Part shown: positions 1 to 64,000 of the stretch, piece after piece
Numbering within the stretch: position 1 is the stretch's first letter
How the letters are laid out: the number at the start of each line of letters is the position of its first letter
NCBI GenBank assembly: GCA_016185435.1
Contig: JACPNN010000004.1
Span: 73,635 to 137,634, forward strand
Direction of reading: 5' to 3'
DNA: 64,000 nt
From: Candidatus Aenigmatarchaeota archaeon
Lineage (GTDB): Archaea; Aenigmatarchaeota; Aenigmatarchaeia; QMZP01
The notes under the pieces: generated by a model
Seen by the model: the letters and a program-made list of their open reading frames with translations, nothing else
The model's database searches: none
What the model was told of the DNA's origin: nothing
Program-made: the position numbers and the translations under genes

Positions 1-66
1 AGAAAGGAGGAAGAAATGGACAGATTAATGGCGACCATTGCAAGGGAAGTTTTGGACAGATTCTGA
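1..66 (+). CDS. 3' end of an upstream gene (C-terminal ...RKEEEMDRLMATIAREVLDRF*); possibly Nop5/Nop56, because of the conserved archaeal nop5-flpA gene order
   Basis: Open frame runs to the window edge and ends at TGA 64-66, about 80 nt upstream of the fibrillarin gene. The identity rests on synteny only. Confidence 0.25.
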   Translation, partial: RKEEEMDRLMATIAREVLDRF

Positions 67-146
67 TTTCCTCGCAAGCTGACAAAGCAATTTCTGCTGT
101 GTAAGTAGTTGGAAGAAGTTAAATATCTCTCCTCCATCTATTTCAT

Positions 147-800
147 ATGCACCTCCTTTTCCCCGGCATCTGGAAGCATGAAGGCAGGATACTGACAAGG
201 AACCTTATTGCTGGCCAGAAAAGCCTTTCGGAAGAGCTGCTGACAGTTGATGGGACTGAATACAGAGCATGGGACCCTTATCACTCAAAGCCTGCTGCGG
301 CCATAATGAAGGGCCTGAAGGATTTTCCCATAAAGGAGGGGGGCAAGATACTGTATCTGGGGGCTGCAAACGGGAATACGGCGAGCTATTTTTCAGACAT
401 AATCGGGATGAAGGGGATTATTTATGGGGTGGAAATATCAGACAGGGCGATGATAGACCTCATCCAGCTGTGCAGGAAGAGGAGGAATATAGCGCCGATA
501 CTGGCCAATGCCAAGCTGCCCAAGGAATACATATGGATAGAGAGGGTGGATGCCGTTTATGAGGACGTGGCCGCAAGAGACCAGACTGAAATACTGATAA
601 GGAACTGCCAGACCTTCCTGAAGAAAGGGGGATATGCGATGATTGCGATAAAGGCAAGGAGCATAGATGTGGTGAAGAACCCGAAGGAGATATTCAGGCA
701 GGAGATGGCCAAGCTGAAGGAGCATTTCGAGGTGGCGGAAGAGATTGATATTGAGCCGTTTGAGAAGGACCATGAGCTTGTTGTGCTGAGAATGAAATAG
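147..800 (+). CDS. flpA: Fibrillarin-like rRNA/tRNA 2'-O-methyltransferase
   Basis: 217 aa. SAM-binding motif LYLGAANGNTASYFSDIIG and overall similarity to archaeal fibrillarin. TAG stop. Confidence 0.9.
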   Translation: MHLLFPGIWKHEGRILTRNLIAGQKSLSEELLTVDGTEYRAWDPYHSKPAAAIMKGLKDFPIKEGGKILYLGAANGNTASYFSDIIGMKGIIYGVEISDRAMIDLIQLCRKRRNIAPILANAKLPKEYIWIERVDAVYEDVAARDQTEILIRNCQTFLKKGGYAMIAIKARSIDVVKNPKEIFRQEMAKLKEHFEVAEEIDIEPFEKDHELVVLRMK

Positions 801-862
801 ATATCATAGCGGCCACAAAATCTGGGAATGCTTTAAGCGACAATAAGGATCCTGACAGGGCC

Positions 863-2131
863 TCATTTGTACTTCTTGGATCTGCCCTGATAATGGCTGT
901 CATGGCCTGCGTAGTCTGAATGGGAGCTGTACATGTCCTGGCCTCCTGATTCAGCTGCCCTGGCAGGCGACAGGGGCTTGTAAGGGTTGCTTTCCTCTCC
1001 CTGAACCGGCTCGAAGCGCTTCTCGAAGTCGGCATTTGGGACATTCTCAGTATCTATTGTTGAAAGCGTGCCCATGCTTGTCCTGAAGCTCCACAGGAGC
1101 GTGCCCTTCATATCCAGACAATAGAGATTGCAGTCGAAGCCGCTGAGGAAAAGCCTATTGTTGAGGAAGGATGGAGGGGCGCATAAACCGCCTTTGGCCT
1201 GGAACCTCCAGAGAAGCCTGCCGCTTTCGTCCAGGGTATAGAGGTTGCCGTCGAAGGAGGGGAGGAAGATAAGGCCGCTGTGGAAAGAAGGCGCAACCGT
1301 GATGTCGTTGGTTGGGAATTTCCAGAGCAAGCGGCCTTCTGCGGTCAGGGCGTAGAGGTTGCCGTCGAAGGAGCCTGTATAAATTGTGCTCCTGTTTATG
1401 CTCGGATTGTATGGGCCTATAGGCTCAGAAGCGGCGAATTTCCAGAGAAGCTCGCCTGAAAGGTTCACGGAATACAGGTTCTTGTCCTTGGAGCCGAAAT
1501 ACAGAGAATCCCCCAGAACCCGGGCCCTGCTCACCACCCCATTTGTCGCAAATTTCCAGAGGACATTTCCATCAAGGGAGAGAGCATGCATATTGCTGTC
1601 TGCCGAGGGGACAAAGACCATATCCTTATGGACATGGGGATCGGAGTATATGGGGCCGTTGGTCGCATATTTCCATAGAACCTTGCCGTCCCTGCCCAGA
1701 ACATAGAGCTGGCCGTCGTGGCAGCCGAAATATATCGCATTATCAGTCACAAGCAGGCTTGTTATCACTATGTCGTTTGTAGGGAATTTCCACAGAAGCT
1801 GGCCCTCGTGGGTTATACAGTAGATGTTGCCGTCGTAGCTGCCGAAATATATGGCATCCCTGTCGGCTGCGGGCGTTCCTATTACCGGCCCTCCGGTCCT
1901 GAACCTGAATATCTCGTTCCCTTCCCTGTCAAGGGCGTACATGCTGCCGTCGCAGCAGCCGAAGTATATCACAGAGCCGCTGACCCTTGGAGGGCATGCT
2001 ATGCTGCCGCCAATGGTGAGGTGGAAGAAAGGGTCCTTTATGGCCCTTGTATTCGCAGATACCTCGACCATCCCGAAGGCGTCGGGAAGGGGCTCCATAG
2101 GCCAACTGCTCTCCTGGACGTAGTCCCTCAT
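863..2131 (-). CDS. PQQ-like beta-propeller repeat protein
   Basis: 422 aa with at least 8 repeats of the pattern DG(N)LYAL..G.LLWKF..(N)..., typical of PQQ/YVTN beta-propeller blades. Confidence 0.75.
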   Translation of the reverse strand: MRDYVQESSWPMEPLPDAFGMVEVSANTRAIKDPFFHLTIGGSIACPPRVSGSVIYFGCCDGSMYALDREGNEIFRFRTGGPVIGTPAADRDAIYFGSYDGNIYCITHEGQLLWKFPTNDIVITSLLVTDNAIYFGCHDGQLYVLGRDGKVLWKYATNGPIYSDPHVHKDMVFVPSADSNMHALSLDGNVLWKFATNGVVSRARVLGDSLYFGSKDKNLYSVNLSGELLWKFAASEPIGPYNPSINRSTIYTGSFDGNLYALTAEGRLLWKFPTNDITVAPSFHSGLIFLPSFDGNLYTLDESGRLLWRFQAKGGLCAPPSFLNNRLFLSGFDCNLYCLDMKGTLLWSFRTSMGTLSTIDTENVPNADFEKRFEPVQGEESNPYKPLSPARAAESGGQDMYSSHSDYAGHDSHYQGRSKKYK

Positions 2132-2201
2132 AATATCCTTATCTATCGAAAAAGCGATTTTAAATCTGTTGTGGCTGAAAAGCAGAAAAGAGGCGGATGG
2201 C

Positions 2202-3356
2202 CTATTTCTCCATCGCAGCCACGCCTTCCCGCATCCTTGACTTGAAGGCCTCTATGTCCTTCACCATGGCCCCTGCTGCCCTCTCATGGCCGCCGCCCAT
2301 GCCGATCCCTTCTGCGGCCTTCTTTATGATGTCACCGATGTCGAAGGCTGCGTGCTGCCATCTGGCAGAGATCTTCCAGCCTCCGGCCGACTTCTTGTAG
2401 ATTGTGATTATATTTTCAGGATAGGTCTTTGCGAGGATGCTGGATATGAGGCTTACGATGTTCAGGGGGGACTGGACCTCGTAAAAGATTATCCTGTTTT
2501 CTGTTTTCTTGTTCTTCTCGAAATCCTTCAATATTGCATCCACTTCATTCTTTACGGATTCATACATGTCGCCAAGCCTTATGTCTGAAACAAAGGAATA
2601 GAAGTCAGGGGCCTTCACCAGGGTTTCAAGGGCGTATTTGGCCCCTGTGAGGCCTTTGGCGGTTATGGCCGCTGAGATGAGCTTGGCTGCGTGGCCTGTC
2701 TTGGAGTCTATTATGCTTTCGTCGAGATCAGTGTCCACCAGATCCTTGAAGCGCTGCCTGTAGTCCTCAAGGAACTGGTTGCAGTCATGTATTGCGTAAT
2801 CAGAGATTACTCCAATAGCTGCGACCCACATGTGCTTCTGGACCATGTAGCCGAGATCCGATAAAAGGTTGTACACAAGGTAGCTTGTCGGCTGGTAGAT
2901 GCTTTTGTTTTCGAATCTGGGATTGATGTGAACAATGTTCTCTGAATTCATATTCTTATCAGGGGTGTGGTGGTCTATAACTACAAATGTTGAGTTCCTC
3001 AGGAGCTTGGACGCCTGCTCAACTTTCCTCCATTCCTGATCCACGGGAAGATCAAGGAAAACAACAACATCAGGCCTTTTTCCGTAGATCCACTTGACAA
3101 AGTCGTCGTCCATCATGGGGCCTTCCCGGGCAAAGGTCTCGAAATGGGGGAAGGCCTTGAGGAAGAGGGCTGCAGAGCTTATGCCGTCGCCGTCCTGGTG
3201 GTAGAAAAGGAGGGGCCTTTTGCTGTTTTCAAAGAGGTCCCTGAGGTTGGGGGCCATGTTATAAGTGGGGGGTGTGGGGTTTATATATGCGCAGTTCCTT
3301 AAGGGATCCACTGCATTGATGTGGAAATATAGTCTATATAACTCGATTTCCAACAT
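2202..3356 (-). CDS. DHH/DHHA1 family phosphoesterase (NrnA-like nanoRNase / pAp phosphatase or RecJ-like)
   Basis: 384 aa. DHH motif (VVIDHHTP) and DHHA1 GGGH motif (GMGGGHERAAG). Confidence 0.8.
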   Translation of the reverse strand: MLEIELYRLYFHINAVDPLRNCAYINPTPPTYNMAPNLRDLFENSKRPLLFYHQDGDGISSAALFLKAFPHFETFAREGPMMDDDFVKWIYGKRPDVVVFLDLPVDQEWRKVEQASKLLRNSTFVVIDHHTPDKNMNSENIVHINPRFENKSIYQPTSYLVYNLLSDLGYMVQKHMWVAAIGVISDYAIHDCNQFLEDYRQRFKDLVDTDLDESIIDSKTGHAAKLISAAITAKGLTGAKYALETLVKAPDFYSFVSDIRLGDMYESVKNEVDAILKDFEKNKKTENRIIFYEVQSPLNIVSLISSILAKTYPENIITIYKKSAGGWKISARWQHAAFDIGDIIKKAAEGIGMGGGHERAAGAMVKDIEAFKSRMREGVAAMEK

Positions 3357-3434
3357 TATCCTCTTTGCTGTTCTTCTTTCCCAAGAGATTGCTTATTCAT
3401 TCTCTCCTAAATAAATTGGTACCCCCAGAAAGCG

Positions 3435-6400
3435 CTACCAGTTTGGCCACTCTATGGACGGCTTAAAGACCAGATATGCTATGCCCCCCTGAACCCCTCT
3501 GGCAACCCATCTGTATGCTCCTGAAACCGGGCCCAGAGAACTGCTGAGGGCCAATATGGTTATATCGAATGCAGTACCCGCTATCTGTTTTCTCATATCC
3601 TCACTGCTGTAGCAGAAATTGTATTTCTCTCCCTGTTTCTTGCTTTCCACTGAGACGACAACCGCATCGACCGTGCATGTCGGATCGGAAGGCAGTCTAA
3701 TGGGCTTGAAGCCGTACAGCTCTTTGATATAATCGATTCTTCCGTCCTCGTCTGAATCTGCCATCCTGAACATGTTGTTTTCGTGGATAGTTATGGTATC
3801 GATAAACGCATCGGGCTCTGTTGGGGGATTCTCATCGGTGAAGGAAAGCGTGTATGCTTTCAGCCTGTCTATCGGGTCGTTCACAGTGAATATCATCAGA
3901 TCTGCAAGTTCATCGGACGTTCCTGCTGTTATGGCATCCCTTTTCGCGTGGCTGAAGAATGTTATTGCATTCCTATTTATGGCTTTGTCCAGCTTTTCGG
4001 AACGGATGATGCAGTAGGATTCCCATAGGGAAAGATCTACATGATTGTCTTTCTTTTCCAGATAAGTGAATCTGAAGAAACGGTCAATGGGACTGTTCTT
4101 GTCCGAGCTTTCAGCGTGGCTCTCTTTGTCACCGCAGATGAAATAGGGTGAGTCAAGGGTAACGTAGTCTCCGCCTCTTTTCTGCGCTGTGGCGGGGTCA
4201 ATTGTATCTATCAGTTGGTCATTGTAGTATATCTCTGCCTTGTAGCAGCTGAACTTGTCTCCCTGGCCTTCTTCTATCACAAGGGGGTTGTTGGCGGATG
4301 TCTGTACACTCGCAACATCTGTCCATCTCCTTTCATACGGCTTGCAGTTGTCAAGCTTTTGTATTTTCTCAACCGATGTCCCTGTGCTTTGGGATGGATC
4401 ATTGCCAATCAGGCCAAGCGGGGGTAATTTTATCTTTTCCAGTTTTTGATTAATATAAACAAAAAGCCTTCTTTTATCCTCGTTCCTGCTTTCCAGAAGG
4501 TCCTTGAGAGAATCGGCGAGATATGTCTTCGCCAGGAAGCTGCCGCACATTGGCTGCTCCTTGATTTCCCCAAGGTCGGGCTGGTCGCACTGGGTCACGC
4601 CTGTGATTGCGTCATGCTCGTATCCATAACATCTGATTGGCCTTGACTCAACCTTGAGGTCTCCGTGACAGGGGGAGGCCAGATAGAACTTGGTTGGGAA
4701 ATTGCCCACCACGCCAGTTCCTGATGCATAGCCCTTGTCAAGCACGACGGGTTTCCCGATTTCAACGCCGTTCAATTGATAGGTTGTGTCAAAAATCTCT
4801 GCCGGATTCTCAAAGTCTTCGCCTTTTAAGTCTTCAAGCGAGCATTTTAGGGCCCTCATCAAAAGCATGCTTCCGCCTATTGGCTCGCTTTTGAGCAGTT
4901 CACATTCACTGAGCTTGCCGAAGTAGGTTGCAATGCCCGTGAATCCAAAATACAGCATTGTTTTCTTTGCCTGATCCCACTTTATCCCTAAAAATACCTT
5001 CTGGGCCACAGCCTTTTGGGCATCTTCCTTCATCAGGGGCATAAAGTCTATCACATCTGCCCCGATTTTTTCTGAAAGTGGCTTGTTCAGCAAGGACTTT
5101 GCCTTGTCATGGTTTAGCTGGAGGAATGTCCATGCGTCAGCTTCTGTCCCTTGGGCTTTAGCAAGGGCCTTGAACGCGGGGCTGGCATCATCTACCACGT
5201 TTCGAAGTTCGCCGAATGTTTTGTAAGTTTTGACCACCTCATCACTGACGCTGTGGTAATAAACCTTTCTGATAAGGCCTGATTTGAGGGCATATTCTTC
5301 CAGGCGGTTGAGCTTGGTGTTGCCTTTCCCTATCCCCACCGCAAGGAAGGCGTCGTCCTTCAGCTTGGAGATGGATTTTTTCACGGCTTCATAGCCCATG
5401 CCGATGGTCTTGCCGAACCCTGATCTTCTGCTTGCATCGACAACTGTCTTCACAGGCGCTATGGCCCTGCGGCCAATCGATTTGAACATGAAATCGGCAG
5501 GGATCATATACAGGACGACAACTGTCGCTGATTCCCACCACGAGGAGAAGCTTTTCCAGGATGCGTCCTCTCCTTCCGGGAACTGCTGGTAATAGACAAG
5601 GTAGCTGGGATTGCCAGCGCCATAGATGAATTCCTTGGGGCTCGCAAAGCCGCCGAAATCATCCGGAAGGCTGAAGCCCAGTATCTTGCATGACTTTACA
5701 ACTTCCTCTTCTTTGCAATCCTCTGCCTTGGCCAGCTTTGCATTTCCTTCCTCCACTGTGCCTTTAAGGAGCTTTTCAGCCTCTTTCCTGCATTTTTCCT
5801 GTGCTTTCTCATTTGTATCGGCAACAATAGGGAGCATTCTCAGCGGGCCGTATGGAGGGACGGAACATTTCTCGCATGTCACCTGCTTTTTCTGGCCTTC
5901 CCTGCAGTCGATTACTGTCCTGTCAATGGGCTTGCATTTGGGGCCGGGATTTGGACCAATGTTCTTTTCACAGACATCGCTGCTGTACTTGCTTCCACAC
6001 TCTTTCTCAGGAAGCCATCTGAAGCCTGTTTCAGGGCCTGTGAGGCAGCACACGGTGTCCTTGCAGATAATATCCTTCACTACTTCGGCCTTTTCTGAAC
6101 GCTCCTTTGATTTTGCCTCTTCAGCTGCTTCAGGGGTCACATAAAGCTGGTAGCATTCATCGCTGTCATAGATCTGGCCGCTCATGACGGTATTGGTAGC
6201 GCAGACAAGGGCTGTGTAGGACTCTATTGAGGTCTTGTCGTCCTGGGGGCTGGTGGCGCAGAAAATTCCCAAATTCTTGCACATGAACTCGAACAGCTTG
6301 GCAATGCCCTGGCCGCCAGAGGCTATGATGATCAGAAGGACAAGAGCCAGAACTATAAATCCTATTATTTCAGGCCCCATCTCCTCAGCTTCGCTGCCTT

Positions 6401-6461
6401 TTCTTGCTTTACCGAAAGACATGTTATCACTTGCCTGATGAAGACTTGGAGAAGAGATCAA
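3435..6461 (-). CDS. Large (about 1000 aa) membrane-anchored, Cys-rich extracellular protein of unknown function
   Basis: One N-terminal TM helix (IIGFIVLALVLLIIIASG), then a long hydrophilic domain with many Cys pairs. The true start is probably the Met at 6422 (MSFGKARKG...), which avoids overlap with the small upstream ORF. Confidence 0.6.
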   Translation of the reverse strand: MISSPSLHQASDNMSFGKARKGSEAEEMGPEIIGFIVLALVLLIIIASGGQGIAKLFEFMCKNLGIFCATSPQDDKTSIESYTALVCATNTVMSGQIYDSDECYQLYVTPEAAEEAKSKERSEKAEVVKDIICKDTVCCLTGPETGFRWLPEKECGSKYSSDVCEKNIGPNPGPKCKPIDRTVIDCREGQKKQVTCEKCSVPPYGPLRMLPIVADTNEKAQEKCRKEAEKLLKGTVEEGNAKLAKAEDCKEEEVVKSCKILGFSLPDDFGGFASPKEFIYGAGNPSYLVYYQQFPEGEDASWKSFSSWWESATVVVLYMIPADFMFKSIGRRAIAPVKTVVDASRRSGFGKTIGMGYEAVKKSISKLKDDAFLAVGIGKGNTKLNRLEEYALKSGLIRKVYYHSVSDEVVKTYKTFGELRNVVDDASPAFKALAKAQGTEADAWTFLQLNHDKAKSLLNKPLSEKIGADVIDFMPLMKEDAQKAVAQKVFLGIKWDQAKKTMLYFGFTGIATYFGKLSECELLKSEPIGGSMLLMRALKCSLEDLKGEDFENPAEIFDTTYQLNGVEIGKPVVLDKGYASGTGVVGNFPTKFYLASPCHGDLKVESRPIRCYGYEHDAITGVTQCDQPDLGEIKEQPMCGSFLAKTYLADSLKDLLESRNEDKRRLFVYINQKLEKIKLPPLGLIGNDPSQSTGTSVEKIQKLDNCKPYERRWTDVASVQTSANNPLVIEEGQGDKFSCYKAEIYYNDQLIDTIDPATAQKRGGDYVTLDSPYFICGDKESHAESSDKNSPIDRFFRFTYLEKKDNHVDLSLWESYCIIRSEKLDKAINRNAITFFSHAKRDAITAGTSDELADLMIFTVNDPIDRLKAYTLSFTDENPPTEPDAFIDTITIHENNMFRMADSDEDGRIDYIKELYGFKPIRLPSDPTCTVDAVVVSVESKKQGEKYNFCYSSEDMRKQIAGTAFDITILALSSSLGPVSGAYRWVARGVQGGIAYLVFKPSIEWPNW

Positions 6462-6579
6462 AAAGGACCTGGGTGATGCTTTTTCCCTTGAATGCGAAAT
6501 CCACGATAAAGGCTAAAACAACCAGAAGGACGATGATTGCAATAATGATTACGACGAGAGTCTTGATCGAGAACTCCAT
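6427..6579 (-). CDS. Small single-TM membrane protein (50 aa), hypothetical
   Basis: MEFSIKTLVVIIIAIIVLLVVLAFIVDFAFKGK... lies immediately upstream of the large surface protein on the same strand. Coding status is uncertain. Confidence 0.3.
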   Translation of the reverse strand: MEFSIKTLVVIIIAIIVLLVVLAFIVDFAFKGKSITQVLFDLFSKSSSGK

Positions 6580-7055
6580 AAATAATATTAAGTCCAAGGC
6601 ATAAATAAGATATATGAGCGACGATTTTATCATGGTTGTACTGCCGTGGTTCATAGCTGCGATAATAACAGTAGTTGCTATTATATATGTTGGGGACAAA
6701 TTAGGCGTGTTCAAATGAAAGGCGATTACGGCCCTGTGACAATGTGGATGATGCTGGCACTGCTCCTTGCATTTATAATAGGACTTGTCATTCTGGTCAT
6801 TAATAACAAGTTTTATGGGCCCATTCTGAAATGATATTTTTGGGCATATTTTATAAAAAGAAAATCCAATATCAAAGGCCATTTTGCATCAGGACGGCAA
6901 CAGGATAAGCCAGAAGAGCGTATCCTGCTTGTTCTTTCCTGGAAACGTTTTCAAGTATGCAGCTTTCCCAGATACTGAATAAATTATCCACGCTTTTCCA
7001 ATGGGGCACCAACAGGTGAGGGTAATTTATGTGAAGAAAGCCAAATATTCATGGA

Positions 7056-7691
7056 ATGAAAATGAAGGCAGCTATTGTAGGCGACTGGGTTCTTATTCTT
7101 TTCGCAATAATTGGAATTTTTTCTGCAATAGCGCTTGTCACATATCTTGCAGCAAGAACTCTGGCACCGCTGTGCTGGCAGAACACTATTGAGCCTCTGG
7201 CTTCTTCCCTTACGGGAGAAAAGGGTGCCATAGGAGATCTGAGGCTTCTGGGGGGAAGAAGCGAATTCGATTTCAGGCTGCCCATGGAATATGATTGCGT
7301 GAAAAGCGTGCAGTTCAAGGGATACAAGGCATGCATGGGAATATGCGACAGCTTTGGCGGGGAGCAGGACAAAAAGATATGCAAGGAGAGATGTACAAAA
7401 TGCAAGGACAGGGATGGGTGTGTAGTTGCTGTGCCAGTGAAAAAGAGCTTTGGAAATGTTGTCTGGTCTTTTGTCTCCGGCGGTGATGCGGGTAAGACAG
7501 CAAAGCAGATCCACATAAACATCGATACATTCCCGTCTGACTATTCGTTTGAGGGTGATGATGAACTTCAGCCGCTGAAAGGAAAAGACAAGGTATACTG
7601 TCTTCACTTTTCCAAGTCAGGGGACAGTTATAATATCGTCAAGAAGGTTGTGGATGTCACAGCTTCCTGTGGAGGGTTTACGGCGGAGTGA
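7056..7691 (+). CDS. Membrane-anchored Cys-rich protein; first gene of the pilin-like operon
   Basis: 211 aa. N-terminal hydrophobic segment KAAIVGDWVLILFAIIGIFSAIALV, then a Cys-rich hydrophilic domain. The overlapping antisense ORF 6984..7607 was rejected on composition. Confidence 0.55.
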   Translation: MKMKAAIVGDWVLILFAIIGIFSAIALVTYLAARTLAPLCWQNTIEPLASSLTGEKGAIGDLRLLGGRSEFDFRLPMEYDCVKSVQFKGYKACMGICDSFGGEQDKKICKERCTKCKDRDGCVVAVPVKKSFGNVVWSFVSGGDAGKTAKQIHINIDTFPSDYSFEGDDELQPLKGKDKVYCLHFSKSGDSYNIVKKVVDVTASCGGFTAE

Positions 7692-7695
7692 TATC

Positions 7696-8160
7696 ATGAA
7701 AGGGGATGTAAGCGAGGAGCAGTCATATTTCATAGGGGCCGTAGTCATAGGTCTCATGTCGCTTGTTGTCATAGTGAACGTGTTCGTGCTCCCTTTCATG
7801 AGCGACAAATTCAAAGCCACAAACCTTGCCGCAGACATCTCATTCTACATGGGAGCCTTTTCCATCCTCGAGTCCGATGAAAAGGGAGAAGTGGAGATTG
7901 TGCTTGACAGAAAATATGACATAGAATTCAAAAGGCTGGGCCTCGCTGACATAGAAAGGCTGAAGCATATCAGTAAGACATTTGCAGGGGCTGGATTATA
8001 TGTCACTGCATATGCTTACAAAAAGGATGGCAAGGACAGGGAAATGGGACAGAGCATGTATATCATAGTCGACGATGCGGATGAAACAAAATTCACGGCA
8101 TCAGAATACATCAAGATCATAAAGAAGCCGGGGGAAAAAACGAGGTTTGAGTATCTATGA
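7696..8160 (+). CDS. N-terminally anchored small protein (pilin-like), hypothetical
   Basis: Start moved to ATG 7696 (MKGDVSEEQSYFIGAVVIGLMSLVVIVNVFV). A single hydrophobic helix follows a short charged N-terminus. The stop overlaps the next start (ATGA). Confidence 0.5.
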   Translation: MKGDVSEEQSYFIGAVVIGLMSLVVIVNVFVLPFMSDKFKATNLAADISFYMGAFSILESDEKGEVEIVLDRKYDIEFKRLGLADIERLKHISKTFAGAGLYVTAYAYKKDGKDREMGQSMYIIVDDADETKFTASEYIKIIKKPGEKTRFEYL

Positions 8161-8546
8161 TGAAGGCAAGCACACAGGGGATTGAATTCACAGTGGCTGT
8201 GGTTATTTATATATTCTTTGTCATTGGCCTTATCGTAATGATGCTGGTGTACTTGCAGACAATAAATGTCGATACATCGAATGTTGAGCCTGCCCTCAGG
8301 AAGGTGGATGTCGCCCATGCGGCAAAGAACTGCCTCACTGAAAGGGGGGAGATAAAGAAAAACCTGCTGACAGAAGAAAGGGTTCGAAAATGCGGCCTAG
8401 GCAGCTATTACATAAGGGTCACGAACCTTGAAACAAAGGAGATGTGGCAGCATGGATATAACAAAGAAGGTCTTGAGCATACAGTGTTCGCTGCCATTGA
8501 AAAGGACAATGGAGCTGATCCTGCGGAGATCTATGTCAAAGCTTAA
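8157..8546 (+). CDS. Putative class III signal peptide (pilin-like) protein
   Basis: 129 aa. N-terminus MMKASTQG|IEFTVAVVIYIFFVIGLIVMMLV resembles prepilin/class III signal peptides (G then hydrophobic with an early Glu). Confidence 0.5.
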   Translation: MMKASTQGIEFTVAVVIYIFFVIGLIVMMLVYLQTINVDTSNVEPALRKVDVAHAAKNCLTERGEIKKNLLTEERVRKCGLGSYYIRVTNLETKEMWQHGYNKEGLEHTVFAAIEKDNGADPAEIYVKA

Positions 8547-8940
8547 AGGCATAGGGCCTGAACTGATAGTGCTGATAATTATAGCAGCCTTTGGCTTCGG
8601 TTTTGCCTATCTTATCACGCATATCGACTGGATTTCTTTCGTAATAGGGATAAATAATTATCTGAAGCTGTCGTTTGATCTGGAGGACAGGGGGACGAAG
8701 ACGCTTGCATTTCTCCTGACGAGGGAGGGAGGTAGGACAGCGGCTGAAGAGATTGGCGGTTTGAGGGCTGGAAGGGAGCCTGCCGGATTTGTGGAGAAGG
8801 CTGCTGAAGCGCTGAGGATAAAGGTTGAGATAGGGGATGACAAAGGCAGGGTGATAAAGAAGTATGGGGTTGTGTCGGATGCTGTCGACACTACTATAGC
8901 TTTGCCGGGCCTGAAGAAGGGGAGGGTGTCAGTGGGATGA
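8533..8940 (+). CDS. Putative class III signal peptide (pilin-like) protein
   Basis: Start chosen at MSKLKG|IGPELIVLIIIAAFGFGFAY (KG followed by a hydrophobic stretch). A longer ORF from 8428 exists. Overlaps the previous gene by 14 nt. Confidence 0.45.
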   Translation: MSKLKGIGPELIVLIIIAAFGFGFAYLITHIDWISFVIGINNYLKLSFDLEDRGTKTLAFLLTREGGRTAAEEIGGLRAGREPAGFVEKAAEALRIKVEIGDDKGRVIKKYGVVSDAVDTTIALPGLKKGRVSVG

Positions 8941-10013
8941 AAAGGAAAGGCCTGGCTATCACAACATTGATTATTTTCGTAATCATGATATTTTTTGTCT
9001 TCATATACCAGCTGATCACGCCTCTCGGGCAGGTAAACAAACTGCTGGTTAAAGAGAAGGTGAGCCAGAAAAACTTCTTCACAGTAAGCAACTCGCTTGA
9101 CGCCGCCAAATACGGGTTCCTTGAGCCTGCGCTGAAATACTCATATTATCAGGCCTGTTATGATAACCTGAAGAAAGGCGGCTGGAAGAGGGTGGAGGAA
9201 AGCAGGAAGACCAAATATCAGGACATGGAGTTCATGCCGCTTGCCGGGAAGGAGGATTTTCTGGACAGTCTGGAGGGAGAGGCCCTGAAGAATCTTAATA
9301 TTTACACGGAAAATGGCGATGGGGCGTATGTTTTCCTCACCCAGTTCGGGGTGAGGCTGCCGCTTTATGATGATGTTAAAATAAGGCAGGAGACAGGAAA
9401 GGCTGTCATAGGAGCCGAGGGGGGGAAGCTGAAGATTGAGGAGAAGGAGCCCGATGAGACAATAAGGCTGGAGAAGGTTTCGAGGCTCGAGGCTGAAGCA
9501 GATGACAACTGCCTGCAGATGCATTCTGCTGCCCGGGAAAAGGAGGAAAAGCTGAAGGGCATGCTTGAAGAGGCCATGAAGAAAGAGATGATCAGGTGGC
9601 CTGTCCTTGGAGCCAAGGATGCTGAACACCAGACTGCCGATGATGTGTTTGCCAAGGCGGCAGGGGAGGCCGGGATAGAGGTTACCGGCATTGAGAATGG
9701 AAGACTGAAGATGGAAGAGGGCCTGAAGGGCATAAGAATTCCGGCAGGAGAAGGCACGGAAGGGCTTAATACAAATTACATTTTATTAAGAAATCTGATC
9801 AAGGCGGATATAAAAGCGAAGGAGTGCGAGGACAGGACCTGCTATAATTTCATTTATCAGGCAAGCGTGCCTGTGGGAGTGAAAATTGCCAATAAAAACG
9901 ACAAGGACAGGCTTCCTGTATTCAATGGCAAGGATGTGGCCTTTGAAGCTCTGGAGATCAGCTTTGCTTATACGCATGAGTTCGGGTATGAGAGGGGGCC
10001 TTTGATTCCTTAG
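8937..10013 (+). CDS. Large pilin-like protein with class III signal peptide-like N-terminus and coiled-coil-rich body
   Basis: 358 aa. MKRKG|LAITTLIIFVIMIFFVFIYQLI. Its ATG overlaps the upstream stop (ATGA), which suggests translational coupling. Confidence 0.5.
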   Translation: MKRKGLAITTLIIFVIMIFFVFIYQLITPLGQVNKLLVKEKVSQKNFFTVSNSLDAAKYGFLEPALKYSYYQACYDNLKKGGWKRVEESRKTKYQDMEFMPLAGKEDFLDSLEGEALKNLNIYTENGDGAYVFLTQFGVRLPLYDDVKIRQETGKAVIGAEGGKLKIEEKEPDETIRLEKVSRLEAEADDNCLQMHSAAREKEEKLKGMLEEAMKKEMIRWPVLGAKDAEHQTADDVFAKAAGEAGIEVTGIENGRLKMEEGLKGIRIPAGEGTEGLNTNYILLRNLIKADIKAKECEDRTCYNFIYQASVPVGVKIANKNDKDRLPVFNGKDVAFEALEISFAYTHEFGYERGPLIP

Positions 10014-10067
10014 GTGCCGTGTTTCCGGCTGAAATTGCTGTCCATGGTTGTATAAACATTTTGCTTA

Positions 10068-10421
10068 TTATATCATCTCAAGATACTTCTTCTGCCTTAT
10101 GGCTACTGACTTCAGGCTGAGCAGGGAGATTTTTTTCCTTAAAGCCGCATCCTGGGTGCAGATCACATACCCTTTTTTGGCCATGCTGAGGAGGGCTGTG
10201 TCGACAGGCTGCCCTGATTCTATCAGGAAGCACTCTGAGCCGGCAAAATCAGCCGCCATCCTTGAGAATCTCCTTTGCCTGCTTCTTATCTTTTCAAGCT
10301 CGGCAAAGACAGAGGAAAGGGCAAACAGTTCCGGCCGGCCGAACTTGGAAAGCTCGCTTACGAGGCCTATCTTGAATGCGAAAATGTCAACAAGGAAGTT
10401 GGTGTCGAGGAGGAATTTCAT
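10068..10421 (-). CDS. vapC: PIN-domain nuclease (VapC-like toxin)
   Basis: 117 aa. N-terminal MKFLLDTNFLVD... acidic PIN signature. Confidence 0.7.
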   Translation of the reverse strand: MKFLLDTNFLVDIFAFKIGLVSELSKFGRPELFALSSVFAELEKIRSRQRRFSRMAADFAGSECFLIESGQPVDTALLSMAKKGYVICTQDAALRKKISLLSLKSVAIRQKKYLEMI

Positions 10422-10464
10422 ACATAGATTCTTTCCTCTTGATATATAAACCGATTCTGGAAAA

Positions 10465-10605
10465 CTATTTCTTCCTGGCCTTCCACTCCCTTGCGAACTC
10501 CCTCATCTTGGTGTCAATTTCGGTCTCGCTGCTGAAACTCTGGCCATATCTCTTCTTGAACTCGCCAAGAAACTGCTCTATTTCCTCGTCTCTGTCAGCA
10601 GGCAT
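10465..10605 (-). CDS. Small putative antitoxin partner of the downstream PIN gene
   Basis: Roughly 46-aa charged helical protein (MPADRDEEIEQFLGEFKKRYGQSF...) 43 nt upstream of the PIN gene. The call rests on position only. Confidence 0.3.
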   Translation of the reverse strand: MPADRDEEIEQFLGEFKKRYGQSFSSETEIDTKMREFAREWKARKK

Positions 10606-10693
10606 TGGAGGTCTATTAAAATATATTGCTGCGGTTGCTTTTAAAAGGAAGAGGGGGCCTTGCGGCAAACCCGTTATTTCTACAGCAAGAAAA

Positions 10694-11131
10694 CTAAATA
10701 ACCTCGATTGGCTCCTTCCTCCTCAAATCAGTTTTATCGAAATGCCCGTCAAAGCTTATTATGGTCTCTGCACCTGTTTTTTTGGCGGTAAGATACTGCA
10801 GGCTGTCATCGAAATCCAGCCCGATTTTCTGGGCGACAATGCTTATTGCCAGCTCTTCTCCTATAGTAGTGGTGTGGATTGTAAGGCCTATCGAATTATT
10901 AATATTCTTCAGAAAGGTTTCCAGAATAGCCAAGTTTTCCGAGAGTATTCCTTCGACTGCATGGACTGTGAATGAAGACACTATGCATTGCAGTTCACCT
11001 GAGGAAACCTTCTGCAAAAATTTTTCGCAATCTTCTGCTTTCTTTTGGTTCAGAAGGATCTCCAGAAAAATATTGGTGTCTATCAGATGCACGTCAGTCC
11101 ACCTTTCTCCATGCTTTATGCTGCAATTCAA
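10694..11131 (-). CDS. vapC: PIN-domain nuclease (VapC-like toxin)
   Basis: HLIDTNIFLEIL...D..Q PIN motifs. The true start is probably the GTG near 11092, abutting the upstream RHH gene. Confidence 0.75.
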   Translation of the reverse strand: MNCSIKHGERWTDVHLIDTNIFLEILLNQKKAEDCEKFLQKVSSGELQCIVSSFTVHAVEGILSENLAILETFLKNINNSIGLTIHTTTIGEELAISIVAQKIGLDFDDSLQYLTAKKTGAETIISFDGHFDKTDLRRKEPIEVI

Positions 11132-11321
11132 CCGAGTTTTCTCCTGATTTTATGGAGCCTCTCAAAGCTGACCAGTCTATTTTGTCTGAGGATATCCATT
11201 TTTTTATCAGGTTTTCAGTTGCGGCCTTCAGGCTGCCTCTTTTGTAGCCATACGCTTTCATAGCCTTTCTCCTGAACCTCGCCAAAACCTTTTCATCTGT
11301 GTCGATCTTTAAAGTACCCAT
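11094..11321 (-). CDS. vapB: Ribbon-helix-helix (CopG/VapB-like) antitoxin
   Basis: 75 aa. TLKIDTDEKVLARFRRKAM... beta-strand-helix-helix pattern. Sits immediately upstream of the PIN gene and overlaps it. Confidence 0.5.
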   Translation of the reverse strand: MGTLKIDTDEKVLARFRRKAMKAYGYKRGSLKAATENLIKKWISSDKIDWSALRGSIKSGENSVELQHKAWRKVD

Positions 11322-11559
11322 ATTAAGTATAGGTACTTTTGTACTTTATAAAGTTTTTGGTACTCTATGGCTCTGCGGCAAATCCGGAAATATAATGGAA
11401 GCCGCTTCTTCCCTTCCACAAAACCAGCACAAGGAAGCCGATCATAATCACTTATGGAACCGCATTCAACGCCTGACTCTGCACAAAAGCTGAAGATCCC
11501 ATTGGAAAGAAAATCTAGTTTTGTCGCAATCTCAGAGTATTCTGGCAATCGATGGGAAA

Positions 11560-12828
11560 TTAGCTCTTGAAGAGAAGGAATTTCCATGCAGGGGTTATTT
11601 CTATATTATCTATGACTCTTTCATCTTCCATGTCCACAACCAGCGCTGTTCTTACTTTTTTTCCGAACTTCTTGATGAATTTTCTTATCTGCTTGATTTC
11701 CTTCCCGCCCTTTTTTATCTCGATCGCATCCACAGTGTCTTTGTCTGGGATTATGAAGTCAACCTCAAAGCCGTTCCTGTAAAAGAATTTTGTATCGAGT
11801 GCATTCAAAATGGCATTTTCCAGCATTGAAGGCAGGGCTTTTTCCATGTCCTGAATGAATGCATAAATCAGGTTGGGAGTGGCGAGATAGGCCTTTTTCA
11901 GCTTCCTCATGCTGGCAAGAGGGGATCCTCTGTAGTTGAAGACGAATCTGATAAGCAGAGAGAATTCCAGATACTCGAAATAGTTTGCAATGGTCCTGTG
12001 ATCCTTTCCTAGATTTCTGGATATCTCCCTGTAGTTGACAATCATTCCGGGATTGTTGCCTACCATGTAAACCAGATTCTTCAGCAATTCGATGTCTATA
12101 GACCCGAATTCCTCCGGAATGTCCTTGTATATTATCCTGTCAATCACATTGTTCAGCAGATATTTTCTCACGAAATCATCATCATCCTCATTCACCAGCT
12201 CGGGAAAAGTGCCGTGCCTGAGATACCTGTAAAAGAGCGGCAAAAGCTCCCTTTTCCATAGGCTGGGGTTTTCCTTTATTTTCTTGGCGTCCTTTCCTGT
12301 TATTTCAAGAAATTCCTGAAAATCCAGAGGCTTAAGAAGAAAATCGAGAATCCTGCCCGCAAGGCTTTCCTTGGCCCTTTTCCTGAAGGCGACAGATGCT
12401 GAGCCTGACAGGAAGAACTTGATGTTGGGGTAGAGGTCATAGAAGACCTTTATCTTGTTTTCCCAGTCTTTCACCTTCTGCACCTCGTCAAGGAAAATGT
12501 ACAGTCTGTCTTTTGTTTCGCCGAAGGTCTTGCCCAGAATGAGCTTCTGGTAGGAGTCAAGAACATCCTTTAGGTCAAAGGCCATCTCATCAAAGGAGAA
12601 ATATAATATATTCCTCGGGCTCTCGCTTTCCAGAAGCCTTTCTATCAGCTGGAACATCATGGTCGTCTTTCCGACTCTTCTGAGGCCCCATATCAGAACA
12701 GCCTGCCTCTTTCCAGCATGCTGCTCGATTTCGAAATAGAGCTTCCTTTTGTATCCCTTCAGCCATTCTTCCTTCACCCTGCCTGCCTTCCACCAGGGAT
12801 TGAAAACCTCGATGTCCTCGATTTTCAT
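11560..12828 (-). CDS. AAA+ ATPase (AAA_14 / DUF4143 family)
   Basis: 422 aa. Walker A GLRRVGKTTMM and Walker B LDEVQ, with a C-terminal DUF4143-like region. Confidence 0.8.
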   Translation of the reverse strand: MKIEDIEVFNPWWKAGRVKEEWLKGYKRKLYFEIEQHAGKRQAVLIWGLRRVGKTTMMFQLIERLLESESPRNILYFSFDEMAFDLKDVLDSYQKLILGKTFGETKDRLYIFLDEVQKVKDWENKIKVFYDLYPNIKFFLSGSASVAFRKRAKESLAGRILDFLLKPLDFQEFLEITGKDAKKIKENPSLWKRELLPLFYRYLRHGTFPELVNEDDDDFVRKYLLNNVIDRIIYKDIPEEFGSIDIELLKNLVYMVGNNPGMIVNYREISRNLGKDHRTIANYFEYLEFSLLIRFVFNYRGSPLASMRKLKKAYLATPNLIYAFIQDMEKALPSMLENAILNALDTKFFYRNGFEVDFIIPDKDTVDAIEIKKGGKEIKQIRKFIKKFGKKVRTALVVDMEDERVIDNIEITPAWKFLLFKS

Positions 12829-12832
12829 AGTA

Positions 12833-12920
12833 ATTACATTATGATGTAATAAGTATTTAAATTTTGTTACATTGAAATGCTATAATTTATCGTTTTCAGG
12901 CTGCGTATAACGCCGTTATA
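12833..12920. promoter_or_regulatory. Divergent promoter region with two palindromes
   Basis: ATTACAT-TATG-ATGTAAT at 12833..12850 and a perfect 7-1-7 palindrome TATAACG-C-CGTTATA at 12906..12920, between the ATPase gene and the 12984 gene. Confidence 0.4.
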
Positions 12921-12983
12921 TAACACTGTTATTCCCTTCTGCTTGCTGCCAATTTATTCAGACGGCAGGAATATATTTAATCA

Positions 12984-14372
12984 GTGATGGATTTGCCCGA
13001 AACAGAATCGTCTATACTGCTCAGAATGCTGGATAAGTATAAGCTTTTCGACATTGATATAGAGCTTGCCCAGTTCTTCCGTATCAGCAACAGGGGCGAC
13101 ATCGAGGGGCCATACAAAGGACTGCCTGAGCCTTATAGGATGGGCGGCACAGGTCGCAACATTCCCCTGGAGCATTTCAGGATAACAACAGTACGCTTCA
13201 GGAGTCGTGAAGGTGTCCCGTATATCTATTTCCGTACGCCCCGCATAGAGGCAGGCAGTGTCAAGATAGGCAAAATCAATGTGCTGGACAGGCCGCTGAA
13301 GATCAATGATCTTGTTTGGATCACACCTCAGGATGGCAGGGTAGGCCTGGTAATCGGCACAATAATCAGGATAATAGACACGGAGAGAACGAAAAAACCG
13401 CCCAAAGAGGATGAAAATGAGGAGCTTGAGAAGATCAAAGAGGAGCTTGAAGAAAACCGCAGGCTGTATGCCCTGCCTTCAGGAGAAAAGCCCGCCCTGA
13501 AGCCCTACGCCCCCGGCCCCCTGCCTGCAAATATCCCTAGGAGAGGAAGGAAGGAGAGGGGATTGTGGGAGGACAACAGACCCATACCTATGGGGCCGCT
13601 AAGGCCGCCGGCATTGCCGCCGGGAAGGGAAGGGAGACCTGAACCAAGGCCTGTAATTCTGGAGGAAGGGATTCGGGAGCCGACAATAGTGAACATTTAT
13701 GCCCTTCCGCTCGACGAAAGAGGCAGGCCAGGCCTTCATGGAGTGCAGCAGCTTCGTGCACGCATCCTGACATCAGAACCGAGAAGGTTGGAGCTTATAG
13801 ACCAGCTTCTTCCTTTAAGAAATCTTGAGCTTGATAACCCGCCTGCCCGCATACTGATCGAGGCCGAATACGATCATCCGCAGGCCGGAAGGCTTGTGGC
13901 GCACAGGGAGTTTGATCTGCATCCGGGGGTAAATAATCTGATCCTCCAGTTCAGAATTCCTTTTGGCGCTGGCGGGATCGGAGGGCCGGGAAGGCCAGAA
14001 GGGCCAGTTGGAGGAGGGCCTGCGAGGCCCGAAGGCGTCGGGGGCGGTGAAGGGGAAGGATGGTGGTTTGAAGGCCATGTTGTTGACCAGAACAATAATC
14101 CGATACCCAATGCAAGGATTACAATAGCTGGCACTGCCCATTCTGTTGCTACAGGAGCAAATGGCAGATACAGAATTCCCGCTGCAGGAGGGCTTCCGCA
14201 GGGAAACTATACTCTATTTTGCCAAGTCCCGCCAGAACAAACCCGTGGTGCTGCACAGACACATGCAGCAGATGTGAATATTGCCGAAGGCGGGCAGGCT
14301 GAAATAAGGATATTTCCAGTTGAAGTAGAGCACCGCCAGAATAGAGGCGGAGAACCAAGGAGGGAAGGATAG
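12984..14372 (+). CDS. Pro-rich protein with C-terminal carboxypeptidase-regulatory-like (CarboxypepD_reg) domain
   Basis: 462 aa with no signal peptide. Pro/Gly-rich linker, then GEGEGWWFEGHVVDQNNNPIPNARITIAGTAHSVATGANGRYRIP. Ends at TAG 14370-14372, in frame with the next ORF. Confidence 0.55.
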   Translation: MMDLPETESSILLRMLDKYKLFDIDIELAQFFRISNRGDIEGPYKGLPEPYRMGGTGRNIPLEHFRITTVRFRSREGVPYIYFRTPRIEAGSVKIGKINVLDRPLKINDLVWITPQDGRVGLVIGTIIRIIDTERTKKPPKEDENEELEKIKEELEENRRLYALPSGEKPALKPYAPGPLPANIPRRGRKERGLWEDNRPIPMGPLRPPALPPGREGRPEPRPVILEEGIREPTIVNIYALPLDERGRPGLHGVQQLRARILTSEPRRLELIDQLLPLRNLELDNPPARILIEAEYDHPQAGRLVAHREFDLHPGVNNLILQFRIPFGAGGIGGPGRPEGPVGGGPARPEGVGGGEGEGWWFEGHVVDQNNNPIPNARITIAGTAHSVATGANGRYRIPAAGGLPQGNYTLFCQVPPEQTRGAAQTHAADVNIAEGGQAEIRIFPVEVEHRQNRGGEPRREG

Positions 14373-14375
14373 ACT

Positions 14376-17300
14376 ATGCCTGCAATAATTATCAACTTCA
14401 TTATAAACATAAATGTTCCGCCGCCCCCGCCTCCTCCTCCTGGAGGGGGTGAAGGATGGATTGAAGGTCTTGTAAGAGATGAAGGCGGCAGAGCCATTGA
14501 TAATGCAAATGTTATTAATCATACTACTGGAGAACACACCCAGACCAATCATTTAGGCTACTACAGGCTTCCGCAGGATCCGCGAGAAGGTCTGACTCCC
14601 GGCCATCATCTTGTCGCATGCGGAGCAACAGGCTTTGAAGATCAGGAAAGGGAAATTGAGGTGAGACCTGGACGGGCTGCAAACGGCAATTTCACTCTTC
14701 ACAGAAGAACTGGCCGTACTCCGGCTGGCCAAGGTGTTGTCTATGGTCAAGTCTGGATAAAGAATGCGCAGGGAAAGGATGAGCCTTTCATACCCCAAAC
14801 TGAAAGAGTGCCTGACTGGCAGCAAAGGAACAGAATATATGCATATCCCTTAACTCATACCGTCCTTGGCTGGTTTGGGAGGATTCTCCCTGATACCCGT
14901 CTCAATTGGCCAGAAGCTATATCTGAAGGTCATATTGATGAGCATGGAAGATATTCTTTAAGCCTGTTTCCTGGAACCTACCAGCTCGTGTGCAATATCA
15001 CAGATCCACGCCGGGTACAATGGCCCGTAGCTGACTCAAGGAGAGATGCAGCCGGCAATATAATACAGCCACTGCCTCACCACGCTGATCCGTCTTCAGT
15101 GTATGAACCCAAGACAGCCATGGCAACAGTTCGGGCGTATCAAAGAACCAAGCATGACTTCCATTTCTACCCGCAAGGAGGTTCACGGATTGCCAGAGGC
15201 GCAAATACAGCAAGAAACTGGATCGAGCAGAGGTGGGGGGCCGGGATTACAGGGAACATTCACATCATCGCGCTTCTTGCGATAGGCGTCCTCATCTCCA
15301 ACTACTTCCATAACACCAACTTCCTTCTCGGCTTCTGGTCGCTGGTCGCGTACTTCCTGATACCTGAGCCCATACAGGGCAGGCTACAGCAGGAGCTTGA
15401 AGAAGGCCACATGCAGCTGCAGTTTAGGTGGCGGGACTTGGTAATGAGAGGAGAGAACAGAGAGCAGTTCAACAACGCGTGGAGATGGCTGCTTGGCAAC
15501 AACAATTCCCAGTTCACCGCGCTGAGGAGCTTTGCCAAGGTAATGGCCATCTGGTTCTTCAGCCAGGGACTACTGCAGAGCACCTTCGCCTTTTCGAACA
15601 TAATGCTGCTCATAGTGGTCTTTGCAGGATACTATTCCTTTGCCATAGAGTATGACACAAGGAGATCGGGCCAGGTGATAGAGTCATTCTTCAGGTTCGC
15701 CTTCCTAGGCGTGTACCTGATCCCGTGGGTTGTAGTGGCGAGGGTGTTCGATTCTAATGTCCTTGGGCTAATAGCATTTGCGTTTTTGGCCGTACCTCCC
15801 TTTTCGAGAAGGGACCAGCAGCATGAATCCTCAATAGGGTCAGGACTGGAACCGGCGATGAAGGTTGCCTTCCTTATCTGCATGATCATAGCGCTTATGT
15901 ACAGCGGGGCGATGGCCACATTCTTCCCCGAATCCCAGATGTTCCAGACGCAGACAGGTTGGGGGCTTAAGGGAGGCTTGGCAGACACGTTCTTCTTCTT
16001 CTGGTTCCTGACAACGCTGGTCGGGTTCTTTTCACCGCCACAGGAGAGGCCCGCAGCAGGATTCATCATGCTTTTCGCAGCGACTGTCATATATGCGCTT
16101 GGGCCCGGAACCCAGGAGGTGGGGCAGGGGCTGCTCGGGCCTTATTTCCCTGCATTTTACAAAGGCATGATAGGAACAATCAAGCCCGTGACCCAAGCGT
16201 TCTCTGGCTTCGGGAGCGCATTCGGTCCTGCCCTCTGTCTGCTCACCAATCCTGTGGCATGTGCACAGAACATAACTGACGGCAGATGGAGTCAAGATTC
16301 AACTACTGGGATTGCAGGGGCATACGGCGTCGAGCTGGAGGACTTCAGGATGGATGATCAGATATTCACAGAGCAGCCTTTTGCCATCACGCTGAAGCTG
16401 AACAATCTGGGCTCGTTCGATGCGAGGCATGTCGATGTCAGCTTTGCGGCCGGGGAGGATGCGGCAACTATAGAGGAGAGGGAGAGCATGTGGATAAGGC
16501 CGTTCAGATCAAGGCAGGATACAGACAACAAAAGGAAGCGGATGAACCTAGCCGAACTTGGTTTCGGTGACAGGCCTGATGACCCTCAGGGGAAGGAGGG
16601 CCTTGACTGCGTTGAAGACAGCACAGGCGTACCGGTTCTTTGCAGGAGCACCGACCGCATTGATGTCATGGAGAAGAAGGACATACAGCCCATAAGGTTC
16701 GAGAGCAATGATGAAGGGATAAAATGCAGGGCCGTCACCAAATATGAGCTGTATGAAAAGTATCTGCCCTTTGCGGCCAAGGTCTCATATGATTATGGCA
16801 TCTCATCGAGCCTTGATGTAGAGTTCCTCAGCGATGCCGAATGGCGAAGAAAGTCGCAGGCAGAGGAGCTTACTTTCCAACAGAAGATACCCTCCACCCT
16901 TTCGAATTCCCCTGTCATGCTGAATATAGACACTACACCGCAGCCGATAAGGGAGGATGTCTCATTCCCAATCAGGATGCAGCTGAAGACCGGGCCCAGA
17001 GGAGGGACGATAAACAGGACATACATGATAAATGCGGAAATACCGACGGAGCTGTGGAAGGCGAAGAGGTACTGCACACCGTCTCCCTCCAGCGAGACAG
17101 AGATTGCCCAGAAGGGCGTGACACTGGTCAGATGGGAGGAGAGCAGGATACTGCCTTCAAGGACAATCGCATGCCAGTTCAACGGATACAAGTTCCCGAA
17201 GGGCGAAAAGGAGAAAATAGGCGTGCAGCCGACAAAGAGTTTCCTGATAAAGACCAATGCAAGCTACAGGTTCGAGAAGGCGGAGCAGACCATAGGCAAG

Positions 17301-17750
17301 CTGGAATGGGGCGGGGTGGCGTGCTGCTATCCGGCAGGGCAGTACAAAGGGCAGGACGGAGACAAATTCTGCCAGTCCCTTGGATATCCTGCATGCGATG
17401 CAACGACTCATCAATGCAAGGCGGAGGCGCAGACGTGGGGGCCTGCCGATCATTGCAAGAACCAGATAGCGTCAAACCCGAAGGAGAAGTGCAACCTTGG
17501 TGCTGGAGGATGCTCATCGGATGCGGAGTGCTGCTCTGACCCTGCTGATTGCCAGGGCTCTGGAGGGCTGTTTGATGTCGATAGCGATGGAAATCCTGAT
17601 TCTCTGGAATGCAGGAGAAAAATAGCCAATGGCGTCTGCTGCCCTGCAAAGACAAGCGACAATGACTGCGCTGCAGCCCACCAGATGTTCACGGAGAACA
17701 AGAGCCCGGCAGAGGTAAGTGACTTCCTGAGAAAGAATACGGGTCCCTGA
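14376..17750 (+). CDS. Giant (1124 aa) polytopic membrane protein with N-terminal poly-Pro + CarboxypepD_reg-like domain and Cys-rich C-terminal domain
   Basis: PPPPPPPPGGGEGWIEGLVRDEGGRAIDNANVINHTTGEHTQTNHLGYYRLP, then at least 8 predicted TM helices (about aa 290-620), a large hydrophilic domain, and a C-terminus with more than 20 Cys. Confidence 0.6.
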   Translation: MPAIIINFIININVPPPPPPPPGGGEGWIEGLVRDEGGRAIDNANVINHTTGEHTQTNHLGYYRLPQDPREGLTPGHHLVACGATGFEDQEREIEVRPGRAANGNFTLHRRTGRTPAGQGVVYGQVWIKNAQGKDEPFIPQTERVPDWQQRNRIYAYPLTHTVLGWFGRILPDTRLNWPEAISEGHIDEHGRYSLSLFPGTYQLVCNITDPRRVQWPVADSRRDAAGNIIQPLPHHADPSSVYEPKTAMATVRAYQRTKHDFHFYPQGGSRIARGANTARNWIEQRWGAGITGNIHIIALLAIGVLISNYFHNTNFLLGFWSLVAYFLIPEPIQGRLQQELEEGHMQLQFRWRDLVMRGENREQFNNAWRWLLGNNNSQFTALRSFAKVMAIWFFSQGLLQSTFAFSNIMLLIVVFAGYYSFAIEYDTRRSGQVIESFFRFAFLGVYLIPWVVVARVFDSNVLGLIAFAFLAVPPFSRRDQQHESSIGSGLEPAMKVAFLICMIIALMYSGAMATFFPESQMFQTQTGWGLKGGLADTFFFFWFLTTLVGFFSPPQERPAAGFIMLFAATVIYALGPGTQEVGQGLLGPYFPAFYKGMIGTIKPVTQAFSGFGSAFGPALCLLTNPVACAQNITDGRWSQDSTTGIAGAYGVELEDFRMDDQIFTEQPFAITLKLNNLGSFDARHVDVSFAAGEDAATIEERESMWIRPFRSRQDTDNKRKRMNLAELGFGDRPDDPQGKEGLDCVEDSTGVPVLCRSTDRIDVMEKKDIQPIRFESNDEGIKCRAVTKYELYEKYLPFAAKVSYDYGISSSLDVEFLSDAEWRRKSQAEELTFQQKIPSTLSNSPVMLNIDTTPQPIREDVSFPIRMQLKTGPRGGTINRTYMINAEIPTELWKAKRYCTPSPSSETEIAQKGVTLVRWEESRILPSRTIACQFNGYKFPKGEKEKIGVQPTKSFLIKTNASYRFEKAEQTIGKLEWGGVACCYPAGQYKGQDGDKFCQSLGYPACDATTHQCKAEAQTWGPADHCKNQIASNPKEKCNLGAGGCSSDAECCSDPADCQGSGGLFDVDSDGNPDSLECRRKIANGVCCPAKTSDNDCAAAHQMFTENKSPAEVSDFLRKNTGP

Positions 17751-17753
17751 TGC

Positions 17754-18290
17754 CTATGGCAGAGGAGGGCAGTTGCTCTTCGGACGCCTTGCAGCATGCG
17801 TGTCCTCAAAATAGGATGTGATGCCATATTTGCCGTCCACCTTGGTGACGCCTACACCATATCTGCCGTCTTTGACGCCGAGCTGATTGTCTATCTGTAT
17901 GTGCCTCATTTGCTTTAAGCCATTTTCCATAGAGTTAAGTTTTTCCAATACAAAATCGTCTTCGCCTATATAGATTGTGCCTCTGTACTCCCTTTCTCCA
18001 CGGTCTTTCTTGCATCTGTCTGGCTCGATTGTGTTCTCGAAGCCTTCCCAGTACAGGGCGGTTTTCCCAATCGGTCTGCCTGTGTTGGTATCATAGACTT
18101 CCCTCGGGTCGAGTCTTGTGATTGTTATGGGAGTGTTATAGGGGATGAGGGGCGCTCTTGGCCTTGAGCCGAAAGAACCGAAAATGCCTGCCAGGCCAAT
18201 GGCTGTGATAGCGGTGGCGGCGATTATTCCTGTTTTGTATTTTTGGCCAAATGTCTTTGTGCTGTTCCAAGCTGCCTTTAAATTAACCAT
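17754..18290 (-). CDS. Membrane-anchored hypothetical protein
   Basis: 178 aa. N-terminal TM helix IIAATAITAIGLAGIFGSFG. Convergent with the giant membrane protein gene. Confidence 0.4.
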   Translation of the reverse strand: MVNLKAAWNSTKTFGQKYKTGIIAATAITAIGLAGIFGSFGSRPRAPLIPYNTPITITRLDPREVYDTNTGRPIGKTALYWEGFENTIEPDRCKKDRGEREYRGTIYIGEDDFVLEKLNSMENGLKQMRHIQIDNQLGVKDGRYGVGVTKVDGKYGITSYFEDTHAARRPKSNCPPLP

Positions 18291-18336
18291 ATTTTGTCAC
18301 TAATAAGTAGTTTCGAATATATATTTAAATGCTTTT

Positions 18337-19259
18337 TGTGCTATCCCGAATTAGTTAGAGCCTTCCTGTCACTATAAAATACCTCGGCAGGGTATTTATA
18401 GCCTATAGCGCCGCATGGCCTCCTATAGTTCCAGTATCTAACGAACTTACCGTGGTCGCCTTTGGTGACCCATATCTCCGCCTCATAGCAGCCATGGAAA
18501 TTCTCAATCTTGCCGCAGGTAGTCGGTCTCTTTACAGTGCTGTGGATAACCTGCACTCCCTGCTGTTCGCAGAACAGCTCGAAATCTGTCAGCTGTCCGC
18601 TCAGGTTGTTCCTGAACTGGCTGCCGTTGTCTGTCAGTATCTGCTCCGGAGTCCCGTATCTCCTGAAGGCTTGCGCTACAAGCCTTATTGCATTCTCCAT
18701 CGTGGCTTCATCGAACTTCTTTGACGCCGCGACAAACCTCGAATGGTCGTCATAAAACGTCAGCATGGGATTGCCGATCAGCACATCCTTCCAGTCTCCC
18801 TGCCACAGGGACATGCTGTGCTGCCTTTCCCATCGAGTCCTGCCCCATGTCCTTCTTTCCCTGGTTATGGGGCTGTTGAGGTTCTTTTCCTTGATGAGCT
18901 GGTATATGCGGTTATGCGGTATGTGCACCCCATGGTGCACATCGAGATGTCCTTCTATCTTGGTCGGCCCCCAGCGATAGGCTTTCCTCCATATCTGGAT
19001 CCTCCTTGAATCGTTGGCGCCTATGGTGTATCTGGCCTTCGGTCCAGGCTTCCTCTTGTTGACAAGGGAGGCGTACTCGCCTTTGTTTATCCGCAACTTC
19101 CAGAGAAAGTAAGTGCTTTCCGGTATATTCAGCTCTCTCCGTATGTCTATGTCGCTCCAGCCTTCTCTTAGCTTGAGCAGCATCATTGCTATCTTGTTGT
19201 CCCTGTCCATCGAATCACCTCATCCTGTTATAGGTGACTCCAACTAATAGGGATAGCTC
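18337..19259. mobile_element. Insertion sequence (about 923 bp) with a single DDE/rve transposase gene, imperfect terminal IRs and a 16-bp flanking direct repeat
   Basis: Left end TGTGCTATCCCGAATTAGTTAGAG (18337..18360). The right end is its inverted complement GCTATCCCTATTAGTTGGAG (19239..19258). The 16-mer ATATTTAAATGCTTTT occurs directly on both flanks (18321..18336 and 19260..19275). Confidence 0.75.
18341..19210 (-). CDS. DDE transposase, integrase-core (rve) type
   Basis: 289 aa. N-terminal HTH, then an rve-like catalytic core (WQGDW...D...LTDNGSQF...E). Confidence 0.8.
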   Translation of the reverse strand: MDRDNKIAMMLLKLREGWSDIDIRRELNIPESTYFLWKLRINKGEYASLVNKRKPGPKARYTIGANDSRRIQIWRKAYRWGPTKIEGHLDVHHGVHIPHNRIYQLIKEKNLNSPITRERRTWGRTRWERQHSMSLWQGDWKDVLIGNPMLTFYDDHSRFVAASKKFDEATMENAIRLVAQAFRRYGTPEQILTDNGSQFRNNLSGQLTDFELFCEQQGVQVIHSTVKRPTTCGKIENFHGCYEAEIWVTKGDHGKFVRYWNYRRPCGAIGYKYPAEVFYSDRKALTNSG

Positions 19260-19657
19260 ATATTTAAATGCTTTTCGGTACCGGAAAGGCAGAATTCTGG
19301 ATTTGCTCTTCTCCTGAATGTAACAAATAATCTGCATTTATGCAATCGCAGGATAGTGATTTTCTTTTTCCTGTTTTCTGTTTTCGGAAGAATGAAAGAA
19401 AACAAGAGTATAGAGTCTTTATTGCATCGAAATTGTCAATAGAATCAGGGATAAGAAAGTCCGGCTTTATGAAGATGCTGAAAAGCCTATGGTGTGTTCA
19501 GCGCCTCACCGGCCTTCAAAGCTTCTTCAGGCGTGATGGAAGCGTAATACAGGAGGGCTATGAAAAGGAGGATGAGGGAAGCGATGATGGCCATCCATAT
19601 GCTTCTGGGGATTTTGGGAAAGTTCATATATGTATATTTGTTGGAATTAGTTAAAAT

Positions 19658-20233
19658 CTAAGCACTTTCCTTGGCAGTTACAACACTTTCTGATTTCTGC
19701 CCTAAGCCAAGCAGTTCCCTGTATCCGGCCTCCACTGGATCGCCTGGGCTCAGGCTGCCTGCATAGCTGTCGAATGCGCCTTTTGTCTGATATGCCAATT
19801 GGCCGACTAGTACCATGTCGTTGTGGCTTGCCTTGCCTGCAAGCTTTTTCAGGCCGGCAAAGGTCTTATAAATGACTTCATTGCCCTCTGAAAGGGCCTG
19901 CAGCCTTTCCCATTCTTTCTGCTTTTTAAAGTCTATGAAAGTGTCATTGCTACCGCCACGGAAAGGAACCCAGAGCCCCCATTTGTATCCGTCTCCCACA
20001 AGGCGATTAGCCAAAAGCTGCGAGAAAGGGGCGGCATACAATGTCCCTCCCTTCACAAAGCAGATAACGCCAGCATTGGCGCCATATGTTCTCTCAAGGT
20101 CGTGCAGATCGCTATAGTCGCTGGGAGGCTTTACTTGATATTCCTGCCAAGTTTCGTCGCCATGAAAATGTGTTCTGAGCTTTTCCCTGAAATTCCTTCT
20201 CACTATCGGAATGGCAGTGTTTTCCAGAGACAT
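19658..20233 (-). CDS. Hypothetical protein
   Basis: 191-aa ORF with coherent codon usage. No recognisable motif. Confidence 0.4.
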   Translation of the reverse strand: MSLENTAIPIVRRNFREKLRTHFHGDETWQEYQVKPPSDYSDLHDLERTYGANAGVICFVKGGTLYAAPFSQLLANRLVGDGYKWGLWVPFRGGSNDTFIDFKKQKEWERLQALSEGNEVIYKTFAGLKKLAGKASHNDMVLVGQLAYQTKGAFDSYAGSLSPGDPVEAGYRELLGLGQKSESVVTAKESA

Positions 20234-20375
20234 AGTATCACTTTTACTATTAGATGGTGATACTATATTTATAAGCTTTTTGGTGGGAGGTTTCAGGGTT
20301 GAAAAGTGGCTATAGATATCTGTATAACAATGTTATATTCCAGCAATCAACTTTAAATTCCTGTGCCGCCCCATC

Positions 20376-21437
20376 TCAAGTCCCCACCACAATCCTTATC
20401 AGGTCCCTCAGCCCGGGCGCAAGGCCCAGTATCAGAATCACCAGCTTCAGGAAGCCCTTGAAATCCCTGCTCTCATCGCTCCTTTCTATATACCAGAGTA
20501 TAGGCAGGACAACAACTGCCTTCAGAAGGAAGAATGACTCAGGCCCAAAAATGCCAGTCACGAACTCCACCAGCGGATGCTGCTCCCCATATCCGAGGTA
20601 CTTGAGCGCGATGAATGTGGCCGAAGCGTCGAGAAAATGGGCCGACATGATGAGCTGGATGTCTTTCTTCAGCAGTATACCGAATGCCTCCTGAAGCCTG
20701 TTCCTGTTATTTTTTTTGAAATAATGGCTCAAAGAATGCAGAAAAGCATACGTAAAAACAGAGGCCAATATAGTGAGGCCTGTTACGTGAAAGAATCTTT
20801 CAGGATATCTGTAAGGCAGTACGCTCAGGCTGATAACTGCTGCAATAGCTCCAATGGAGAGCATGGTTTTCCAGTAAGGAATCCTTATGTTTCTTTTTCC
20901 AAGAGCCTTCTCAGCGGCTATTGAGAAAAGGAAGATGAACAGGGCCAGGAAGAACGTCAGAAGGTAGCTTCCGGGTGTGGCGAAGAAAGGCACAATCCAG
21001 CTCAAAGGCAGCAATATGAAGTCAGGAAGGGGTGAAGAAGAAAGATGCTCGAATGCCTTCTGCTGCAGCAGACCGATATTGAAGCCTGGCTCTGAGACTG
21101 AAAGGAACCTTGAAAGCTGGCCTGTTTGCTCAGCTGCCTTGTAGGCCAGGCCATAAGCGACGTCCCTTAGAACTCTTGTTGAAGATGCAAGCACGATGAA
21201 GGGTATGATAGCCCAGAAAAAATGTTTGTCTATTTTTATTTCAAACTTCCTGACAAGCCTGTAGACGCCATATACGGAAACAATAAGAATAGCTGCATAT
21301 GTGACTGAATTGACAGGATTGAAATCCCCGCCTCTAAGGATAGGCTCGATGAAATTCTCCTCAAGAAAACCCATGGTGGTTATTGGCTCTGCTGCTTTAA
21401 TAATTTTTGGGTCGATATACAAGATGGCATTTGACAA
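20376..21437 (-). CDS. Polytopic integral membrane protein (at least 8 TM), unknown function
   Basis: 353 aa, mostly hydrophobic helices. The start may be the internal Met at 21373 (MGFLEENF...). Confidence 0.5.
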   Translation of the reverse strand: MSNAILYIDPKIIKAAEPITTMGFLEENFIEPILRGGDFNPVNSVTYAAILIVSVYGVYRLVRKFEIKIDKHFFWAIIPFIVLASSTRVLRDVAYGLAYKAAEQTGQLSRFLSVSEPGFNIGLLQQKAFEHLSSSPLPDFILLPLSWIVPFFATPGSYLLTFFLALFIFLFSIAAEKALGKRNIRIPYWKTMLSIGAIAAVISLSVLPYRYPERFFHVTGLTILASVFTYAFLHSLSHYFKKNNRNRLQEAFGILLKKDIQLIMSAHFLDASATFIALKYLGYGEQHPLVEFVTGIFGPESFFLLKAVVVLPILWYIERSDESRDFKGFLKLVILILGLAPGLRDLIRIVVGT

Positions 21438-22191
21438 AGAGGATGAGGAAGAAGGTTATGTTATTGTAACAGAAGAGACAGGATATAGAAACTTGGAAAA
21501 AAAGAGAAATCATGCTTTAATTGAACCTGATTATGATGCATGGTTTGCAGGCCTTTCTGCCGACACCAGAATAGATCCTGATTTCGTGAACGGCTATCTG
21601 AGGGACAGAATGAGAGCAGTCGGGGAAAAGGCCTCCAGGCTTACAGGCAAGCCCTATGTTGAGCCTGACTTCTATTTCAATGATGATCTTGGCGATGCTA
21701 TAGCCGGTGCTACATACATAGACAAAAAAGGCGATGCAAAAGGAATAGCCTTCAATCCGTCTATAACCGAGGACTATGAACAGACAAAAATGGTTGCGGG
21801 GCATGAGGCCATACATGCTGTGCAAAAAGGCCTGCATGTGCTTGCGGACGTATATGCCGAGCTTACCGATGAAAGAACTGGCCAGTCATATCTCTTTGCC
21901 ATCGGCAGGGCAATAGCGGAAGGCGACAATGAGTTTACCTCAGAGGCCATCGGAGAAGGAGCTACAGGAGCATATTCCGAAGAGCTTGGGCTTGCAAGAG
22001 GCCTGGATTCAATTTATCCAAACAAGAGACTTTTTAGGACAGCAGAGAATCAGGATTATGAGACTCTAGAAAAGATGCTGAATTATGAAGAAGCAAAAGG
22101 GGTTATAGACAGCTATCTTAAATCCAAGCTTGGCAGGGCAGGCAGGGCATACACCTCATCTGAGATGGTATACGCTCCGGCATCGGAATGA
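21301..22191 (+). CDS. Membrane-anchored putative zinc metalloprotease-like protein (HExxH)
   Basis: HEAIH motif (AGHEAIHAVQKG) and an N-terminal TM helix. The start is uncertain (internal Mets at about 21349 or 21373) because of the overlap with the divergent gene. Confidence 0.45.
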   Translation: MTELTGLKSPPLRIGSMKFSSRKPMVVIGSAALIIFGSIYKMAFDKEDEEEGYVIVTEETGYRNLEKKRNHALIEPDYDAWFAGLSADTRIDPDFVNGYLRDRMRAVGEKASRLTGKPYVEPDFYFNDDLGDAIAGATYIDKKGDAKGIAFNPSITEDYEQTKMVAGHEAIHAVQKGLHVLADVYAELTDERTGQSYLFAIGRAIAEGDNEFTSEAIGEGATGAYSEELGLARGLDSIYPNKRLFRTAENQDYETLEKMLNYEEAKGVIDSYLKSKLGRAGRAYTSSEMVYAPASE

Positions 22192-22318
22192 ATCCTTCAT
22201 CTGCAGCAAGTCTCCCTCTCAGAAGCTTATCTACGGGCTCGGGCCTTATTATTACTAATAGGGAGATTTCACTAAATTAATAAAGATGAAACTACTAAGT
22301 AGTAAATAAAGTGATAAT

Positions 22319-23200
22319 ATGGTAGACATACTGGTGAGGAAGAAAGTATTAAAGATACAGGAAAGGCTGGGTATGAGGATAGGCATACCATACGGGACAA
22401 AGGACATACTTGCCGATAATCAAAAGAGCACGATTGAAGTTTTGAAGGAGCTCTACAAGATAGGCCTCAAGTCGTTTGTCCTGCCGAAGGAGCTTTTTGC
22501 CAATATAAGCCATCACAGCGAAGTGTACAAGGTGAGGTATGCAGAGCTCCTCAAGATCAAGGATGAGGCGAAAAGATATAATATAGAACTTGCCCTCAGG
22601 CATGATTCCCTTTCCTCTGAACCTGATGAGACGCTGAGAATATTCACGACCGTTGCGAGCATAATGGACTGCAGGGGGATAATAATCCAGCCTAACTTCT
22701 ACAGCAAAATCATGCCGAAAGACCAGGCACTCAAGCTTGCGGTTTATAAGATAAACGAGATAACCACCAGCTCAGGCTTCAAGACAAAGCTCGGCATAGA
22801 GACGACAGGAAAGACAAATGACGTCGGCAGCCTCGAGGATGTCATAGACATAGTAAAAAGGACCCATTCGACAGAGGCCGTCATAAACTGGGGGCATCTC
22901 CATGCGAGGGAGAGGGGATGGCTCAGGGCGAGAACCGACTTCGGCTATGTGATAAAGAAGCTGAGGGAAAGCATTGGCTTGAACTCAATCCATAATGCAT
23001 ACTTCTTCTTCTCCGGAGTAAATTACGGCAAAGACGGCTTTGCGGGCCATCTTCCCTATGAAAAAGCCGACATAAACCTTGAGCACATGATACGGGAAAG
23101 CATGTCCGCAGGCGTGAAAGGCACGCTGATTTTCGAGGACCCGAACAAGGAGAACTTTGTCCTCAAGCTGATGGACAAGCTTGCCGATATGGTGAGGTAG
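22319..23200 (+). CDS. Xylose-isomerase-like / AP-endonuclease-family-2-like TIM-barrel protein
   Basis: 293 aa. Weak resemblance to the Endo IV/UvdE-type TIM barrel (IETTGK, WGHLHARE). Assignment is tentative. Confidence 0.4.
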   Translation: MVDILVRKKVLKIQERLGMRIGIPYGTKDILADNQKSTIEVLKELYKIGLKSFVLPKELFANISHHSEVYKVRYAELLKIKDEAKRYNIELALRHDSLSSEPDETLRIFTTVASIMDCRGIIIQPNFYSKIMPKDQALKLAVYKINEITTSSGFKTKLGIETTGKTNDVGSLEDVIDIVKRTHSTEAVINWGHLHARERGWLRARTDFGYVIKKLRESIGLNSIHNAYFFFSGVNYGKDGFAGHLPYEKADINLEHMIRESMSAGVKGTLIFEDPNKENFVLKLMDKLADMVR

Positions 23201-23314
23201 CTGCACCGCTACCAAAAGGCTTAGGGATGTGCAGTCTCCTAATCTTATGGACGATTTATGAGGGGATGGCAGGCACTCTCCGGATTTATAAAAAAGGCTG
23301 TGCAATGATATTCT

Positions 23315-23608
23315 ATGAAGGCATACGGAGAAATCTTGAGAATTTTGAGGAAACAAAAGCCATTGCTCGGAAGCAGATACAGTGTCAGTTATATAGGCGT
23401 CTTTGGTTCGTATGCAAGAGGAACGCAAAAAAAGGGCAGCGATATTGATATCCTCGTGGATTTTAGCGGGCCAATAGGCCTCTTTGCATTTATGCAACTT
23501 GAAAGCTATTTGAGCAACATCCTGGGCATTAAGGCCGATTTGGTAATGAAGACCGCACTAAAACCGCATATAGGAAAGCTCATAATCAAAGAGGTAGTTC
23601 CAGCATGA
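23315..23608 (+). CDS. mntA: Minimal nucleotidyltransferase (MNT) antitoxin-like protein
   Basis: GSYARGTQKKGSDIDILVDF Pol-beta-type NTase motif. 97 aa. The stop overlaps the start of the HEPN gene. Confidence 0.8.
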   Translation: MKAYGEILRILRKQKPLLGSRYSVSYIGVFGSYARGTQKKGSDIDILVDFSGPIGLFAFMQLESYLSNILGIKADLVMKTALKPHIGKLIIKEVVPA

Positions 23609-23949
23609 AAAGGGAATTCCTGGATTATGTTGAAGATGTCATAAAATCCATCACTATGATAGAGGAATTCGTCTCAGGTTTGTCTTATGAGAACTTCAAG
23701 AAGGACGAGAAAACTGCATATGCTGTTGTGCGTGCCCTTGAAATAATAGGTGAATCTGTGAAAAACATGCCTGTGGCGATCAGGCAGCATTATCCTGAAA
23801 TCCAGTGGAAAGAAATGTCTGCAATGCGGGACAAGCTTATTCATGCATATTTTGGAGTTGATCTTTCGGTGGTATGGAAGACCATCAAAGAAGAGCTTCC
23901 TCCCCTTAAACCTTTGTTCGAGAAGATAAAGCGAGATTGCCAAAAATAG
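23605..23949 (+). CDS. hepT: HEPN-domain (DUF86/HepT-like) toxin-like protein
   Basis: 114 aa. R-x4-6-H-like motif (RDKLIHAYFGVD). Translationally coupled to the MNT gene. Confidence 0.75.
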   Translation: MKREFLDYVEDVIKSITMIEEFVSGLSYENFKKDEKTAYAVVRALEIIGESVKNMPVAIRQHYPEIQWKEMSAMRDKLIHAYFGVDLSVVWKTIKEELPPLKPLFEKIKRDCQK

Positions 23950-23986
23950 AAGAGGCTGCATTTCAGGAAATAGAAGTAAAAGACAT

Positions 23987-24535
23987 ATGATCATAACCAT
24001 CTCTGGCAAGCCCGGCTCAGGCAAATCGACTGTGGCCAGGCTTCTCGCAAAAAGGCTTGGATACAGGCATTACTCTGTGGGGGATTTCATGAGGCAGATA
24101 GCGAAGGAGAAGAAGATATCCCTCCTTGAGCTTTCGAATATTGCTGAACAGGGGATTGAAACAGACAGTAGGCTTGATGATATGCAGATCAAGCTGAAGG
24201 GGCAGGATAATTTTGTCCTCGACAGCAGATTGGGATGGCATTTCCTCCCCAACTCCCTGAAGATATTTCTCGAAGTGGATGATAAAACAGCGGCGAAAAG
24301 GATATACAGGGACATGAGAAAGGAGGAGAAGGAAAACATGACACTGGAAGACACGGAAAAATCAATCAGAAGGAGGATAAAATCGGAAAAAGAGAGGTAC
24401 AAGGAATACTATGGCCTAAACCCGTATGACAAGAGGCATTATGATCTTGTCATGGACACAAACAGACAGGCGCCTGAAAAAGTTGTTCGAATTATATTGA
24501 ATTTTCTGGAAGGGCAGCTACCGCACCATCCCTAA
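23987..24535 (+). CDS. cmk: Cytidylate kinase, archaeal type
   Basis: P-loop ISGKPGSGKST, 182 aa, and overall similarity to archaeal Cmk / adenylate-kinase-like NMP kinases. Confidence 0.75.
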   Translation: MIITISGKPGSGKSTVARLLAKRLGYRHYSVGDFMRQIAKEKKISLLELSNIAEQGIETDSRLDDMQIKLKGQDNFVLDSRLGWHFLPNSLKIFLEVDDKTAAKRIYRDMRKEEKENMTLEDTEKSIRRRIKSEKERYKEYYGLNPYDKRHYDLVMDTNRQAPEKVVRIILNFLEGQLPHHP

Positions 24536-25072
24536 AAGAGCATCCAATATCACAGGAGCTTCTGTGATTCCCTCATCGCTGCTGAAATGCCCCATGCCAT
24601 TGACGATTACCGCCTCTGCGCCAAGATTCTTCTGGTAGGTAAAGGCATGGTCTATAGGCACTATTTTGTCGTCCTCTGAGTGTATCACGACAAAGTTTGC
24701 GCAGACAGCTTTTACCCTTTCCCAATCAAGAGGTTTTTTGAAAAAATTTTCAATATACTTATATCCCCTATTATCGGCTGGCGCTGCAACAAGAACTGCG
24801 CCTCCGATATGCTGTCCTTTCTTCAGGGCATCAAGATATCTGAGAATGGCAAGGCAGCCTAGGCTGTGGCCTATGAAATAGGTGTCGCTGTCAGGCTTTC
24901 CGACAATAGCTGATAAGCAGCTTACCCAGTCCTCTGCTTTCGGATAATCTGGGTCGGGCATCCGGGGGGCAAAAACTTCAAAGCCTTTCTCCTCCAATTT
25001 ATCCTTGATCCACAATTTCCAGCCTGTGTCAGGCCTCCCCTGAAAACCGTGGACAATAAGAACCCTTTTCAT
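24518..25072 (-). CDS. Alpha/beta serine hydrolase (RBBP9/YdeN-like)
   Basis: 184 aa. GHSLG nucleophile elbow and the conserved MKRVLIVHGF... N-terminus of the YdeN/RBBP9 family. Confidence 0.7.
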   Translation of the reverse strand: MKRVLIVHGFQGRPDTGWKLWIKDKLEEKGFEVFAPRMPDPDYPKAEDWVSCLSAIVGKPDSDTYFIGHSLGCLAILRYLDALKKGQHIGGAVLVAAPADNRGYKYIENFFKKPLDWERVKAVCANFVVIHSEDDKIVPIDHAFTYQKNLGAEAVIVNGMGHFSSDEGITEAPVILDALLGMVR

Positions 25073-25297
25073 ATTATGCCAAACCTTTTATGGGTTTTAT
25101 AGCTCAAAAAGGTTTAATCCAAAAACGATTAACCTCTGTAATCAGAGGGAAGTAAACCATAGAAGGGATACCTCCCTTCTGGGAAAGGTTTAATCCAAAA
25201 CCAGCACTTGTAATGTTGGTTTCTCAGGGGGAAATGGGGATGCGCAGCCTTCGGCTGGCATGCCTTCGCAAAGCGAAGAGCATCGCTGGAAACCCCA

Positions 25298-25843
25298 TCA
25301 GCACACCTTCTCCCCAATCCTCTCCATAAGCTCCTTCTTTATGTACACAGGGGCTGAGAACCTGTAAGCAACAGCCACTGCATCGCTGGGCCTGGAATCA
25401 AGTGCTATGAGCTTGTTATCGCCCTTTATGAAAAGCTTTGAGTAGTAAATTCCGTCCCTCATGTCCTCGACCTTGACCATCAGGACCTCGACATCGAGGG
25501 ACTGCAGGGCATCTGAAAGCAATTCATGGGTGAAAGGCCTTATAGGCGTCTCTTTCAGTCTGGCCCTTTCGATTGCAGCAGCCTGTTCAGGAGTCGTGCC
25601 TGCAGATATCTGCATGCAGGAGGCGGCCATGAATACTGTGGTTCCCCGCGCAGTGACATTCAGCAAAAGGTAGCCTCCTGTCGACAGAGGCGATAGTTCG
25701 CCTTTGGGAGAAGGTAAAATGCCTCTTTCATTTTCTATCTGATGCTTGCCTGACTGGAGATTCATTATGTAAAAAATGACAGCGAGGGCCAACAATAGAA
25801 AAATAAGGTAATATGCGCCCCTGCCATTATTTCTGTTTTTCAT
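25298..25843 (-). CDS. Bifunctional nuclease family (DUF151) protein with N-terminal TM anchor
   Basis: C-terminal region ...LMVKVEDMRDGIYYSKLFIKGDNKLIALDSRPSDAVAVAYRFSAPVYI matches the DUF151 fold signature. Confidence 0.65.
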   Translation of the reverse strand: MKNRNNGRGAYYLIFLLLALAVIFYIMNLQSGKHQIENERGILPSPKGELSPLSTGGYLLLNVTARGTTVFMAASCMQISAGTTPEQAAAIERARLKETPIRPFTHELLSDALQSLDVEVLMVKVEDMRDGIYYSKLFIKGDNKLIALDSRPSDAVAVAYRFSAPVYIKKELMERIGEKVC

Positions 25844-25845
25844 GC

Positions 25846-26604
25846 CTATTCAATGAAATATCCCATTGCCTCCCATATATCCTTTGCCCTGGCTGTATCC
25901 ATGCCTAATCTGGACGACAAGTCCTCGTCTTTGGCCACATAGCTTGTTTCGCAGTAGTTGATCCCGCCGAGCATCCTGCACTCGAATTTCTTTTCATGGC
26001 CTATTGTCTGGAAATAGTACTCGCTGGGGATAACAAAAAGCTTCGCTCCTGCCGCTTTTGCTGCCTTTGCCTTCTCCTCTATGCCGCCTGCAAGGCCTAT
26101 GGTTCCGTCCTCATTTATGGAGCCTGTAATCATCGTACTCTGCCTTATTGTCCTGTTTTCAAGAGCGGCTATGGTAGCCAATGTGAGCGCTGCTCCTGCT
26201 GACGGGCCTTCTATAAAAGATGCGTTTGTCTCCATCGCATAGATTATATCATATGAATGGATGTTGATGCCAGTGACGTTTTCAGCGACCTTCCTTGACA
26301 CCCTTATGCTGTTCTGCGTGTCTGTGAAGAAAAGCACGCTGTTTATGTCTGCAAGAACTCTTCCCTGCCCCGGCAAGGCGATAACCCTGAGCCTGCTCGC
26401 CACGCCCTTGCCCTGCGTGTCGACGGCAGGAACTTGAATCACTGCTTCGGAGCCTTTGCTTCCCATTTTGCTCGCAACAATCCTTTCCACAACCTTTTCC
26501 ACTGGCTTTTCCACATATACTGCCTTGGGAAAGAACTCTGTGCCGGCATACAGACCAATGAGCAGAGCAGCAATGGTGGCAACGTAGATAAATTTATGGC
26601 TCAT
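25846..26604 (-). CDS. Membrane-anchored Lon-like (S16) protease domain protein
   Basis: N-terminal TM, then a Lon_C-like proteolytic domain (TGSINEDGTIGLAGGIEEKAKAAKAAGAKLFVIP). Confidence 0.7.
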   Translation of the reverse strand: MSHKFIYVATIAALLIGLYAGTEFFPKAVYVEKPVEKVVERIVASKMGSKGSEAVIQVPAVDTQGKGVASRLRVIALPGQGRVLADINSVLFFTDTQNSIRVSRKVAENVTGINIHSYDIIYAMETNASFIEGPSAGAALTLATIAALENRTIRQSTMITGSINEDGTIGLAGGIEEKAKAAKAAGAKLFVIPSEYYFQTIGHEKKFECRMLGGINYCETSYVAKDEDLSSRLGMDTARAKDIWEAMGYFIE

Positions 26605-26610
26605 ACCATC

Positions 26611-27198
26611 TTATGGCGCAGCACGAATAAAAAGTTCACGGGGGGCCTGCAGTTTTTTTGCCCTCACAGATATCGAATCTATAAAGCTGTCGGAATTGGG
26701 AGCTATTTTGTCAACTTTCTGCAGCAGCCTGTAGATCAGGTTTCTGGCCTTTCCTACCTTGGTTGGCAGCAATATCTCGACAAGGGCTGATGCCCTGCCG
26801 CCGCTCGTTTTCATCTCAATTATTTCAAATCCATGGTCCCTGAGAAGCCTTTCGACACATGGTTTCGTGAACCTGTAGAAGTCGTTTGGATGGGAATGGT
26901 AGCGGTAGAAGAAAGGAACCGAAAGATAGAGCATGCCGCCAGGCTTCAATACCCTGAAGCATTCGCCGAGAAAATGGTGCGTCCCGTAAAGGTGCTCCAT
27001 TATGCTGTGCGCATGCACCTCATCAAACTCTGAATTTTTTGCGAAATTCCAGTCCCTCTCTATATCCCAAACAATATCAGGCTCAACGCTATTATCTATA
27101 TCCACATTCAAGGCCCCATGCATCTTGAATTTCCCGCAGCCGATGTTCAGTTTTTTCATAGTGGGAAGTAATTGCTTTGTTTCCTTAAAAAAGCCCAT
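26611..27198 (-). CDS. Class I SAM-dependent methyltransferase
   Basis: LNIGCGKFKMHGALNVDI motif I and LKPGGMLYLSVP motif. Confidence 0.7.
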   Translation of the reverse strand: MGFFKETKQLLPTMKKLNIGCGKFKMHGALNVDIDNSVEPDIVWDIERDWNFAKNSEFDEVHAHSIMEHLYGTHHFLGECFRVLKPGGMLYLSVPFFYRYHSHPNDFYRFTKPCVERLLRDHGFEIIEMKTSGGRASALVEILLPTKVGKARNLIYRLLQKVDKIAPNSDSFIDSISVRAKKLQAPRELFIRAAP

Positions 27199-27220
27199 GC
27201 TGTCCGTAAAATTTCTATTT

Positions 27221-27541
27221 TCAAAAAAGTTTCTTCCCTATTTCCTTGTACAATCTGGACGCATTTTTTATTTCCTTTCCTCCCTTCTCCGTTATCTCAT
27301 AATATGTCTTTTCAGGCCCATGGTCCTTAACCCTCCTGACTGCCCTCACATAACCCCCTGCCTCCAGCTTCTTCAGAACCATATAGGCAGTGACATTTCC
27401 TGGCAGAAAGCCGAATTTCTGCCTGACTTTCTCCCGTATTTCATAGGGATACATGTCCTGCTCCTTAAGGAGTGTGAGGATGTAAACCCACAGGTTATCT
27501 CTTGTAAGGCTCCTGCTAAAGCGCTCGAAAGGCGTTGGCAT
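27221..27541 (-). CDS. PadR-family transcriptional regulator
   Basis: 106 aa. PadR wHTH signature (YILTLLKEQDMYPYEIREKV...GNVTAYMVLKKLEAGGYV). Confidence 0.75.
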   Translation of the reverse strand: MPTPFERFSRSLTRDNLWVYILTLLKEQDMYPYEIREKVRQKFGFLPGNVTAYMVLKKLEAGGYVRAVRRVKDHGPEKTYYEITEKGGKEIKNASRLYKEIGKKLF

Positions 27542-27656
27542 ATTCTTAATTGTTTCATGGAATAAAATACCATTCGCCTATCCCTGTGCAAACATTTATA
27601 AAACCTGCCCATGTTACTATTTTATTACATAAAATAGTCGGGGAGTTGGTGAGGGC

Positions 27657-28760
27657 ATGGGGAAAAAGATAAGGATTGCCATAGCAGGTGTAGGAAATTG
27701 CTGCTCCAGTTTGATACAGGGGCTGTATTATTACAAAAAAGTGAATTTCAACGACGAATTGGTTCCGGGATTGATGCACAATATAATAGGCGGGTACAAG
27801 ATCTCAGACATCAAGCCGGTGGCTGCTTTCGATGTTGATGCGAGAAAGGTTAAGCGCGACCTTTCAGAAGCCATATTTGCGCTGCCCAATAACACAATGA
27901 TCTTCCAGAGAGAGATACCAAACATGGCTGTGCCGATACAGATGGGACCGGTGTTGGATGGTGTTGCGCAGCACATGCTGGAATATCCTGAGGGTGAATC
28001 TTTCAGGATATCGCATGAGAAACCGGTAAATGTTGTAAAGGCGCTGAAAGACAGCGGTGCTGAGATATTCGTAAACTACCTTCCAGTCGGCTCGGAAGAA
28101 GCCGTCAAGTTTTATGCACGATGTGCGCTGGAAGCCGGCTGTGCTTTCATCAACATGATGCCTGTTTTCATTGCCTCAAATGACGACTGGGCGAAGAAGT
28201 TTGAAAACAAGAATCTGCCTGTGGCGGGGGATGATATAAAAACCATGATAGGGGCGACAATAACGCACAGGATGCTTGCAAAGCTCTGGTCGGACAGGGG
28301 GGTTAAGCTTGAAAGGACGTATCAGCTGAATACAGGCGGTAATACAGACTTTCTCAATATGCTTGAAAGGTTGCGTCTCAAGAGCAAAAAGATAAGCAAG
28401 ACAGAATCGGTACAATCACAGCTTCCTGTTCCGCTGGAGCCGAAAAATATCCACATAGGGCCGAGTGATTATGTGCCCTGGCAGAAAGATAACAAGATCT
28501 GTTTCATCAGGATGGAAGGTACGATGTTTGGAGGGGCGCCTTCTGTGATGGATCTCAGGTTGAGCGTGGAGGACTCTCCTAACAGCGCAGGCTGCGCTAT
28601 CGATGCAATAAGATGCGCGAAGCTCGCCCTCGATAGGGGAATTGGAGGCAGATTAATATCGATTTCGGCATATACGATGAAGCATCCTCCTGTCCAATAC
28701 TCGGATAACGTAGCGAGGGAAATGGTCGAGGAATTCATCGCCGGCAAAAGGGAGCGCTAG
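27657..28760 (+). CDS. myo-Inositol-1-phosphate synthase (archaeal MIPS)
   Basis: N-terminal IRIAIAGVGNCCSSLIQG Rossmann motif and length 367 aa typical of archaeal MIPS. A TATA-like TTTATAAAA box sits about 70 nt upstream. Confidence 0.85.
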   Translation: MGKKIRIAIAGVGNCCSSLIQGLYYYKKVNFNDELVPGLMHNIIGGYKISDIKPVAAFDVDARKVKRDLSEAIFALPNNTMIFQREIPNMAVPIQMGPVLDGVAQHMLEYPEGESFRISHEKPVNVVKALKDSGAEIFVNYLPVGSEEAVKFYARCALEAGCAFINMMPVFIASNDDWAKKFENKNLPVAGDDIKTMIGATITHRMLAKLWSDRGVKLERTYQLNTGGNTDFLNMLERLRLKSKKISKTESVQSQLPVPLEPKNIHIGPSDYVPWQKDNKICFIRMEGTMFGGAPSVMDLRLSVEDSPNSAGCAIDAIRCAKLALDRGIGGRLISISAYTMKHPPVQYSDNVAREMVEEFIAGKRER

Positions 28761-28800
28761 ATTCATGCACTTCTTTTAAGCCAGAAACAGAAAATAAATT

Positions 28801-29367
28801 ATGGCATCAAAGAAAGCAGTGAAAATAACATATTTCGTCCACGGCTCAACATCTGACAACGAGAAAGGCATTGCCTCGGGATGGAACAATCCGGGCCTGT
28901 CTGAACTTGGAAAATTGCAATCTCTCGAACTGAAGAAAATCATCAGAAACAGGGGATTCGATGCCGTCTTCTGTTCAGATCTGAAAAGGGCTGCAGAAAC
29001 GGCTGAAATTGTTTTTGGAGGCAGGGCGGAGACAATCCAGGATGAAAGACTGCGAGAATGCAATTATGGAGAATCAGCAGGCTGTAAATCAAAGTCGATA
29101 GATGCTATTTCTGAAAAACATATAGAGGAGCGATTTCCTGGCGGGGAGTGCTACAAAGATGTTGAAAAGAGGATCAGAAGCTTTTTGGATTATCTTTTGA
29201 CAAATTATTCAGAGAAAAGCATCGCCATGGTAGGCCACAGGGCCCCGCAGCTGGCGCTTGAAGTGATCCTGAAAAACAAAACATGGGAGCAGGCAATACA
29301 GGAAGATTGGAGGCTCAAGGGGCAAAAAGGTTGGAGACCAGGGTGGATGTATTGGCTGGAAGCATAG
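28801..29367 (+). CDS. Histidine phosphatase superfamily (phosphoglycerate-mutase-like) protein
   Basis: RHG-like catalytic N-terminus (ITYFVHGSTSDNEKG) and GHRAP later in the protein. Confidence 0.7.
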   Translation: MASKKAVKITYFVHGSTSDNEKGIASGWNNPGLSELGKLQSLELKKIIRNRGFDAVFCSDLKRAAETAEIVFGGRAETIQDERLRECNYGESAGCKSKSIDAISEKHIEERFPGGECYKDVEKRIRSFLDYLLTNYSEKSIAMVGHRAPQLALEVILKNKTWEQAIQEDWRLKGQKGWRPGWMYWLEA

Positions 29368-29396
29368 GTTTATAAATTTTACGATTAAGTTGAATT

Positions 29397-29861
29397 ATGC
29401 CAGCAGCAGTTGTTTATGTAGGACTGAACAAGAACGACAACCAACTCCAATACCTAAGAGACAACTTAGGTAAACTTGGAAAAACCGAAGAAGTCAATGA
29501 GATTTTTTGGGTAGTGGATATACCAGACAGGATTTATAGAAGTAGACGTGAAAAGTTGCTCTTTAATATTGGCGGAAGACATTTTTTCAGAAAAAGAATA
29601 GCATCTCAGGTGAAACAGATTGCTGAGAGCCCTAGCTATACTTCGTTAATGGATGAGAATCAGAAAAGAGCAAGGGATCTGAACACGATGCTTCAGCAAG
29701 CTCGCATGCAGGCAGGATATAGAGATTATGAGCATATAGCCGGTAGCCCATTTTATATAGATCCTAATGTCACGGAAGTCTTTGTGGACGCAACAGAAGC
29801 GAGACGGTTTGCATCAAAAGCTCTAGAAATAGAAGAAAACAAGATAGCAGCATGGATGTAA
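29397..29861 (+). CDS. Hypothetical protein
   Basis: 154-aa ORF with no recognisable motif. Confidence 0.35.
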   Translation: MPAAVVYVGLNKNDNQLQYLRDNLGKLGKTEEVNEIFWVVDIPDRIYRSRREKLLFNIGGRHFFRKRIASQVKQIAESPSYTSLMDENQKRARDLNTMLQQARMQAGYRDYEHIAGSPFYIDPNVTEVFVDATEARRFASKALEIEENKIAAWM

Positions 29862-29872
29862 GATTAAATCGT

Positions 29873-30997
29873 CTATTTCCTCTTCTTCTCCATCGCTTCC
29901 CTGACCCTCTCGACAGCTATTTCCATGGCGGCCTTTCTTGGCATGATTCTTTTCCTTTCAGCCCTCTCGAGGGCAAGCATGGTGTTCCTTGTTATCCTCT
30001 CCTCGACTGCCTTGAACATGAAGTGCCTGTTCTGGCCTGTGTACTCTGAATAGCTTGATATCACGCCCCCTGCATTGGCGACAAAATCAGGAACGACAAG
30101 CACGCCTTTATTATAGAGCTTCTCCTCGATTTCAGGCTTCATGGGGATGTTGCTCCCCTCGACAATTATCCTTGCCTTCACATTCCTCCAGTTCCTTTCA
30201 GTGATGATGTCAGGCAGGGCTGCAGTCACAAGGATGTCCACAGGGAGCTCGAAGAGCATGGAGCCTGGAAGAACATCTCCGGGCCTGTACTTGGTGACGC
30301 TGCCCTTCTCTTTTTTCATCTTTTCGAGCTTCTCATAGTTCAGCCCTCTCTTGCTATAAACAGCCCCCTGGGAATCGGAAACAGCGACAACTTTTGCTCC
30401 TTCCTTCTCAAGGAATTTCATGGCGAATGTCCCGACATTGCCGAAGCCCTCTATGGCGACTGTCGTCTTTCGTATGTCTATGCCTGAATGTTCGCAGGCA
30501 ACCTTTGTTGCATGGAAAACTCCAAAGCCTGTCGAGCCAAGCTCATGGGGCAGCCCGCATTTTTCCTCATCAACGCACATGTTTGCAGGCTTGCCTGTGC
30601 AGGCCTGCCAGCTCCCGACGGCAAGGGAAAAGGCCGCCATCTCCTCTTCACCTGTGTTCATGTCCGGGCCGGCGACATATTCTGATGGGCAAATTGGCCT
30701 GATCGCTTTGCCAAAAACTTTTATCATATCAAACTTTTGCTCTTTTGTAAGCCTCTTCACATCAGCTGCTATGCCTGCCTTTGCCCCGCCAAAAGGCAGA
30801 TCGGCTAACGCATTCTTCCATGTCATCGTCCTTGCGAGCTTTGCGACCTCTTCCACGGTCACTGTGGGCGTCATCCTGATTCCGCCTTTGCCCGGGCCGA
30901 GGGCCAGATTATCAAGGACGACAAAGCCGTGCATCTTTGTCCGGGGATCATAGACCTCGAAAATCTTTTCAGGCCCGAATTCGTCAAAAGTTATCAT
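29873..30997 (-). CDS. Glu/Leu/Phe/Val dehydrogenase family protein (short form, about 374 aa)
   Basis: Catalytic lysine motif GGAKAGIAAD, and a NAD(P)-binding GFGNVG motif downstream. Confidence 0.8.
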   Translation of the reverse strand: MITFDEFGPEKIFEVYDPRTKMHGFVVLDNLALGPGKGGIRMTPTVTVEEVAKLARTMTWKNALADLPFGGAKAGIAADVKRLTKEQKFDMIKVFGKAIRPICPSEYVAGPDMNTGEEEMAAFSLAVGSWQACTGKPANMCVDEEKCGLPHELGSTGFGVFHATKVACEHSGIDIRKTTVAIEGFGNVGTFAMKFLEKEGAKVVAVSDSQGAVYSKRGLNYEKLEKMKKEKGSVTKYRPGDVLPGSMLFELPVDILVTAALPDIITERNWRNVKARIIVEGSNIPMKPEIEEKLYNKGVLVVPDFVANAGGVISSYSEYTGQNRHFMFKAVEERITRNTMLALERAERKRIMPRKAAMEIAVERVREAMEKKRK

Positions 30998-31123
30998 AGG
31001 ATTATGACATTTAGGCTTAGGGGGTTATTTATTTGTTCGGTGATATTCTGTAACTGATCATGCTATTCGGATAGAAATTGCGTAACTTTTCAGAATGCAT
31101 CGAAAAATAAAATTTTCTTCATT

Positions 31124-32599
31124 TCACGCCTCATCCTGAACAAATTTCTTCCCTTCCTTCAGCACCATTTCAGCCCTCGCAAGCTCGTGGCCTATGTATG
31201 CGGCATGGTCGAGCATGGAGATGAGATTTTCATTGATTATTCTCCTGTAAAGAACTTGGGCCTTGTTTCCCCTGAAGACATAGCCTGTCGGCAGGCCTTC
31301 CCTTGTATAATGCTCGACTATTATCTCCCCATTTTCGACCTTAACGATGAAATAGCCGTTCTCGTCCTCTGAGAAGGCCGCTGGTTTGTCCGCATGGTAT
31401 TTGTCTATTATGGCCTTGGCCTCCTTCCAGTTGTTCTCATAGATGTGGGCAGATGTGGATACTGTTATCAGCTTCCCTGCCTCCATCTCCAGCTCTTTGG
31501 CCATCTGCCTCTGCAGCCTCCTCAGGGCGAAGGCATTGAGGGGCCATGCCCCGAACATGTCATTGGACCTTATTATTGCCGTCTCATAGAGCTTGTTGCC
31601 TTTGATGCTCCACACTATCTGGGTTATGCACGGGGGGTCTTTTGACAGGCTGTCTGCCTCGACATTCCATGTGACTGCAACAGCCCGCCTCGTGTGGGGA
31701 ACTTCTTTCAGGCGCTTCAGGGCATTCTCCACCTGATTCACAATGCCGGAGGGCGTGGCATATTTCAGCAGCCTGTTGCCGTATGTGTACTCCACACCCT
31801 CAGGCTTCTCCTCTGAAAAGAATGTAGCGAAGTAGCTTTCGAGGTCCTTTTCCGTTATGTTCAGCCAAGGCGCTATTTTCTCATCATCGCCTTCTATTAC
31901 AGTGACGAGATTTATGACCTCATTCTGCCTTGCCTGGTACTCAGTCTGCTTCTCCTCCCCGAATTTCATCACCACATCAAGGGCCTTCAGCCATACATCG
32001 GCAATGCTCCTGCCCCTCACTTTAAAAGCTACTTCCCCTGATTTCATCTCCGCAGGCCTTGTCTCGAGCTCTGTTATGAAGACAGCCTCCATGAATGGCT
32101 GCTCATTCTTCAATTTCTCGACAGCATTTGGAAGCTCCTCTTCCTTCCCTCTCAAATCAATCACCTTCACATGGCTGCGGAAACTTTCGATAAGGCAGGG
32201 ATCCACATTCGAATCGATATAGCCTGACGAGCCGATTATTTTCCTGTCTGAATCACAGCCGCTGCTGACGAAATTCATCAGGGCCTGGCCGCTCTTCATG
32301 AGATCTGCGCCGCAGAGGGCTATGTATCTTATGGTGGGCTTCGCAAGGATGTTCTTGAGCATGGGGTTTATCCCCTGGACCGTGTAAAGGTTGCCGCAGA
32401 CTGCGTATTTGTTCTCAGGCACCTTACTGTGGATTATTTCCTTCCTTGTCCAGAGGGTGCATATCCCCACTGAGCTGTCAGGATTGCCCAGCTTCAGCTC
32501 GTCCCTGTAGAATATCGGCCATTCCATGTCATCAGGCCAGATTTGGATGCAGGCCATAAAAATGTTGGGGATTGAAAAAGGGAACGACCCCATTCTCAA
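31124..32599 (-). CDS. thyA: Thymidylate synthase (ThyA-like core) with large N- and C-terminal extensions
   Basis: Core motif PHTRRAVAVTWNVEADSL...PCITQIVWSI parallels the ThyA RR..W..PC active-site region. About 250 extra N-terminal aa and a C-terminal tail (DUF4346-like). Confidence 0.65.
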   Translation of the reverse strand: MRMGSFPFSIPNIFMACIQIWPDDMEWPIFYRDELKLGNPDSSVGICTLWTRKEIIHSKVPENKYAVCGNLYTVQGINPMLKNILAKPTIRYIALCGADLMKSGQALMNFVSSGCDSDRKIIGSSGYIDSNVDPCLIESFRSHVKVIDLRGKEEELPNAVEKLKNEQPFMEAVFITELETRPAEMKSGEVAFKVRGRSIADVWLKALDVVMKFGEEKQTEYQARQNEVINLVTVIEGDDEKIAPWLNITEKDLESYFATFFSEEKPEGVEYTYGNRLLKYATPSGIVNQVENALKRLKEVPHTRRAVAVTWNVEADSLSKDPPCITQIVWSIKGNKLYETAIIRSNDMFGAWPLNAFALRRLQRQMAKELEMEAGKLITVSTSAHIYENNWKEAKAIIDKYHADKPAAFSEDENGYFIVKVENGEIIVEHYTREGLPTGYVFRGNKAQVLYRRIINENLISMLDHAAYIGHELARAEMVLKEGKKFVQDEA

Positions 32600-32751
32600 T
32601 ATGCTACAGGCTGAAATATGCGGCTGATGCGGGCGGAAGCGATCAAGTAAGTTTTATTGATATTGATTTTTGCTGGAAAACATGGCGGCTGCATAAATTC
32701 AGCGGATAAAAAAAGAAAGCGGCATCTGGAAGCTTCTTTTTCTGACAAGTT

Positions 32752-32790
32752 GCATATGACCTTGAGTTGAGAGGGGGTGTGTGCGACGCA
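32752..32790 (+). repeat. Copy 1 of a recurring intergenic motif (TTGCATATGACCTTGAGTTGAGAGGGGGTGTGTGCGAC)
   Basis: Shares the core GCAyAkGrCCTynrGTTGAGArG with three other intergenic sites in the same orientation. Confidence 0.5.
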
Positions 32791-32861
32791 AAGCTACTCA
32801 GAACCCATTTAGCACTCCACCGCATGGCGTCCCTTTCAGAGTGGCTGTGACTTGTGCGCCA

Positions 32862-33617
32862 TCAATCGATATCAACCCATTGAACAAACGAGTATGATTT
32901 GAGCTGATCCACAAGCTCATCGCTATGTGCATCGCATGATGGAGGGAGTAATAGATAGCGACTGCTGGTCCATAGGGTGCGGCCCACGATGCGCACGTTA
33001 ATTGACTCCTGGATATGGTATTTCTGGCTGATGGTGGTGGAGTTTATGAATGTAATCAGCAGTTCACAAGATTTCGATTTGTTTTGAGCGGTCGACGCCA
33101 TAACCTCCCGCTTGATAATAGTATCTTGCATACGACGTTTGAGCTCTTGAGGTACAGGAACGATAAGCTCTGAACCAGGCGAGAGAACATATCCGTGTCC
33201 CTTTGCATCTAGCTTAATAATGGTCCCCGAAGCCTTGTGCTCCGCGTAGACCTCATATCGGCCCTTGGGTAATCGTAACAACTCACGCGTTGAGTTCAAT
33301 AACTGACCCTTGGCTGCTTGGCTGCCTGTAGGCAATTGATAAACCTCAAAATCGTACGCGGGATTTTTCAAGAGTGTTTCATTGATTTTCTGAGAAGCAA
33401 TAGCTACTTGTTCATACGTTCTTCCAGGAAATTCCTTTGGTACTAATGAAGGGATCGTGTCTAATGCTTTCTCATTGATGCCTTCTAAGATTAACATGCC
33501 AAACTCAGGGTCAGAAGCTCCTTTTTGCTCGCCCTCATAAAATCGCTGGACAATATAGATTCCAGAAGTAGCTAGGATTATGCTCAAGAAAACAACTATG
33601 ACAATTTTATTTGACAC
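32862..33617 (-). CDS. Membrane-anchored hypothetical protein
   Basis: 251 aa. N-terminal TM helix IVIVVFLSIILATSGIYIV. Confidence 0.4.
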   Translation of the reverse strand: MSNKIVIVVFLSIILATSGIYIVQRFYEGEQKGASDPEFGMLILEGINEKALDTIPSLVPKEFPGRTYEQVAIASQKINETLLKNPAYDFEVYQLPTGSQAAKGQLLNSTRELLRLPKGRYEVYAEHKASGTIIKLDAKGHGYVLSPGSELIVPVPQELKRRMQDTIIKREVMASTAQNKSKSCELLITFINSTTISQKYHIQESINVRIVGRTLWTSSRYLLLPPSCDAHSDELVDQLKSYSFVQWVDID

Positions 33618-33704
33618 CTAGTTCCACCTTTTAGTATGCCATTTAATTCTAAGTGTGAGTACCTTATAAGTGAAACTCACAAGAAATGTCAACCTCCTTT
33701 GCTC

Positions 33705-33745
33705 GCATAGGGCCTCCGGTTGAGATGGGGCGTGCGACCGAGAAG
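33705..33745 (+). repeat. Copy 2 of the intergenic motif (GCATAGGGCCTCCGGTTGAGATGGGGCGTGCGACCGAG)
   Basis: As above. Contains a second, partial iteration (GACGGGGTGTGTGGCAGG) downstream. Confidence 0.5.
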
Positions 33746-33835
33746 ACGGGGTGTGTGGCAGGCTGATTCCACTCCTTCTTTCCACCGAGTTTTGAGACTA
33801 TAAGCTTTATATACTAATTTGAATTAGTACTAATT

Positions 33836-35212
33836 ATGATTAGGTTTATAGACAGGGGAGATGAAATAGGGCTTCTCGAAGAAGAATGGAAGAAGGAGAA
33901 AGCAAGATTTATAGTGGTCTATGGAAGAAGGAGAATAGGCAAGACAAGGCTTTTGATGGAATTTGCGGCTGATAAGAAAGGCGTCTATTTCATTGGAGAA
34001 GATACAAGCAGGCAGATACATATCAGGGATTTAAAAAATGCACTTGCAGATTTCTTCAATGACAGCTTCTTGAGAAATACAGAAATTAGAGACTGGAGCA
34101 ACTTTTTTGAATATCTTAAGAAAATAATCCCTGAAAAAGAGAGGTTTTACATAATAGTGGATGAATTTTCCTATTTTATAAAGGCTGATGCTTCAATAAC
34201 AAGCTCCCTGCAAAAGTTCTGGGATCTTTTCCTTTCCCGCACCAATGTGTTTTTTGTGGTTTCAGGCTCCATATTCGGCCTTATGGAAGAAAGCGTTTTG
34301 TCCTCTTCCTCGCCTCTTTATGGCAGAAGAACAAGGGATATCTTGCTTGGCCAGCTGCCGGCAAGGCATGCGGCAATGTTTCTCGCATCAGATATTGAAG
34401 AAAAGCTCAAAACAATCATGTGTATTGGAGGTATACCTGAATACCTCATCAAGGCTTCTGAATCTGATAATTTCAAAAGCTTCATAGAAAATGAATTTTT
34501 CAGAAAAAGCGGATATTTCTACAGGGAGCCATATTATCTGCTTTCCCAAGAATTCAAGGAGATAAAGACGTATTTTTCCATCATAAATGCCATCGCCTTT
34601 GGGAACACAAAAGCAACAGAGATAGCAAACTTTGTCGGAATTGATTCAAGGGAGATATACCCCTATCTTGAGAATCTCATAAGGCACGGATTTATAAAAA
34701 AGGAAATTTCTGTTCTTGGCGACAGAAAGGGCGGAATTTATTTAATTGAAGACAACTTTTTCGATTTCTGGTTCAATTTTGTCTATCCGAACAGGAACAG
34801 CATAGAGAGAAAGAGCTATTCTGCCAGCGAGCATGATTTGAACCGTTATCTAGGAAAGAGGTTTGAGATGCTAATCAGAAATGATATATTTCAAGAAATT
34901 TTTGGCCCAAAATTTGAAAAACTCGGCAGATGGTGGCACAAGGACAAAGAGATAGACATTGTAGCTTTAAGCGAGCAAACTAAGGAAATACTCTTTGCAG
35001 AATGCAAGTGGCAGGAAAAGGTTAATGCTGAAAAAATTGCAAAAGAGCTTGCTGAAAAATCAAGGTTTGTAGACTGGAATTTGAATGAAAGGAAGGAAAC
35101 TTTTGCGGTATTTGCCAAAAGTTTCAGGAAGAAAATCTATGAATTTGGAGGGAAAAAAGTTTATTGCTTTGACCTCAAGGATTTGGGGAGGGTGATGGAA
35201 AACGGCAAGTAA
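33836..35212 (+). CDS. Archaeal AAA ATPase (Arch_ATPase / DUF234 family)
   Basis: Walker A VYGRRRIGKTRLL and Walker B IIVDEFSY. 458 aa. The gene is distinctly AT-rich compared with its neighbours. Confidence 0.8.
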   Translation: MIRFIDRGDEIGLLEEEWKKEKARFIVVYGRRRIGKTRLLMEFAADKKGVYFIGEDTSRQIHIRDLKNALADFFNDSFLRNTEIRDWSNFFEYLKKIIPEKERFYIIVDEFSYFIKADASITSSLQKFWDLFLSRTNVFFVVSGSIFGLMEESVLSSSSPLYGRRTRDILLGQLPARHAAMFLASDIEEKLKTIMCIGGIPEYLIKASESDNFKSFIENEFFRKSGYFYREPYYLLSQEFKEIKTYFSIINAIAFGNTKATEIANFVGIDSREIYPYLENLIRHGFIKKEISVLGDRKGGIYLIEDNFFDFWFNFVYPNRNSIERKSYSASEHDLNRYLGKRFEMLIRNDIFQEIFGPKFEKLGRWWHKDKEIDIVALSEQTKEILFAECKWQEKVNAEKIAKELAEKSRFVDWNLNERKETFAVFAKSFRKKIYEFGGKKVYCFDLKDLGRVMENGK

Positions 35213-35303
35213 ATCTCGCCTGCTTTCGCACTCCATTCCCATGCGTTTTATTTCGACTCTCAAGACAGGCTGATGGTGAAAAACCCCGGTATTATAACAA
35301 ACT

Positions 35304-35338
35304 TGCACAGGGCCTCGGGTTGAGAAGTGGTGTACGAC
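35304..35338 (+). repeat. Copy 3 of the intergenic motif (GCACAGGGCCTCGGGTTGAGAAGTGGTGTACGAC)
   Basis: As above. Confidence 0.5.
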
Positions 35339-35452
35339 AAATAACATCCAAATTTTGTTTGCAGGCAACTCGAAGAGCTCATTATCGAAAGAGGCTCACG
35401 AGATTCCCTTGGGATATGCTCCCGTAGAGATTAGAAGCAATAGGCTACACGG

Positions 35453-35857
35453 CTACACCGGGAATTGGGTTAGTAGATCGACGAAAATTGGTAGTTTCCT
35501 GCAATACCTCTTTCCCTCAATAGTGGGTTTAACGTGTAATGAAGAGATAGATCCGTCTGCCGGTTGCTCTCTAGGATAGTTGAAATGATCGACAAGGCCT
35601 GCCACTTGTAATCGGTCAATACTCTTGCCAATCTCATCTCTGGTAAAACCTTTCATAGAAAAATCTGTATACAAAGCCCCCCTCCTTCTTCCATCCCTAT
35701 AATAAACTGTATACAAGATCTCTAAATCTAAGTTGCTCTGGACGCCATAGACGAAACTTCTATTGATTTTTTGGATAGGGATTCTATCACAAGGAGGAGA
35801 TCTCTGCGATGCCATACAAAGGATATATGAGATCGTAAGTTTTAAATTCTTGATCAT
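35453..35857 (-). CDS. Hypothetical protein
   Basis: 134-aa ORF between repeat copies 3 and 4. Confidence 0.3.
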   Translation of the reverse strand: MIKNLKLTISYILCMASQRSPPCDRIPIQKINRSFVYGVQSNLDLEILYTVYYRDGRRRGALYTDFSMKGFTRDEIGKSIDRLQVAGLVDHFNYPREQPADGSISSLHVKPTIEGKRYCRKLPIFVDLLTQFPV

Positions 35858-35879
35858 GGACTAGCGTGTCTAATCGCTT

Positions 35880-35916
35880 GCATATGGCCTTGAGTTGAGA
35901 GGTTTACCGTCAGCCC
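35880..35916 (+). repeat. Copy 4 of the intergenic motif (GCATATGGCCTTGAGTTGAGAGGTTTACCGTCAGCCC)
   Basis: Matches copy 1 at 23 of the first 24 positions. Confidence 0.5.
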
Positions 35917-36033
35917 TTATCACGAGATGAGAAAAGACAGCCTCTCTTCTGCTTCTATCGCTGCTGAAAGGCAGAAAGAGGGTGCGCAAGCCAAGCCTGT
36001 TGAATATGTCTTTAAATATCTTATCAGCAAGTA

Positions 36034-36366
36034 ATGGTTATGGCTAACTACACGAGGATTGGGATTGCAAAAAAACTCATCAGGGCATTTAAGGAACTCG
36101 ATAGGGCCTTAATGAGGTATTCGGCCAATCCAGATTTGTTTTCCAAGCGTGAAAGAGACATGGCGCTTAGTGTTGGCTATTGCTCTGCTCTCAATAGTTT
36201 GGTGAATAATCCTGTGGAAGAGCCTGTCATTCTGAATGCCGACATAGATGAAATCAGAAAAGGCATCAGAATTTTTAATAAATATTTTGATAAGTGGAAC
36301 GAAAAAGGGAGGGAGGCCGAACGGGCTGAAGCAGGTTATATCTCTCCAGTTCAATCCTCCCAATGA
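36034..36366 (+). CDS. Hypothetical protein
   Basis: 110-aa ORF. Confidence 0.35.
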   Translation: MVMANYTRIGIAKKLIRAFKELDRALMRYSANPDLFSKRERDMALSVGYCSALNSLVNNPVEEPVILNADIDEIRKGIRIFNKYFDKWNEKGREAERAEAGYISPVQSSQ

Positions 36367-36702
36367 GTTGCGTTTCTTTTCCGTTTATCTCACCCTTCTT
36401 CTCAGCTCGGCCAGCTCCTCCATGATCTCGTCAAAGCGCCTGTCTATCAGCTCTATGACTTCCTCATGCGGCTCGGGCCTTCTCCTTTCCTGAAGCCTTT
36501 CGTGCGGCAATGGCATAGTTTCACCTCCTTAGCCCTTAAGGGCCATGAATATCAGTGTTGCGAAGCATGCAAAGATGGGGGCTGTCGTAGGCAGTATCAC
36601 TTCAATCCTGAGGCCGAAATGGCTCAGCAGGAGGCTGAAGACGGAGGATAGTGCAAAGGAGCAAATAATGCCTGCCATCATGGCCCTGAAGCTTCTTTCG
36701 GT

Positions 36703-36786
36703 TTTCATAGGAAAGTCGAAATTACTGATTATCTATTGGAAGAGCAGATATTTAAAGGTTTCGGGTTTCATAGGAAAGTCGAAATT
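36703..36786. promoter_or_regulatory. Two 21-bp direct repeats (TTTCATAGGAAAGTCGAAATT) in a divergent promoter region
   Basis: Identical copies at 36703..36723 and 36766..36786, upstream of the ArsR-like gene at 36827. The first copy overlaps the start of a possible minus-strand small membrane ORF. Confidence 0.45.
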
Positions 36787-36826
36787 TACTTTAAAACTTT
36801 AATATTAAACCCGAAATAATAATTAT

Positions 36827-37222
36827 ATGCCGCTTTTTGAGGATATCGTCCACAAGGCCCTTGCAAGCGAGATAAGGAGAAAGATACTTCTGGCCTTGGG
36901 CGAAAAGGAGCTTTACCTGACAGAGCTTGCAAAAAAGCTGAAGAAACAGCCCCAGACAATTGATTTTCACGTCGAGATCCTTGAAGAGATAGGTGTTATC
37001 GGGGGCGAGGTCAAGAAGGGAAAGAAATTCTATTTCCTCAAGAACAAGGAAATCCTGAAATTCCTGGAGAATAGGAGGCCTGTCCCGGAGGAATTCAGGC
37101 CAAGGCCGCCGCATGAGATGGTTCTGGATGCTGTGGACAAGCTGGAGAAAAGGATAGAATCCGTTGAAGGGAAAATTGATGCGATATACGAAGGCCTAAA
37201 GAGGACGAGGCTGATAAGATAG
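36827..37222 (+). CDS. ArsR-family / winged-helix transcriptional regulator
   Basis: 131 aa. N-terminal wHTH (HKALASEIRRKILLALGEKELYLTELAKKL). Confidence 0.6.
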   Translation: MPLFEDIVHKALASEIRRKILLALGEKELYLTELAKKLKKQPQTIDFHVEILEEIGVIGGEVKKGKKFYFLKNKEILKFLENRRPVPEEFRPRPPHEMVLDAVDKLEKRIESVEGKIDAIYEGLKRTRLIR

Positions 37223-37292
37223 GCTATCAATGGCGCTTTCCGGCTTGCATGGCATCATGCAGATTTAAAAATCTGGCAGATAAAATAAGGGC

Positions 37293-37514
37293 ATGGCAGG
37301 CGTATCCATTTCAGCGAAATCTTTAGAAGAAGGATATCTGTTCACATTAGAGGCTGGCTCATCGCCCATACGTAGGGATGCTCATAATGCGGTAATTTAT
37401 CTGAGAAATATTCAAAATCACGAAGGATTGGCAGAGAGCGATATCCATTTCGACAGTTCTGTACCCCCAGAATATCGGGCCTATTTCTTGAAAAAACTGG
37501 GCTTTTCAAAGTGA
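37293..37514 (+). CDS. Hypothetical protein
   Basis: 73-aa ORF. Confidence 0.3.
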   Translation: MAGVSISAKSLEEGYLFTLEAGSSPIRRDAHNAVIYLRNIQNHEGLAESDIHFDSSVPPEYRAYFLKKLGFSK

Positions 37515-37561
37515 AATGACAGAGCTTTTCATAAGGAAGCGAGACTATATCTATTTAGAAG

Positions 37562-38881
37562 GTGCCCTCTGTGAAGCCCAGAAACGTCCTTATATTGGGA
37601 GCAGCCGGAAGGGATTTCCATAATTTCAATGTCTTCTACAGGGGCAGGAAGGAGTATAATGTGTGTGCTTTTACTGCCGCCCAGATACCAGATATTTCTG
37701 GTAGAAAATACCCAAAAGAGCTGGCAGGGAAACTGTATCCGAACGGGATACCCATTTACCCTGAGGAAAAGCTTCCTGAAATTATCAGAAAATTCAGGGC
37801 TGATGATGTCGTCTTCTCCTATTCGGATGTCAGCCATGAGCATGTGATGCACCTTGCAAGCATTGCCATAGCCAATGGCGCAAATTTTGCCCTTCTCGGC
37901 TCGGACCAGACAATGCTGAAGTCCACAAAGCCTGTGATAGCAGTATGTGCCGTAAGGACAGGCTCAGGGAAAAGCCAGACAACAAGATGGATAGCGAATT
38001 ATCTGAGGGACAATGGGAAAAGGGTTGTGGTTGTCAGGCATGCAATGCCTTATGGCGATCTGAGAAGGCAGGTTGTCCAGAGGTTCGAAACATACTGGGA
38101 TCTTGAAAGGCAGCACTGCACGATTGAGGAGAGGGAAGAGTATGAGCCCCATATAGCTCTTGGTATTGTGGTCTATGCGGGCGTCGATTATGAGAAAATA
38201 CTAAGAAGCGCTGAAAAGGAAGGAGATGTAATCCTGTGGGACGGGGGGAACAATGACCTGCCCTTCTTCAAGCCGGACCTGCACATTGTTGTGGCCGATC
38301 CTCACAGGGCGAGCCATGTGATGAAATACCATCCCGGAGAGGCGAATGTGAGGATGGCGGATCTGGTCATCATAAACAAGGTTGACAGCGCGCACAGGGG
38401 GGAAGTCGACCTGCTGAGGAAAAATATCCGCATTGCAAATAAAAGGGCAAAGATTCTGCTTGCAAGATCGCCGATAGATGTCGAGATGCCTGACATAATA
38501 AAGGGCAAAAATGTCATTGTTATAGAGGACGGGCCGACAATCACACATGGCGGCATGCAGTTCGGCGCTGGAACGATTGCAGCAAGGAAATACAAGTGCA
38601 GGATCATTGATGCCGAAAGGTATGCTATTGGCAGCCTAAGGGAGACATACAAGAAATACCCTCATCTTCAAAAAATACTGCCTGCTATGGGATATGGAAA
38701 AAGGCAAACAGAGGAACTCGAAAAGACTATAGATAAGGCCAAATGCGATGCTGTCATAATAGGAACGCCTGTCGACCTCAGGAAGATAATCAGGATCAGC
38801 AAGCCAACAACAAGGATATTCTACAGCCTGCAGCCCCTGAAGCCGAAAGATCTGGAAAAGGAGCTTGCAAGGTTTATCTGA
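37562..38881 (+). CDS. P-loop protein resembling cyclic 2,3-diphosphoglycerate synthetase
   Basis: 439 aa with an internal Walker A (RTGSGKSQTT). Size and N-terminal pattern recall cDPG synthetase. Unverified. Confidence 0.35.
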   Translation: MPSVKPRNVLILGAAGRDFHNFNVFYRGRKEYNVCAFTAAQIPDISGRKYPKELAGKLYPNGIPIYPEEKLPEIIRKFRADDVVFSYSDVSHEHVMHLASIAIANGANFALLGSDQTMLKSTKPVIAVCAVRTGSGKSQTTRWIANYLRDNGKRVVVVRHAMPYGDLRRQVVQRFETYWDLERQHCTIEEREEYEPHIALGIVVYAGVDYEKILRSAEKEGDVILWDGGNNDLPFFKPDLHIVVADPHRASHVMKYHPGEANVRMADLVIINKVDSAHRGEVDLLRKNIRIANKRAKILLARSPIDVEMPDIIKGKNVIVIEDGPTITHGGMQFGAGTIAARKYKCRIIDAERYAIGSLRETYKKYPHLQKILPAMGYGKRQTEELEKTIDKAKCDAVIIGTPVDLRKIIRISKPTTRIFYSLQPLKPKDLEKELARFI

Positions 38882-38902
38882 TTAAAATTTATGGGAAGGC
38901 TG

Positions 38903-39847
38903 TCACGAATAATGTATCATCTTCTTCTTTTTCATTGACTCCTCAGAAATCTCAAGCAGCCTTACGATTTTCAGGCCGACCTCTGCATCGGCAACGGAAA
39001 AGCCCCTGCTTTCAGAGCATCTTATGAATTCCCTCAGCTCGTCCTGCAGCGTGTTGTTGGGGATTATGTCCACATCATAATAGCTGTTCTGCTCATTGTC
39101 ATAAACGCTCACTTTCTGCCTTGCGCAGTCAGCGAAAATTGTCTTCCTGCTCCCGACAAAAACGACTTCTCTCTGCTTCCTTGGAGTAAGCCAGCTCACC
39201 TCGATATTCACCAGCGTGCTGTTCAGCCTGCAGATGATGAATGCCGCTTCTGCATGCTTCTGCTGCCTGTATGATCCTCCCACGCAGGATATCTCATCCG
39301 GAAGGGCATTGAATATGTAATTCACTATGTCAAAAGGATGGGGGGCAAGGTCGAATATGACGTCCCTGTCAGCGTATATCGGCTCGAGGTTGGACCAGTT
39401 CAGCTTCAGGAGGTAAGGTGTGCCGATATCGCCTTTGATGAAAGAGTTTCTGATGAAATTGACCGCATTGTTGAAGCGGAATATGTGGCCGACAGAAAGG
39501 TGCAATTTCCTTTCATTTGCGAGCCTTATGAGCCCCTGCCCCTCCTCGGATTTGAGGACAAAGGGCTTCTCCACAAGGGTATTTTTCCCCGCCCTTGCAG
39601 AATCGGATGCGACCTGGAAATGGGTGCTGTTGGGGGTGCATACGCTGACATATCTGATTTCCTTGTTTTGAAGGAGCTCCTTATAATCGGCATAAATCCC
39701 TTTAACAGGGTAGAGCTCCCTGCATTTCTGAAGGCTCTCTTTTGAAACGTCTGCAGCATAGACCTCCAGCCCCAGCTTTATGTATTCCTCAATGTGCTTT
39801 TTCCCCCAGAAGCCTGCCCCTATAACCCCAGCAGCCCCCTCATCCAT
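38903..39847 (-). CDS. Gfo/Idh/MocA-family NAD-dependent oxidoreductase (WbpB-like UDP-sugar dehydrogenase)
   Basis: N-terminal Rossmann GAGFWGKKH and a Gfo/Idh/MocA C-terminal domain. Confidence 0.8.
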   Translation of the reverse strand: MDEGAAGVIGAGFWGKKHIEEYIKLGLEVYAADVSKESLQKCRELYPVKGIYADYKELLQNKEIRYVSVCTPNSTHFQVASDSARAGKNTLVEKPFVLKSEEGQGLIRLANERKLHLSVGHIFRFNNAVNFIRNSFIKGDIGTPYLLKLNWSNLEPIYADRDVIFDLAPHPFDIVNYIFNALPDEISCVGGSYRQQKHAEAAFIICRLNSTLVNIEVSWLTPRKQREVVFVGSRKTIFADCARQKVSVYDNEQNSYYDVDIIPNNTLQDELREFIRCSESRGFSVADAEVGLKIVRLLEISEESMKKKKMIHYS

Positions 39848-40928
39848 TGCAGAAACTCCTTACCGACTCTGAAATGTACTTCACTTCCTCGGTTTTCAAT
39901 TGAGGGTGGATGGGCAGGCATATGACTTCCTTTGACAGCCTTTCAGCGGCAGGATAGTCCCCTTCCCTGTAATTGAACAATTTCCTGTAAATGGGCTGCA
40001 GATGGATCGGGATGGGGTAATGCGAGCTGGTCTGTATTTCTTTTTTTTCGAGGTATCCGGCAAGGCCGTTCCTGTCCTTCGCCCTGCAGGCAAAAAGGTG
40101 GAATGAGCTTTTTATGTAGGGCGGGATTTTTGGGAGGGCAAAGCCTTCCAACTCTTTCAGCTCCCTGAAATAGACGGAGGCCAAGCTGTGCCTGGCTTCA
40201 TTCCACCTGTCAAGATGCTTCAGCTGCACTATGCCTATCGCCGCATTGACTGTATTCAGCCTTGACGTATATCCCAGCACATCATGCTCATACTGGCCAA
40301 TCCTTCCGCAGTTCCTGAGCTTTGCCGCCATATCTGCAATTTTTTTGTCATTTGTCACTATCATTCCTCCATCTCCTCCGACAGTCAGGTTTTTTGTGGA
40401 ATAAAATGAGAAGCAGCCGACAGTCCCGAGAGAGCCTGCTTTCCTGCCTTTGTATGTCGCGCCATGCGCCTGGCACGCATCCTCCACTACAAAGAGGCCA
40501 TTCCTGCCTGCAATCTCGTTTATCCTGTCCATCTCGCAGGGCGTGCCATAGATATGGATCGGAAGTATGGCCTTTGTTTTCCCTGTTATTTTTTCTTCTA
40601 TCCTGTCTGCATCGATATTGTAAGCCTCCCCGTCAGAATCGACAAAAACAGGCTTGGCGCCTGCATGTATGATTGCGTTGGAGCTTGCTATAAAGGAAGA
40701 GGGGCATGTTATAATTTCCTTTGACTGTACGTCAAGAGACTTCAAAGCCAGCTCCAGCGCATTGGTGCCGGAGGAGGTAGAGACGGCATGCTCAGCGCCG
40801 CAGTATCTGGCAAAGAGCTCCTCGAATTTCGATACGCTTTCCCCAAGCACAAGCCTCTCGTTCTGAAGGGCATGTATGGCAGCTTCCTCCATCTCCTTCG
40901 TGATTATAGGCCTGAAAAGCTGTATCAT
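39840..40928 (-). CDS. DegT/DnrJ/EryC1/StrS-family PLP-dependent sugar aminotransferase (WbpE-like)
   Basis: DACQAHGATYKGRKAGSLG...FSFYSTKNL PLP-lysine region. Confidence 0.85.
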   Translation of the reverse strand: MIQLFRPIITKEMEEAAIHALQNERLVLGESVSKFEELFARYCGAEHAVSTSSGTNALELALKSLDVQSKEIITCPSSFIASSNAIIHAGAKPVFVDSDGEAYNIDADRIEEKITGKTKAILPIHIYGTPCEMDRINEIAGRNGLFVVEDACQAHGATYKGRKAGSLGTVGCFSFYSTKNLTVGGDGGMIVTNDKKIADMAAKLRNCGRIGQYEHDVLGYTSRLNTVNAAIGIVQLKHLDRWNEARHSLASVYFRELKELEGFALPKIPPYIKSSFHLFACRAKDRNGLAGYLEKKEIQTSSHYPIPIHLQPIYRKLFNYREGDYPAAERLSKEVICLPIHPQLKTEEVKYISESVRSFCNG

Positions 40929-41392
40929 TTTCTCATCTCCCTTGCCGGGTTGCCCACAACTGTCGCTCCCGGCGCGACATCCTTTGTCACCACTGAGCCT
41001 GCTCCTATTACGGCAGCCTTCCCTATTCTCAGGCCTGGAAGGATGACAGAGCCTGCCCCTATGGAAACATTGTCCTCTACAACTGTTTCTTTAAGGCTCC
41101 AGTCAGAGGCGGATTTGGGGGAGCCGTCAGGGTTGACGGCTGCCGGATACTTGTCATTGGTGAAGCAGACATGGGGGCCTATAAAGACACCATCGCCGAT
41201 TGTGACGCCCTCGGGGATGAATGCAAAAGGCTCTATCTTGCAGTTCTTTCCCACCCTGACGCCTTTCTTTATCTCCACAAAGCACCCTATTTTTGTGCTG
41301 TCCCCTATTTCGCAGCCGAAGAGGTTGACGAAGCTGAAGAGCTTCACATTTTCCCCCAGCTTCACGCCCTCGATAACTGAATAGGCTGGCAT
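40925..41392 (-). CDS. Left-handed beta-helix (hexapeptide) sugar N-acetyltransferase (WbpD/PglD-like)
   Basis: 155 aa of hexapeptide repeats ([LIV]G..[STAV].[LIV]). Confidence 0.8.
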   Translation of the reverse strand: MPAYSVIEGVKLGENVKLFSFVNLFGCEIGDSTKIGCFVEIKKGVRVGKNCKIEPFAFIPEGVTIGDGVFIGPHVCFTNDKYPAAVNPDGSPKSASDWSLKETVVEDNVSIGAGSVILPGLRIGKAAVIGAGSVVTKDVAPGATVVGNPAREMRK

Positions 41393-41512
41393 AAGAATTT
41401 GTTGCCTGATATATATTTAAAAGCAGATTGCATATGCCTTTCAGCCCATAAGGATGTATATATTGACAAAAAGAATCAATCTATCCAGGATTTAAAAACA
41501 GGACATATAGAG

Positions 41513-42253
41513 ATGATTATGCCCCACAAAATACTCCTTATCCTTCCGGCATACAATGAGGAAGGGAAGATAGGCAGCCTTGTCAGGAAGGCAAAGAAAA
41601 GCATTGTCAGTGGCATCTTCGTGGCATGCGACGGCTGCACTGACAGGACAGAGGAAGAAGCGCGGGAAGCAGGGGCCATTGTTTCCGCCCTTGGCAAAAG
41701 ATGCGGCGTAGGGAATGCGATAAGGAGGGGCATAGATTATGCCCTTGAGAAAGGCTATGACATAGGGGTCATAATGGGAGGGGATGACCAGGATGACCCG
41801 CAGGAGATTTCTCATCTTATAAAAAAGATTGATGAAGGATATGATTTTGTCATAGGCTCGAGATACCTTCCCGGAGGAAAGACAGTGAACCAGAACCTGT
41901 TCAGGTTCCTCACCACAAAGATGTACAGCGCCTTCTTTTCTGTCTTCGCGATGAAAGGATTGAGCGATGCGTCAAATGGCTTTCGCGCATTCAGAACCCG
42001 GATATGCAAAAGCATGGACCTGTGGAGGAGCGACATTGACGGCTATGAGCTTGAGCCGGTCATGCTCTTTGAGGCCGTCAAAAATTTCAGGTTCGCTGAA
42101 GTGCCTGTCACAAAATATTATCACAAGGGCAAAAGCTATTCAAAGATGAAGGTCTTTGTCGACTGGTGGAAGATTATAAGGCCTGTCCTGTGGAAGTTTT
42201 GGGAAGGCGCGTGGGGAAATGGCGGAAAATCTTCCAGAAGGGCAGCAATTTAA
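41513..42253 (+). CDS. Family 2 glycosyltransferase (dolichyl-phosphate sugar transferase-like)
   Basis: Start placed at MIMPHKILLILPAYNEEGKIG (GT2 N-terminal motif) with a DxD later. A longer ORF from 41399 exists. Confidence 0.75.
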   Translation: MIMPHKILLILPAYNEEGKIGSLVRKAKKSIVSGIFVACDGCTDRTEEEAREAGAIVSALGKRCGVGNAIRRGIDYALEKGYDIGVIMGGDDQDDPQEISHLIKKIDEGYDFVIGSRYLPGGKTVNQNLFRFLTTKMYSAFFSVFAMKGLSDASNGFRAFRTRICKSMDLWRSDIDGYELEPVMLFEAVKNFRFAEVPVTKYYHKGKSYSKMKVFVDWWKIIRPVLWKFWEGAWGNGGKSSRRAAI

Positions 42254-42274
42254 ATCGGCTTTCCAATACAGACG

Positions 42275-43879
42275 ATGAAGCTGTCCCTGCCGATAGCAGC
42301 TTTGATTGTCTTTTCTGCGGCAAGCACAGTAGGCCTTGGAGAGCTGCCTTTTTGTTCTGACACTGACAGCGGAATAGCAGAAACTTCCAGGGGCGTTTGC
42401 TCCTCCACATCCTTAAATTTCAGCGACAGATGCTCTGGACATTTCCTCCTCGAAGGCTATTGCAAAAAAGACAGCTCATGCGGCTTCAAAGCGATAGACT
42501 GCAACAGGTTCTGCAAAGGCCAGAATTCCGGACAGGCTGGCATATGCGATAATGGGGCATGTGCTTGCTCTGCTTCTCCGCTGCCGGCATGCTCTGACAG
42601 CGACAATGGCATGGAGCCTTTCTCATCCGGCATATGCTCGGTGACAAGAAACGGGAAAACAGAAAACTTTGGGGACAGGTGCATATCGCAAAATTTCCTC
42701 CTCGAAAGGGGGTGTTCCAGGGGCAGTGATTTTTGCCAGGCAAGATTTCTCAACTGCGATTCTGAGTGCAAAAAGGCTGACAGGAATTCCCTTGGGCTTT
42801 GCACTTCGAATGCATGCTCATGCGCTCCTTCACAAAAAGGGCCCAAGATTGTGATAAGCGAGGTGTACTATGACCCTCCGGATGAGACGGATGAGTTTGT
42901 GGAGCTGTTTGTTGAAAATGCGAGCATGCTGTTGAATGTTTCAGGCTGGAAAATAACTGATTTTGACAATAACAACATCACATTGCCCTTCATTTCGGGC
43001 CTTGGAAAATCTGATTACATAGTGATATACACAGGCAACGGGACAAATGATACGGACGCAAGTGACGGAAAAGCGGCCATATACAGGAGAAGGGGTTCAG
43101 GCATCTGGACCAATACTGGGGATGAAGTCGGCCTGTATGATCGGGAAGGAAAAATACATGACTTCATGAGATATGAGGAAGGCAATGGCGATCCTGTTCT
43201 CGCGAACTGGCCTTCCAGCGACAACGGGCCTGCAGCGCCTGAAGGCGAAAGCGTGCAGCTGAATGGGACGGACATGGACTCAGGGGTGAACTGGATATCT
43301 GCATTGCCAAGTCCTGGAGGGCCGATTATTTTCAAAACTCTGTATGATGATTTTTCTGGTAACAGCCTGAACCTGACAAAATGGAATGAATCGACAGACT
43401 TCGCTTTTACTGATATGCATGGAATAAATACTACAGAAGGAGCCTATCATAACTCTCAAATTGAGACTGTATCGCCTGGCACCACAACATTTCTCACAAT
43501 GAATAGGCTCATCCAGGCCACCGAAAGGCTTGAATTTGATATCAAATATGTGTCTGGGGAGGGGAACAACATATTCTACTATTATTTCAATGGGATAGCG
43601 CCACAACACCTCTTTAACTGCAGCAACTGTGGAACAATTGGATTTTGGAATACAAATGGATCTATAGGTACTGATTTTGGAATATACCATTTCAAAATCG
43701 AATTTTATCAAACAGGTGTATATTGGCAAATTAGAAAACCAGATAGCACGCTTTTCATTGCAAATTTCACTAATAGCCCAATCCTGATTGCACCCTATAG
43801 TGTGAAGTTTATTACAGCAACTGGACATAACGGCCTTGTTCACTTCGATTACGACAACTTCACCATCGTGAGGCTATAG
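42275..43879 (+). CDS. Secreted Cys-rich protein with lamin-tail domain (LTD)
   Basis: Signal-peptide-like N-terminus, two Cys-rich repeat modules, then the LTD signature KIVISEVYYDPPDETDEFVELFVEN...GWKITDF. Confidence 0.6.
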   Translation: MKLSLPIAALIVFSAASTVGLGELPFCSDTDSGIAETSRGVCSSTSLNFSDRCSGHFLLEGYCKKDSSCGFKAIDCNRFCKGQNSGQAGICDNGACACSASPLPACSDSDNGMEPFSSGICSVTRNGKTENFGDRCISQNFLLERGCSRGSDFCQARFLNCDSECKKADRNSLGLCTSNACSCAPSQKGPKIVISEVYYDPPDETDEFVELFVENASMLLNVSGWKITDFDNNNITLPFISGLGKSDYIVIYTGNGTNDTDASDGKAAIYRRRGSGIWTNTGDEVGLYDREGKIHDFMRYEEGNGDPVLANWPSSDNGPAAPEGESVQLNGTDMDSGVNWISALPSPGGPIIFKTLYDDFSGNSLNLTKWNESTDFAFTDMHGINTTEGAYHNSQIETVSPGTTTFLTMNRLIQATERLEFDIKYVSGEGNNIFYYYFNGIAPQHLFNCSNCGTIGFWNTNGSIGTDFGIYHFKIEFYQTGVYWQIRKPDSTLFIANFTNSPILIAPYSVKFITATGHNGLVHFDYDNFTIVRL

Positions 43880-43932
43880 ATACTTTTATGCCCATATATG
43901 CTTGAATTATATATAGGTTCAATAGGAGTTCT

Positions 43933-44229
43933 ATGCCGACAAAAGAAGATATAATGGAAGCCCTGAAGGAAGTGAATGACCCTGAATTGAGGCTGAGCAT
44001 AGTCGAGCTTGGGCTGGTGTACGATGTGAAAATCGAGAATGAAACGGTTCATGTCACCATGACGCTTACATCAATAGCATGCCCCCTCGGGCCGATGATA
44101 GCTGCGGAAGTGGAGGAAAAGATAAAATCTCTTGGTTTCAAGGATGTCAGGGTTGAAATCACCTTTAACCCCCCATGGAGCCATGAGAGGATGAGCGGCG
44201 AGGTAAAGATGAGGCTTGGGCTGATATAA
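43933..44229 (+). CDS. DUF59 / Fe-S cluster assembly (SufT/MIP18-like) protein
   Basis: 98 aa. EALKEVNDPEL..SIVELGLVYDV...TLTSIACP signature. Confidence 0.7.
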   Translation: MPTKEDIMEALKEVNDPELRLSIVELGLVYDVKIENETVHVTMTLTSIACPLGPMIAAEVEEKIKSLGFKDVRVEITFNPPWSHERMSGEVKMRLGLI

Positions 44230-44252
44230 TTGAAAAATGAATTGCTTTTCCT

Positions 44253-45167
44253 CTAGGCCATATTGAACAGCCTGAGAAGCAAAGCCTTCTGGACATGAAG
44301 CCTGTTGCCTGCCTGCTCCCACACTATTGAATGCTCCCCGTCCATTATTTCAGAAGTGACTTCAAGGCCCCTGTGTGCAGGCAGGCAATGCATGAAAACG
44401 AAGTCCTTTTTTGCGTGCCTTGCGAGCTTCTTATTTATTTGAAAATCCATGAAGGCCTTCATCCTTTCATCATTTTCCTTCTCCTCGCCCATGGAAACCC
44501 AGACATCTGTATAAATCACATCGGCATTTTTTGCCGCCTCTGTTGGCCTGTTTGTAAACGAAACCTTTGATTTGTTTTTTTGTGAAAAATCCCTTGCCTT
44601 TGACAATATCCTTTTGTTCGGCTCGTAGCCTTTGGGTGTTGAAACAGAAATATTTATACCTGTAATGCCGCAGGCCAATAAAAGAGAGCTGCAGACATTG
44701 TTCCCGTCTCCGATATAAGCAAGTTTTATCCCCTCAAATTTTCCGAATCTTTCCTTGATTGTGAAAATGTCAGCCAAAGCCTGGCAGGGGTGCTCAAGAT
44801 CGGAAAGCATGCTGATCACAGGGACAGAGGCATATTTTGAGAGAAGTTCCAGAGTCCTGTGGTCACTTACTCTTGCGCAAATGGCATCCACATATTTTTC
44901 CATGACTTTAGCGACATCCTCTATCAGCTCTCCCCTCGATATCTGGGTGGAGGAGGAGTCTATATACATCGGGTAGCCTGAAAGCTGGGCTATGCCTGCT
45001 TCGAAGCTCATCCTTGTCCTTGTCGATGGCTTTTCGAACAGTAAAGCTATTGTTTTCCCTTTCAGCTGCGTCCCAAAGGGATATTTTTTCATTCTTGAAG
45101 AAATGTCCATAAGCTCCAGAAATTCTTCCCGAGTCAGGTCGGCAACTGACAAGAAATCCTTTTTCAT
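44253..45167 (-). CDS. argF: Ornithine carbamoyltransferase
   Basis: STRTR carbamoyl-phosphate-binding motif and HCLP ornithine-binding motif. Confidence 0.85.
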   Translation of the reverse strand: MKKDFLSVADLTREEFLELMDISSRMKKYPFGTQLKGKTIALLFEKPSTRTRMSFEAGIAQLSGYPMYIDSSSTQISRGELIEDVAKVMEKYVDAICARVSDHRTLELLSKYASVPVISMLSDLEHPCQALADIFTIKERFGKFEGIKLAYIGDGNNVCSSLLLACGITGINISVSTPKGYEPNKRILSKARDFSQKNKSKVSFTNRPTEAAKNADVIYTDVWVSMGEEKENDERMKAFMDFQINKKLARHAKKDFVFMHCLPAHRGLEVTSEIMDGEHSIVWEQAGNRLHVQKALLLRLFNMA

Positions 45168-46099
45168 AAATATCCTATTTCTGTTCCGGCCTTTTTATGC
45201 ATGGCCTTGTAGGCGTCCTTCAGCCGGGCTATTACTGCTGCGCCTTTAGTTGCTTTTACAAAATCAATACAAGCCTGCACCTTTGGCCCCATGCTGCCTT
45301 CCCTGAACTGGCCCTCCTTCAAATATTTCAGAGCCTGGCTTGCTGTCAGTTTATCCAGCCTCCTCTGGCTTTCCTGCCCGAAATCAAGATAAACGCCATC
45401 GATATCAGTCAGGATAAGAAGCATGTCGGCCTTCAGGGTTTTTGCTAACAGACCAGCTGTCATGTCCTTGTCGATAACAGCTTCCATTCCTCTTATTTTT
45501 TTCTTCTCTTTTATTACCGGTATGCCCCCTCCGCCTGAAACTATAAGCAGATGATTTTTTTCAAAAAGCAGCTTTATCACGCCTTTTTCCAAAATATCCT
45601 GAGGTTTCGGGCTTGGCACGACTCTTCTGTATTTTCCGTTTATTTTGGCCATTGAATAGCTTTTTGGAAGCTTCAGCATCTCGCTTTTCGAATAAAATCT
45701 GCCGACAGGCTTTGATGGCTTTGAAAATGCGGGGTCTTTCGGATCAACAAGAACCTGCGTCAGAATAGTAATTATTTTTCTTTCAATTCCGGCCTTTTCC
45801 AGCTCATTGTAAAGGCCTCTTTCCAGAAGATAGCCTATCTGGCCCTGTGTCTCGGCCACATCGACATCAAGGGGAAGGCTTATTGTTTTGGCCTTCTCCT
45901 GCTGGAGCATTATGTCCCCCACCTGCGGGCCGTTGCCGTGGGTTATGGCCACTCTGTGGCCTTCCCTGATTATTCTGGCAAGCTCCCTACATGTGGAATT
46001 TACAGTCTCTTCATAAGTCTCATATGATGATTTTTTACGCGGGTTGAGGAGGGCATTGCCGCCGAGGGCGATGACGAGGTTCATATTAATAGATTGCAA
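45164..46099 (-). CDS. arcC: Carbamate kinase
   Basis: N-terminal VIALGGNALL amino-acid-kinase motif. 311 aa. The stop overlaps the start of the transcarbamylase gene. Confidence 0.85.
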   Translation of the reverse strand: MQSINMNLVIALGGNALLNPRKKSSYETYEETVNSTCRELARIIREGHRVAITHGNGPQVGDIMLQQEKAKTISLPLDVDVAETQGQIGYLLERGLYNELEKAGIERKIITILTQVLVDPKDPAFSKPSKPVGRFYSKSEMLKLPKSYSMAKINGKYRRVVPSPKPQDILEKGVIKLLFEKNHLLIVSGGGGIPVIKEKKKIRGMEAVIDKDMTAGLLAKTLKADMLLILTDIDGVYLDFGQESQRRLDKLTASQALKYLKEGQFREGSMGPKVQACIDFVKATKGAAVIARLKDAYKAMHKKAGTEIGYL

Positions 46100-46185
46100 A
46101 TCTGAAGTTAAATGGAAGCTGGATGGTATTGAAAAGTCTTAATCAGGGCAAAAAGATTCCAGAAACAGCATGTGATGGTGCACTG

Positions 46186-46579
46186 TTACAAGATGAAACC
46201 CCTTTCCTTCAAAACTGCCTTCGCCTCTTCTGCAAAATTCTTCAGGCCTGCTATCTGTTTTTCTAAAGTCTCATTATCCAAGGCGATTTCTGTTTTCCTT
46301 CCATAATCTGCCTGCAGCCTCATCCCGTATGAAGATTCCAAAAGTTCCCTGTAGTTGTGACTGAGTGCCCCGGACTCAAAAAGCTTCTGGATGCTGTTCC
46401 AGATTTTTCCATGATTTCTGGAGGAAGCTCCATGGAAAGCCATAAGAAGGAGAGTAAGCCAAGTTTTCTCCTGCAATATACAAACGGCTTGCGGCCATAG
46501 GGAGGCTTATAGATAATGCAGCCTCAGCGTCCTTTATCGCCTGAATCCCTCTGATATATGACTCCTCTGCTTCATTCAT
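46186..46579 (-). pseudogene. HEPN-domain gene interrupted by a frameshift
   Basis: Two overlapping ORFs in different frames (46376..46579 with a HEPN-type N-terminus MNEAEESYIRGIQAIKDAEAAL, and 46186..46476 with the HEPN C-terminal half). Together they make one HEPN protein of about 130 aa. Confidence 0.5.
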
Positions 46580-47649
46580 TTCCAGTCCTCCAGCCTCTTT
46601 GAGGCCTCTCTGTATTTCTCCTCAAAAAGATTCAGTACTTTTTCAACTTCAGATTTGCTGACATCCAATGCGCTCTCATCCCACCACTTTCGTGTCAGCC
46701 TATAAGCAGAAGAAAGTTTTGCTTCTCCTATCTGTTTCAGTTGGGAAGGTATATCGTGTTTGGAACCTGGTATTATATTATTTAAAAGAAGCACCGCTCT
46801 GCACAGATGGATGGCTATTGTGCTCAGGAAGGATGGTGAGGAGTCCGGAAATTTTTTGTACATTTCCCTTGCCTCCTTCAGCCTCTCATCTGCAAATTTG
46901 AGCCTCATTCGAATTGATTTCTTTGTGACTAGGGGTATTCCTTTCAACAGATGGTGGGCAAAGAAGCTGTCCTTATCGAAAATCACTATCCCATCCTGCA
47001 TAATGTTTATCAGGAAATCATCGCCTATATCGTAATTATCCATGAATTGTTTTTTTGTTTGCAGAAAAACCTGGGATACCTCGGAAAATATATCTGAGAT
47101 CTCATGGCCAACTTCTTTCAGCTCATCTGCTGCCTGCTTTTGAACTGCAGTTTCCACGATAACCATGATATCTATATCGCTCCATTTTGCTGCCCTGCCT
47201 TTGGAAACAGAGCCAAAAACTACTACAGACACAAGGTTGTCTCCGAGTATTTCCTTATACGAGTCTTTAAGCCTGCTTATTGATGTCCTGAACCTTCCAG
47301 GAATATCAAAAAGCCTGTCCGTATGGGACAGCGCTATAAGGCTGAAGACAAAAGGATTGTTTTTGTTCAGCCTGTAGACAACCCTGTTCCCGTCATTTCT
47401 TCTTGTCAGGATCCTGTTCCTTTCGAACTCTTGCAGAAGCTCGCTTGTTCTGCCCAGCCCTACAGCAAGCTCTTTCGAAAGCTTATTGAGATAGTACTCT
47501 TCATAGGGCTTTCTTGCCATGGCCAAAAGTATCCTGAACCCGACCCTTGAAAACATCTTTTCTATCATAATTCTGTTTGGGGCAGGGGTATTTATAAACT
47601 TTCTGAAAATAGAAAGAAGTTTCTGATTTATAGCTATCGATACAAACAT
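46576..47649 (-). CDS. wHTH + nucleotidyltransferase (Pol-beta superfamily) domain protein, probable partner of the HEPN gene
   Basis: NTase motif VVVFGSVSKGRAAKWSDIDIMVIV in the middle. N-terminal wHTH-like region. Stop/start overlap with the HEPN gene. Confidence 0.7.
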   Translation of the reverse strand: MFVSIAINQKLLSIFRKFINTPAPNRIMIEKMFSRVGFRILLAMARKPYEEYYLNKLSKELAVGLGRTSELLQEFERNRILTRRNDGNRVVYRLNKNNPFVFSLIALSHTDRLFDIPGRFRTSISRLKDSYKEILGDNLVSVVVFGSVSKGRAAKWSDIDIMVIVETAVQKQAADELKEVGHEISDIFSEVSQVFLQTKKQFMDNYDIGDDFLINIMQDGIVIFDKDSFFAHHLLKGIPLVTKKSIRMRLKFADERLKEAREMYKKFPDSSPSFLSTIAIHLCRAVLLLNNIIPGSKHDIPSQLKQIGEAKLSSAYRLTRKWWDESALDVSKSEVEKVLNLFEEKYREASKRLEDWK

Positions 47650-47833
47650 TTGACCGGCTCAGGCTTGAATTCTTCTTTAGGATGTTATCTCCAGTTTCAA
47701 CTGCTTTTGTCGATATATCTGCCAAAAAATCTGTTTTTATTGCCTATATTACGCATCTCCTATAGAAGTCAAAAATTAAAGTCGGTTACTATATATGTCT
47801 GAAATTGGGGAAGGTATCTCCAGAAATATCGGG

Positions 47834-48505
47834 TCATCTGATCCTGAAGTCGGAAATAATGCTGGTCTTATAGGAGCTGGGTATTGAGGAAAGTATGCTT
47901 TTTGTGCTGGTCACTTTGTCATCATATGTTATGTTCCATGTGCTGCCATACGATTCCACTTTTGTCACCCCTTCAAGACCTGAAAGCCTGGCCTTTGTCG
48001 CATAATAGCAGTTGGCGCACCATATGCCATCTATCCTGATGCTTGCCATCCTCAGGTCTGTCTTGCCTTCGATGTAAACAATTCTGGTTCCGCTTTCCTG
48101 AAAGGCCAGGGGGGCTGCCAAAGGGACGATGACAAATACTAGAATAACATACACAGCCGCATATGTGATCAGAACAAACGCTATGAGATTCCTGTATTGC
48201 TTGATTCCATGCATTGTGCACGCCTTCCTGTTCTGAAGGAAAACATAAAGGGCTGCGATCATGTAAGCGATCGAAAAGGCAATGAAGTGCCACCTGTATT
48301 CGGCAAAGGCGAGGACGAAGGAAGAGCTTGCAAGCCCAAGAAAAACGAGCGCCAGGGGGATTGTGCAGCAGAAGCTTGCAAAAAAGCCTGAAAGAAACCC
48401 GATTATTGAAGCGCTTTTATTGTCACTGGCTGTTCCTGGATCAGAGTTTTTGTAAAACCTGGACTTCCTGGCGTATTTGTTTGGGAAGGGCGTGTTGCTT
48501 TTCAT
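47834..48505 (-). CDS. MerT-like membrane protein fused to a C-terminal HMA (MerP-like) metal-binding domain
   Basis: Vicinal Cys pair in TM1 (FASFCCTIPLALVFLG) as in MerT. C-terminal GIWCANCYYAT CxxC heavy-metal-associated motif. Confidence 0.45.
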   Translation of the reverse strand: MKSNTPFPNKYARKSRFYKNSDPGTASDNKSASIIGFLSGFFASFCCTIPLALVFLGLASSSFVLAFAEYRWHFIAFSIAYMIAALYVFLQNRKACTMHGIKQYRNLIAFVLITYAAVYVILVFVIVPLAAPLAFQESGTRIVYIEGKTDLRMASIRIDGIWCANCYYATKARLSGLEGVTKVESYGSTWNITYDDKVTSTKSILSSIPSSYKTSIISDFRIR

Positions 48506-48642
48506 CTTGAATTATATTCTTTTTGCTGCTAAAAAATCAGTCACTGGTTTCAGGAATATCTTGTTAAAATCCAGCTTTGACATGTAAAGGTCAAGCATAT
48601 TAGCTTCCAAAGAAGTGTTAATTAATCCGATCTGGGTGAACT

Positions 48643-49266
48643 ATGGAACAAAAGATGGCAATCGTATTGGCAGTTGGGATAGTGCTGGGGCTTGCTGCTG
48701 GAACACTTATTTCTTCGTTCCAGGTAAACAGCCTCAATGCCAAGCTCACAGAGGTCTCAGGCAGGGCAACGGCTGCTGAAAGCCTCAAGGGCCAGATTTC
48801 AGACCTCAAGCTGCAATTGGAGAAGCTGAATGTGAATGAGCTCTACGGCCTTGTGAAAGCCGGAGACAAAGCCAAAGCCTATGGGATCGGCGACCTCAAC
48901 AAGATGCCTCCAATAATTGCTAATGACTATGTTGGCCAGACGCCTGTGGTGGTGTCATGGTGCCCCCTTTGCAACACCCTGACCGCATATGAAAGGGCTC
49001 TTCCAGGAGACATTATCGCCAATGGCAAGACCATATCCAAAGGCACAGTCCTGACTTTCAGGGAGGCAGGGGCGAGGAAGATACCAGGCACTGACATAGA
49101 CAACCTGCATTTCAAGGATGATGAGACAGGCAGCTTATGGGCTCAGGGCCCTGGAATGGCTGTGGAAGGGCCGGCCAAAGGGCAAGAGCTAAGGACGCTT
49201 CCAATCCAGCTGTTCAACAAGGGCGTAATAGCAAAAATGGGTGCGCCTGTCTGGGGTTCCAGCTAA
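48643..49266 (+). CDS. Membrane-anchored DUF3179-like protein
   Basis: N-terminal TM helix. VVVSWCPLCNTLTAYERAL motif is paralogous to the C-terminal domain of the 50003 gene product. Confidence 0.5.
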   Translation: MEQKMAIVLAVGIVLGLAAGTLISSFQVNSLNAKLTEVSGRATAAESLKGQISDLKLQLEKLNVNELYGLVKAGDKAKAYGIGDLNKMPPIIANDYVGQTPVVVSWCPLCNTLTAYERALPGDIIANGKTISKGTVLTFREAGARKIPGTDIDNLHFKDDETGSLWAQGPGMAVEGPAKGQELRTLPIQLFNKGVIAKMGAPVWGSS

Positions 49267-49286
49267 ACCAATTGGGGGGGGGATAT

Positions 49287-50006
49287 ATGCCAGAGCTCAC
49301 AGTCTTTGTTGCATTTGTAGCTGGCCTCTTTTCTTTTGTTTCGCCATGCATACTGCCTCTCATACCTGCATTCCTGTCTTACCTTTCAGGCGTCAGCCTG
49401 TCGGAAGCTGGGAAGAGCTCAAAGTCAAGGATATTTGTCTTCATGAATGCTGCTTTCTTTGTGCTTGGGTTTTCCCTTGTCTTCTCCATATTGGGCGTCC
49501 TGCTTTCAAGCATCCTCAGCGATGCAGCATACGACTTAAGGCTGTGGCTGGGAAGGATAGGCGGAGTGATAATAATAGCCTTTGGCCTTTACCTCATGAA
49601 GCTGATAAGGCTAACCTTCCTTGAGAAGGAGCACAAGATGAAGGTCAGGAGGTTCGGCAGCAGCTATGCCACTTCCTTCGCTTTCGGCGTCGCGTTTGCT
49701 GCAGGCTGGACGCCATGCGTTGGAGCAATACTTGGAAGCATACTTGCCCTTGCCGCAGTGCAGCCGCAGAATGCCTTCTCCCTGCTGCTTGCTTACTCTG
49801 CAGGCTTGGGAATACCCTTCCTGCTTTCCGGACTCTTCATCTCAAGGATGCAGCCATTAATAAAAAAGCATTCCAGTGCCATTGACAAGGCCAATATGGT
49901 GTTCGGGGCTGTGCTTGTGATTCTTGGCATACTCGTCTTTACCAACATGCTCGCATCAATAGCAAGCATACCTTTCCTTAACCAGTTCTTGCAGGGGGGA
50001 ATATGA
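49287..50006 (+). CDS. ccdA: CcdA/DsbD-type transmembrane thiol-disulfide electron transporter
   Basis: Start at ATG 49287 (MPELTVFVAFVAGLFSFVSPCILPLIPAFLSYLSG). Two conserved Cys sit in TM helices (..SPC.. and ..TPC..). The longer ORF from 49137 was rejected. Confidence 0.75.
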   Translation: MPELTVFVAFVAGLFSFVSPCILPLIPAFLSYLSGVSLSEAGKSSKSRIFVFMNAAFFVLGFSLVFSILGVLLSSILSDAAYDLRLWLGRIGGVIIIAFGLYLMKLIRLTFLEKEHKMKVRRFGSSYATSFAFGVAFAAGWTPCVGAILGSILALAAVQPQNAFSLLLAYSAGLGIPFLLSGLFISRMQPLIKKHSSAIDKANMVFGAVLVILGILVFTNMLASIASIPFLNQFLQGGI

Positions 50007-51526
50007 CAGGCTCAAGCAGGATGGCTTTGGGTATAGCAGTGGTCCTGATTGCAGGAGCCATAGCTTTCATAGAGCTGCAGAAACCGCAGGCAAAAATGCA
50101 GGAGGATGAAAATGTCGGCCTTTCAATAGGCAAGACGGCTCCTGATTTCCAGCTTGAAACGATTGACGGGAAAAAGGTGCATCTAAAGGACTTCAGGGGC
50201 AGGGCTGTCATTCTGAATTTCTGGGCATCATGGTGCCCTCCATGCAGGGTTGAGATGCCGGAATTCCAGCAGGCCTTCGACAAGAACAAGGACAAATTGG
50301 TGGTTGTGGGGGTAAACCTCCAGGAGGCAAGGGAAAATGCTCAGGCCTTTGTCGACAAAAACAGGATAACCTTTCCTATACTCCTTGACCCCAAGGCAGA
50401 GGTGAAGGACCTTTATGGGGTCTTTACCCAGCCTGTCACATATTTCATCGACAAGGAGGGAAAGATTGTGGACAAGAAGTTCGGGCAGCTGACTGGTGAA
50501 GAGATTGATGAGAAAATTGGAAGGCTTATTGGAGAGGGCTTGTCTAAAGCGAATGCCGGAAATGAGGAAATCAAAACCCTTCCGGACGGAACAAAATACA
50601 TCATCCATCCTGACAAGTTCCTTTCTGGCGGGCCTCCAAAGGACGGCATTCCATCAATTGACAATCCTAAATTTGTTTCAGTCAAGGAGTCAGAAGAATG
50701 GATGGAAGGCAATGATCTGGTTCTTGGGATAGTGCACAAGGGAGTGGCAAGAGCATACCCTTTCAAAATACTGGTCTACCATGAGATAGTCAATGATGAA
50801 ATTGCCGGAGACCCGATATTAATAACTTATTGCCCGTTATGCCAGACAGGGCTTGCGTTTGAAAGAAGGGTGAATGGCCAGGCTGTTGAATTCGGAGTTT
50901 CAGGAAAGCTTTACAACAGCGAGCTTCTGATGTATGACCGCTTGACTGAATCTTATTGGCCACAGAGCCTGGGGAAAGCCGTATATGGCAAGCTTACTGG
51001 GACAAGTCTCAAAAAATTGCCGATAGATGTTGCCAGATGGAAAGGCTGGAAGGAAAAGAATGCTGAAGGGCAAGTCCTTTCAAGGGACACAGGATTTCTC
51101 AGGGATTATGGAAGGGACCCTTATGGAGGCTATTACGATTCAAGAAGCGTGTGGTTCCCTCTGGAAAATGAGGACAAACAAAACAGGCTGCATCCCAAGG
51201 AAAGGGTGATAGGCATTGAAGCAAACGGCAAATACAAGGCTTACACGCTTGAAAGCATAAGGAAGGGGAAGGTGATAAATGATGCTGTCGGGGGAAAAAG
51301 TATCGCGATTTTCTATGACCCTGATCTTGATTTTGCGAGAGCCTTTGAAAGCGACGGGAGAAGCTTCAGGCCTGAAAATGGCAAAATACTTGATGACAAA
51401 GGCAATGAGTTTGCGGCAGACGGGAAATCAGGCAGCATGCAGCTTGAAAGGCTTATAGCTGAAAATGCGTTCTGGTTCGCATGGTATGCTTTCCATCCGG
51501 ATACGGATCTTTATAAGTTGAGTTAA
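50003..51526 (+). CDS. TlpA/ResA-like thioredoxin-fold thiol-disulfide oxidoreductase fused to a DUF3179-like domain
   Basis: N-terminal TM anchor, WASWCPPC thioredoxin active site, and C-terminal ITYCPLCQTGLAFERRV. Its ATG overlaps the stop of ccdA. Confidence 0.75.
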   Translation: MTGSSRMALGIAVVLIAGAIAFIELQKPQAKMQEDENVGLSIGKTAPDFQLETIDGKKVHLKDFRGRAVILNFWASWCPPCRVEMPEFQQAFDKNKDKLVVVGVNLQEARENAQAFVDKNRITFPILLDPKAEVKDLYGVFTQPVTYFIDKEGKIVDKKFGQLTGEEIDEKIGRLIGEGLSKANAGNEEIKTLPDGTKYIIHPDKFLSGGPPKDGIPSIDNPKFVSVKESEEWMEGNDLVLGIVHKGVARAYPFKILVYHEIVNDEIAGDPILITYCPLCQTGLAFERRVNGQAVEFGVSGKLYNSELLMYDRLTESYWPQSLGKAVYGKLTGTSLKKLPIDVARWKGWKEKNAEGQVLSRDTGFLRDYGRDPYGGYYDSRSVWFPLENEDKQNRLHPKERVIGIEANGKYKAYTLESIRKGKVINDAVGGKSIAIFYDPDLDFARAFESDGRSFRPENGKILDDKGNEFAADGKSGSMQLERLIAENAFWFAWYAFHPDTDLYKLS

Positions 51527-51569
51527 CATATCGAACTAACTGTCTCTGTAGTTGTTGCCAATTCTCTCC

Positions 51570-54098
51570 TTACTTTAGAAGATTAAGCAATTTATCTTCT
51601 ATAGAAAATGTCCATTTCTGGAATGATGATGCTCCGACATATTGATTGAACGCAAAGAGTGCTCCTGAAAGGATTAGGTAGCCTAAAACAATAAATAGTG
51701 CTCCAGATATGAGAGATGTCGAATGCACTCTGATTGTCTTTTTTCCGATACTGAAATGTAGTTCCTTGCCTTCGATCATTTTCCAATATCTCCCATTTTT
51801 ATCTATTTTGCTGAGATACGTCGAAAGGAGCAGTAATGGGAGGGCAAGGCCCAAAGCGTATAGGAATAAGAGCAAGCCTCCAGTAAGCGCTGAACCAGAT
51901 GTCGATGCCAAAAGAAGGACAGCAACTAGGATAGGCCCGATGCAGGGTGTCCACGATAAGCCGACAACACTCCCAAAAACAAATGCGCCGGCATACGTTG
52001 TTGGTTTGCTCTGCTTTATTTTTAGGCCAGTGAATCCTTTGCCAAATAAGATATACAATCCAAAGAGGATTACTATAATGCCCGTTACTTGAGAAAAGAC
52101 TGTTAGATTAGATTTCAAAAAATTTCCAATAAATGTTGCTGTCATGCCAAGGAGGGAGAACACAATAGCTAAGCCTAAAAAGAATGCTATGGCCATTCCC
52201 TTCACGTTCTTTTTTGATGATTCAAAAGTGTATGCAATATACGCTGGAAGAATTGGAAGTGTACATGGAGAAATAAATGAGAGAAGACCAGCAAAAAAAG
52301 CGACTAATAACAAGAGTAAAATTGGCCCTTCAAGCTTATTCAAGCCTTCATTGGTGGGAACAAATGCTACTGATTTGTTTGGTTCTTGGCTCTTAATAAG
52401 ACTATTAACCCAAAAGTTCTTCAATGCTTCTTGTTCAACTTGGTTAATCTCTGCTTTTTTGGAGTTGTATTCTGATATGAGGCCATGCTTGGATGCAAAT
52501 TGTGCGGCTTTTGCAATATAATATCCGCTGTCCAAACCACCAGCTTCACCAGTCTTACTACCCAATGTTTTGATACCGGCATCCAAATATTTAATATCTC
52601 CAGTCTGCTGATAGAGTTTCAGTAATGAATATGCAATAATCCCATTTTCTTCTGCTGGTTTAGAAAGGTCAATGTTTTCCCCAGGAGCATAAAGTTGTGT
52701 GTCGAGGCTGTTTCTCTCAAAGAATCCTCCACTGTTCCAATCATATAGGTTATTCAAGCTATATTCAGCTAATTTCTTAGCAGTAGCAAGATGCTCTTCA
52801 TCTCCTAAAACTTCATACCCTTCAGTAAATGCAAGTATCAAGTATGCATTATCTAACAAACTCCCGCGCACTTCTTTGCTTCCATCTTCTTTGTAATAGT
52901 GATACGCTCCATTTTCACTAACCATGTTCTGCAAGAAAAAATCAAGAGATTTTTTTGCCATTCCTTTATATTCTTGGTTACCTGTTCTTTGCCACAAAAA
53001 AAGATAGGCAAGTATCGCCTCTGTGTTCCAATCGGAGTATTTTGTCTTTTCCACCCTCGGCTTATCAGATGGTCGCGGGTTCTTTCCGTAATACGCATTT
53101 TCTCCGTGTACATCTGTATTGGCGTAGAATCCGCCAATTTTTCCATCGTACCAGTGTAATTTTATATAGTCATTTGTTTTTTCTACAACTTCATTTACCA
53201 TCGTATCGTTAGGTGTTATCTCTTTGAGATGTGCATAAGCCTTCAATAATTTGGCATTATCATATAGCATCTTCTCATAATGAGGTGGCGTCCATTCTCT
53301 TGTTGTGCCATAGCGATGAAAACCACCCTCAATGGGGTCAAAAAGATGGTAATTAGCTCCTACATCTTGGATTTTGGTGTACTGATTTTTTAGCGTGTTT
53401 TGTACCAATGTTAAGAATTGCTTGTTTCCTGTTGATTCATAAATCTCTAATGAAAAATCTAAAGTCCTTCCTTGGGGAAACTTCTGTCCGGTTCCAAAAC
53501 CGCCATAAATAGGGTCGTAAGTTTGTAAAGTATAAGAAGCGTAACCATTGATAATATTTTGCAGCTGGCTTTCTGTTGGGATAACTGGCCCCTCTTTTTT
53601 GTACTCGTAAGAAAATTCATTTGCGAATCCGCTGCTCTCAACATATTTGACGGCTTGCCTGAGGTTGGCTACCATGTTTTGCACTTGTCTTGGGCCGGAA
53701 TATCCAAAAAGTCTTTTGCCATTTGGGGACATTATAGTTGTTGAAGGCCAGCCGCCTTCCAAATATTTTCTTGTTAAATCCTGACGTTGGTCAGCGTCAA
53801 CGTAGATGGGTATAAAATTTTCATTGATATACGGATAAATGTCCGGATGAAATAGATAGTCTTCACTTTCGTAAACTTGACACCAATAACACCATGATGG
53901 AGCTGTTAATAAGAGAAATATAGGCTTATTTTGTTTTATTGCTTCATTGAAGGCGTTAGGGCCATAATCTCTCCAATTGATAAGCGGTTTTAACTTTTCA
54001 GAGTGTTCAAAAGAATAGTGAGATGTAGCCAAAACCGGTGATGGAAAAAGTGATGATAGGATTACAAGAGATAGGAGTAGATGTTTTCTTTTTCTCAT
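51570..54098 (-). CDS. Fusion protein: secreted YyaL/DUF255-like thioredoxin plus (alpha/alpha)6-type domain plus C-terminal CcdA-type membrane domain
   Basis: Signal peptide, SWCYWCQV thioredoxin-like motif, a long alpha-helical repeat region, then a polytopic C-terminus with FISPCTLPILPAYIAY and SWTPCIGPIL (the CcdA Cys pair). Confidence 0.7.
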   Translation of the reverse strand: MRKRKHLLLSLVILSSLFPSPVLATSHYSFEHSEKLKPLINWRDYGPNAFNEAIKQNKPIFLLLTAPSWCYWCQVYESEDYLFHPDIYPYINENFIPIYVDADQRQDLTRKYLEGGWPSTTIMSPNGKRLFGYSGPRQVQNMVANLRQAVKYVESSGFANEFSYEYKKEGPVIPTESQLQNIINGYASYTLQTYDPIYGGFGTGQKFPQGRTLDFSLEIYESTGNKQFLTLVQNTLKNQYTKIQDVGANYHLFDPIEGGFHRYGTTREWTPPHYEKMLYDNAKLLKAYAHLKEITPNDTMVNEVVEKTNDYIKLHWYDGKIGGFYANTDVHGENAYYGKNPRPSDKPRVEKTKYSDWNTEAILAYLFLWQRTGNQEYKGMAKKSLDFFLQNMVSENGAYHYYKEDGSKEVRGSLLDNAYLILAFTEGYEVLGDEEHLATAKKLAEYSLNNLYDWNSGGFFERNSLDTQLYAPGENIDLSKPAEENGIIAYSLLKLYQQTGDIKYLDAGIKTLGSKTGEAGGLDSGYYIAKAAQFASKHGLISEYNSKKAEINQVEQEALKNFWVNSLIKSQEPNKSVAFVPTNEGLNKLEGPILLLLLVAFFAGLLSFISPCTLPILPAYIAYTFESSKKNVKGMAIAFFLGLAIVFSLLGMTATFIGNFLKSNLTVFSQVTGIIVILFGLYILFGKGFTGLKIKQSKPTTYAGAFVFGSVVGLSWTPCIGPILVAVLLLASTSGSALTGGLLLFLYALGLALPLLLLSTYLSKIDKNGRYWKMIEGKELHFSIGKKTIRVHSTSLISGALFIVLGYLILSGALFAFNQYVGASSFQKWTFSIEDKLLNLLK

Positions 54099-54105
54099 AT
54101 GAAAT

Positions 54106-54124
54106 AAGGGGCTCTGCCCCTTAT
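54106..54124. repeat. GC-rich perfect hairpin AAGGGGCTCTGCCCCTTAT; inverted copy of the element at 54693..54712
   Basis: GGGGC-TCT-GCCCC palindrome. The reverse-complement copy TAGGGGCAGAGCCCCTTA lies 587 bp away. Together they bracket the small membrane-protein gene. Confidence 0.5.
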
Positions 54125-54288
54125 AATCCCCGTCGGTTATGGCAGGCTTCCTCTGCGGGTCCTCTTGGTGATGAGCTTGCCCGGACCACGCAGTATCCGC
54201 CAGCCCCCTGTGAATTCTAAGTGGCTTTTCTTCGCTTTCACACAGGACGAGACGATTTTTTGTTCTCGGCCCGCGAAAAAAAAAGAAA

Positions 54289-54669
54289 TTACCCCTTCAG
54301 CGCCATCTTCAGCCTGTCAGGCATCATTGCCAGCGCCTTGAGTATGCCCATCAGGATTATGAATATGCCTGACAATATGAAGCCTATTCCGCCGAGCTTC
54401 AGGGTCATCAGCATAGGCGGGAAGACGAAGAAAATCGTTCTTGCCTCCACCAGTGCCGGGTTGTCGCTGCTTGTCGCAAGCTCCCAGACGTTTTTGGGCA
54501 CCTGACCTATTTCTGTAAGCGCAGGCTTCAGCGTCGTGAACTCAAGGTAGATAGCTGAAAGCACCATCATCAGGCCTATTGCTGCAAGCATCATTCCAAC
54601 CTTCGCCATCATCATGACCTTTGCCTTGGCTTTCTCAGGATCCATTGCCATCTCTTTCATGGTTTTCAC
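54289..54669 (-). CDS. Small polytopic membrane protein, hypothetical
   Basis: 126 aa, three predicted TM helices, Met/Lys-rich N-terminus. Confidence 0.4.
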   Translation of the reverse strand: MKTMKEMAMDPEKAKAKVMMMAKVGMMLAAIGLMMVLSAIYLEFTTLKPALTEIGQVPKNVWELATSSDNPALVEARTIFFVFPPMLMTLKLGGIGFILSGIFIILMGILKALAMMPDRLKMALKG

Positions 54670-54692
54670 CTCCTCTTATCTATTAAACATTA

Positions 54693-54712
54693 TAGGGGCA
54701 GAGCCCCTTATG
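54693..54712. repeat. GC-rich hairpin TAGGGGCAGAGCCCCTTA (inverted partner of 54106..54124). A further palindrome CAGAGCCCTTATATAAGGCTCTG lies at 54726..54748.
   Basis: Read directly from the sequence. Confidence 0.5.
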
Positions 54713-55191
54713 TCATCCAAACTTCTCAGAGCCCTTATATAAGGCTCTGCATGATCCATGCAGCAAGCTGCGCGTATCTGTGGACGCTGTTAGCCGGTTG
54801 GCCTGGCGCGTGACCCAAGAGCCACAGACTTCAGAAGCTTCTATGGCTGGGATGGATATGCTGTGCTCTCAGGGAGGGAGAGGATGTTCGTAGCTGAGTT
54901 CCAGGCCCTCAGGCACAGGCGAAGCTCTGGGTATTTCATCCAACCCATATTCTGTTCCCACCTGATATGGTCGGCGTCTACGCATGTATTTCTCTGTAGT
55001 ATATTCTCCTTCATGTGATAAATGCCTGTCGCCTTCCATATTGAGATCAAATTTTCCCATTTTTCTCACCTCCTGATTTTTTCTTCATGCTCTTGAGAAT
55101 ATCGTCCATGCCTTCCAAATACCAGCCAGGCTTCCAACACTTCTCCCTTGTAGCAGAGTCGTTTAAGGAGCGAGGCCAGGAATCTGCTATT

Positions 55192-55413
55192 TTATCCATT
55201 AATTTCAACTCCAGCGCCTTCTTTGCTGTATGCGTATAGTTTGCCGTTTTCCTCATTCTGCACCTTTGCATGGCTGCCATCGCAGAACGGCTTTTTCTTC
55301 GACAGGCCGCACATGCATATCCATCTGCTCTCTTTGCCAACCTGTATCTCCACGGGAGCCTTTTCCTCATGTATGACAATTCTTGCCATGTTTTCAGCCT
55401 CCTTTAAGGCCAA
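55192..55413 (-). CDS. CDGSH iron-sulfur domain protein (mitoNEET-like)
   Basis: C-x-C-x(8)-C-x(3)-H: ICMCGLSKKKPFCDGSH. Confidence 0.7.
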   Translation of the reverse strand: MALKEAENMARIVIHEEKAPVEIQVGKESRWICMCGLSKKKPFCDGSHAKVQNEENGKLYAYSKEGAGVEING

Positions 55414-55633
55414 GGGCCTTTTCTATAGCAGACTTGTCGAAGCCGACGATAATTTTCCCGCCTATATCGATGACAGGAACCCCCATCTGGCGGCTTTTTG
55501 CCATCATCTCAGCCGCAGCTATTGGATTATGCTCCACGTTCAGCTCTTTGTACTCTATGCCCTTCCCTTTAAAAAAATTCTTCGCCATTTTGCAGTAAGG
55601 GCATAATGTTGTTGTATAGATTTTCACTTCCAT
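55394..55633 (-). CDS. grx: Glutaredoxin (copy 1)
   Basis: MEVKIYTTTLCPYCKMAKNFF... CPYC active site. Start set at ATG 55633; the ORF-track start at 55642 is a GTG. Confidence 0.8.
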   Translation of the reverse strand: MEVKIYTTTLCPYCKMAKNFFKGKGIEYKELNVEHNPIAAAEMMAKSRQMGVPVIDIGGKIIVGFDKSAIEKALGLKGG

Positions 55634-55928
55634 GATACTCACCAGTTATGATTGAACGCAGGCTGATATTAATCTGATGTTTATGCATCAAAACTCGTGT
55701 TTAACTACACTTTCTTGTAGACTGATATAATAATCCTGACAATGACAGGAACTAAATATTTTCGCTTGTAATCAGCATGCTGCAAGATAGGCACTACATT
55801 GAGGTAAAGCTATCGTTTTTTGCTTTGATTTTGGGTAGAAACCAATCAGAAGGTATATTTAACTTACTTGTAAATCCAGTATCGGGATAAAATTGCACAA
55901 CCCCTCCCAGCTTTAGGTGGTATGCAAG

Positions 55929-56084
55929 CTAATGCACAGCATGTTTGGTAATTTCTATGTTGCAGCTGCTGTGTTTGGAGCACCAGGCCTCGCACTTTTG
56001 CGCCCATGATTCCTCTTTATAGGCAAAGCCGCATGCATCGCACACATATAAAACATTTCCCGCTTTCCTGTTCGCCTTCACCAT
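55929..56084 (-). CDS. Small zinc-ribbon protein (51 aa)
   Basis: MVKANRKAGNVLYVCDACGFAYKEESWAQKCEAWCSKHSSCNIEITKHAVH, a CxxC...CxxxC arrangement. Sits upstream of the ALDH gene on the same strand. Too short for the ORF track. Confidence 0.3.
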   Translation of the reverse strand: MVKANRKAGNVLYVCDACGFAYKEESWAQKCEAWCSKHSSCNIEITKHAVH

Positions 56085-56105
56085 ATGAAACCCCTATCTA
56101 CTTCT

Positions 56106-57596
56106 CTATTTTCCAGCATACACGACTGAATGCCAGTCCTTAATAGCCTTTCCTGTCAAGTCAATATACACATGCTTTGTGCGCGTGTATTCATCGAAGG
56201 AATAGATAGACAAATCCTTTCCGAAACCCGACTGTTTGAAGCCTCCGTGGGGCATTTCCGAGGTCAATATGCCATGCTCGTTTATCCACACAGTTCCGAA
56301 ATCAAGCTCGTTTGCGGCCTTCATGCAGGAGGTTATATCCCTGCCATAAACAGAGGCAGCAAGCCCGTAGTCAACATCATTTGCCTTTTCTATCGCCTCA
56401 TCCAGTTTGCTGTAGCTGTATGCTACAATTACAGGGCCGAATATCTCCTCCCTGCACACTGCCATATCCTGCTCCGCATCCCTGAGTATGGTGGGCTCGA
56501 GGTAAAATCCCTTCTTCAGGCCTGCCGGCCTTTTCCCTCCTGCAACAATCCTGGCCCCCTCCTCTAAACCTTTCCTTATGAAGGCTTCAACCCTTTCGCG
56601 CTGCCTTGCTGATATCAGCGGCCCCATGTCTGTTTTTGCATTGAGAGGGTCACCGACAACAAACCTGCGGGCCTTCTGGGCCATTCTCCTAATGGTTTTT
56701 TCATAGAGATCTTCGTGAATTATCACGCGCGTGACTGCTGTGCAGTCCTGCCCCGTGTTCCAGTATCCGCCAATTACAGCGCCCTGTGCAACAGCTTCAA
56801 TATCCGCATCCGGCAACACTATCATGGGGGCCTTGCCGCCCAGTTCCAAGTGAATGCGCTTAATGCTCGCTGAAGCCATTTGCACCACCCTCTTGCCTGT
56901 CTCTGTATCTCCTGTCAGCGCAATCATATCCACCTTCCTGCTCATGGCAATCTCGCTGCCTATAACACCCCCCGGACCTGTGACAACATTAAGCGCCCCC
57001 TTCGGGACACCTGCCTTTGCCGCAAGTTTTGCGAATTCGAGAAGGGTAAGAGGCGTGTAGCTTGCGGGCTTGACCACAAGAGTATTGCCTGCAGCAAGAG
57101 CAGGGGCTATTTTCCATACAGCAATGTAGAGCGGGTAGTTCCACGGGATAATGCAGCCTATTACGCCTAAGGGTTCCCTCCTTATTATGCTGGTTCCCAT
57201 GCCGGAATATTCAGCTGCAGCCTTTCCTTCAAGGCTTCTTGCTGCGCCGGCGAAGAACTTCAGGTTGTCTATTATAAAAGGCAGGTCTGAATCCCTGCTG
57301 TATTTCAGGGTTTTGCCGACGTTAAGCGATTCGAGTTTTGCAAGCTTGTCTGCATTGCTTACAACAAGCTCCGCAAGCCTGTAGAGGACTGCCGACCTCT
57401 CCGCAGGCGTTTTGCCGCTCCATATCCCTGAATCAAAGGCCTTTCTTGCGGCATCAATAGAGCGCCTCGCATCCTCAACAGTCCCCTTTGGAACCTTTGC
57501 TATAACATCCTCTGTTGCGGGGTTTAGCACATCAAAGGTTTCGCCAGAGGAAGAGCCAGACCAAACGCCGTCAATATACATGCCATATTCTGCCAT
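56106..57596 (-). CDS. NAD(P)-dependent aldehyde dehydrogenase
   Basis: 496 aa. ELGGK(A/S)P and catalytic Cys region (TGQDCTAVTRV). Confidence 0.85.
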   Translation of the reverse strand: MAEYGMYIDGVWSGSSSGETFDVLNPATEDVIAKVPKGTVEDARRSIDAARKAFDSGIWSGKTPAERSAVLYRLAELVVSNADKLAKLESLNVGKTLKYSRDSDLPFIIDNLKFFAGAARSLEGKAAAEYSGMGTSIIRREPLGVIGCIIPWNYPLYIAVWKIAPALAAGNTLVVKPASYTPLTLLEFAKLAAKAGVPKGALNVVTGPGGVIGSEIAMSRKVDMIALTGDTETGKRVVQMASASIKRIHLELGGKAPMIVLPDADIEAVAQGAVIGGYWNTGQDCTAVTRVIIHEDLYEKTIRRMAQKARRFVVGDPLNAKTDMGPLISARQRERVEAFIRKGLEEGARIVAGGKRPAGLKKGFYLEPTILRDAEQDMAVCREEIFGPVIVAYSYSKLDEAIEKANDVDYGLAASVYGRDITSCMKAANELDFGTVWINEHGILTSEMPHGGFKQSGFGKDLSIYSFDEYTRTKHVYIDLTGKAIKDWHSVVYAGK

Positions 57597-57626
57597 ACAT
57601 ATTTTAAGCTGCAGGATAATAAAAAC

Positions 57627-58787
57627 ATGTCGTTTAATATGAAAATCGCTGTTTTGGGCGGCTACGGAGAGATGGGAAAAACAGCCGTCCGCGATCTTGC
57701 CGAGACCTTTGATGGCAGGATCATAGTCGCCGGGAGGGATTATAAAAAGGCTGCTGCTTTTGCGCGGTCGCTTAAAACCGGAAATGCATTTCCGGCAAGG
57801 GCAGATGCCGCAGATGTAAAGGGCCTTGCGGCGCTTATAAAAGGCTGCGATGTTGTTGTTAACTGCGCGCAGTATTATTTCAATCTGAATGTCATGGAAG
57901 CAGCTCTATCTGCCGGAGCAAACTATATTGATCTCGGGGGGCTTTTCCACACGACAAAAAAACAGCTGAGGCTGCATAAAAAATTTGCGAAGAAAAATCT
58001 CGTCGCTGTTCTGGGGTGCGGCTCAACGCCCGGGATAACCAATGTGATGGCCGCTTACGGGGCAGAGAGGTTTGAGCTGGTGGAGGGGATAAAGGTAAGG
58101 TTTGGAGGAGCAGACTATACGGATTACGGTGACATGCCAATTGTTGTCCCTTACTCCATGCAGACCATATTTGATGAGTTCACAATGGAGCCTGCTGTGC
58201 TAAAGAACGGGAGGATAAGGATGGTAGAGCCAATGTATGGCAGAGAGTTATATGATTTCCCGCAGCCAATAGGAAGAAAGCGCTGTTTTGCCACCCTGCA
58301 TTCCGAGCTTGCGACATTCCCTTCATCTTTCAAAGGCCTCAAGAGTTGCGCATTCAAGCTTGCCTTCCCCGCAGATTTTGTATCAAAGGTGAAGTTCCTC
58401 GTGGATGCGGGGTTTGCTTCGACTGAGAAAATAGCAGCCGGCTCTGCGATAACCCCAAGGGAGGTTTCAATAAGGCTACTCAACCGCTTCCTGCCCCCGC
58501 CTCACATAAAAGTGAGGGATGAGGAAATGCTTGTGGTTGATATGGCCGGAAAAGCAGGGGGCAGAAGGAAGAGGGTGAGGGTGGTTTGCCATGCGAAATC
58601 CAGCGAGAAGTGGAATGTTTCCGCAGGGGCTGTGGATACTGGCGTGCCGCCGTCAATAATTGCCCAGATGGTTGCGGCAGGCAGGGTAAAGCGCAAAGGC
58701 GTTCTGCCTCCTGAGCTGTGCATCGAGCCGGAGCCTTTTTTCAGGGAACTGAAGAAAAGGGGGATGAAAGTGTTCATCTCAAAGTAG
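57627..58787 (+). CDS. Saccharopine dehydrogenase-like NAD(P)-binding oxidoreductase
   Basis: N-terminal IAVLGGYGEMGKTAVRDL Rossmann motif and C-terminal Sacchrp_dh-like region. Confidence 0.7.
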   Translation: MSFNMKIAVLGGYGEMGKTAVRDLAETFDGRIIVAGRDYKKAAAFARSLKTGNAFPARADAADVKGLAALIKGCDVVVNCAQYYFNLNVMEAALSAGANYIDLGGLFHTTKKQLRLHKKFAKKNLVAVLGCGSTPGITNVMAAYGAERFELVEGIKVRFGGADYTDYGDMPIVVPYSMQTIFDEFTMEPAVLKNGRIRMVEPMYGRELYDFPQPIGRKRCFATLHSELATFPSSFKGLKSCAFKLAFPADFVSKVKFLVDAGFASTEKIAAGSAITPREVSIRLLNRFLPPPHIKVRDEEMLVVDMAGKAGGRRKRVRVVCHAKSSEKWNVSAGAVDTGVPPSIIAQMVAAGRVKRKGVLPPELCIEPEPFFRELKKRGMKVFISK

Positions 58788-60207
58788 CCAGCTTCTTCCT
58801 TATTTCATCATATGCGGCAATGCAGCAGTCGCCGTAGGCTGCGACTGTTTTCTCAATCTCCCTCTTTCCATGAGAGAAGGAAAGAAACAGCGGCTCCTCT
58901 ATATCTGCATCCGTAAGCACCCCGCGTTTCATCAGTTCTGTCTGCAGAAGAGGGTATAATGTAAGCTCGCAGTGCTCCAAATCCCTCCATTCCCTTATCT
59001 CTTCTTTCTTTGTGAAGGCTATCTGGAACATTGCAGGTATGCCGTTTATCAGGTGCGGAATACTGCGGTCTTCCAGTGCTTCATCCAAGCCGTTCATCAG
59101 CCTTTTTCCTGCGCTGTTTATATGGTCATGCACCCTGCGCTTTATGAGCTCCCTAATGGTTGTATCAGCCGCTGCAAGCGATACAGGATTGCTTGAATAT
59201 GTGCCTCCGTGCGCCACCATCCCCGGCCCCACAAGCTCCATATACTCCTTCTTCCCCACTATCGCAGAGATCGGAAACCCGTTACCCAATGCTTTCGCAA
59301 AGGTTGCAATGTCAGGCTTCACCCTGAAAAGCTCCTGCGCTCCTCCCAGAGCTGCCCTGAAGCCGGTTTTCACTTCATCGAAAATCAGAAGCATATCATG
59401 CCTGTCGCAGAGCTCTCTCAAGTGCTTCAAATATCCTTCCTTGGGCATGATTGCCGCAGCATTCCCCATTATCGGCTCCGTGATTATCGCAGCCGTATTA
59501 TCCTTGTTTTCCTTCACCGTTTTCTCTATGGCCTCAAAATTATTCCACCTTTCCACAATTACCATATTTTTTATCGCATCTGGAATGCCCAAGGACTGCT
59601 TATGGGGTATTTGGTTGTGCCCCCTTTTTCGAAGCCCGAACGGCGGTTCTGTGGACCAGAGGAGATAATCATGGAGGCCGTGGAAATGGCCTTCGAACTT
59701 TATTATCCTGTCCTTTTTGGTCGCAGCTCTCGCAATCCTGAGCGCATGCATTGTAGCTTCCGTACCTGTGCTTGAGAATCTGGCCATCTCCGCGCATGGT
59801 ATGATGGAGCACAGCTTCTTTGCAACCCTTATCTCAAGCTCGTGCCCTGCGGCATATGCTGTGCCCAGATGCTCTGCGCTGTGAACGCTTTTTGACACAG
59901 CTTCATAATCATGGCCCAAAATTACAGGGCCGTAACCCAGCCTGTAGTCTATGTACCTGTTGCCGTCAACGTCCCACAAATAAGCGCCTTTTGCTCTGGA
60001 TACATAAAGGGAGCATGGGAGTCCCGGAGGGCATATCCCTGATCTCCACACCCGTGCATTGGAGCTCACGCCTGCAGGCAGATATTTCATGGCCTCTTTG
60101 TACATTTTAAGCGACTTTTTGAAGCCCTTGTACTGCGCCATATAAGAAATTGTTCGGCCAATATTAATGCTTTCCTCAATATTCTCTCTTTCACTTTCCT
60201 TTACCAT
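58774..60207 (-). CDS. Class III (omega) aminotransferase, PLP-dependent
   Basis: 477 aa. The DEVKTGFR PLP-lysine motif is characteristic of class III transaminases. Confidence 0.85.
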   Translation of the reverse strand: MVKESERENIEESINIGRTISYMAQYKGFKKSLKMYKEAMKYLPAGVSSNARVWRSGICPPGLPCSLYVSRAKGAYLWDVDGNRYIDYRLGYGPVILGHDYEAVSKSVHSAEHLGTAYAAGHELEIRVAKKLCSIIPCAEMARFSSTGTEATMHALRIARAATKKDRIIKFEGHFHGLHDYLLWSTEPPFGLRKRGHNQIPHKQSLGIPDAIKNMVIVERWNNFEAIEKTVKENKDNTAAIITEPIMGNAAAIMPKEGYLKHLRELCDRHDMLLIFDEVKTGFRAALGGAQELFRVKPDIATFAKALGNGFPISAIVGKKEYMELVGPGMVAHGGTYSSNPVSLAAADTTIRELIKRRVHDHINSAGKRLMNGLDEALEDRSIPHLINGIPAMFQIAFTKKEEIREWRDLEHCELTLYPLLQTELMKRGVLTDADIEEPLFLSFSHGKREIEKTVAAYGDCCIAAYDEIRKKLATLR

Positions 60208-61231
60208 ATTGTATTATGGATTTTTCAAATTCCTCATCATTGCATGCACATATAAATTCGTTTTCATTCACATATCTGTATGCTGAATAAACAGCAGCCA
60301 CAGCCTCGCCTACGCCTGTAATTGCCTGCTTAAATTCCATATCGGCAACATCGCCTGCCGCGAATATTCCAGGCAGATTTGCCTCTGCTTTTCTGTTAAT
60401 GACGATTTCCATCTTTGAATTGGTTGCTATGCCGAGTGATTGCGCCAACTGGCTGTTAGGGATCATCCCTATCTCTACAAATACCGCATCTATCATAAAT
60501 TTTTTGCTGCCACTGTATTCCCTGTCCAATATGACATATTCAACCCTGCCAGCCCCATGAATTTCGTTTACATTGGTGTTGTTTATTATTTCTATCTTGC
60601 CCTCACTGATTTTCTGCTCTACTCGCCTCATGTTGACAGGCTCGGCCCTTATCTTCTCACCCCGGTAAACTATATACACCTTTTTTGCCCATTTTGCAAG
60701 CACCAGCGCTTCCTTTGCCGCGCTGTCAGAGCCGCCAACAACCGCCACGGTTTTCTCTTTGTATATTGGGCCGTCGCAGAGCGCGCAGGAGTGCACGCCT
60801 TTGTTTGCAAATTCCTTTTCTCCCGGAATTCCAAGCTCCCTGTGTTTTGCGCCGGTTGCAAATAAGATTGTCTTTGCATGGAAGCTCTGGCTTTCCGTGA
60901 AAATGGAATAGCACGATTCGCTGCATTTAACTATTTTTATCGCCTTCTCTTCCACAAGGTTTGCACCATAATCCATTGCATGCTCCTGAATATTGTCTGC
61001 CAGTTCTTGTCCTGTAAGTCTCTTGAAGCCAGGATAGTTTTCCACGACATCTGTCAGGATTATAGTCCCGCCTGTCATTTCCGAAAGCACAAGAGTTTTC
61101 ATGCCCAGCCTGCCGGCATACATAGCGCCTGCAAAGCCTACAACCCCTCCGCCGATAATGGCGATGTCATACGCTATGTGTTCGTGATCCATGGAAATAC
61201 CACCTTCAAAAAACTCCCGAAAATTTTGCAA
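60191..61231 (-). CDS. trxB: Thioredoxin-disulfide reductase-like FAD/NAD(P) flavoprotein
   Basis: FAD motif IIGGGVVGFAGAMYAG, redox-active CALC (HSCALCDGP), NAD(P) motif VVGGSDSAAKEAL. Confidence 0.8.
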   Translation of the reverse strand: MQNFREFFEGGISMDHEHIAYDIAIIGGGVVGFAGAMYAGRLGMKTLVLSEMTGGTIILTDVVENYPGFKRLTGQELADNIQEHAMDYGANLVEEKAIKIVKCSESCYSIFTESQSFHAKTILFATGAKHRELGIPGEKEFANKGVHSCALCDGPIYKEKTVAVVGGSDSAAKEALVLAKWAKKVYIVYRGEKIRAEPVNMRRVEQKISEGKIEIINNTNVNEIHGAGRVEYVILDREYSGSKKFMIDAVFVEIGMIPNSQLAQSLGIATNSKMEIVINRKAEANLPGIFAAGDVADMEFKQAITGVGEAVAAVYSAYRYVNENEFICACNDEEFEKSIIQYGKGK

Positions 61232-61326
61232 TTACAGCTATTAAGGCAATTGCGATCATTCCAATCATCAGCTTGTCGTGCATGCACATGCCTTCATGCT
61301 CTTTGCAGCTGTTCATGGGGCATATC

Positions 61327-62316
61327 TTAGCCATATTTCACACCTCCATTTGCATTCCGCAGAATCTCTAATTCTTTTTGTATTTCTGCAATCATATGTT
61401 CAGTCATCTCCGGTAACCCATAGCGGTGGTTCCATCCCCATTGATCGCGTGCAGACGAATCATCAATGCTATTCGGCCATGAATCTGCGACTCTTTGCTT
61501 GAGATCATCTATCTTGTAATCTGTTTTGAAGCGGGGGATATGTTTTCTTATCTCCTCAGCCAGCTCTTCTGGGGTAAAACTCATCGCTGAAAGGTTGTAG
61601 CTTGTCCTTACCTTTATATCTTCCTTCGGCGCTTTCATAATCTCCAGCGCAGCTCTTGTTGCATCACGCATATCCATCATGGGCAGCTCTGTGTCGTGCC
61701 TCAGGGGGGAAGCATAATGCTCTCCCCTGACGGCTGCATAAATCATTTCAATCGCATACTCTGTTGTCCCAGGCCCTGGCTTTCCAGGAGTAAGCAGTCC
61801 AGGATAGCGTACGCTTCTCCCGTCTACTTCAAATTCGTCAAAAAATTGATTAAGAAGTTTTTCCCCTTCAACCTTGTTCCTGCCATATTCGAATTCCGGA
61901 TCCAAGGGAGCGTTTTGCGGCGTATTATGTTTCGGTGCGCTTGAACCAAAGACAGCGATAGAGCTGGGCCAGAACACCCTCATATCATACTCCCTGGCAA
62001 CATCAAGAACATTTTTCAGGCCGCCCATATTCACGCGTCTGGCGCGTTCCGGATCCTTTTCAGCCGCTATTGACAAGAGCGCAGCAAGGTGATAGATTTC
62101 ACCGTCATCCAAATCATGCTCCTCAACAACCGATATCAATCTTTCCTTGTCATACACATCGACTTGTGCCGATAAAGAGCCATCCGGAAGTCCGGTCAAT
62201 GGGGTTCTGTTATAGCCTGCTATGACCATCTGGGATCCATGCTGCGCATACAGCGCTTTCAATAAATTCCGCCCGATTGCGCCAGCTCCGCCGGTCACTA
62301 AAATATTTTTCATCAA
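61327..62316 (-). CDS. Extended-SDR NAD-dependent epimerase/dehydratase family, L-threonine 3-dehydrogenase-like
   Basis: ILVTGGAGAIGRNLLKAL Rossmann motif. The C-terminal ADSWP..DDS.AR..WGW resembles the C-terminus of SDR-type threonine dehydrogenases. Confidence 0.65.
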   Translation of the reverse strand: MMKNILVTGGAGAIGRNLLKALYAQHGSQMVIAGYNRTPLTGLPDGSLSAQVDVYDKERLISVVEEHDLDDGEIYHLAALLSIAAEKDPERARRVNMGGLKNVLDVAREYDMRVFWPSSIAVFGSSAPKHNTPQNAPLDPEFEYGRNKVEGEKLLNQFFDEFEVDGRSVRYPGLLTPGKPGPGTTEYAIEMIYAAVRGEHYASPLRHDTELPMMDMRDATRAALEIMKAPKEDIKVRTSYNLSAMSFTPEELAEEIRKHIPRFKTDYKIDDLKQRVADSWPNSIDDSSARDQWGWNHRYGLPEMTEHMIAEIQKELEILRNANGGVKYG

Positions 62317-62567
62317 ATCGCCTCGCTGTTTTGAGGCTCTGAAGCAAGCGCTTTTTCTATGGCTTGCCTGTCAAAGCCCACGATTATCTTGCCGTTTATG
62401 TCCAAGACTGGAACCCCCATCTGGTTGCTTTTCGCCGCCATCTCTTTTGCTGCGCTGGCATCGCTCTCAACATTGAATTCTTCATATGCGACGCCTTTTT
62501 TGCGCAACAAATTCTTAGCCATTTTGCAGTAAGGGCATAATGTTGTTGTATAGATTTTCACTTCCAT
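62313..62567 (-). CDS. grx: Glutaredoxin (copy 2), paralog of 55394..55633
   Basis: MEVKIYTTTLCPYCKMAKNLL...; the N-terminus and about 100 bp of upstream sequence are nearly identical to copy 1. Confidence 0.8.
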   Translation of the reverse strand: MEVKIYTTTLCPYCKMAKNLLRKKGVAYEEFNVESDASAAKEMAAKSNQMGVPVLDINGKIIVGFDRQAIEKALASEPQNSEAI

Positions 62568-63303
62568 GATACTCACCAGTTATGATTGAACGCAGGGTGA
62601 TATTAATCTGATGTTTATGTGTCAAAAATCATGTTTAACTTAGTTTTAAAGATTCTATAAGGATAAATAGCCGCCCAGGAGAAACAGAAATGATGGAAGT
62701 CGTCTACCCGTGCAAGGACTTTATCAAGCTCTTCCTGAATCCAGATCTTGCCGGAATCGTCTATAAGCCTATCGTCCATGTTAAGTAACCTTTACAACGC
62801 TTCACTCATACAACTCCGCCGGAAACCCTTCTATCCCCAATATGGAATCTTGAAAATAAGCGATCGTTGAAAAAAAATAAGGAGATGACAGGAGATTGGA
62901 TGTAGAAAATTCAAGGGAGAAACAGAAGGCTACAAATGCGATATGTGCGGGGCAGAAGCTGACGAGCACGATACAGATCATGGTTGAGGGAGCAAGCACT
63001 GCATGCCGAAATGCAGGTGCTGATATTTTTCGCAAATTCAGAATTGATTCATATTCTTTTCTGCAAAATATGCAGAACAGGAATTTCCGGTTGCAAGAGG
63101 ATTCAGGGGCCCGCATACGCATATGATGCAGGCCTTCCCTCATCTCCAAACAAAAATAGGGGGCATCAGCAACCGCAGTGGCCTTGGTCATTGGCTCCCT
63201 TTTTCCCTTTCTCCATAGTATCACCTCCAGAAGGATGTTGTGCTCGCAGAATATGTAGCTTCTATCTAAGGGTTAAAGTCTAGTTGTAATTCAAATCAGC
63301 ATC

Positions 63304-63669
63304 CTAGCCTTTTATGAAAACATTGGATTCTGCAAGCCTGAGCAAAGGCACAACAGCCTTCCTTACTTTTTCCCCTTTTGATGTGAGCGAGTACTCTACA
63401 TGTGGAGGCCTTTCCTGAAAGCTCCTGCGCATCACCAAATTGTACTGTTCAAGCTCCCTAAGCCTTTCCGATAATGTCTTCTGGGTCATGCCGATCCTTC
63501 TCCGCAGATCGTTGAATCTCATTGTGCCGAAATTGCCGATAGTAACTATAATGCTCAGGGTCCATTTCTTGCTGAGGAATATGGCAGCCTTTTCCAGCGG
63601 CCTTGGGCAGTAGCCGCTGCCCTTCATACTGCACCCATTGGTTTCTGCCTGTAAACTGGTTTCCCTCAT
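63304..63669 (-). CDS. HxlR-family (DUF24) winged-helix transcriptional regulator
   Basis: CPRPLEKAAIFLSKKWTLSIIVTI...RFNDLRRRIGMTQKTLSERLRELEQYNLV matches the HxlR signature. Start chosen at an internal Met (63669 or 63627); the 210-aa ORF from 63936 is too long for this family. Confidence 0.6.
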   Translation of the reverse strand: MRETSLQAETNGCSMKGSGYCPRPLEKAAIFLSKKWTLSIIVTIGNFGTMRFNDLRRRIGMTQKTLSERLRELEQYNLVMRRSFQERPPHVEYSLTSKGEKVRKAVVPLLRLAESNVFIKG

Positions 63670-63741
63670 GAAACTGTCACCCTTATATCTGATTGATTGA
63701 TAGTATATAAAAGAAACTATTAAAGAAAGTTGGAGGTGACT

Positions 63742-63876
63742 ATGGCAAGAATCAAGGACTGCTGCAGCGGGGGCGTTTGCCCAGAATGCGATTGCTGCAT
63801 TTGCATCTGCACTGAAGATTTGAAGAAAGCCCTTTCGCCTGAAGCAAGAAAGCTGCTGGCTAAAGCCCTGAGTTAG
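63742..63876 (+). CDS. Small Cys-rich peptide (44 aa, 8 Cys)
   Basis: MARIKDCCSGGVCPECDCCICICTEDLKKALSPEARKLLAKALS, with a GGAGGTGA Shine-Dalgarno-like sequence 3 nt upstream. Divergent from the HxlR regulator. Too short for the ORF track. Confidence 0.35.
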   Translation: MARIKDCCSGGVCPECDCCICICTEDLKKALSPEARKLLAKALS

Positions 63877-64000
63877 GCAAAACATATATGGGGATAAAAG
63901 AGGCAATCGAGGGGATGGCATTGATGCTAAGCTCAAGGAAACACCTGGCTGTAGCAGTTGCCACCATGGCGATTATGGTGCTCTTGTCTGTCTATATTCC

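Follow-up and report, generated by a model that had tools for sequence, protein, structure and literature searches.

In the window (the whole 64-kb stretch of DNA analyzed here), positions 3435 to 10013 are occupied by a nine-gene divergent locus that encodes a 995-amino-acid (aa) protein, designated big, three tiny membrane proteins, and five further proteins, g1 to g5 (Table 1). An earlier note on this DNA had described the five plus-strand open reading frames (ORFs) at 7056 to 10013 as an operon; their positions were exactly as given there, but they make up only part of the larger unit. The five genes had also been said to overlap, which is correct for g2/g3 and g4/g5 (ATGA junctions) and for g3/g4 (14 nucleotides [nt]) but not for g1 and g2, which are separated by a gap of 4 nt (TGA TATC ATG). 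The latter two overlap only when g2 is started at the upstream ATG at 7654, the choice of the gene callers (168 aa); a GGAG lies 9 nt upstream of the ATG at 7696. The 34-aa and 39-aa genes overlap through an ATGA, s50 immediately precedes big on the minus strand, and the spacer between the divergent start codons is, judging from its sequence, presumably a shared promoter region.

Table 1. Features of the nine-gene locus, in window positions (↓, putative cleavage position)
Feature	Position	Strand	Description	Source
big	3435..6422	-	995 aa, 28 Cys (Cys-rich); N-terminus MSFGKARKG↓SEAEEMGPEIIGFIVLALVLLIII	ORF and gene call
s50	6427..6579	-	50-aa single-helix protein MEFSIKTLVV..., without leader	Gene call
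Spacer	6580..6613	.	34 bp, AT-rich, between divergent start codons of s50 and the 34-aa gene	Read from sequence
34-aa single-helix protein	6614..6718	+	MSDDFIMVVLPWFIAAIITVVAIIYVGDKLGVFK	Gene call (L001 7678-7782) and translation
39-aa protein	6715..6834	+	MKG↓DYGPVTMWMMLALLLAFIIGLVILV...; Flp-sized, class III-like N-terminus	Gene call
g1	7056..7691	+	211 aa, MKMKA↓AIVGDWVLILF...	ORF
g2	7696..8160	+	154 aa, MKG↓DVSEEQSYFIGAVVIGL...	ORF
g3	8157..8546	+	129 aa, MMKA↓STQGIEFTVAVVIY...	
g4	8533..8940	+	135 aa, MSKLKG↓IGPELIVLIII...	ORF
g5	8937..10013	+	358 aa, MKRKG↓LAITTLIIF...	

In each of the g1 to g5 products, a short basic segment at the N-terminus leads into a single hydrophobic helix, as the earlier note had stated, and the Cys-rich member that it mentioned is g1, with 10 Cys residues. 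A C-W motif just past the helix is conserved in g1, residues D51, H54, C59, and H108 are invariant in g3, and g4 carries a conserved D-R/x-G-T-K/E motif. The signature protein of the locus is g5, with the motif YS.YQACYD.LKKGGW. The big protein has a conserved hydrophobic C-terminal region and is a candidate large adhesin or tip component.

Conservation of the five-gene order had been proposed as a check, and the order was found again in 11 loci from genomes and 20 from metagenomes, with overlapping junctions recurring in the related loci where junctions were read. Because of this conservation, the arrangement is far beyond a chance arrangement of ORFs. Every named source of the locus is a member of Candidatus Aenigmatarchaeota, a DPANN group of tiny, symbiotic archaea, and the nine-gene locus appears to be specific to that phylum; a search of the literature for it in DPANN or Aenigmarchaeota found no description. 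Sequence divergence is considerable. The g5 family comprises 237 representative clusters, with 22 to 69% identity across distant members of the phylum, and a broad alignment of 50 g5 sequences was too divergent for a locus scan, recovering few proteins in a word-indexed search. The g1 orthologues in two loci (L007 and L008) show 38 to 39% identity, and a hidden Markov model (HMM) finds g1 in 17 more loci. For g1 and g2, pairwise profile comparison did not link the group containing the window to that of L005 and L006; HMMs built from all loci recover both. Orthologues of big (717 to 1063 aa) occupy the same position in L005, L007, L008, L016, L019, L020, L022, L024, L028, L034, and L035, and s50 is conserved in 14 loci as MEFTI(R/K)-type proteins of 49 to 82 aa. 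At the position of the 39-aa gene, small proteins of 34 to 67 aa that begin with MKG or KKG are found in L005, L007, L012, L016, L018, and L020.

The flanks of the locus are housekeeping genes, encoding fibrillarin, a RecJ-like DHH protein, PcrB, FtsY, Alba, and an RNase P subunit. The window also contains PIN and VapB-type toxin-antitoxin genes directly downstream of the operon (10068-11321) and an rve integrase at 18341-19210, features that would fit a mobile element such as a plasmid or an integrated virus. However, the toxin-antitoxin genes differ between loci while the operon stays constant, the GC content of the locus is not distinctive, and the eight proteins tested gave no significant PHROG match, the sole marginal one (E = 0.004) falling on the g1 membrane helix. 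Since synteny is conserved in a constant housekeeping context across members of the phylum as distant as the g5 identities indicate, we reject a mobile origin, which we regard as highly improbable.

A class III (prepilin-type) N-terminus was defined as a short, positive leader ending in [K/R/D/E]-[G/A/S] and followed by a hydrophobic stretch of ~20 aa, within the first ~35 residues. The earlier note had read such signatures in the locus, and by this definition they are present in all five proteins (g1, MKMKA↓A; g2, MKG↓D; g3, MMKA↓S; g4, MSKLKG↓I; g5, MKRKG↓L). The g3 site that it placed after QG is more likely to follow K-A, given the pattern of the g3 family alignment, in which leaders of 0 to 22 aa give way to an invariant K, then one of G, A, or S, and then a conserved DYEFVTTPLG. 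Counted by gene, [KR][GA] is found in 26/26 g5, 20/23 g4, 19/23 g3, 16/20 g1, and 15/20 g2 proteins, as well as in 12/13 of the small proteins of the 39-aa type. The same type of motif recurs in seven different, nonhomologous proteins of one locus, and a six-frame scan of the 64 kb gave 11 distinct ORFs with a near-N-terminal [KR][GA] plus hydrophobic stretch, 7 of which lie within 3435-10013. KGQ-type sites are common in g4, where the motif often reads KGQ, and in g5, where Q is the commonest residue at position +1 (20/137). Sites with experimental support in archaea are KGQ(V/L/I) for EppA and KAIS, RALS, and RAVS for PibD (PMC4371748 Table 1), and the predicted sites of the locus match these.

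It is possible, though we would not call it probable, that the N-termini are instead ordinary uncleaved type II signal anchors, so that the proteins make up a membrane-tethered extracellular complex that organizes the envelope or serves as a cell-cell contact patch, with no processing and no fiber. Ordinary signal anchors are likewise expected to have a basic residue before the membrane helix. Consistent with anchors, [KR][GA] precedes the helix in only 7/15 big orthologues, is found in s50 in none of the 14 loci, and is missing from several genes of the L019/L022 clade (g1, g2, and g3 of L022 and g3 of L019). Positive charge would suffice for an anchor, yet in 137 of the 147 full-length g5 family members in which the motif was counted, [KR][GAS] immediately precedes the helix (K, 88%; G, 81%; A, 18%), and this small residue is kept at the helix boundary after leaders that vary from 3 to 32 aa. 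The occurrence of one motif in seven unrelated proteins of a single locus also argues against anchors.

The earlier note had further suggested running a class III signal peptide model on the five N-termini. No pilin, archaellin, or class III model of Pfam or NCBIfam matched g1 to g5 (PF07790, PF04021, PF01917, and TIGR02537 at E ≤ 0.1), and scans of g1 to g5, big, and the small proteins against Pfam, NCBIfam, and PHROGs gave only subthreshold matches on membrane helices. In line with the earlier note, which called the mature parts unrelated to known archaellins, no known domain was found in any of g1 to g5 in Pfam or NCBIfam. Neither Pfam nor a PDB sequence search matched big, and ten big orthologues were likewise blank in Pfam. 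PDB sequence searches with the g3 and g5 profiles returned only SLT, through the columns of a C-terminal extension in g5. The description of g5 as a coiled coil is at odds with its AlphaFold2 model (pLDDT 89), which is mixed alpha/beta behind a long N-terminal helix. In the models of both g3 and g5, the membrane helix is predicted to extend outside the cell as a long helix that packs against a sheet, which would suit prepilin-like proteins. No solved pilin was among the matches to these two predicted folds, and the confidently predicted g5 fold had no match in the PDB. The lack of pilins among the family and fold matches would fit signal anchors.

Consistent with the earlier note, the 64 kb encode neither an ATPase nor a platform protein of type IV pili, nor an A24 peptidase (PF00437, PF00482, and PF01478, respectively). 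Searches of related loci, about 30 of them and about 475 kb in all, likewise found none at a distance of up to about 10 kb, a further point in favor of uncleaved anchors, and a search of 43 loci for Walker A motifs of the secretion ATPase type returned only FtsY and a kinase. Flanking polytopic membrane ORFs considered as FlaJ or A24 proteins are Na/H exchangers, EamA, DUF63, and DUF373 proteins, and a downstream pair in L018 (553 aa and 578 aa) was ruled out by Pfam as an ATPase plus platform protein. Archaeal pilin genes usually lie apart from the machinery genes, and linkage is not obligatory (PMC4858521). Among 24 Aenigmarchaeota genomes, Peptidase_A24 (PF01478) is tabulated in 22, FlaI, FlaJ, and TadC in 23 each, and recognized pilins (arCOG02420) in only 5 (PMC8407114 Data Set S1). 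The earlier note would have given up its reading had the genome lacked any prepilin peptidase; at the level of the phylum, the peptidase is nearly universal while few substrates are annotated, which argues against the anchor interpretation.

The earlier note had also connected the locus to a sugar pathway of the kind that builds the N-glycan of archaellins and pilins. The WbpB/E/D-like genes are present at 38903-41392, but we reject their link to the locus because the nine proteins contain no N-x-S/T sequons, against 6.2 expected. In this depletion they are unlike characterized archaeal pilins, which is again in keeping with signal anchors.

In most sampled related loci, the orthologues of three of these proteins carry additional domains: SLT in g2, M23 in g4, and SLT, amidase, VanY, YkuD, or glucosaminidase in g5, all of which act on murein. 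The full set of domains in related loci is SLT, M23, Amidase_3, VanY or M15, glucosaminidase, PG_binding_1, and YkuD L,D-transpeptidase. Orthologues of g2 with 289 to 339 aa have a C-terminal SLT lytic transglycosylase domain (L005, L006, L018, and L033); a 289-aa g2 orthologue in L042 had no Pfam match. Orthologues of g4 with 311 to 377 aa contain Peptidase_M23 (L005, L006, L018, L020, L022, L026, L033, and L042), with the metal-binding motifs HxxxD and HxH retained in at least 90% of 14 sequences. None of the nine proteins encoded by the locus in the window contains SLT (PF01464) or Peptidase_M23 (PF01551); on sequence, they have no hydrolase domain of their own, and their connection to murein is by orthology only. 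The SLT, M23, VanY, and Amidase_3 domains of the orthologues sit behind KG-helix N-termini, a bindosome-like arrangement of a functional domain behind a class III signal; g1 to g5 of the window, with no known domain, do not have it. If the N-termini were uncleaved anchors, the hydrolases, where present, would merely be tethered to the cell surface. These fusions are invisible from the window alone.

Enzymes of this type could also be anchored, together with a scaffold, in a divisome- or elongasome-like assembly that acts on the archaeon's own murein-like wall to remodel it. The appended domains span the enzyme range for self-remodeling, YkuD L,D-transpeptidase included, and the locus lies among housekeeping genes such as those for PcrB, FtsY, Alba, and the RNase P subunit. 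However, no murein synthesis gene is among the annotated genes of the window and the related loci, whose flanks are partly annotated, and M23 is tabulated in only 4/24 Aenigmarchaeota genomes. At least seven of roughly 20 distinct complete loci, the window included, have no hydrolase domain, a poor fit with an essential role. To our knowledge, archaea are not known to make murein, and we consider remodeling of the organism's own wall improbable.

The best explanation of the sequences, in our judgment, is that the nine-gene locus, with g1 to g5 as its conserved core, encodes prepilin-like (class III signal peptide) proteins. The earlier note had offered a minor-pilin set of a surface filament or a membrane-anchored complex; the conserved class III signature lends this partial support, while the expected match to a solved pilin fold was not obtained. 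We give about an even chance to the locus encoding a surface assembly, minor-pilin-like or bindosome-like, that has not been described before. From the sequences we infer leader cleavage and processing of its proteins, and also fiber assembly, which cell is targeted, and what the locus does in this organism. [quoted passage not shown] Through the hydrophobic helices at their mature N-termini, g1 to g5 could then assemble in fixed proportions, which translational coupling supports, either as a short pseudopilus or as a tip or base complex of the minor-pilin type. An ATPase and a platform protein of the FlaI/FlaJ(TadC) type, again encoded outside the locus, would drive the assembly. The 995-aa protein would be a candidate adhesin, and the 34- to 50-aa proteins candidate Flp-sized subunits or membrane parts. 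Since scaffold proteins bear murein hydrolases in most sampled related loci, the assembly would serve in those lineages to bring enzymes that cut cell walls to the peptidoglycan of bacteria, with a host or prey cell as the most plausible target. The lineage of the window has the scaffold without the enzymes, and a role in adhesion or contact is therefore likely there.

Minor-pilin operons, both bacterial FimU-PilVWXE with PilY1 and type II secretion GspH-I-J-K, likewise have four to five small, cotranscribed and translationally coupled prepilin-type genes next to the gene for one very large protein; their mature parts are likewise mutually unrelated, and the genes for the major subunit or the machinery may lie elsewhere. 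Roughly five minor pilins and a PilY-like adhesin are predicted in the type IV pilus loci of archaea (PMC4858521). In the Sulfolobus bindosome, functional proteins that are not pilins borrow class III signals and are thereby mounted, alongside small pilin-like proteins, on the cell surface (PMC4371748). The cargo in our orthologues is cell-wall hydrolases rather than solute-binding proteins, and the locus, from another phylum and with unrelated proteins, lacks a Bas-like ATPase or platform protein. The KGQ-type sites of the g4 and g5 families resemble those of the EppA-processed Epd pili of Methanococcus. The mix of very small helix-only proteins (34 to 65 aa), several medium pseudopilin-like proteins, and one large protein resembles that of TadV-processed Tad/Flp pili, with a tiny Flp pilin, TadE/F pseudopilins, and a large TadG. 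However, in contrast to both systems, no PF04021 or Flp model matched, a Glu at +5 is unconserved, and no tadA/B/C or epdJKL genes are adjacent.

Woesearchaeota and Pacearchaeota encode very long extracellular proteins (up to 3,000 aa) with murein lytic transglycosylase domains, interpreted as tools to attach to or degrade bacterial walls (PMC8204110). Like the related loci, these are cases of DPANN surface proteins with bacterial-type murein-cleaving domains, but they are single giant proteins, whereas the enzymes here are modular additions to a multiprotein pilin-like scaffold. Unlike those giants, the scaffold copy in the window has lost the enzymes or never had them. An Aenigmarchaeota-specific protein module without functional prediction has been described (PMC8204110), and the locus gives such "dark" proteins a testable role as substrates of the class III peptidase and FlaI/FlaJ, which occur in nearly every genome of the phylum, in most without recognized pilins. 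We know of no cultivated member of Aenigmatarchaeota. Their hosts are still poorly understood (PMC8407114), a question that becomes experimentally approachable. The repeated modular fusion of murein enzymes to three scaffold proteins gives direct genomic evidence of an action on bacterial walls in at least part of the phylum; the window itself represents a more modest finding, a lineage with an enzyme-free scaffold. Tentatively, the locus may encode an undescribed, phylum-specific pilin-like contact organelle, made of protein families without known relatives, that employs the "substrate-less" A24/FlaI/FlaJ machinery and, in many lineages, carries a lineage-variable kit of murein hydrolases. 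If so, it is bacteria, not other archaea, that these DPANN archaea would attach to, feed upon, or prey upon, and the bindosome principle, with enzymes riding on pilin signals, would extend from nutrient binding to cell-wall attack.

The five plus-strand genes singled out in the earlier note, g1 to g5, lie exactly where that note placed them, but they are only part of a larger unit. Four further genes are found directly upstream and the divergent start codons are only 34 AT-rich bp apart, and the locus therefore comprises nine genes, spanning positions 3435 to 10013. The overlapping junctions described previously were observed as an ATGA common to g2/g3 and to g4/g5 and as a 14-nt overlap between g3 and g4. 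However, a 4-nt gap remains between g1 and g2 when g2 begins at ATG 7696, which has a GGAG 9 nt 5' of it, and the gap closes only with the upstream ATG at 7654, the start picked by gene callers. The products of g1 to g5 gave no match above noise in Pfam, NCBIfam, or PHROG. The host metagenome-assembled genome (MAG) is annotated as Candidatus Aenigmarchaeota archaeon, a DPANN archaeon, with locus tags HYX24_01485 and HYX24_01495.

Genes and short open reading frames of the nine-gene locus
Feature	Position	Strand	Product
big	3435-6422	-	995-aa Cys-rich protein
s50	6427-6579	-	50-aa single-helix protein, MEFSIK...
34-aa ORF	6614-6718	+	
39-aa ORF	6715-6834	+	MKG/DYGPVTM... (slash, motif boundary)
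g1	7056-7691	+	211 aa
g2	7696-8160	+	154 aa
g3	8157-8546	+	129 aa
g4	8533-8940	+	135 aa
g5	8937-10013	+	358 aa

Close homologs of g5, with 67 to 69% identity and identical synteny, occur in two other MAGs (L007 and L008), and distant ones, with 26 to 31% identity, in loci L005 and L006. In the latter pair the gene positions are occupied by a 229- to 234-aa protein, a lytic transglycosylase (SLT) protein, a 151- to 158-aa protein, a Peptidase_M23 protein, and the g5 homolog, with a 717-aa protein and small membrane proteins upstream. By profile comparison, the two groups share homologous versions of big, s50, g3, the g4 N-domain, and g5. The earlier note had proposed looking for the five-gene synteny in related genomes. 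HMMs built from all loci found the order of g1 to g5 to be the same in every sufficiently long contig among 20 loci from metagenomes and 11 from genomes. An exhaustive profile search expanded the g5 family to 237 representative clusters, and all members carrying an organism name were from Ca. Aenigmatarchaeota. One metagenome locus, L035, has two tandem big paralogs of 976 and 929 aa (1765 to 4695 and 5162 to 7951) upstream of s50 and g1 to g5.

The genes neighboring the locus are housekeeping genes (fibrillarin, a RecJ-like DHH protein, PcrB, FtsY, Alba, and an RNase P subunit), and the toxin-antitoxin genes adjoining the operon differ from locus to locus. We therefore rejected an origin as a mobile element, which we consider very improbable. 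In the window, toxin-antitoxin-type genes (PIN_9, a PIN protein with a small partner, a HepT-like RNase, and a nucleotidyltransferase) are located at 10068 to 11321 (-), 23605 to 23949 (+), and 46576 to 47649 (-); the PIN genes sit immediately beside the operon and are different in related loci. A 289-aa rve-family integrase, probably an insertion sequence, lies about 8 kb downstream (18341 to 19210, -).

The N termini had been described as resembling class III signals, the prepilin-type leaders of archaea, and the motif proved to be conserved across the families. In 137 of 147 full-length g5 representatives, [KR][GAS] stands immediately ahead of the hydrophobic helix (K in 88%, G in 81%, and A in 18%), following leaders of 3 to 32 residues; in the other ten the start seems to have been mis-called. 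When the loci were compared, the motif was found ahead of the helix in g5 (26/26), g4 (20/23), g3 (19/23), g1 (16/20), and g2 (15/20), as well as in 12/13 of the small proteins and 7/15 of the big orthologs, but in 0 of 14 loci for s50. Eleven distinct ORFs in the window have such an N terminus, and seven of them are inside the 6.6-kb locus. In an alignment of 23 g3 sequences, leaders of 0 to 22 residues are followed by an invariant K, then G/A/S, and then a conserved DYEFVTTPLGVI. On that basis the g3 processing site is likely after MMKA, and not after the QG suggested previously. The locus sites are similar to sites with experimental support, KGQV, KGQL, and KGQI of EppA substrates and KAIS, RALS, and RAVS of PibD substrates (PMC4371748). 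A plain signal anchor requires positive charge, but nothing obliges it to keep a small residue unchanged where the helix begins, whatever the length of the leader, so we infer from the sequences that a class III signal is the best reading. The main rival, in which an uncleaved complex is tethered to the membrane at the cell surface, is possible but the less probable of the two.

As reported earlier, the 64-kb window contains no secretion ATPase, FlaJ/TadC platform protein, or A24 prepilin peptidase, and none was found in the flanks of related loci, which reached as far as 10 kb on either side and totaled about 475 kb. Archaeal pilin genes are commonly distant from their machinery (PMC4858521). 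Among 24 Aenigmarchaeota genomes, 22 are tabulated with Peptidase_A24 and 23 with each of FlaI, FlaJ, and TadC (Li et al. 2021, Data Set S1, PMC8407114), and together these observations soften the local absence. Recognized pilins (arCOG02420) occur in only 5 of the 24 genomes (PMC8407114, Data Set S1); thus, the phylum has processing and assembly proteins without annotated substrates.

Murein hydrolase domains are fused to several of the locus proteins in relatives. An SLT domain was present in every long g2 ortholog that had a Pfam match, the 289-aa ortholog of L042 having none, and Peptidase_M23 was present in every long g4 tested, with at least 90% of 14 sequences retaining its metal-binding motifs HxxxD and HxH. 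In L022 and L019, the cluster instead opens with a separate SLT gene of 186 to 187 aa, whose product has a basic leader of its own that ends in G (MFRG in L022, MPKKG in L019). Among 33 long g5 members, SLT was found in 15 and Amidase_3 in 3; single members carry YkuD, Peptidase_M15_4, Glucosaminidase, PG_binding_1, or GDSL lipase domains, and one further g5 carries VanY. Hydrolase domains are absent from at least 7 of about 20 distinct complete loci, among them the window and its close relatives L007 and L008. On this evidence the conserved proteins form a scaffold that carries the hydrolases as interchangeable cargo. These enzyme families (MurNAc-L-Ala amidase, D-Ala-D-Ala carboxypeptidase) are specific for bacterial murein and not pseudomurein. 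As an alternative reading, remodeling of the cell's own wall by the locus is unlikely.

We propose a minor-pilin-like surface assembly, and put the chances of this reading at about even. Gene structure, conservation, the N-terminal motif, the domain fusions, and the occurrence of the machinery in the phylum were observed directly; leader cleavage, assembly into a complex, the target, and what the locus does in this organism are inferred. The nine proteins would insert in the membrane with the N terminus in the cytoplasm, an A24 peptidase would remove the leader from most of them, and the N-terminal helices would drive assembly into a minor-pilin-like complex or short pseudopilus, powered by a FlaI/FlaJ pair encoded elsewhere, with big possibly acting as adhesin. 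Where the lineage carries the enzymes, the assembly may present murein hydrolases to a bacterial wall; in the lineage of the window its role may be limited to contact or adhesion. The closest known arrangements are minor-pilin operons that include a large tip protein (FimU-PilVWXE with PilY1; GspHIJK), the Sulfolobus bindosome, and the Epd and Tad systems, which have tiny pilins as well as pseudopilins. The locus follows the logic of these systems, but its sequences, predicted folds, and gene linkage differ from theirs. In Woesearchaeota and Pacearchaeota, other DPANN surface proteins are already recorded as carrying murein transglycosylases, and an Aenigmarchaeota-specific module is on record without any functional prediction (PMC8204110). 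We found no account of this locus in the literature.

The earlier note had also linked the locus to a WbpB/E/D-like N-glycan pathway. The nine proteins (2,071 aa) contain no N-x-S/T sequons versus 6.2 expected, which argues against that tie and differs from characterized archaeal pilins. Depletion was seen in 10 of 11 loci (44 observed versus about 109 expected), whereas other putative surface proteins in the window, an LTD-domain protein (42275 to 43879; 14 versus 6.8) and an S-layer-like protein (14376 to 17750; 8 versus 5.3), were not depleted. Two large proteins of 462 and 1124 aa (12984 to 17750, +), which likely belong to the S layer or are otherwise exposed at the surface, contain CarboxypepD_reg domains and segments rich in Pro and Gly, and weakly match an anammox S-layer glycoprotein. 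A protein of this kind comes after the locus in L008.

The predicted g3 structure (23-sequence alignment, pLDDT 84.5) consists of a helix at residues 5 to 60 and, after it, an antiparallel sheet of four strands. The g5 model (50-sequence alignment, pLDDT 89.1, pTM 0.80) has helices spanning residues 6 to 79 and then an alpha/beta body, and appears to adopt a fold of which no relative has been solved. D51, H54, C59, and H108 are invariant in the 23 g3 sequences, and several more Cys residues are nearly invariant in longer members, which suggests a metal site or a disulfide-stabilized site. There are 10 Cys residues in g1 and 28 in big. A thiol-disulfide gene cluster (48643 to 54098), encoding DUF3179, DsbD-type membrane proteins, a thioredoxin/AhpC-TSA fusion, and an 842-aa DsbH/DsbD-like protein, fits a need to oxidize Cys-rich surface proteins such as these.

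Other genes in the window were also of interest. A 181-aa protein (25298 to 25843, -) has a class III-like N terminus, MKNRNNGRG followed by AYYLIFLLLALAVIFY, and then a bifunctional nuclease (BFN) domain; it is possibly a surface-displayed nuclease, in an organism thought to scavenge nucleotides. A DUF63 membrane protein is found within about 6 to 10 kb of the locus in two distantly related genomes (20376 to 21437, -, in the window; 12961 to 13911, -, in L018), which may be conserved synteny or coincidence. The gene call at 31124 to 32599 (-) encodes an unusual 477-aa fusion of MtrA, thymidylate synthase, and the pterin-binding DUF4346.

Follow-up and report, generated by a model that had tools for sequence, protein, structure and literature searches.

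Two adjacent genes and their junction

The locus lies within the window, by which we mean the whole 64-kb stretch of DNA that was analysed, and comprises two open reading frames on the same strand, ORF1 and ORF2 (Table 1). A GTG at 12984, just before the ATG at 12987, provides an alternative start for ORF1. The two ORFs share one frame, and a single sense codon (ACT) separates the TAG of the first from the ATG of the second. These positions and the common frame had been given in a preliminary description of the locus and were borne out by the sequence. According to the ORF list, no further stops or frameshifts occur inside ORF1 or ORF2.

Shine-Dalgarno (SD)-like motifs are rare upstream of the other genes in the window, and ORF2 is preceded by one, AGGAGGGAAGGA (AGGAGG). 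The distance from its GGAGG core to the ATG is 12 nt, exceeding the classical optimum. Tightly spaced or overlapping same-strand genes are common in the window, and 3 of the 15 closely spaced same-strand pairs are in frame, where chance alone would give one in three. Horizontal transfer was considered and rejected, the GC content of ORF1 and ORF2 falling inside the range of the window. A defence-system or phage origin was also considered; neither ORF had a PADLOC or PHROG match. An IS integrase and toxin-antitoxin genes are found near the locus.

Table 1. Coordinates of the genes and features at the locus, numbered from the first nucleotide of the window.
Feature	Position	Strand	Description
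ORF1	12987..14372	+	461 aa, soluble; in the ORF list, the NCBI call and two Logan assemblies
ORF1 "dom2" (aa 226-335)	13662..13991	+	predicted beta-rich domain, best-conserved part of ORF1
CarboxypepD_reg domain 1 (ORF1 aa 363-441)	14070..14306	+	Pfam PF13620, E 1.4e-11, 45 bits
SD-like AGGAGGGAAGGA	14358..14369	+	7-18 nt 5' of the ORF2 ATG, within the last ORF1 codons
TAG stop of ORF1	14370..14372	+	sequence; same in two independent assemblies
Spacer ACT	14373-14375	+	3 nt between ORF1 TAG and ORF2 ATG
ORF2	14376..17750	+	1124-aa polytopic membrane protein, core member of the family, ATG start, TGA stop
CarboxypepD_reg domain 2 (ORF2 aa 29-108)	14460..14699	+	PF13620, E 1.5e-12, 48.1 bits
Membrane core (ORF2 aa 289-624)	15240..16247	+	conserved; AF2 pLDDT mostly >90; putatively 9 TM helices
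Beta-sandwich region (ORF2 aa about 640-980)	16293..17315	+	extracellular, conserved in family; strands in the AF2 model, pLDDT mostly >90
Cys-rich C-terminal cap (ORF2 aa 983-1124)	17322..17747	+	15 Cys; conserved CC/C columns
Small convergent gene	17754..18290	-	178 aa, N-terminal membrane anchor
AliA_AliB homologue	20376..21437	-	PF01889, Pfam call in L001

The two proteins and their family

The locus had been described as encoding two giant Pro-rich proteins. This holds for the composition of ORF1, whose Pro content is 11.1% compared with 6.4% in ORF2, so that only ORF1 is Pro-rich; at 461 aa, ORF1 is not giant. No hydrophobic TM segment and no signal peptide were found in it. The strands of dom2 were seen in a low-confidence AF2 model of ORF1 (pLDDT 36, 2-sequence alignment). 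A Gly/Pro linker ending in GGGEGEGWW precedes the CarboxypepD_reg domain of ORF1; in ORF2, MPAIIINFIININV, a poly-Pro run and GGGEGW lie ahead of the second such domain. In both, the 'GGGEG(EG)W' motif comprises the end of a Gly/Pro linker and the first strand of the CarboxypepD_reg domain.

Both domains score above the Pfam PF13620 gathering threshold of 32.3 bits, which upholds the earlier observation of a module common to the two ORFs, a Gly/Glu-Trp motif followed by a CarboxypepD_reg fold. As in other PF13620 proteins, a bona fide domain is present in ORF1 and in ORF2. The two copies are only 33% identical over 55 aa, and we therefore regard them as a common domain and not as the product of a recent duplication. 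They occupy 7-17% of the length of either protein and tell nothing about its function. CarboxypepD_reg and Ig-like domains are usually extracellular, and PF13620 is elsewhere a ubiquitous, usually extracytoplasmic beta-sandwich, whereas the copies in ORF1 and ORF2 would lie in the cytoplasm. This unusual placing is suggested by the absent signal peptide and by charge bias.

ORF2 has 8 hydrophobic segments by Kyte-Doolittle analysis, and its AlphaFold model places about 10 helices in the stretch aa 289-624, in agreement with the earlier count of at least 8 TM helices. In 50 family members the K+R counts alternate between loops, and we infer a core of nine TM helices with the N-terminus inside and the C-terminus outside. 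Residues invariant in the 50-sequence alignment of the core include R440, P475, P559, G562 and G578, and the same alignment shows family consensus motifs in the beta-sandwich region. The latter region gave weak generic structural matches (integrin legs, the STT3 soluble domain, pilins and transglutaminase barrels). Of the 25 Cys of ORF2, 22 follow aa 620, as expected from the report of a C-terminal domain with more than 20 Cys.

The protein family had not been recognised from the sequence, and neither ORF matched Pfam, NCBIfam, PADLOC, PHROG or PDB entries outside the CarboxypepD_reg domains. No solved structural relative of the TM core was among the structure matches, and a BFVD structure search gave no match. 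Identity as an ABC transporter permease or MFS transporter was considered and rejected; ORF2 lacks a Pfam or NCBIfam transporter match and none was among its structural matches. The NCBI transporter names carried by relatives P0007 and P0039 appear to be annotation artefacts.

An exhaustive search with ORF2 alone as query placed 219 cluster representatives among 1.84 billion in the family, and every name that gave an organism was from Aenigmarchaeota (DPANN). Its members share one order: a variable cytoplasmic N-terminal region, a G/P-rich linker, at least one CarboxypepD_reg-type beta-sandwich, the TM core and the ectodomain. The N-terminal region often holds Zn ribbons (found in many members) or helical domains. 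The ectodomain consists of a large beta-sandwich stalk outside the cell, topped by a Cys-rich cap, and in some members bears a cell-wall hydrolase; in or beside the cap region, P0013 and P0019 carry SLT domains and P0080 a glucosaminidase domain.

In other members of this family dom2 occurs N-terminal to the TM core and fused to it. The dom2 HMM matches the N-terminal parts of P0080, P0077 (6.7e-15), P0102 (4.6e-8) and P0091 (4.9e-7). P0080 is a single chain in which residues 174-291 align with ORF1 aa 263-383 and the TM core, starting at about residue 473, matches ORF2. In single-chain relatives of this type the ORF1 middle domain, the linker and CarboxypepD_reg are all fused to the core. ORF1 most likely represents the N-terminal (cytoplasmic) module of the ORF2 family in detached form. 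The nearest of the other relatives are encoded by single genes that lack an ORF1-like neighbour, and in L011 and L012 one long ORF extends across a G/P linker. At L013, another detached soluble gene, with a Zn-ribbon and two CarboxypepD_reg domains, lies near a core gene, which suggests a second independent fission.

The orthologous locus L003 and the status of the TAG codon

Comparison of orthologues for split or fused forms had been set beforehand as a test between tandem genes and read-through. The orthologous locus L003 carries two genes, P0003 (the ORF1 orthologue, 519 aa, ending in TAG) and an ORF2 orthologue of 1193 aa. They are separated by a spacer of 50 nt, and the second gene is in a different frame from the first. 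Its own ATG sits directly on PPPGNGW, aligning with ORF2 aa 20. The outcome supports tandem genes. Identity between window and L003 is 38-59% for ORF1 (59% over 183 aa running from dom2 through the linker into CarboxypepD_reg) and 44% over the full length of ORF2. The proposal of tandem paralogous genes accordingly stood as far as two tandem genes are concerned, and "paralogous" was an overstatement: a single domain is common to the two (33%), and the remainder corresponds to consecutive parts of single-chain relatives.

L003 is the single orthologous split locus found and lies on a low-coverage 8.2-kb contig, so that a pair that is always split rests on n = 2. P0003 came from a word-indexed protein search and was the sole full-length ORF1 homologue among the matches listed. 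With the fused 1588-aa sequence as query, ORF2 alone was among the matches listed; with the 50-sequence family alignment, ORF2 and the L003 orthologue were. A scan of genome contigs returned the L003 contig again and no other locus, and scans of metagenome contigs with the ORF2 alignment and with the ORF1 alignment gave no match. A frameshift fusion in L003 was considered and rejected, since the one stretch in which the two frames could be joined is 10 nt long (1892-1901) and contains no slippery heptamer.

TAG ends 22 of the 65 genes in the window (34% of stops), which confirms its use as a real stop outside this locus. Among the genes that it closes are those for fibrillarin, aldehyde dehydrogenase, OTCase and saccharopine dehydrogenase, each at the end of its Pfam model. 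These numbers bear on the proposal that the locus is one 1588-aa gene whose TAG is decoded, by programmed read-through or as pyrrolysine. In its favour, the ORFs are in frame with TAG as the only interruption, and fused relatives exist. However, TAG closes conserved enzymes at their normal C-termini, the orthologous genes are separate and out of frame, and ORF2 has its own ATG and SD-like AGGAGG motif. The in-frame TAG is not conserved at the same position in the L003 orthologue, and folding of the junction revealed no stimulatory RNA structure (z = -0.53). The 64-kb window had no tRNA or Rfam match, and no pyl genes were seen in it. We consider a decoded TAG extremely improbable.

Pyl-decoding archaea are known to avoid TAG. 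A TAG-recoded gene is recognised by the rarity of TAG as a stop in the genome, by pylT (tRNA-CUA) and pylS/BCD, and by an in-frame TAG kept at one position in orthologues; in the window TAG is a common stop, and at this locus its position is not conserved in L003. The locus resembles the pyrrolysine-containing methylamine methyltransferase genes of methanogens in having an in-frame TAG within a possible single long archaeal ORF. Unlike in those genes, TAG is here an abundant genuine stop without a conserved position, a start codon lies 3' of it with an SD-like motif nearby, and the window is without pyl genes or tRNA.

A recent nonsense mutation could also have turned a former single ORF into a pseudogene. 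The single in-frame stop between two homologous modules would fit such an event, and the IS integrase and toxin-antitoxin genes nearby suggest a plastic region. Against this, the orthologue is split at the same position at only 38-44% protein identity, and in each of the two lineages the halves are intact and conserved, with no extra stops or frameshifts in ORF1 or ORF2. Recent inactivation is in our judgement highly improbable. The earlier alternative of one gene with an amber interruption, whether read through or pseudogenised, is thus contradicted by three findings: how TAG is used in the window, the L003 orthologue, and the fact that both halves are conserved.

A sequencing or assembly error had been named as another explanation, for which nothing speaks beyond the general possibility of errors in a MAG. 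The window agrees letter for letter with two independent assemblies over the regions compared: a contig from SRR12113425 (20.8 kb, 0 mismatches; the contig was seen in 4 samples) and one from SRR12113390 (8.9 kb, 0 mismatches). The orthologue is likewise split. The likelihood of an error is negligible.

A further alternative retains two genes and supposes a leaky TAG, at which a small share of ribosomes would read through to yield a 1588-aa fusion that recreates the ancestral chain beside the separate proteins. It draws on the shared frame with one sense codon between TAG and ATG, on single-chain relatives with the same domain order, and on the ORF1 C-terminal tail, which with the first 27 residues of ORF2 would make a plausible inter-domain linker. 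On the other side, the frame relation is not kept in L003 with its 50-nt spacer, where the frames are fusable only in the 10-nt window without a slippery site; stimulatory RNA structure is absent at the junction; TAG ends a third of the genes in the window, and same-frame neighbours occur at chance level. A leaky TAG therefore seems improbable.

As a recoding case the locus is ordinary, and it is the protein family that is moderately interesting. The analysis provides a negative result for stop-codon recoding in a DPANN archaeon and keeps a false recoding case off the record.

Probable gene fission and a possible role at the cell envelope

With good confidence we interpret ORF1 and ORF2 as separately translated genes of one operon in a tiny symbiotic archaeon, derived by the ancient splitting of one gene of this Aenigmarchaeota membrane-protein family. 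The fission is indicated by single-chain relatives, in which the middle domain of ORF1, its linker and its CarboxypepD_reg domain form one protein with the TM core. As judged by sequence comparison, the ORFs match consecutive parts of these homologues in the same order, and both halves appear intact and conserved in more than one lineage (n = 2, the window and L003). In the lineage of the window the ancestral gene would have been cut between two CarboxypepD_reg modules, ORF1 becoming the soluble cytoplasmic front part and ORF2 the remainder. TAG would then be an ordinary stop, and the common frame of the two ORFs a coincidence. We infer independent initiation at ATG 14376, 3 nt downstream of the stop, which may be helped by the SD-like motif and/or by termination-reinitiation coupling.

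Termination-reinitiation is favoured where genes lie very close together, a spacing that is overrepresented among genes for subunits of heteromeric complexes; in tested model organisms, coupling is abolished by a distance of about 20 nt (PMC10666635). Like coupled pairs, ORF1 and ORF2 are on the same strand with 3 nt from stop to start, and their products are expected to cooperate; overlaps of 4 or 1 nt are typical of coupled pairs, with a +3 spacer seen less often. Because the spacer in L003 is 50 nt, where coupling should be lost, coupling would not be conserved for this pair.

Split genes are known in DPANN archaea, among them those for reverse gyrase, alanyl-tRNA synthetase and Dph1/2 (PMC6349945). 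The present pair resembles them in being one chain in relatives and two ORFs here, in a DPANN lineage, with both halves kept and conserved. It differs in that the known cases are information-processing enzymes and ORF1/ORF2 an uncharacterised membrane protein, and in the cut between two copies of the same domain type. The classical split genes of Nanoarchaeum are often dispersed, whereas ORF1 and ORF2 remain adjacent in the ancestral order, 3 nt apart. The locus thus offers a clean adjacent gene fission in a DPANN genome, with fused and split forms of one family side by side, and a protein-protein interaction of ORF1 with the N-terminal part of ORF2 is therefore predicted. The two proteins probably reassemble in the cytoplasm, where they would re-associate on the cytoplasmic face of the membrane.

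ORF2 shares with archaeal AglB/STT3 its gross layout, in which a polytopic membrane domain at the N-terminus leads into a large beta-rich domain outside the cell at the C-terminus, and Foldseek gave a weak match to the soluble domain of P. furiosus STT3 (E about 1e-4, TM-scores about 0.1-0.2). Unlike AglB/STT3, ORF2 matched neither the STT3 membrane domain nor the Pfam STT3 model, and together with the low TM-scores this led us to reject an oligosaccharyltransferase identity. STT3 has 13 TM helices; ORF2 would have nine and, unlike STT3, a long cytoplasmic N-terminus.

A small anchored convergent gene follows every family member examined, and no sequence similarity among these genes was detectable by BLASTP. 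The position of AliA_AliB relative to the family gene recurs in 6 of the 9 distinct loci examined, the window included; an arrangement like that of the window was seen in L005/L006, L007, L008, L009/L010 and L011. The AliA_AliB proteins of the window and L005 are 36.7% identical.

The family is a sizeable group of large membrane proteins exposed at the surface, so far named only in Aenigmarchaeota; its core lacks both a Pfam model and a solved structural relative. Its members are plausible players in DPANN cell-host contact, and the ORF1/ORF2 complex would be a cell-envelope or host-contact device. Tentatively, as a possible though unlikely elaboration, the family may form an Aenigmarchaeota envelope machine built on a new 9-TM fold and tied to the small anchored protein and AliA/AliB, the latter taken as a lipoprotein-lipidation enzyme. 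Its modular cytoplasmic N-terminal region (detached here as ORF1) would control or energise a beta-sandwich stalk outside the cell, whose Cys-rich or hydrolase-bearing tip would contact or open the host wall. Peptidoglycan-type hydrolase domains occur in some members, and the family gene recurs beside AliA/AliB.

The in-frame junction and its orthologous locus

ORF1 (461 aa) and the membrane protein ORF2 (1124 aa) lie in the same frame with a single TAG between them, as the preliminary description had stated. It read them as tandem paralogous genes, as one gene of about 1590 aa interrupted by an amber codon (read-through or pseudogenisation), or as a sequencing error. A one-off assembly error as the source of the TAG is excluded, because independently assembled contigs of two runs (SRR12113425, seen in 4 samples, and SRR12113390; 20.8 kb and 8.9 kb) matched the window with 0 mismatches, junction included. 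NCBI lists both products under a 'Candidatus Aenigmarchaeota archaeon' MAG, in which a 181,848-bp contig encodes them.

Within the window, TAG serves as a normal stop codon. It ends 22 of 65 long ORFs (TGA 26, TAA 17), among them fibrillarin, aldehyde dehydrogenase, ornithine/aspartate carbamoyltransferase and saccharopine dehydrogenase, and for all four of these enzymes the end of the Pfam model lies only a few residues from the TAG. No tRNA or Rfam family was found within the 64-kb window, and no unusual RNA structure around the junction (z = -0.53). A shared frame is expected by chance in one case out of three, and the window shows it in 3 of its 15 same-strand gene pairs with close spacing.

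The only full-length ORF1 homologue found, P0003 (519 aa, 38% identity), is encoded on contig CAYJTA010000044.1 of an uncultured-archaeon MAG (locus L003), followed by an ORF2 orthologue of 1193 aa (44% identity over the full length). The preliminary description had named separate orthologous genes with another spacer length as evidence against read-through. This is what the comparison revealed, in one locus and from a low-coverage contig: again two genes, the first also ending in TAG, with a 50-nt spacer and the second gene in a different frame. A frameshift fusing the two would be possible only inside a 10-nt stretch, which contains no slippery sequence. Read-through, pyrrolysine insertion and an interrupted giant gene are thus unsupported, TAG being a common stop and the L003 genes being separate and out of frame. 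Minor leaky read-through of the ORF1 TAG is conceivable, but nothing observed calls for it. The pseudogene reading is disfavoured because both halves are intact and conserved between the window and L003 at more than 50% protein divergence; from the middle beta-rich domain of ORF1 (dom2, aa 226-335) into its CarboxypepD_reg domain, identity with P0003 rises to 59% over 183 aa. P0003 also contains an Ig-like insert absent from ORF1 (residues about 220-285, PPYRWGV…GVLSGTP…), presumably resembling a He_PIG/dystroglycan-type cadherin-like domain.

Expression of ORF2 was considered from the flanking sequence. Since the last 60 nt of ORF1 contain no A/T-rich promoter-like element, the two genes are likely co-transcribed. 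The sequence AGGAGGGAAGGA is found 7-18 nt upstream of the ORF2 ATG, and SD-like motifs are otherwise rare in the genome. Termination-reinitiation depends on overlapping or very closely spaced genes, and subunits of heteromeric complexes are enriched for it (PMC10666635); the 3-nt spacer would be compatible with it, and 4-nt overlaps and 2-6-nt spacers are common in the window. A TATA-like TTTCTATATT in the L003 spacer, some 20 nt ahead of the ATG, may tentatively be taken as a possible promoter of the second gene. The L003 orthologue of ORF2 has its ATG directly on MPPPGNGW, aligned to ORF2 residue 20, and the first 19 residues of ORF2 have no counterpart there.

Coordinates of the features at the window and compared loci
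Feature	Locus	Position (strand)	Remarks
ORF1	window	GTG 12984 / ATG 12987 (+)	stop TAG 14370-14372
ORF2	window	ATG 14376 (+)	one ACT codon after the ORF1 TAG; stop TGA 17748-17750
P0003	L003	345..1904	
P0007	L011	2549..6220	930 aa called, 1223 aa open
P0008	L012	160..3465	1000 aa called, 1101 aa open
Small convergent gene	window	17754..18290	no Cys lipobox
Small convergent gene	L005	12061..12804 (-)	after P0080, next to AliA_AliB; lipobox LTGC (…LTGLTGC…)
IS-type integrase	window	18341..19210 (-)	rve, HTH_32
AliA_AliB gene	window	20376..21437 (-)	PF01889
AAA_14/DUF4143 ATPase	window	11560..12828 (-)	
AAA_14/DUF4143 ATPase	L003	6526..7833	
AAA_14/DUF4143 ATPase	L013	1300..2568	
372-380-aa upstream protein	L009	4829..5947	
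372-380-aa upstream protein	L014	3744..4886	
Soluble 286-aa protein	L013	450..1310	
Toxin-antitoxin type genes	window	10068..11131; 23315..24024	PIN domain; Polbeta/NTP_transf_2 with HepT-like
Lamin Tail Domain protein (534 aa)	window	42275..43879 (+)	PF00932, E 4.4e-15

The ORF2 family and a probable gene fission

An exhaustive phmmer search with ORF2 against 1.84 billion cluster representatives yielded 219 proteins at E <= 1e-3, 121 of them at E <= 1e-30. Wherever source names give an organism, it is Aenigmarchaeota/Aenigmatarchaeota. The conserved part, ORF2 aa ~280-1110, comprises the membrane core and a C-terminal domain; the N-terminal regions differ between members in content and are from about 100 to 830 aa long. 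Relatives are labelled 'hypothetical', 'ABC transporter permease', 'MFS transporter', 'transglycosylase SLT domain-containing' and, once, 'NAD-dependent dihydropyrimidine dehydrogenase PreA subunit'; no model match on ORF2 backs the transporter labels. Core and ectodomain had no Pfam, NCBIfam, PADLOC, PHROG or PDB-sequence match. The AlphaFold2 model (50-member alignment) was confident for aa 280-1124 (pLDDT mostly >90) and not for the variable N-terminus. Structural searches returned no solved relative of the core, no match to the model in a viral structure library, and for the ectodomain only generic tandem beta-sandwich matches among solved structures (integrin legs, the P. furiosus STT3 soluble domain, pilins, transglutaminase barrels; TM-scores <=0.22).

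The preliminary description had reported the same module in both proteins. Both indeed carry CarboxypepD_reg (PF13620, cutoff 32.3 bits), at aa 363-441 of ORF1 (45 bits) and aa 29-108 of ORF2 (48.1 bits), in each case preceded by a Gly/Pro linker ending in G-E-G-W; the W-x-E-G-x-V-x-D stretch is the first strand of the domain. At only 33% identity over 55 aa, their kinship is that of a common domain type and not of a recent duplication.

P0080, a single-chain family member of 1347 aa with its TM core from about residue 473, aligns over residues 174-291 with ORF1 aa 263-383, a stretch that reaches from the end of dom2 across the Pro/Gly linker into the first part of CarboxypepD_reg. A dom2 HMM also matched the N-terminal regions of P0077 (6.7e-15), P0102 (4.6e-8) and P0091 (4.9e-7). 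At the P0080, P0005, P0006 and P0013 loci the family gene is in one piece and no ORF1-like gene precedes it. Database N-termini are unreliable in this family because gene callers shortened P0007 and P0008, whose frames are open for 293 and 101 codons upstream of the called starts. In P0007 the called start immediately follows the Gly/Pro linker, and the extension runs through ~80 aa of linker into a helical N-domain; in P0008 the called start lies inside the first beta-sandwich domain. The single-chain relatives, the dom2 matches and these open frames together give the family plan: N-domain, G/P linker, beta-sandwich(es), 9-TM core and ectodomain. Both in the window and in L003, the break in this plan falls between two CarboxypepD_reg modules. 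DPANN genomes are known for split genes (PMC6349945). The data are best explained by an old gene fission that has been retained, with the in-frame arrangement coincidental in the window genome.

Predicted topology

Kyte-Doolittle analysis revealed no hydrophobic segment in ORF1 and eight in ORF2 (aa 289-578); 22 of the 25 ORF2 cysteines are located after aa 620. K+R counts per loop, over the 50-sequence alignment with loops bounded by the helices of the AlphaFold2 model, were 6.1 / 0.0 / 5.3 / 0.0 / 1.5 / 0.1 / 3.3 / 0.3 / 1.1 / 0.1, which fits a predicted nine-helix protein with its N-terminus inside and C-terminus outside. Many members open with CxxC...CxxC Zn-ribbon motifs, none has a signal peptide, and the C-terminal regions are Cys-rich, with SLT or glucosaminidase domains in P0013/P0019 and P0080; these features independently support the same topology. 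The N-terminal 285 aa of ORF2, CarboxypepD_reg included, are therefore probably cytoplasmic, an unusual site for this domain type. ORF1, with neither TM segment nor signal peptide, is probably cytoplasmic too. The soluble L013 protein, an N-terminal Zn ribbon with two CarboxypepD_reg domains 3.7 kb upstream of family member P0018, fits a cytoplasmic CarboxypepD_reg and may represent a second N-terminal module that became detached independently. For the ORF2 family, a role in host contact or in the envelope of Aenigmarchaeota is a reasonable candidate. The novelty is confined to the ORF2 family, uncharacterised, with a core lacking solved structural relatives and cell-wall-hydrolase heads in some members.

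Gene neighbourhood

Each family gene examined is followed by a small convergent gene without Pfam match. No similarity was detectable between three of them; the window and L003 copies each encode a single hydrophobic stretch, in the window possibly a membrane anchor. AliA_AliB follows the small gene in six distinct loci (window, L005/L006, L007, L008, L009/L010, L011) and was not seen downstream in L003, L014 or the ~3.4 kb downstream in L013; in L012 the last gene on that side runs into the contig end. AliA and AliB are archaeal lipoprotein-lipidation enzymes (PMC12462473), and this synteny may be conserved with functional meaning. In the window, the integrase insertion separates the small gene from the remainder of the block. 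In L007, a CarS-like gene (PF01864, CDP-archaeol synthase family) comes next after AliA_AliB.

An AAA_14/DUF4143 ATPase adjoins the ORF1/ORF2-type locus in three genomes at differing relative positions. For the window copy, PADLOC gives a match to PDC-S01 (E 1.2e-65), a candidate gene of phage defence; its identity with the L003 and L013 copies is 30-36%. Rather than a functional link, a hotspot of defence genes or mobile elements may account for this proximity. Toxin-antitoxin type genes flank the window region, and likewise L011 and L013. Within the P0013/P0011 subclade, the gene that lies between a Pelota gene and the family gene, and directly precedes the latter, encodes a conserved protein (42% identity between both copies) with a hydrophobic stretch at its N-terminus and no relation to ORF1. 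The window also encodes a Lamin Tail Domain protein.

Follow-up and report, generated by a model that had tools for sequence, protein, structure and literature searches.

What does an exact, directly repeated 16-mer on both sides of a small insertion sequence (IS) represent; is it a target-site duplication (TSD) of 16 bp, a site that the element recognizes or carries, or a shorter duplication that happens to match one base of the element itself? This question is raised by a locus in the window, i.e. the whole 64-kb stretch of DNA that was analysed, in which ATATTTAAATGCTTTT occurs at 18321-18336 and again at 19260-19275 in direct orientation, just as a sequence-only reading of the locus had described. 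There is no third exact copy of ATATTTAAATGCTTTT in the 64-kb window, and the observed count of the 16-mer was reached in none of 100 shuffles; with up to two mismatches allowed, three matches are found in the window where 0.16 would be expected, and again no shuffle gave as many.

The sequence-only reading had further described a compact IS of 923 bp with a DDE/rve transposase, imperfect inverted repeats (IRs) and a long duplication, and this picture holds in all but the length, which the termini of relatives set at 924 bp. We conclude with high confidence that the element is an intact IS481-family IS of a divergent archaeal subclade, that its TSD is 15 bp long with one further base matching by chance, and that it was inserted in the promoter element of the neighbouring gene. 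The locus is made up of the following features (window coordinates).

18337..19260, minus strand: the complete insertion sequence, 924 bp, with termini 5'-TG...CA-3' (TGTGC.../...GCTCA in window orientation)
18341..19210, minus strand: transposase gene, 289 aa, with N-terminal HTH domains and an rve (RNase H-fold) DDE core
19237..19260, minus strand: IRL, upstream of the transposase gene, TGAGCTATCCCTATTAGTTGGAGT; the same pattern is kept at the left ends of relatives
18337..18360, plus strand: IRR, at the gene's 3' end, with the inward sequence TGTGCTATCCCGAATTAGTTAGAG; it encodes a conserved C-terminal ...TNSG and the stop codon
19214..19221, minus strand: putative Shine-Dalgarno-like GAGGTGAT, as read from the sequence, 3 nt upstream of the transposase ATG
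18322..18336, no strand: TSD copy at the IRR, TATTTAAATGCTTTT, 15 bp
19261..19275, no strand: TSD copy at the IRL, TATTTAAATGCTTTT, 15 bp
17754..18290, minus strand: neighbouring 178-aa orphan gene, outside the IS; its promoter region contains the IS, 46 bp ahead of the start codon

The transposase and its relatives

The sole long open reading frame (ORF) inside the IS encodes the 289-aa transposase, takes up 870 of the 924 bp and has no programmed frameshift. Its ATG lies only 50 bp from the IS end, preceded in relatives by an equivalent GAGGTG, and its TAG stop codon falls within the terminal repeat, with 4 bp left to the IS end. Pfam identifies HTH_32 and HTH_23 and, following them, an rve domain at residues 131-229 (E=7.9e-15), and a family profile search of the PDB leads to retroviral integrase catalytic cores. 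Throughout an alignment of 18 homologs, D139 (WQGDWKD), D194 (LTDNGSQF) and E236 (GKIENFH) do not vary; on the pattern of IS3 and IS481 motifs, we take these three to be the DDE triad. Among the NCBIfam models, IS481 (NF033577) leads all other families by a large distance, with 151 bits and E=3.5e-44 over profile positions 2-284 of 284. Because this score is below the curated cut-off of 224 bits, we assign the element to a divergent archaeal subclade of IS481. Although 289 aa had been considered short for an IS481 enzyme, a profile of 284 positions is matched almost from end to end, and ISA0963-type transposases are themselves ~296-300 aa long.

The identical protein has been annotated from a Candidatus Aenigmarchaeota (DPANN) MAG, and the same locus is found in several Logan assemblies. 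Metagenomes contribute ~100 homologs of the transposase, 281-308 aa in length and 46-71% identical, the nearest protein besides itself being 71% identical. When one genome is counted per GTDB species, 24 of 24 loci are archaeal: 2 from Aenigmatarchaeota, ~19 from Bathyarchaeia/Bathyarchaeota, 2 from Hadarchaeota and 1 from Nitrososphaerota. Scores against the IS481 profile rise stepwise, from 151 bits for the window protein through 159 (P0013), 178 (P0083) and 198 (P0102) to 237 for a protein of Geoglobus acetivorans, which is above the cut-off and is 33% identical to the window transposase over 274 aa. Element lengths are 924 bp in the window, 925-939 bp in close relatives, 924-950 bp in Bathyarchaeia relatives and 966 bp in Geoglobus.

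How does the element compare with the known groups? With the IS481 family it has in common a single-ORF rve/DDE transposase with an N-terminal HTH and no frameshift; the family spans 950-1300 bp in ISfinder, and the 924 bp of the window element fall slightly under this range. The archaeal ISA0963-1 (Archaeoglobus) and ISMac4 (Methanosarcina) are alike in their single ORF, their ~290-300 aa with HTH and rve domains, their length of ~0.92-0.97 kb and their 15-bp TSD, and ISA0963-type archaeal transposases of ~296 aa have the same three domains (PMC5126054). The IS481 element of Geoglobus acetivorans (L071) shares the TG...CA ends, a TATCC motif (TGAGCTATCCC in the window, TGTAGTATCCC in Geoglobus) and the 15-bp TSD, whereas the window IS is ~40 bp shorter, begins its IRL with TGA rather than TGT and has its stop codon inside the IRR. 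The hosts differ as well, being DPANN archaea and Bathyarchaeia for the window subclade and Euryarchaeota for the ISA0963-1, ISMac4 and Geoglobus elements. The majority of bacterial IS481 elements likewise have an rve DDE transposase that needs no frameshift, are ~1 kb long and carry short IRs with TG(T) ends, but their TSDs are mostly 6 bp (PMC10045372), as against 15 bp in the window clade, about one helical turn more. Additionally, the IS481EU or Banshee elements of parabasalids have 15-16-bp TSDs, TGT...ACA termini and an IS481-like transposase, and published trees place them near ISMac4 and ISA0963-1 (PMC10045372); they differ in being eukaryotic and in that single families mix 4-, 15- and 24-bp TSDs, whereas 10 of 10 insertions in the window clade are at 15 bp.

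Membership in two other families was considered and rejected. The IS3 family is similar in its rve catalytic core and its TG...CA ends and is the likely mechanistic model (copy-out-paste-in); IS3 elements, however, carry two overlapping ORFs (orfA/orfB) with a programmed -1 frameshift and make a 3-5-bp TSD, whereas the window element has one ORF, its TSD is 15 bp, and it reaches 58 bits on the IS3 profile, whose cut-off is 160. The IS1202 family (ISNCY) resembles it in the 15-17-bp TSDs of the ISTde1 subgroup, in TGT ends and in a distantly related DDE domain. TSD length alone would fit ISTde1, but the transposase and element of IS1202 are much larger than those of the window, and the ISNCY_2 profile gives 36 bits, with partial coverage, against a cut-off of 250. 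TGT ends are common to IS3, IS481 and IS1202 (bioRxiv 10.1101/2022.12.17.520857).

Terminal repeats, intactness and mobility

A repeat finder resolves the inverted repeats into two blocks that are offset by 1 base, 18337-18347/19250-19260 and 18350-18360/19238-19248. The first block pairs base 18337 with base 19260, the base that opens the right-hand 16-mer (TGTGCTATCCC / GGGATAGCTCA). Aligned by eye, TGTGCTATCCCGAATTAGTTAGAG and TGAGCTATCCC-TATTAGTTGGAG agree in 20 of 24 columns, the rest being 3 mismatches and 1 indel. The IRR reads TGTGCTATCCC and the IRL reads TGAGCTATCCC, i.e. both ends have TG/CA and one of them has the full TGT, the IRL starting with TGA; in some relatives (L022 and L028), TGT is present at both. 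All six close-clade elements that were compared have an IRL of the form TGAGCTATCCC-TATTAGTTG... and an IRR of the form TGTGCTATCCTGAATTAATTG..., with the same 1-nt offset and the same extra IRR base relative to the IRL, and the variable inner block (GGAG, GCAC, GGAC or GCAG) agrees between both ends within each element. The IRR is also coding, and the conserved (I/T)NSG of the C-terminus is read from it together with the stop codon. The sequence-only reading had offered degenerate IRs, together with the absence of any other copy, as a sign of decay; these imperfections recur in relatives, however, and, the 1-nt indel included, they are traits of the family and do not point to decay.

Could the element nevertheless be a stranded relic that is no longer mobile? 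Such a reading is compatible with the identification as IS481 and denies present activity, and we regard it as rather unlikely. The window and every contig with the identical protein contain one copy of the element each: IR pattern searches, blastn and tblastn found no second copy, solo end or fragment in the window, no second copy was found in the same genome, and the 100%-identical protein is known only at the window locus. All eight contigs that carry the 178-aa neighbour gene, which come from several samples, carry the IS junction as well. The empty-site allele that had been proposed as a check is absent among them, the string CCG-AAAAGCATTTAAATA-TATATTCG (minus strand) occurring in 0 of the 8; a search for homologs of the 178-aa protein found only itself, and so gave no related strain for an empty-site comparison. 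Finally, the window IRR has one mismatch in its inner block (TTAGAG vs TTGGAG) that is not seen in relatives. Against all of this, the ORF is of full length with every family-invariant residue in place, the TSD is perfect (15/15), the asymmetry of the IRs is a family trait, and the clade looks active, many homologs being found on ~925-950-bp contigs of the kind that is typical of multi-copy repeats collapsed in assembly. The window copy is intact, as judged by its full ORF, its family-invariant residues, its perfect TSD and its conserved IR asymmetry.

Boundaries and length of the duplication

The IS boundaries were set by comparison with the insertions of close relatives (10 insertions, the window included), whose flanks diverge exactly at the termini. 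In the orientation of the transposase gene, the IS reads TGAGCTATCCC...GGGATAGCACA, and two stand-alone repeat contigs (L012 and L020) begin with TGAGC and finish with CACA. TSD lengths were then measured in gene orientation with the ends anchored on TG...CA, the TSD of L065 being read by eye. Duplications of exactly 15 bp, unrelated in sequence, are found in 10 of 10 insertions (the window, L003, L004, L018, L022, L048, L050, L065, L073 and L077; relatives at 48-71% amino acid identity), and the two copies in the window match perfectly, at 15 of 15 positions. For example, P0013 (66% identical) is present at two sites, both times as TGAGCTATCCC...GGGATAGCACA, with flanks of CTATATTTTCTAAGC in one and ATGTATGCAAAGATT in the other (L003 and L004). 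The remaining close-clade duplications are as follows.

L018: TTGCAAGATTTTCCG
L022: AGATTAATGATTAAC
L048: CTTGAAAAAAAAGGC
L050: CCTCTTTTTCCAGTG
L065: ATTAAACTATTGCTT
L077: CACGATACGGAAGTA
L073: CATCCATGAAGCATT

Is it then possible to retain an element of 923 bp (18337..19259) with a true 16-bp target duplication, as was originally read? The 16-mer is exact on both sides, 16 or more bases also match in L003, L004, L022 and L073, and the Bathyarchaeia insertions L023 and L032 have 16 bp outside intact TG...CA ends. Even so, we judge a 16-bp duplication in the window to be very unlikely. The base preceding GAGC is T in 10 of 10 close-clade insertions, whereas downstream, the base that follows the repeat is T in no more than 5 of 10 (the window, L003, L004, L022 and L073), with L018, L048, L050, L065 and L077 having C, C, G, A and G, respectively. 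Because the T before GAGC is constant while its downstream counterpart varies, this T is the IS's own first base and the counterpart of the T of TGTGC at the opposite end, with which it aligns, as it does with the TG ends of the Bathyarchaeia and Geoglobus relatives. L073 shows an apparent 17-bp repeat for the same trivial reason, a chance match at both ends, and L077, where the same element is inserted a second time, has 15 bp. The 16th matching base in the window is thus the terminal base of the IS itself, equal by chance to the next target base, and the boundaries become those of an IS of 924 bp with a TSD of 15 bp, a 1-bp correction to the 16-bp reading. The original suggestion that the ends may be defined differently was right, by one base.

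Farther out in the clade, there is more variation. The Bathyarchaeia elements (~40% identity, 924-950 bp, ends TGAGCTATCC/TGTTCTATCC) have TSDs of 14, 14, 14, 15, 15, 15, 16 and 16 bp, and, since 16 bp is unambiguous in two of these eight relatives (L023 and L032), the stagger is not absolutely fixed across the wider clade. The 966-bp Geoglobus IS481 element has TGTAGTATCC at both ends and a 15-bp TSD. On many short metagenome contigs of relatives the duplication is absent; we rejected these contigs as evidence against a TSD and treated them as assembly through the repeat or IS-IS recombination, because the mismatched flanks of P0013 and P0083 are demonstrable recombinations of two known insertion sites (L005-L008 and L075).

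A duplication of this length had been viewed as much longer than usual, but lengths of ~15 bp are already on record for the family: IS481 TSDs range over 2-15 bp, most being 6 bp and 'not a few' ~15 bp, and those of the archaeal ISMac4 and ISA0963-1 are 15 bp (PMC10045372, Kojima 2023). Across IS481, IS481EU and IS1202, TSDs fall into discrete classes of ~4-6, ~15 and ~25 bp, one B-DNA turn apart (PMC10045372), and the window element belongs to the middle class.

Target site, proposed mechanism and significance

What kind of site did the element enter? Read on the minus strand, the 15-mer is AAAAGCATTTAAATA; within it lies TTTAAATA, a match to the TTTAWATA consensus of archaeal TATA boxes, and the palindrome within the repeat is ATTTAAAT. 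Of the two copies of the TATA-box-like TTTAAATA, the one at 18322-18329 (minus strand) precedes the ATG of the 178-aa gene by 39 nt, and the one at 19261-19268 (minus strand) precedes the transposase ATG by 58 nt. TTTAWATA is enriched ~3-fold in the window (14 observed vs 4.5 expected, with no shuffle reaching 14), and for 7 of its 12 other copies, a long ORF on the same strand has its ATG 23-42 nt downstream. Elsewhere in the window the 16-mer has a single near-match, AAAAGCTTATAAATAT at 20265-20280 (minus strand), which is followed 41 nt downstream by the ATG of the next gene (19658-20233). The target was promoter-like in nature. We conclude that the IS was inserted into the BRE/TATA promoter element of the 178-aa gene, where a 15-bp stagger duplicated the whole box and so left the promoter of that gene intact.

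That the 16-mer is instead a recognition or attachment site, built around the palindrome ATTTAAAT and targeted or carried by the IS, rather than a duplication made on insertion, is scarcely credible: the palindrome is indeed contained in the repeat, as had been noted, and a similar 16-mer lies 1 kb away at 20265-20280, but a fixed site does not agree with the unrelated duplications of the relatives, whose 19 reconstructed targets are without consensus and never repeat the 16-mer, and the near-copy at 20265 is itself a promoter element, that of a different gene, whose ATG lies equally far away. The comparison with other copies that had been proposed could be made only with relatives, as there is no second copy of the same IS; their flanks lack the 16-mer, so it does not travel with the element. 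Targeting of TATA boxes or palindromes as a general rule was rejected on the same absence of a consensus among the 19 targets. TATA-like boxes occur within ±40 nt of 7 of 19 insertion sites, which is not clearly above a background of ~0.31 per 100 nt, and the close-clade duplications show only a moderate AT excess over their own flanks.

For insertion into the promoter element, we propose the following sequence of events. The transposase would bind the ~24-bp terminal repeats and cleave at the conserved TG...CA ends, the two 3'-OH ends would join target phosphates staggered by 15 bp, and gap repair would convert the stagger into a 15-bp direct repeat; a 15-bp duplication of arbitrary sequence, taken together with DDE chemistry, implies just such an attack on phosphates 15 bp apart and duplication of the interval by gap repair. 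The pathway may be copy-out-paste-in, which is established for IS3, by analogy with the IS3 and IS1202 relatives. Circles have been observed for an IS1202 member (bioRxiv 10.1101/2022.12.17.520857). As a consequence of the long stagger, the whole TATA box is duplicated: one box may still serve the 178-aa host gene, and the other points into the IS, so placed that it could drive transcription of the transposase gene. The transcript would start near IS position 22-25, upstream of GAGGTGAT, if transcription begins ~30 nt from the start of the box, a spacing assumed from that of boxes at other genes.

Might the long stagger itself be of use to the element? No convincing internal TATA box was found in the IS clade, and one can imagine that a compact, promoter-less clade depends on the 15-bp stagger to capture an archaeal BRE/TATA while the host keeps its own promoter. 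It is the window copy, and this copy only, that suggests such a dependence, which we consider highly improbable. If it were true, the longer TSD of archaeal IS481 elements would have to be seen as adapted to the architecture of archaeal promoters and not as a neutral quirk, and the cost of insertion would be lowered, since the host promoter is retained and the transposase gene gains one.

The notable features of the element, i.e. its long TSD, TG ends, length of ~0.95 kb and ~290-aa transposase, are already catalogued for archaeal IS481. What is specific to this case is its sequence divergence, its DPANN and Bathyarchaeia hosts, the TGA at the IRL, its slightly more compact form and the stop codon inside the IRR. 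Taken alone, the finding matters little; it adds a divergent IS481-type element from a DPANN archaeon. It also shows that the ~15-bp stagger of ISMac4 and ISA0963-1 extends to an entire archaeal subclade (Aenigmatarchaeota, Bathyarchaeia, Hadarchaeota and Nitrososphaerota). The curated IS481 models miss this subclade (151-198 bits vs a cut-off of 224), and MAG annotation consequently yields only a generic 'transposase' or 'DDE-type integrase/transposase/recombinase'. Apparent 16-17-bp repeats around such elements are 15-bp duplications plus chance matches to the terminal bases of the IS. Moreover, the small transposases of the 15-bp class offer reasonable material for asking how an integrase-like enzyme spaces its strand transfers one turn wider, a question that has already been posed in the literature.

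Flanking genes and the 16-mer in the window

The insertion sequence (IS), a member of the IS481 family, lies beside a pair of convergent genes and near an additional, imperfect occurrence of its flanking 16-mer, which consists of the 15-bp target-site duplication plus the terminal base of the element.

Window 14376-17750, plus strand: 1124-aa ORF, convergent with the 178-aa gene
Window 17754-18290, minus strand: 178-aa gene, hydrophobic N-terminal stretch
Window 20265-20280, minus strand: near-copy of the 16-mer, AAAAGCTTATAAATAT, two mismatches

The 1124-aa ORF opens with a poly-proline tract, its C-terminus is rich in Cys, and the contig look-up gives it CarboxypepD_reg matches in Pfam; for the 178-aa protein, a search of 5.8 billion proteins returned no homolog but itself. 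The near-copy precedes the start codon (ATG) of a 191-aa gene (19658-20233) by 41 nt. The two sites seem to have a BRE/TATA promoter layout in common, together with a Shine-Dalgarno-like element, GTGA(T). Across the window, TTTAWATA is enriched three-fold.

Related insertions with and without the duplication

What do related copies look like at their edges?

L065:1176-1830 (same in L066): 5'-deleted IS copy, 634 bp
L071:1754-1828, minus strand: tRNA-Phe gene near the Geoglobus acetivorans IS481 element
L019:2627-3220: gene encoding both a sigma-70 region 2 and a sigma-70 region 4 domain, adjoining the P0011 element, which has no target-site duplication

In the deleted copy, carried on a 330-kb contig, the first 7 nt (TGAGCTA) of the inverted repeat upstream of the transposase gene are fused directly to about codon 85 of that gene, and the 15-bp duplication ATTAAACTATTGCTT is still intact on both flanks. 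In the region L071:1724-1828, the Geoglobus element is separated from the tRNA-Phe gene by 15 nt.

The contigs of three relatives, L005-L008 (P0013 element), L075 (P0083 element) and L019 (P0011 element), lack the duplication because in each the left flank comes from one known insertion site and the right flank from another; these contigs either were assembled across from one IS copy to another or arose by real IS-IS recombination. In L019, the adjoining gene with the two sigma-70 domains is a bacterial-type ECF sigma factor; either the IS marks the join of a chimeric contig, or the archaeal-looking IS clade is present in a bacterium too.

Copy number and presumed activity of the clade

Among transposases P0003-P0040 are dozens of homologs whose contigs, 925-950 bp long, hold essentially the IS alone. 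Such contigs suggest that many archaea from groundwater and sediment carry the clade in multiple copies and that it is presumably active there.
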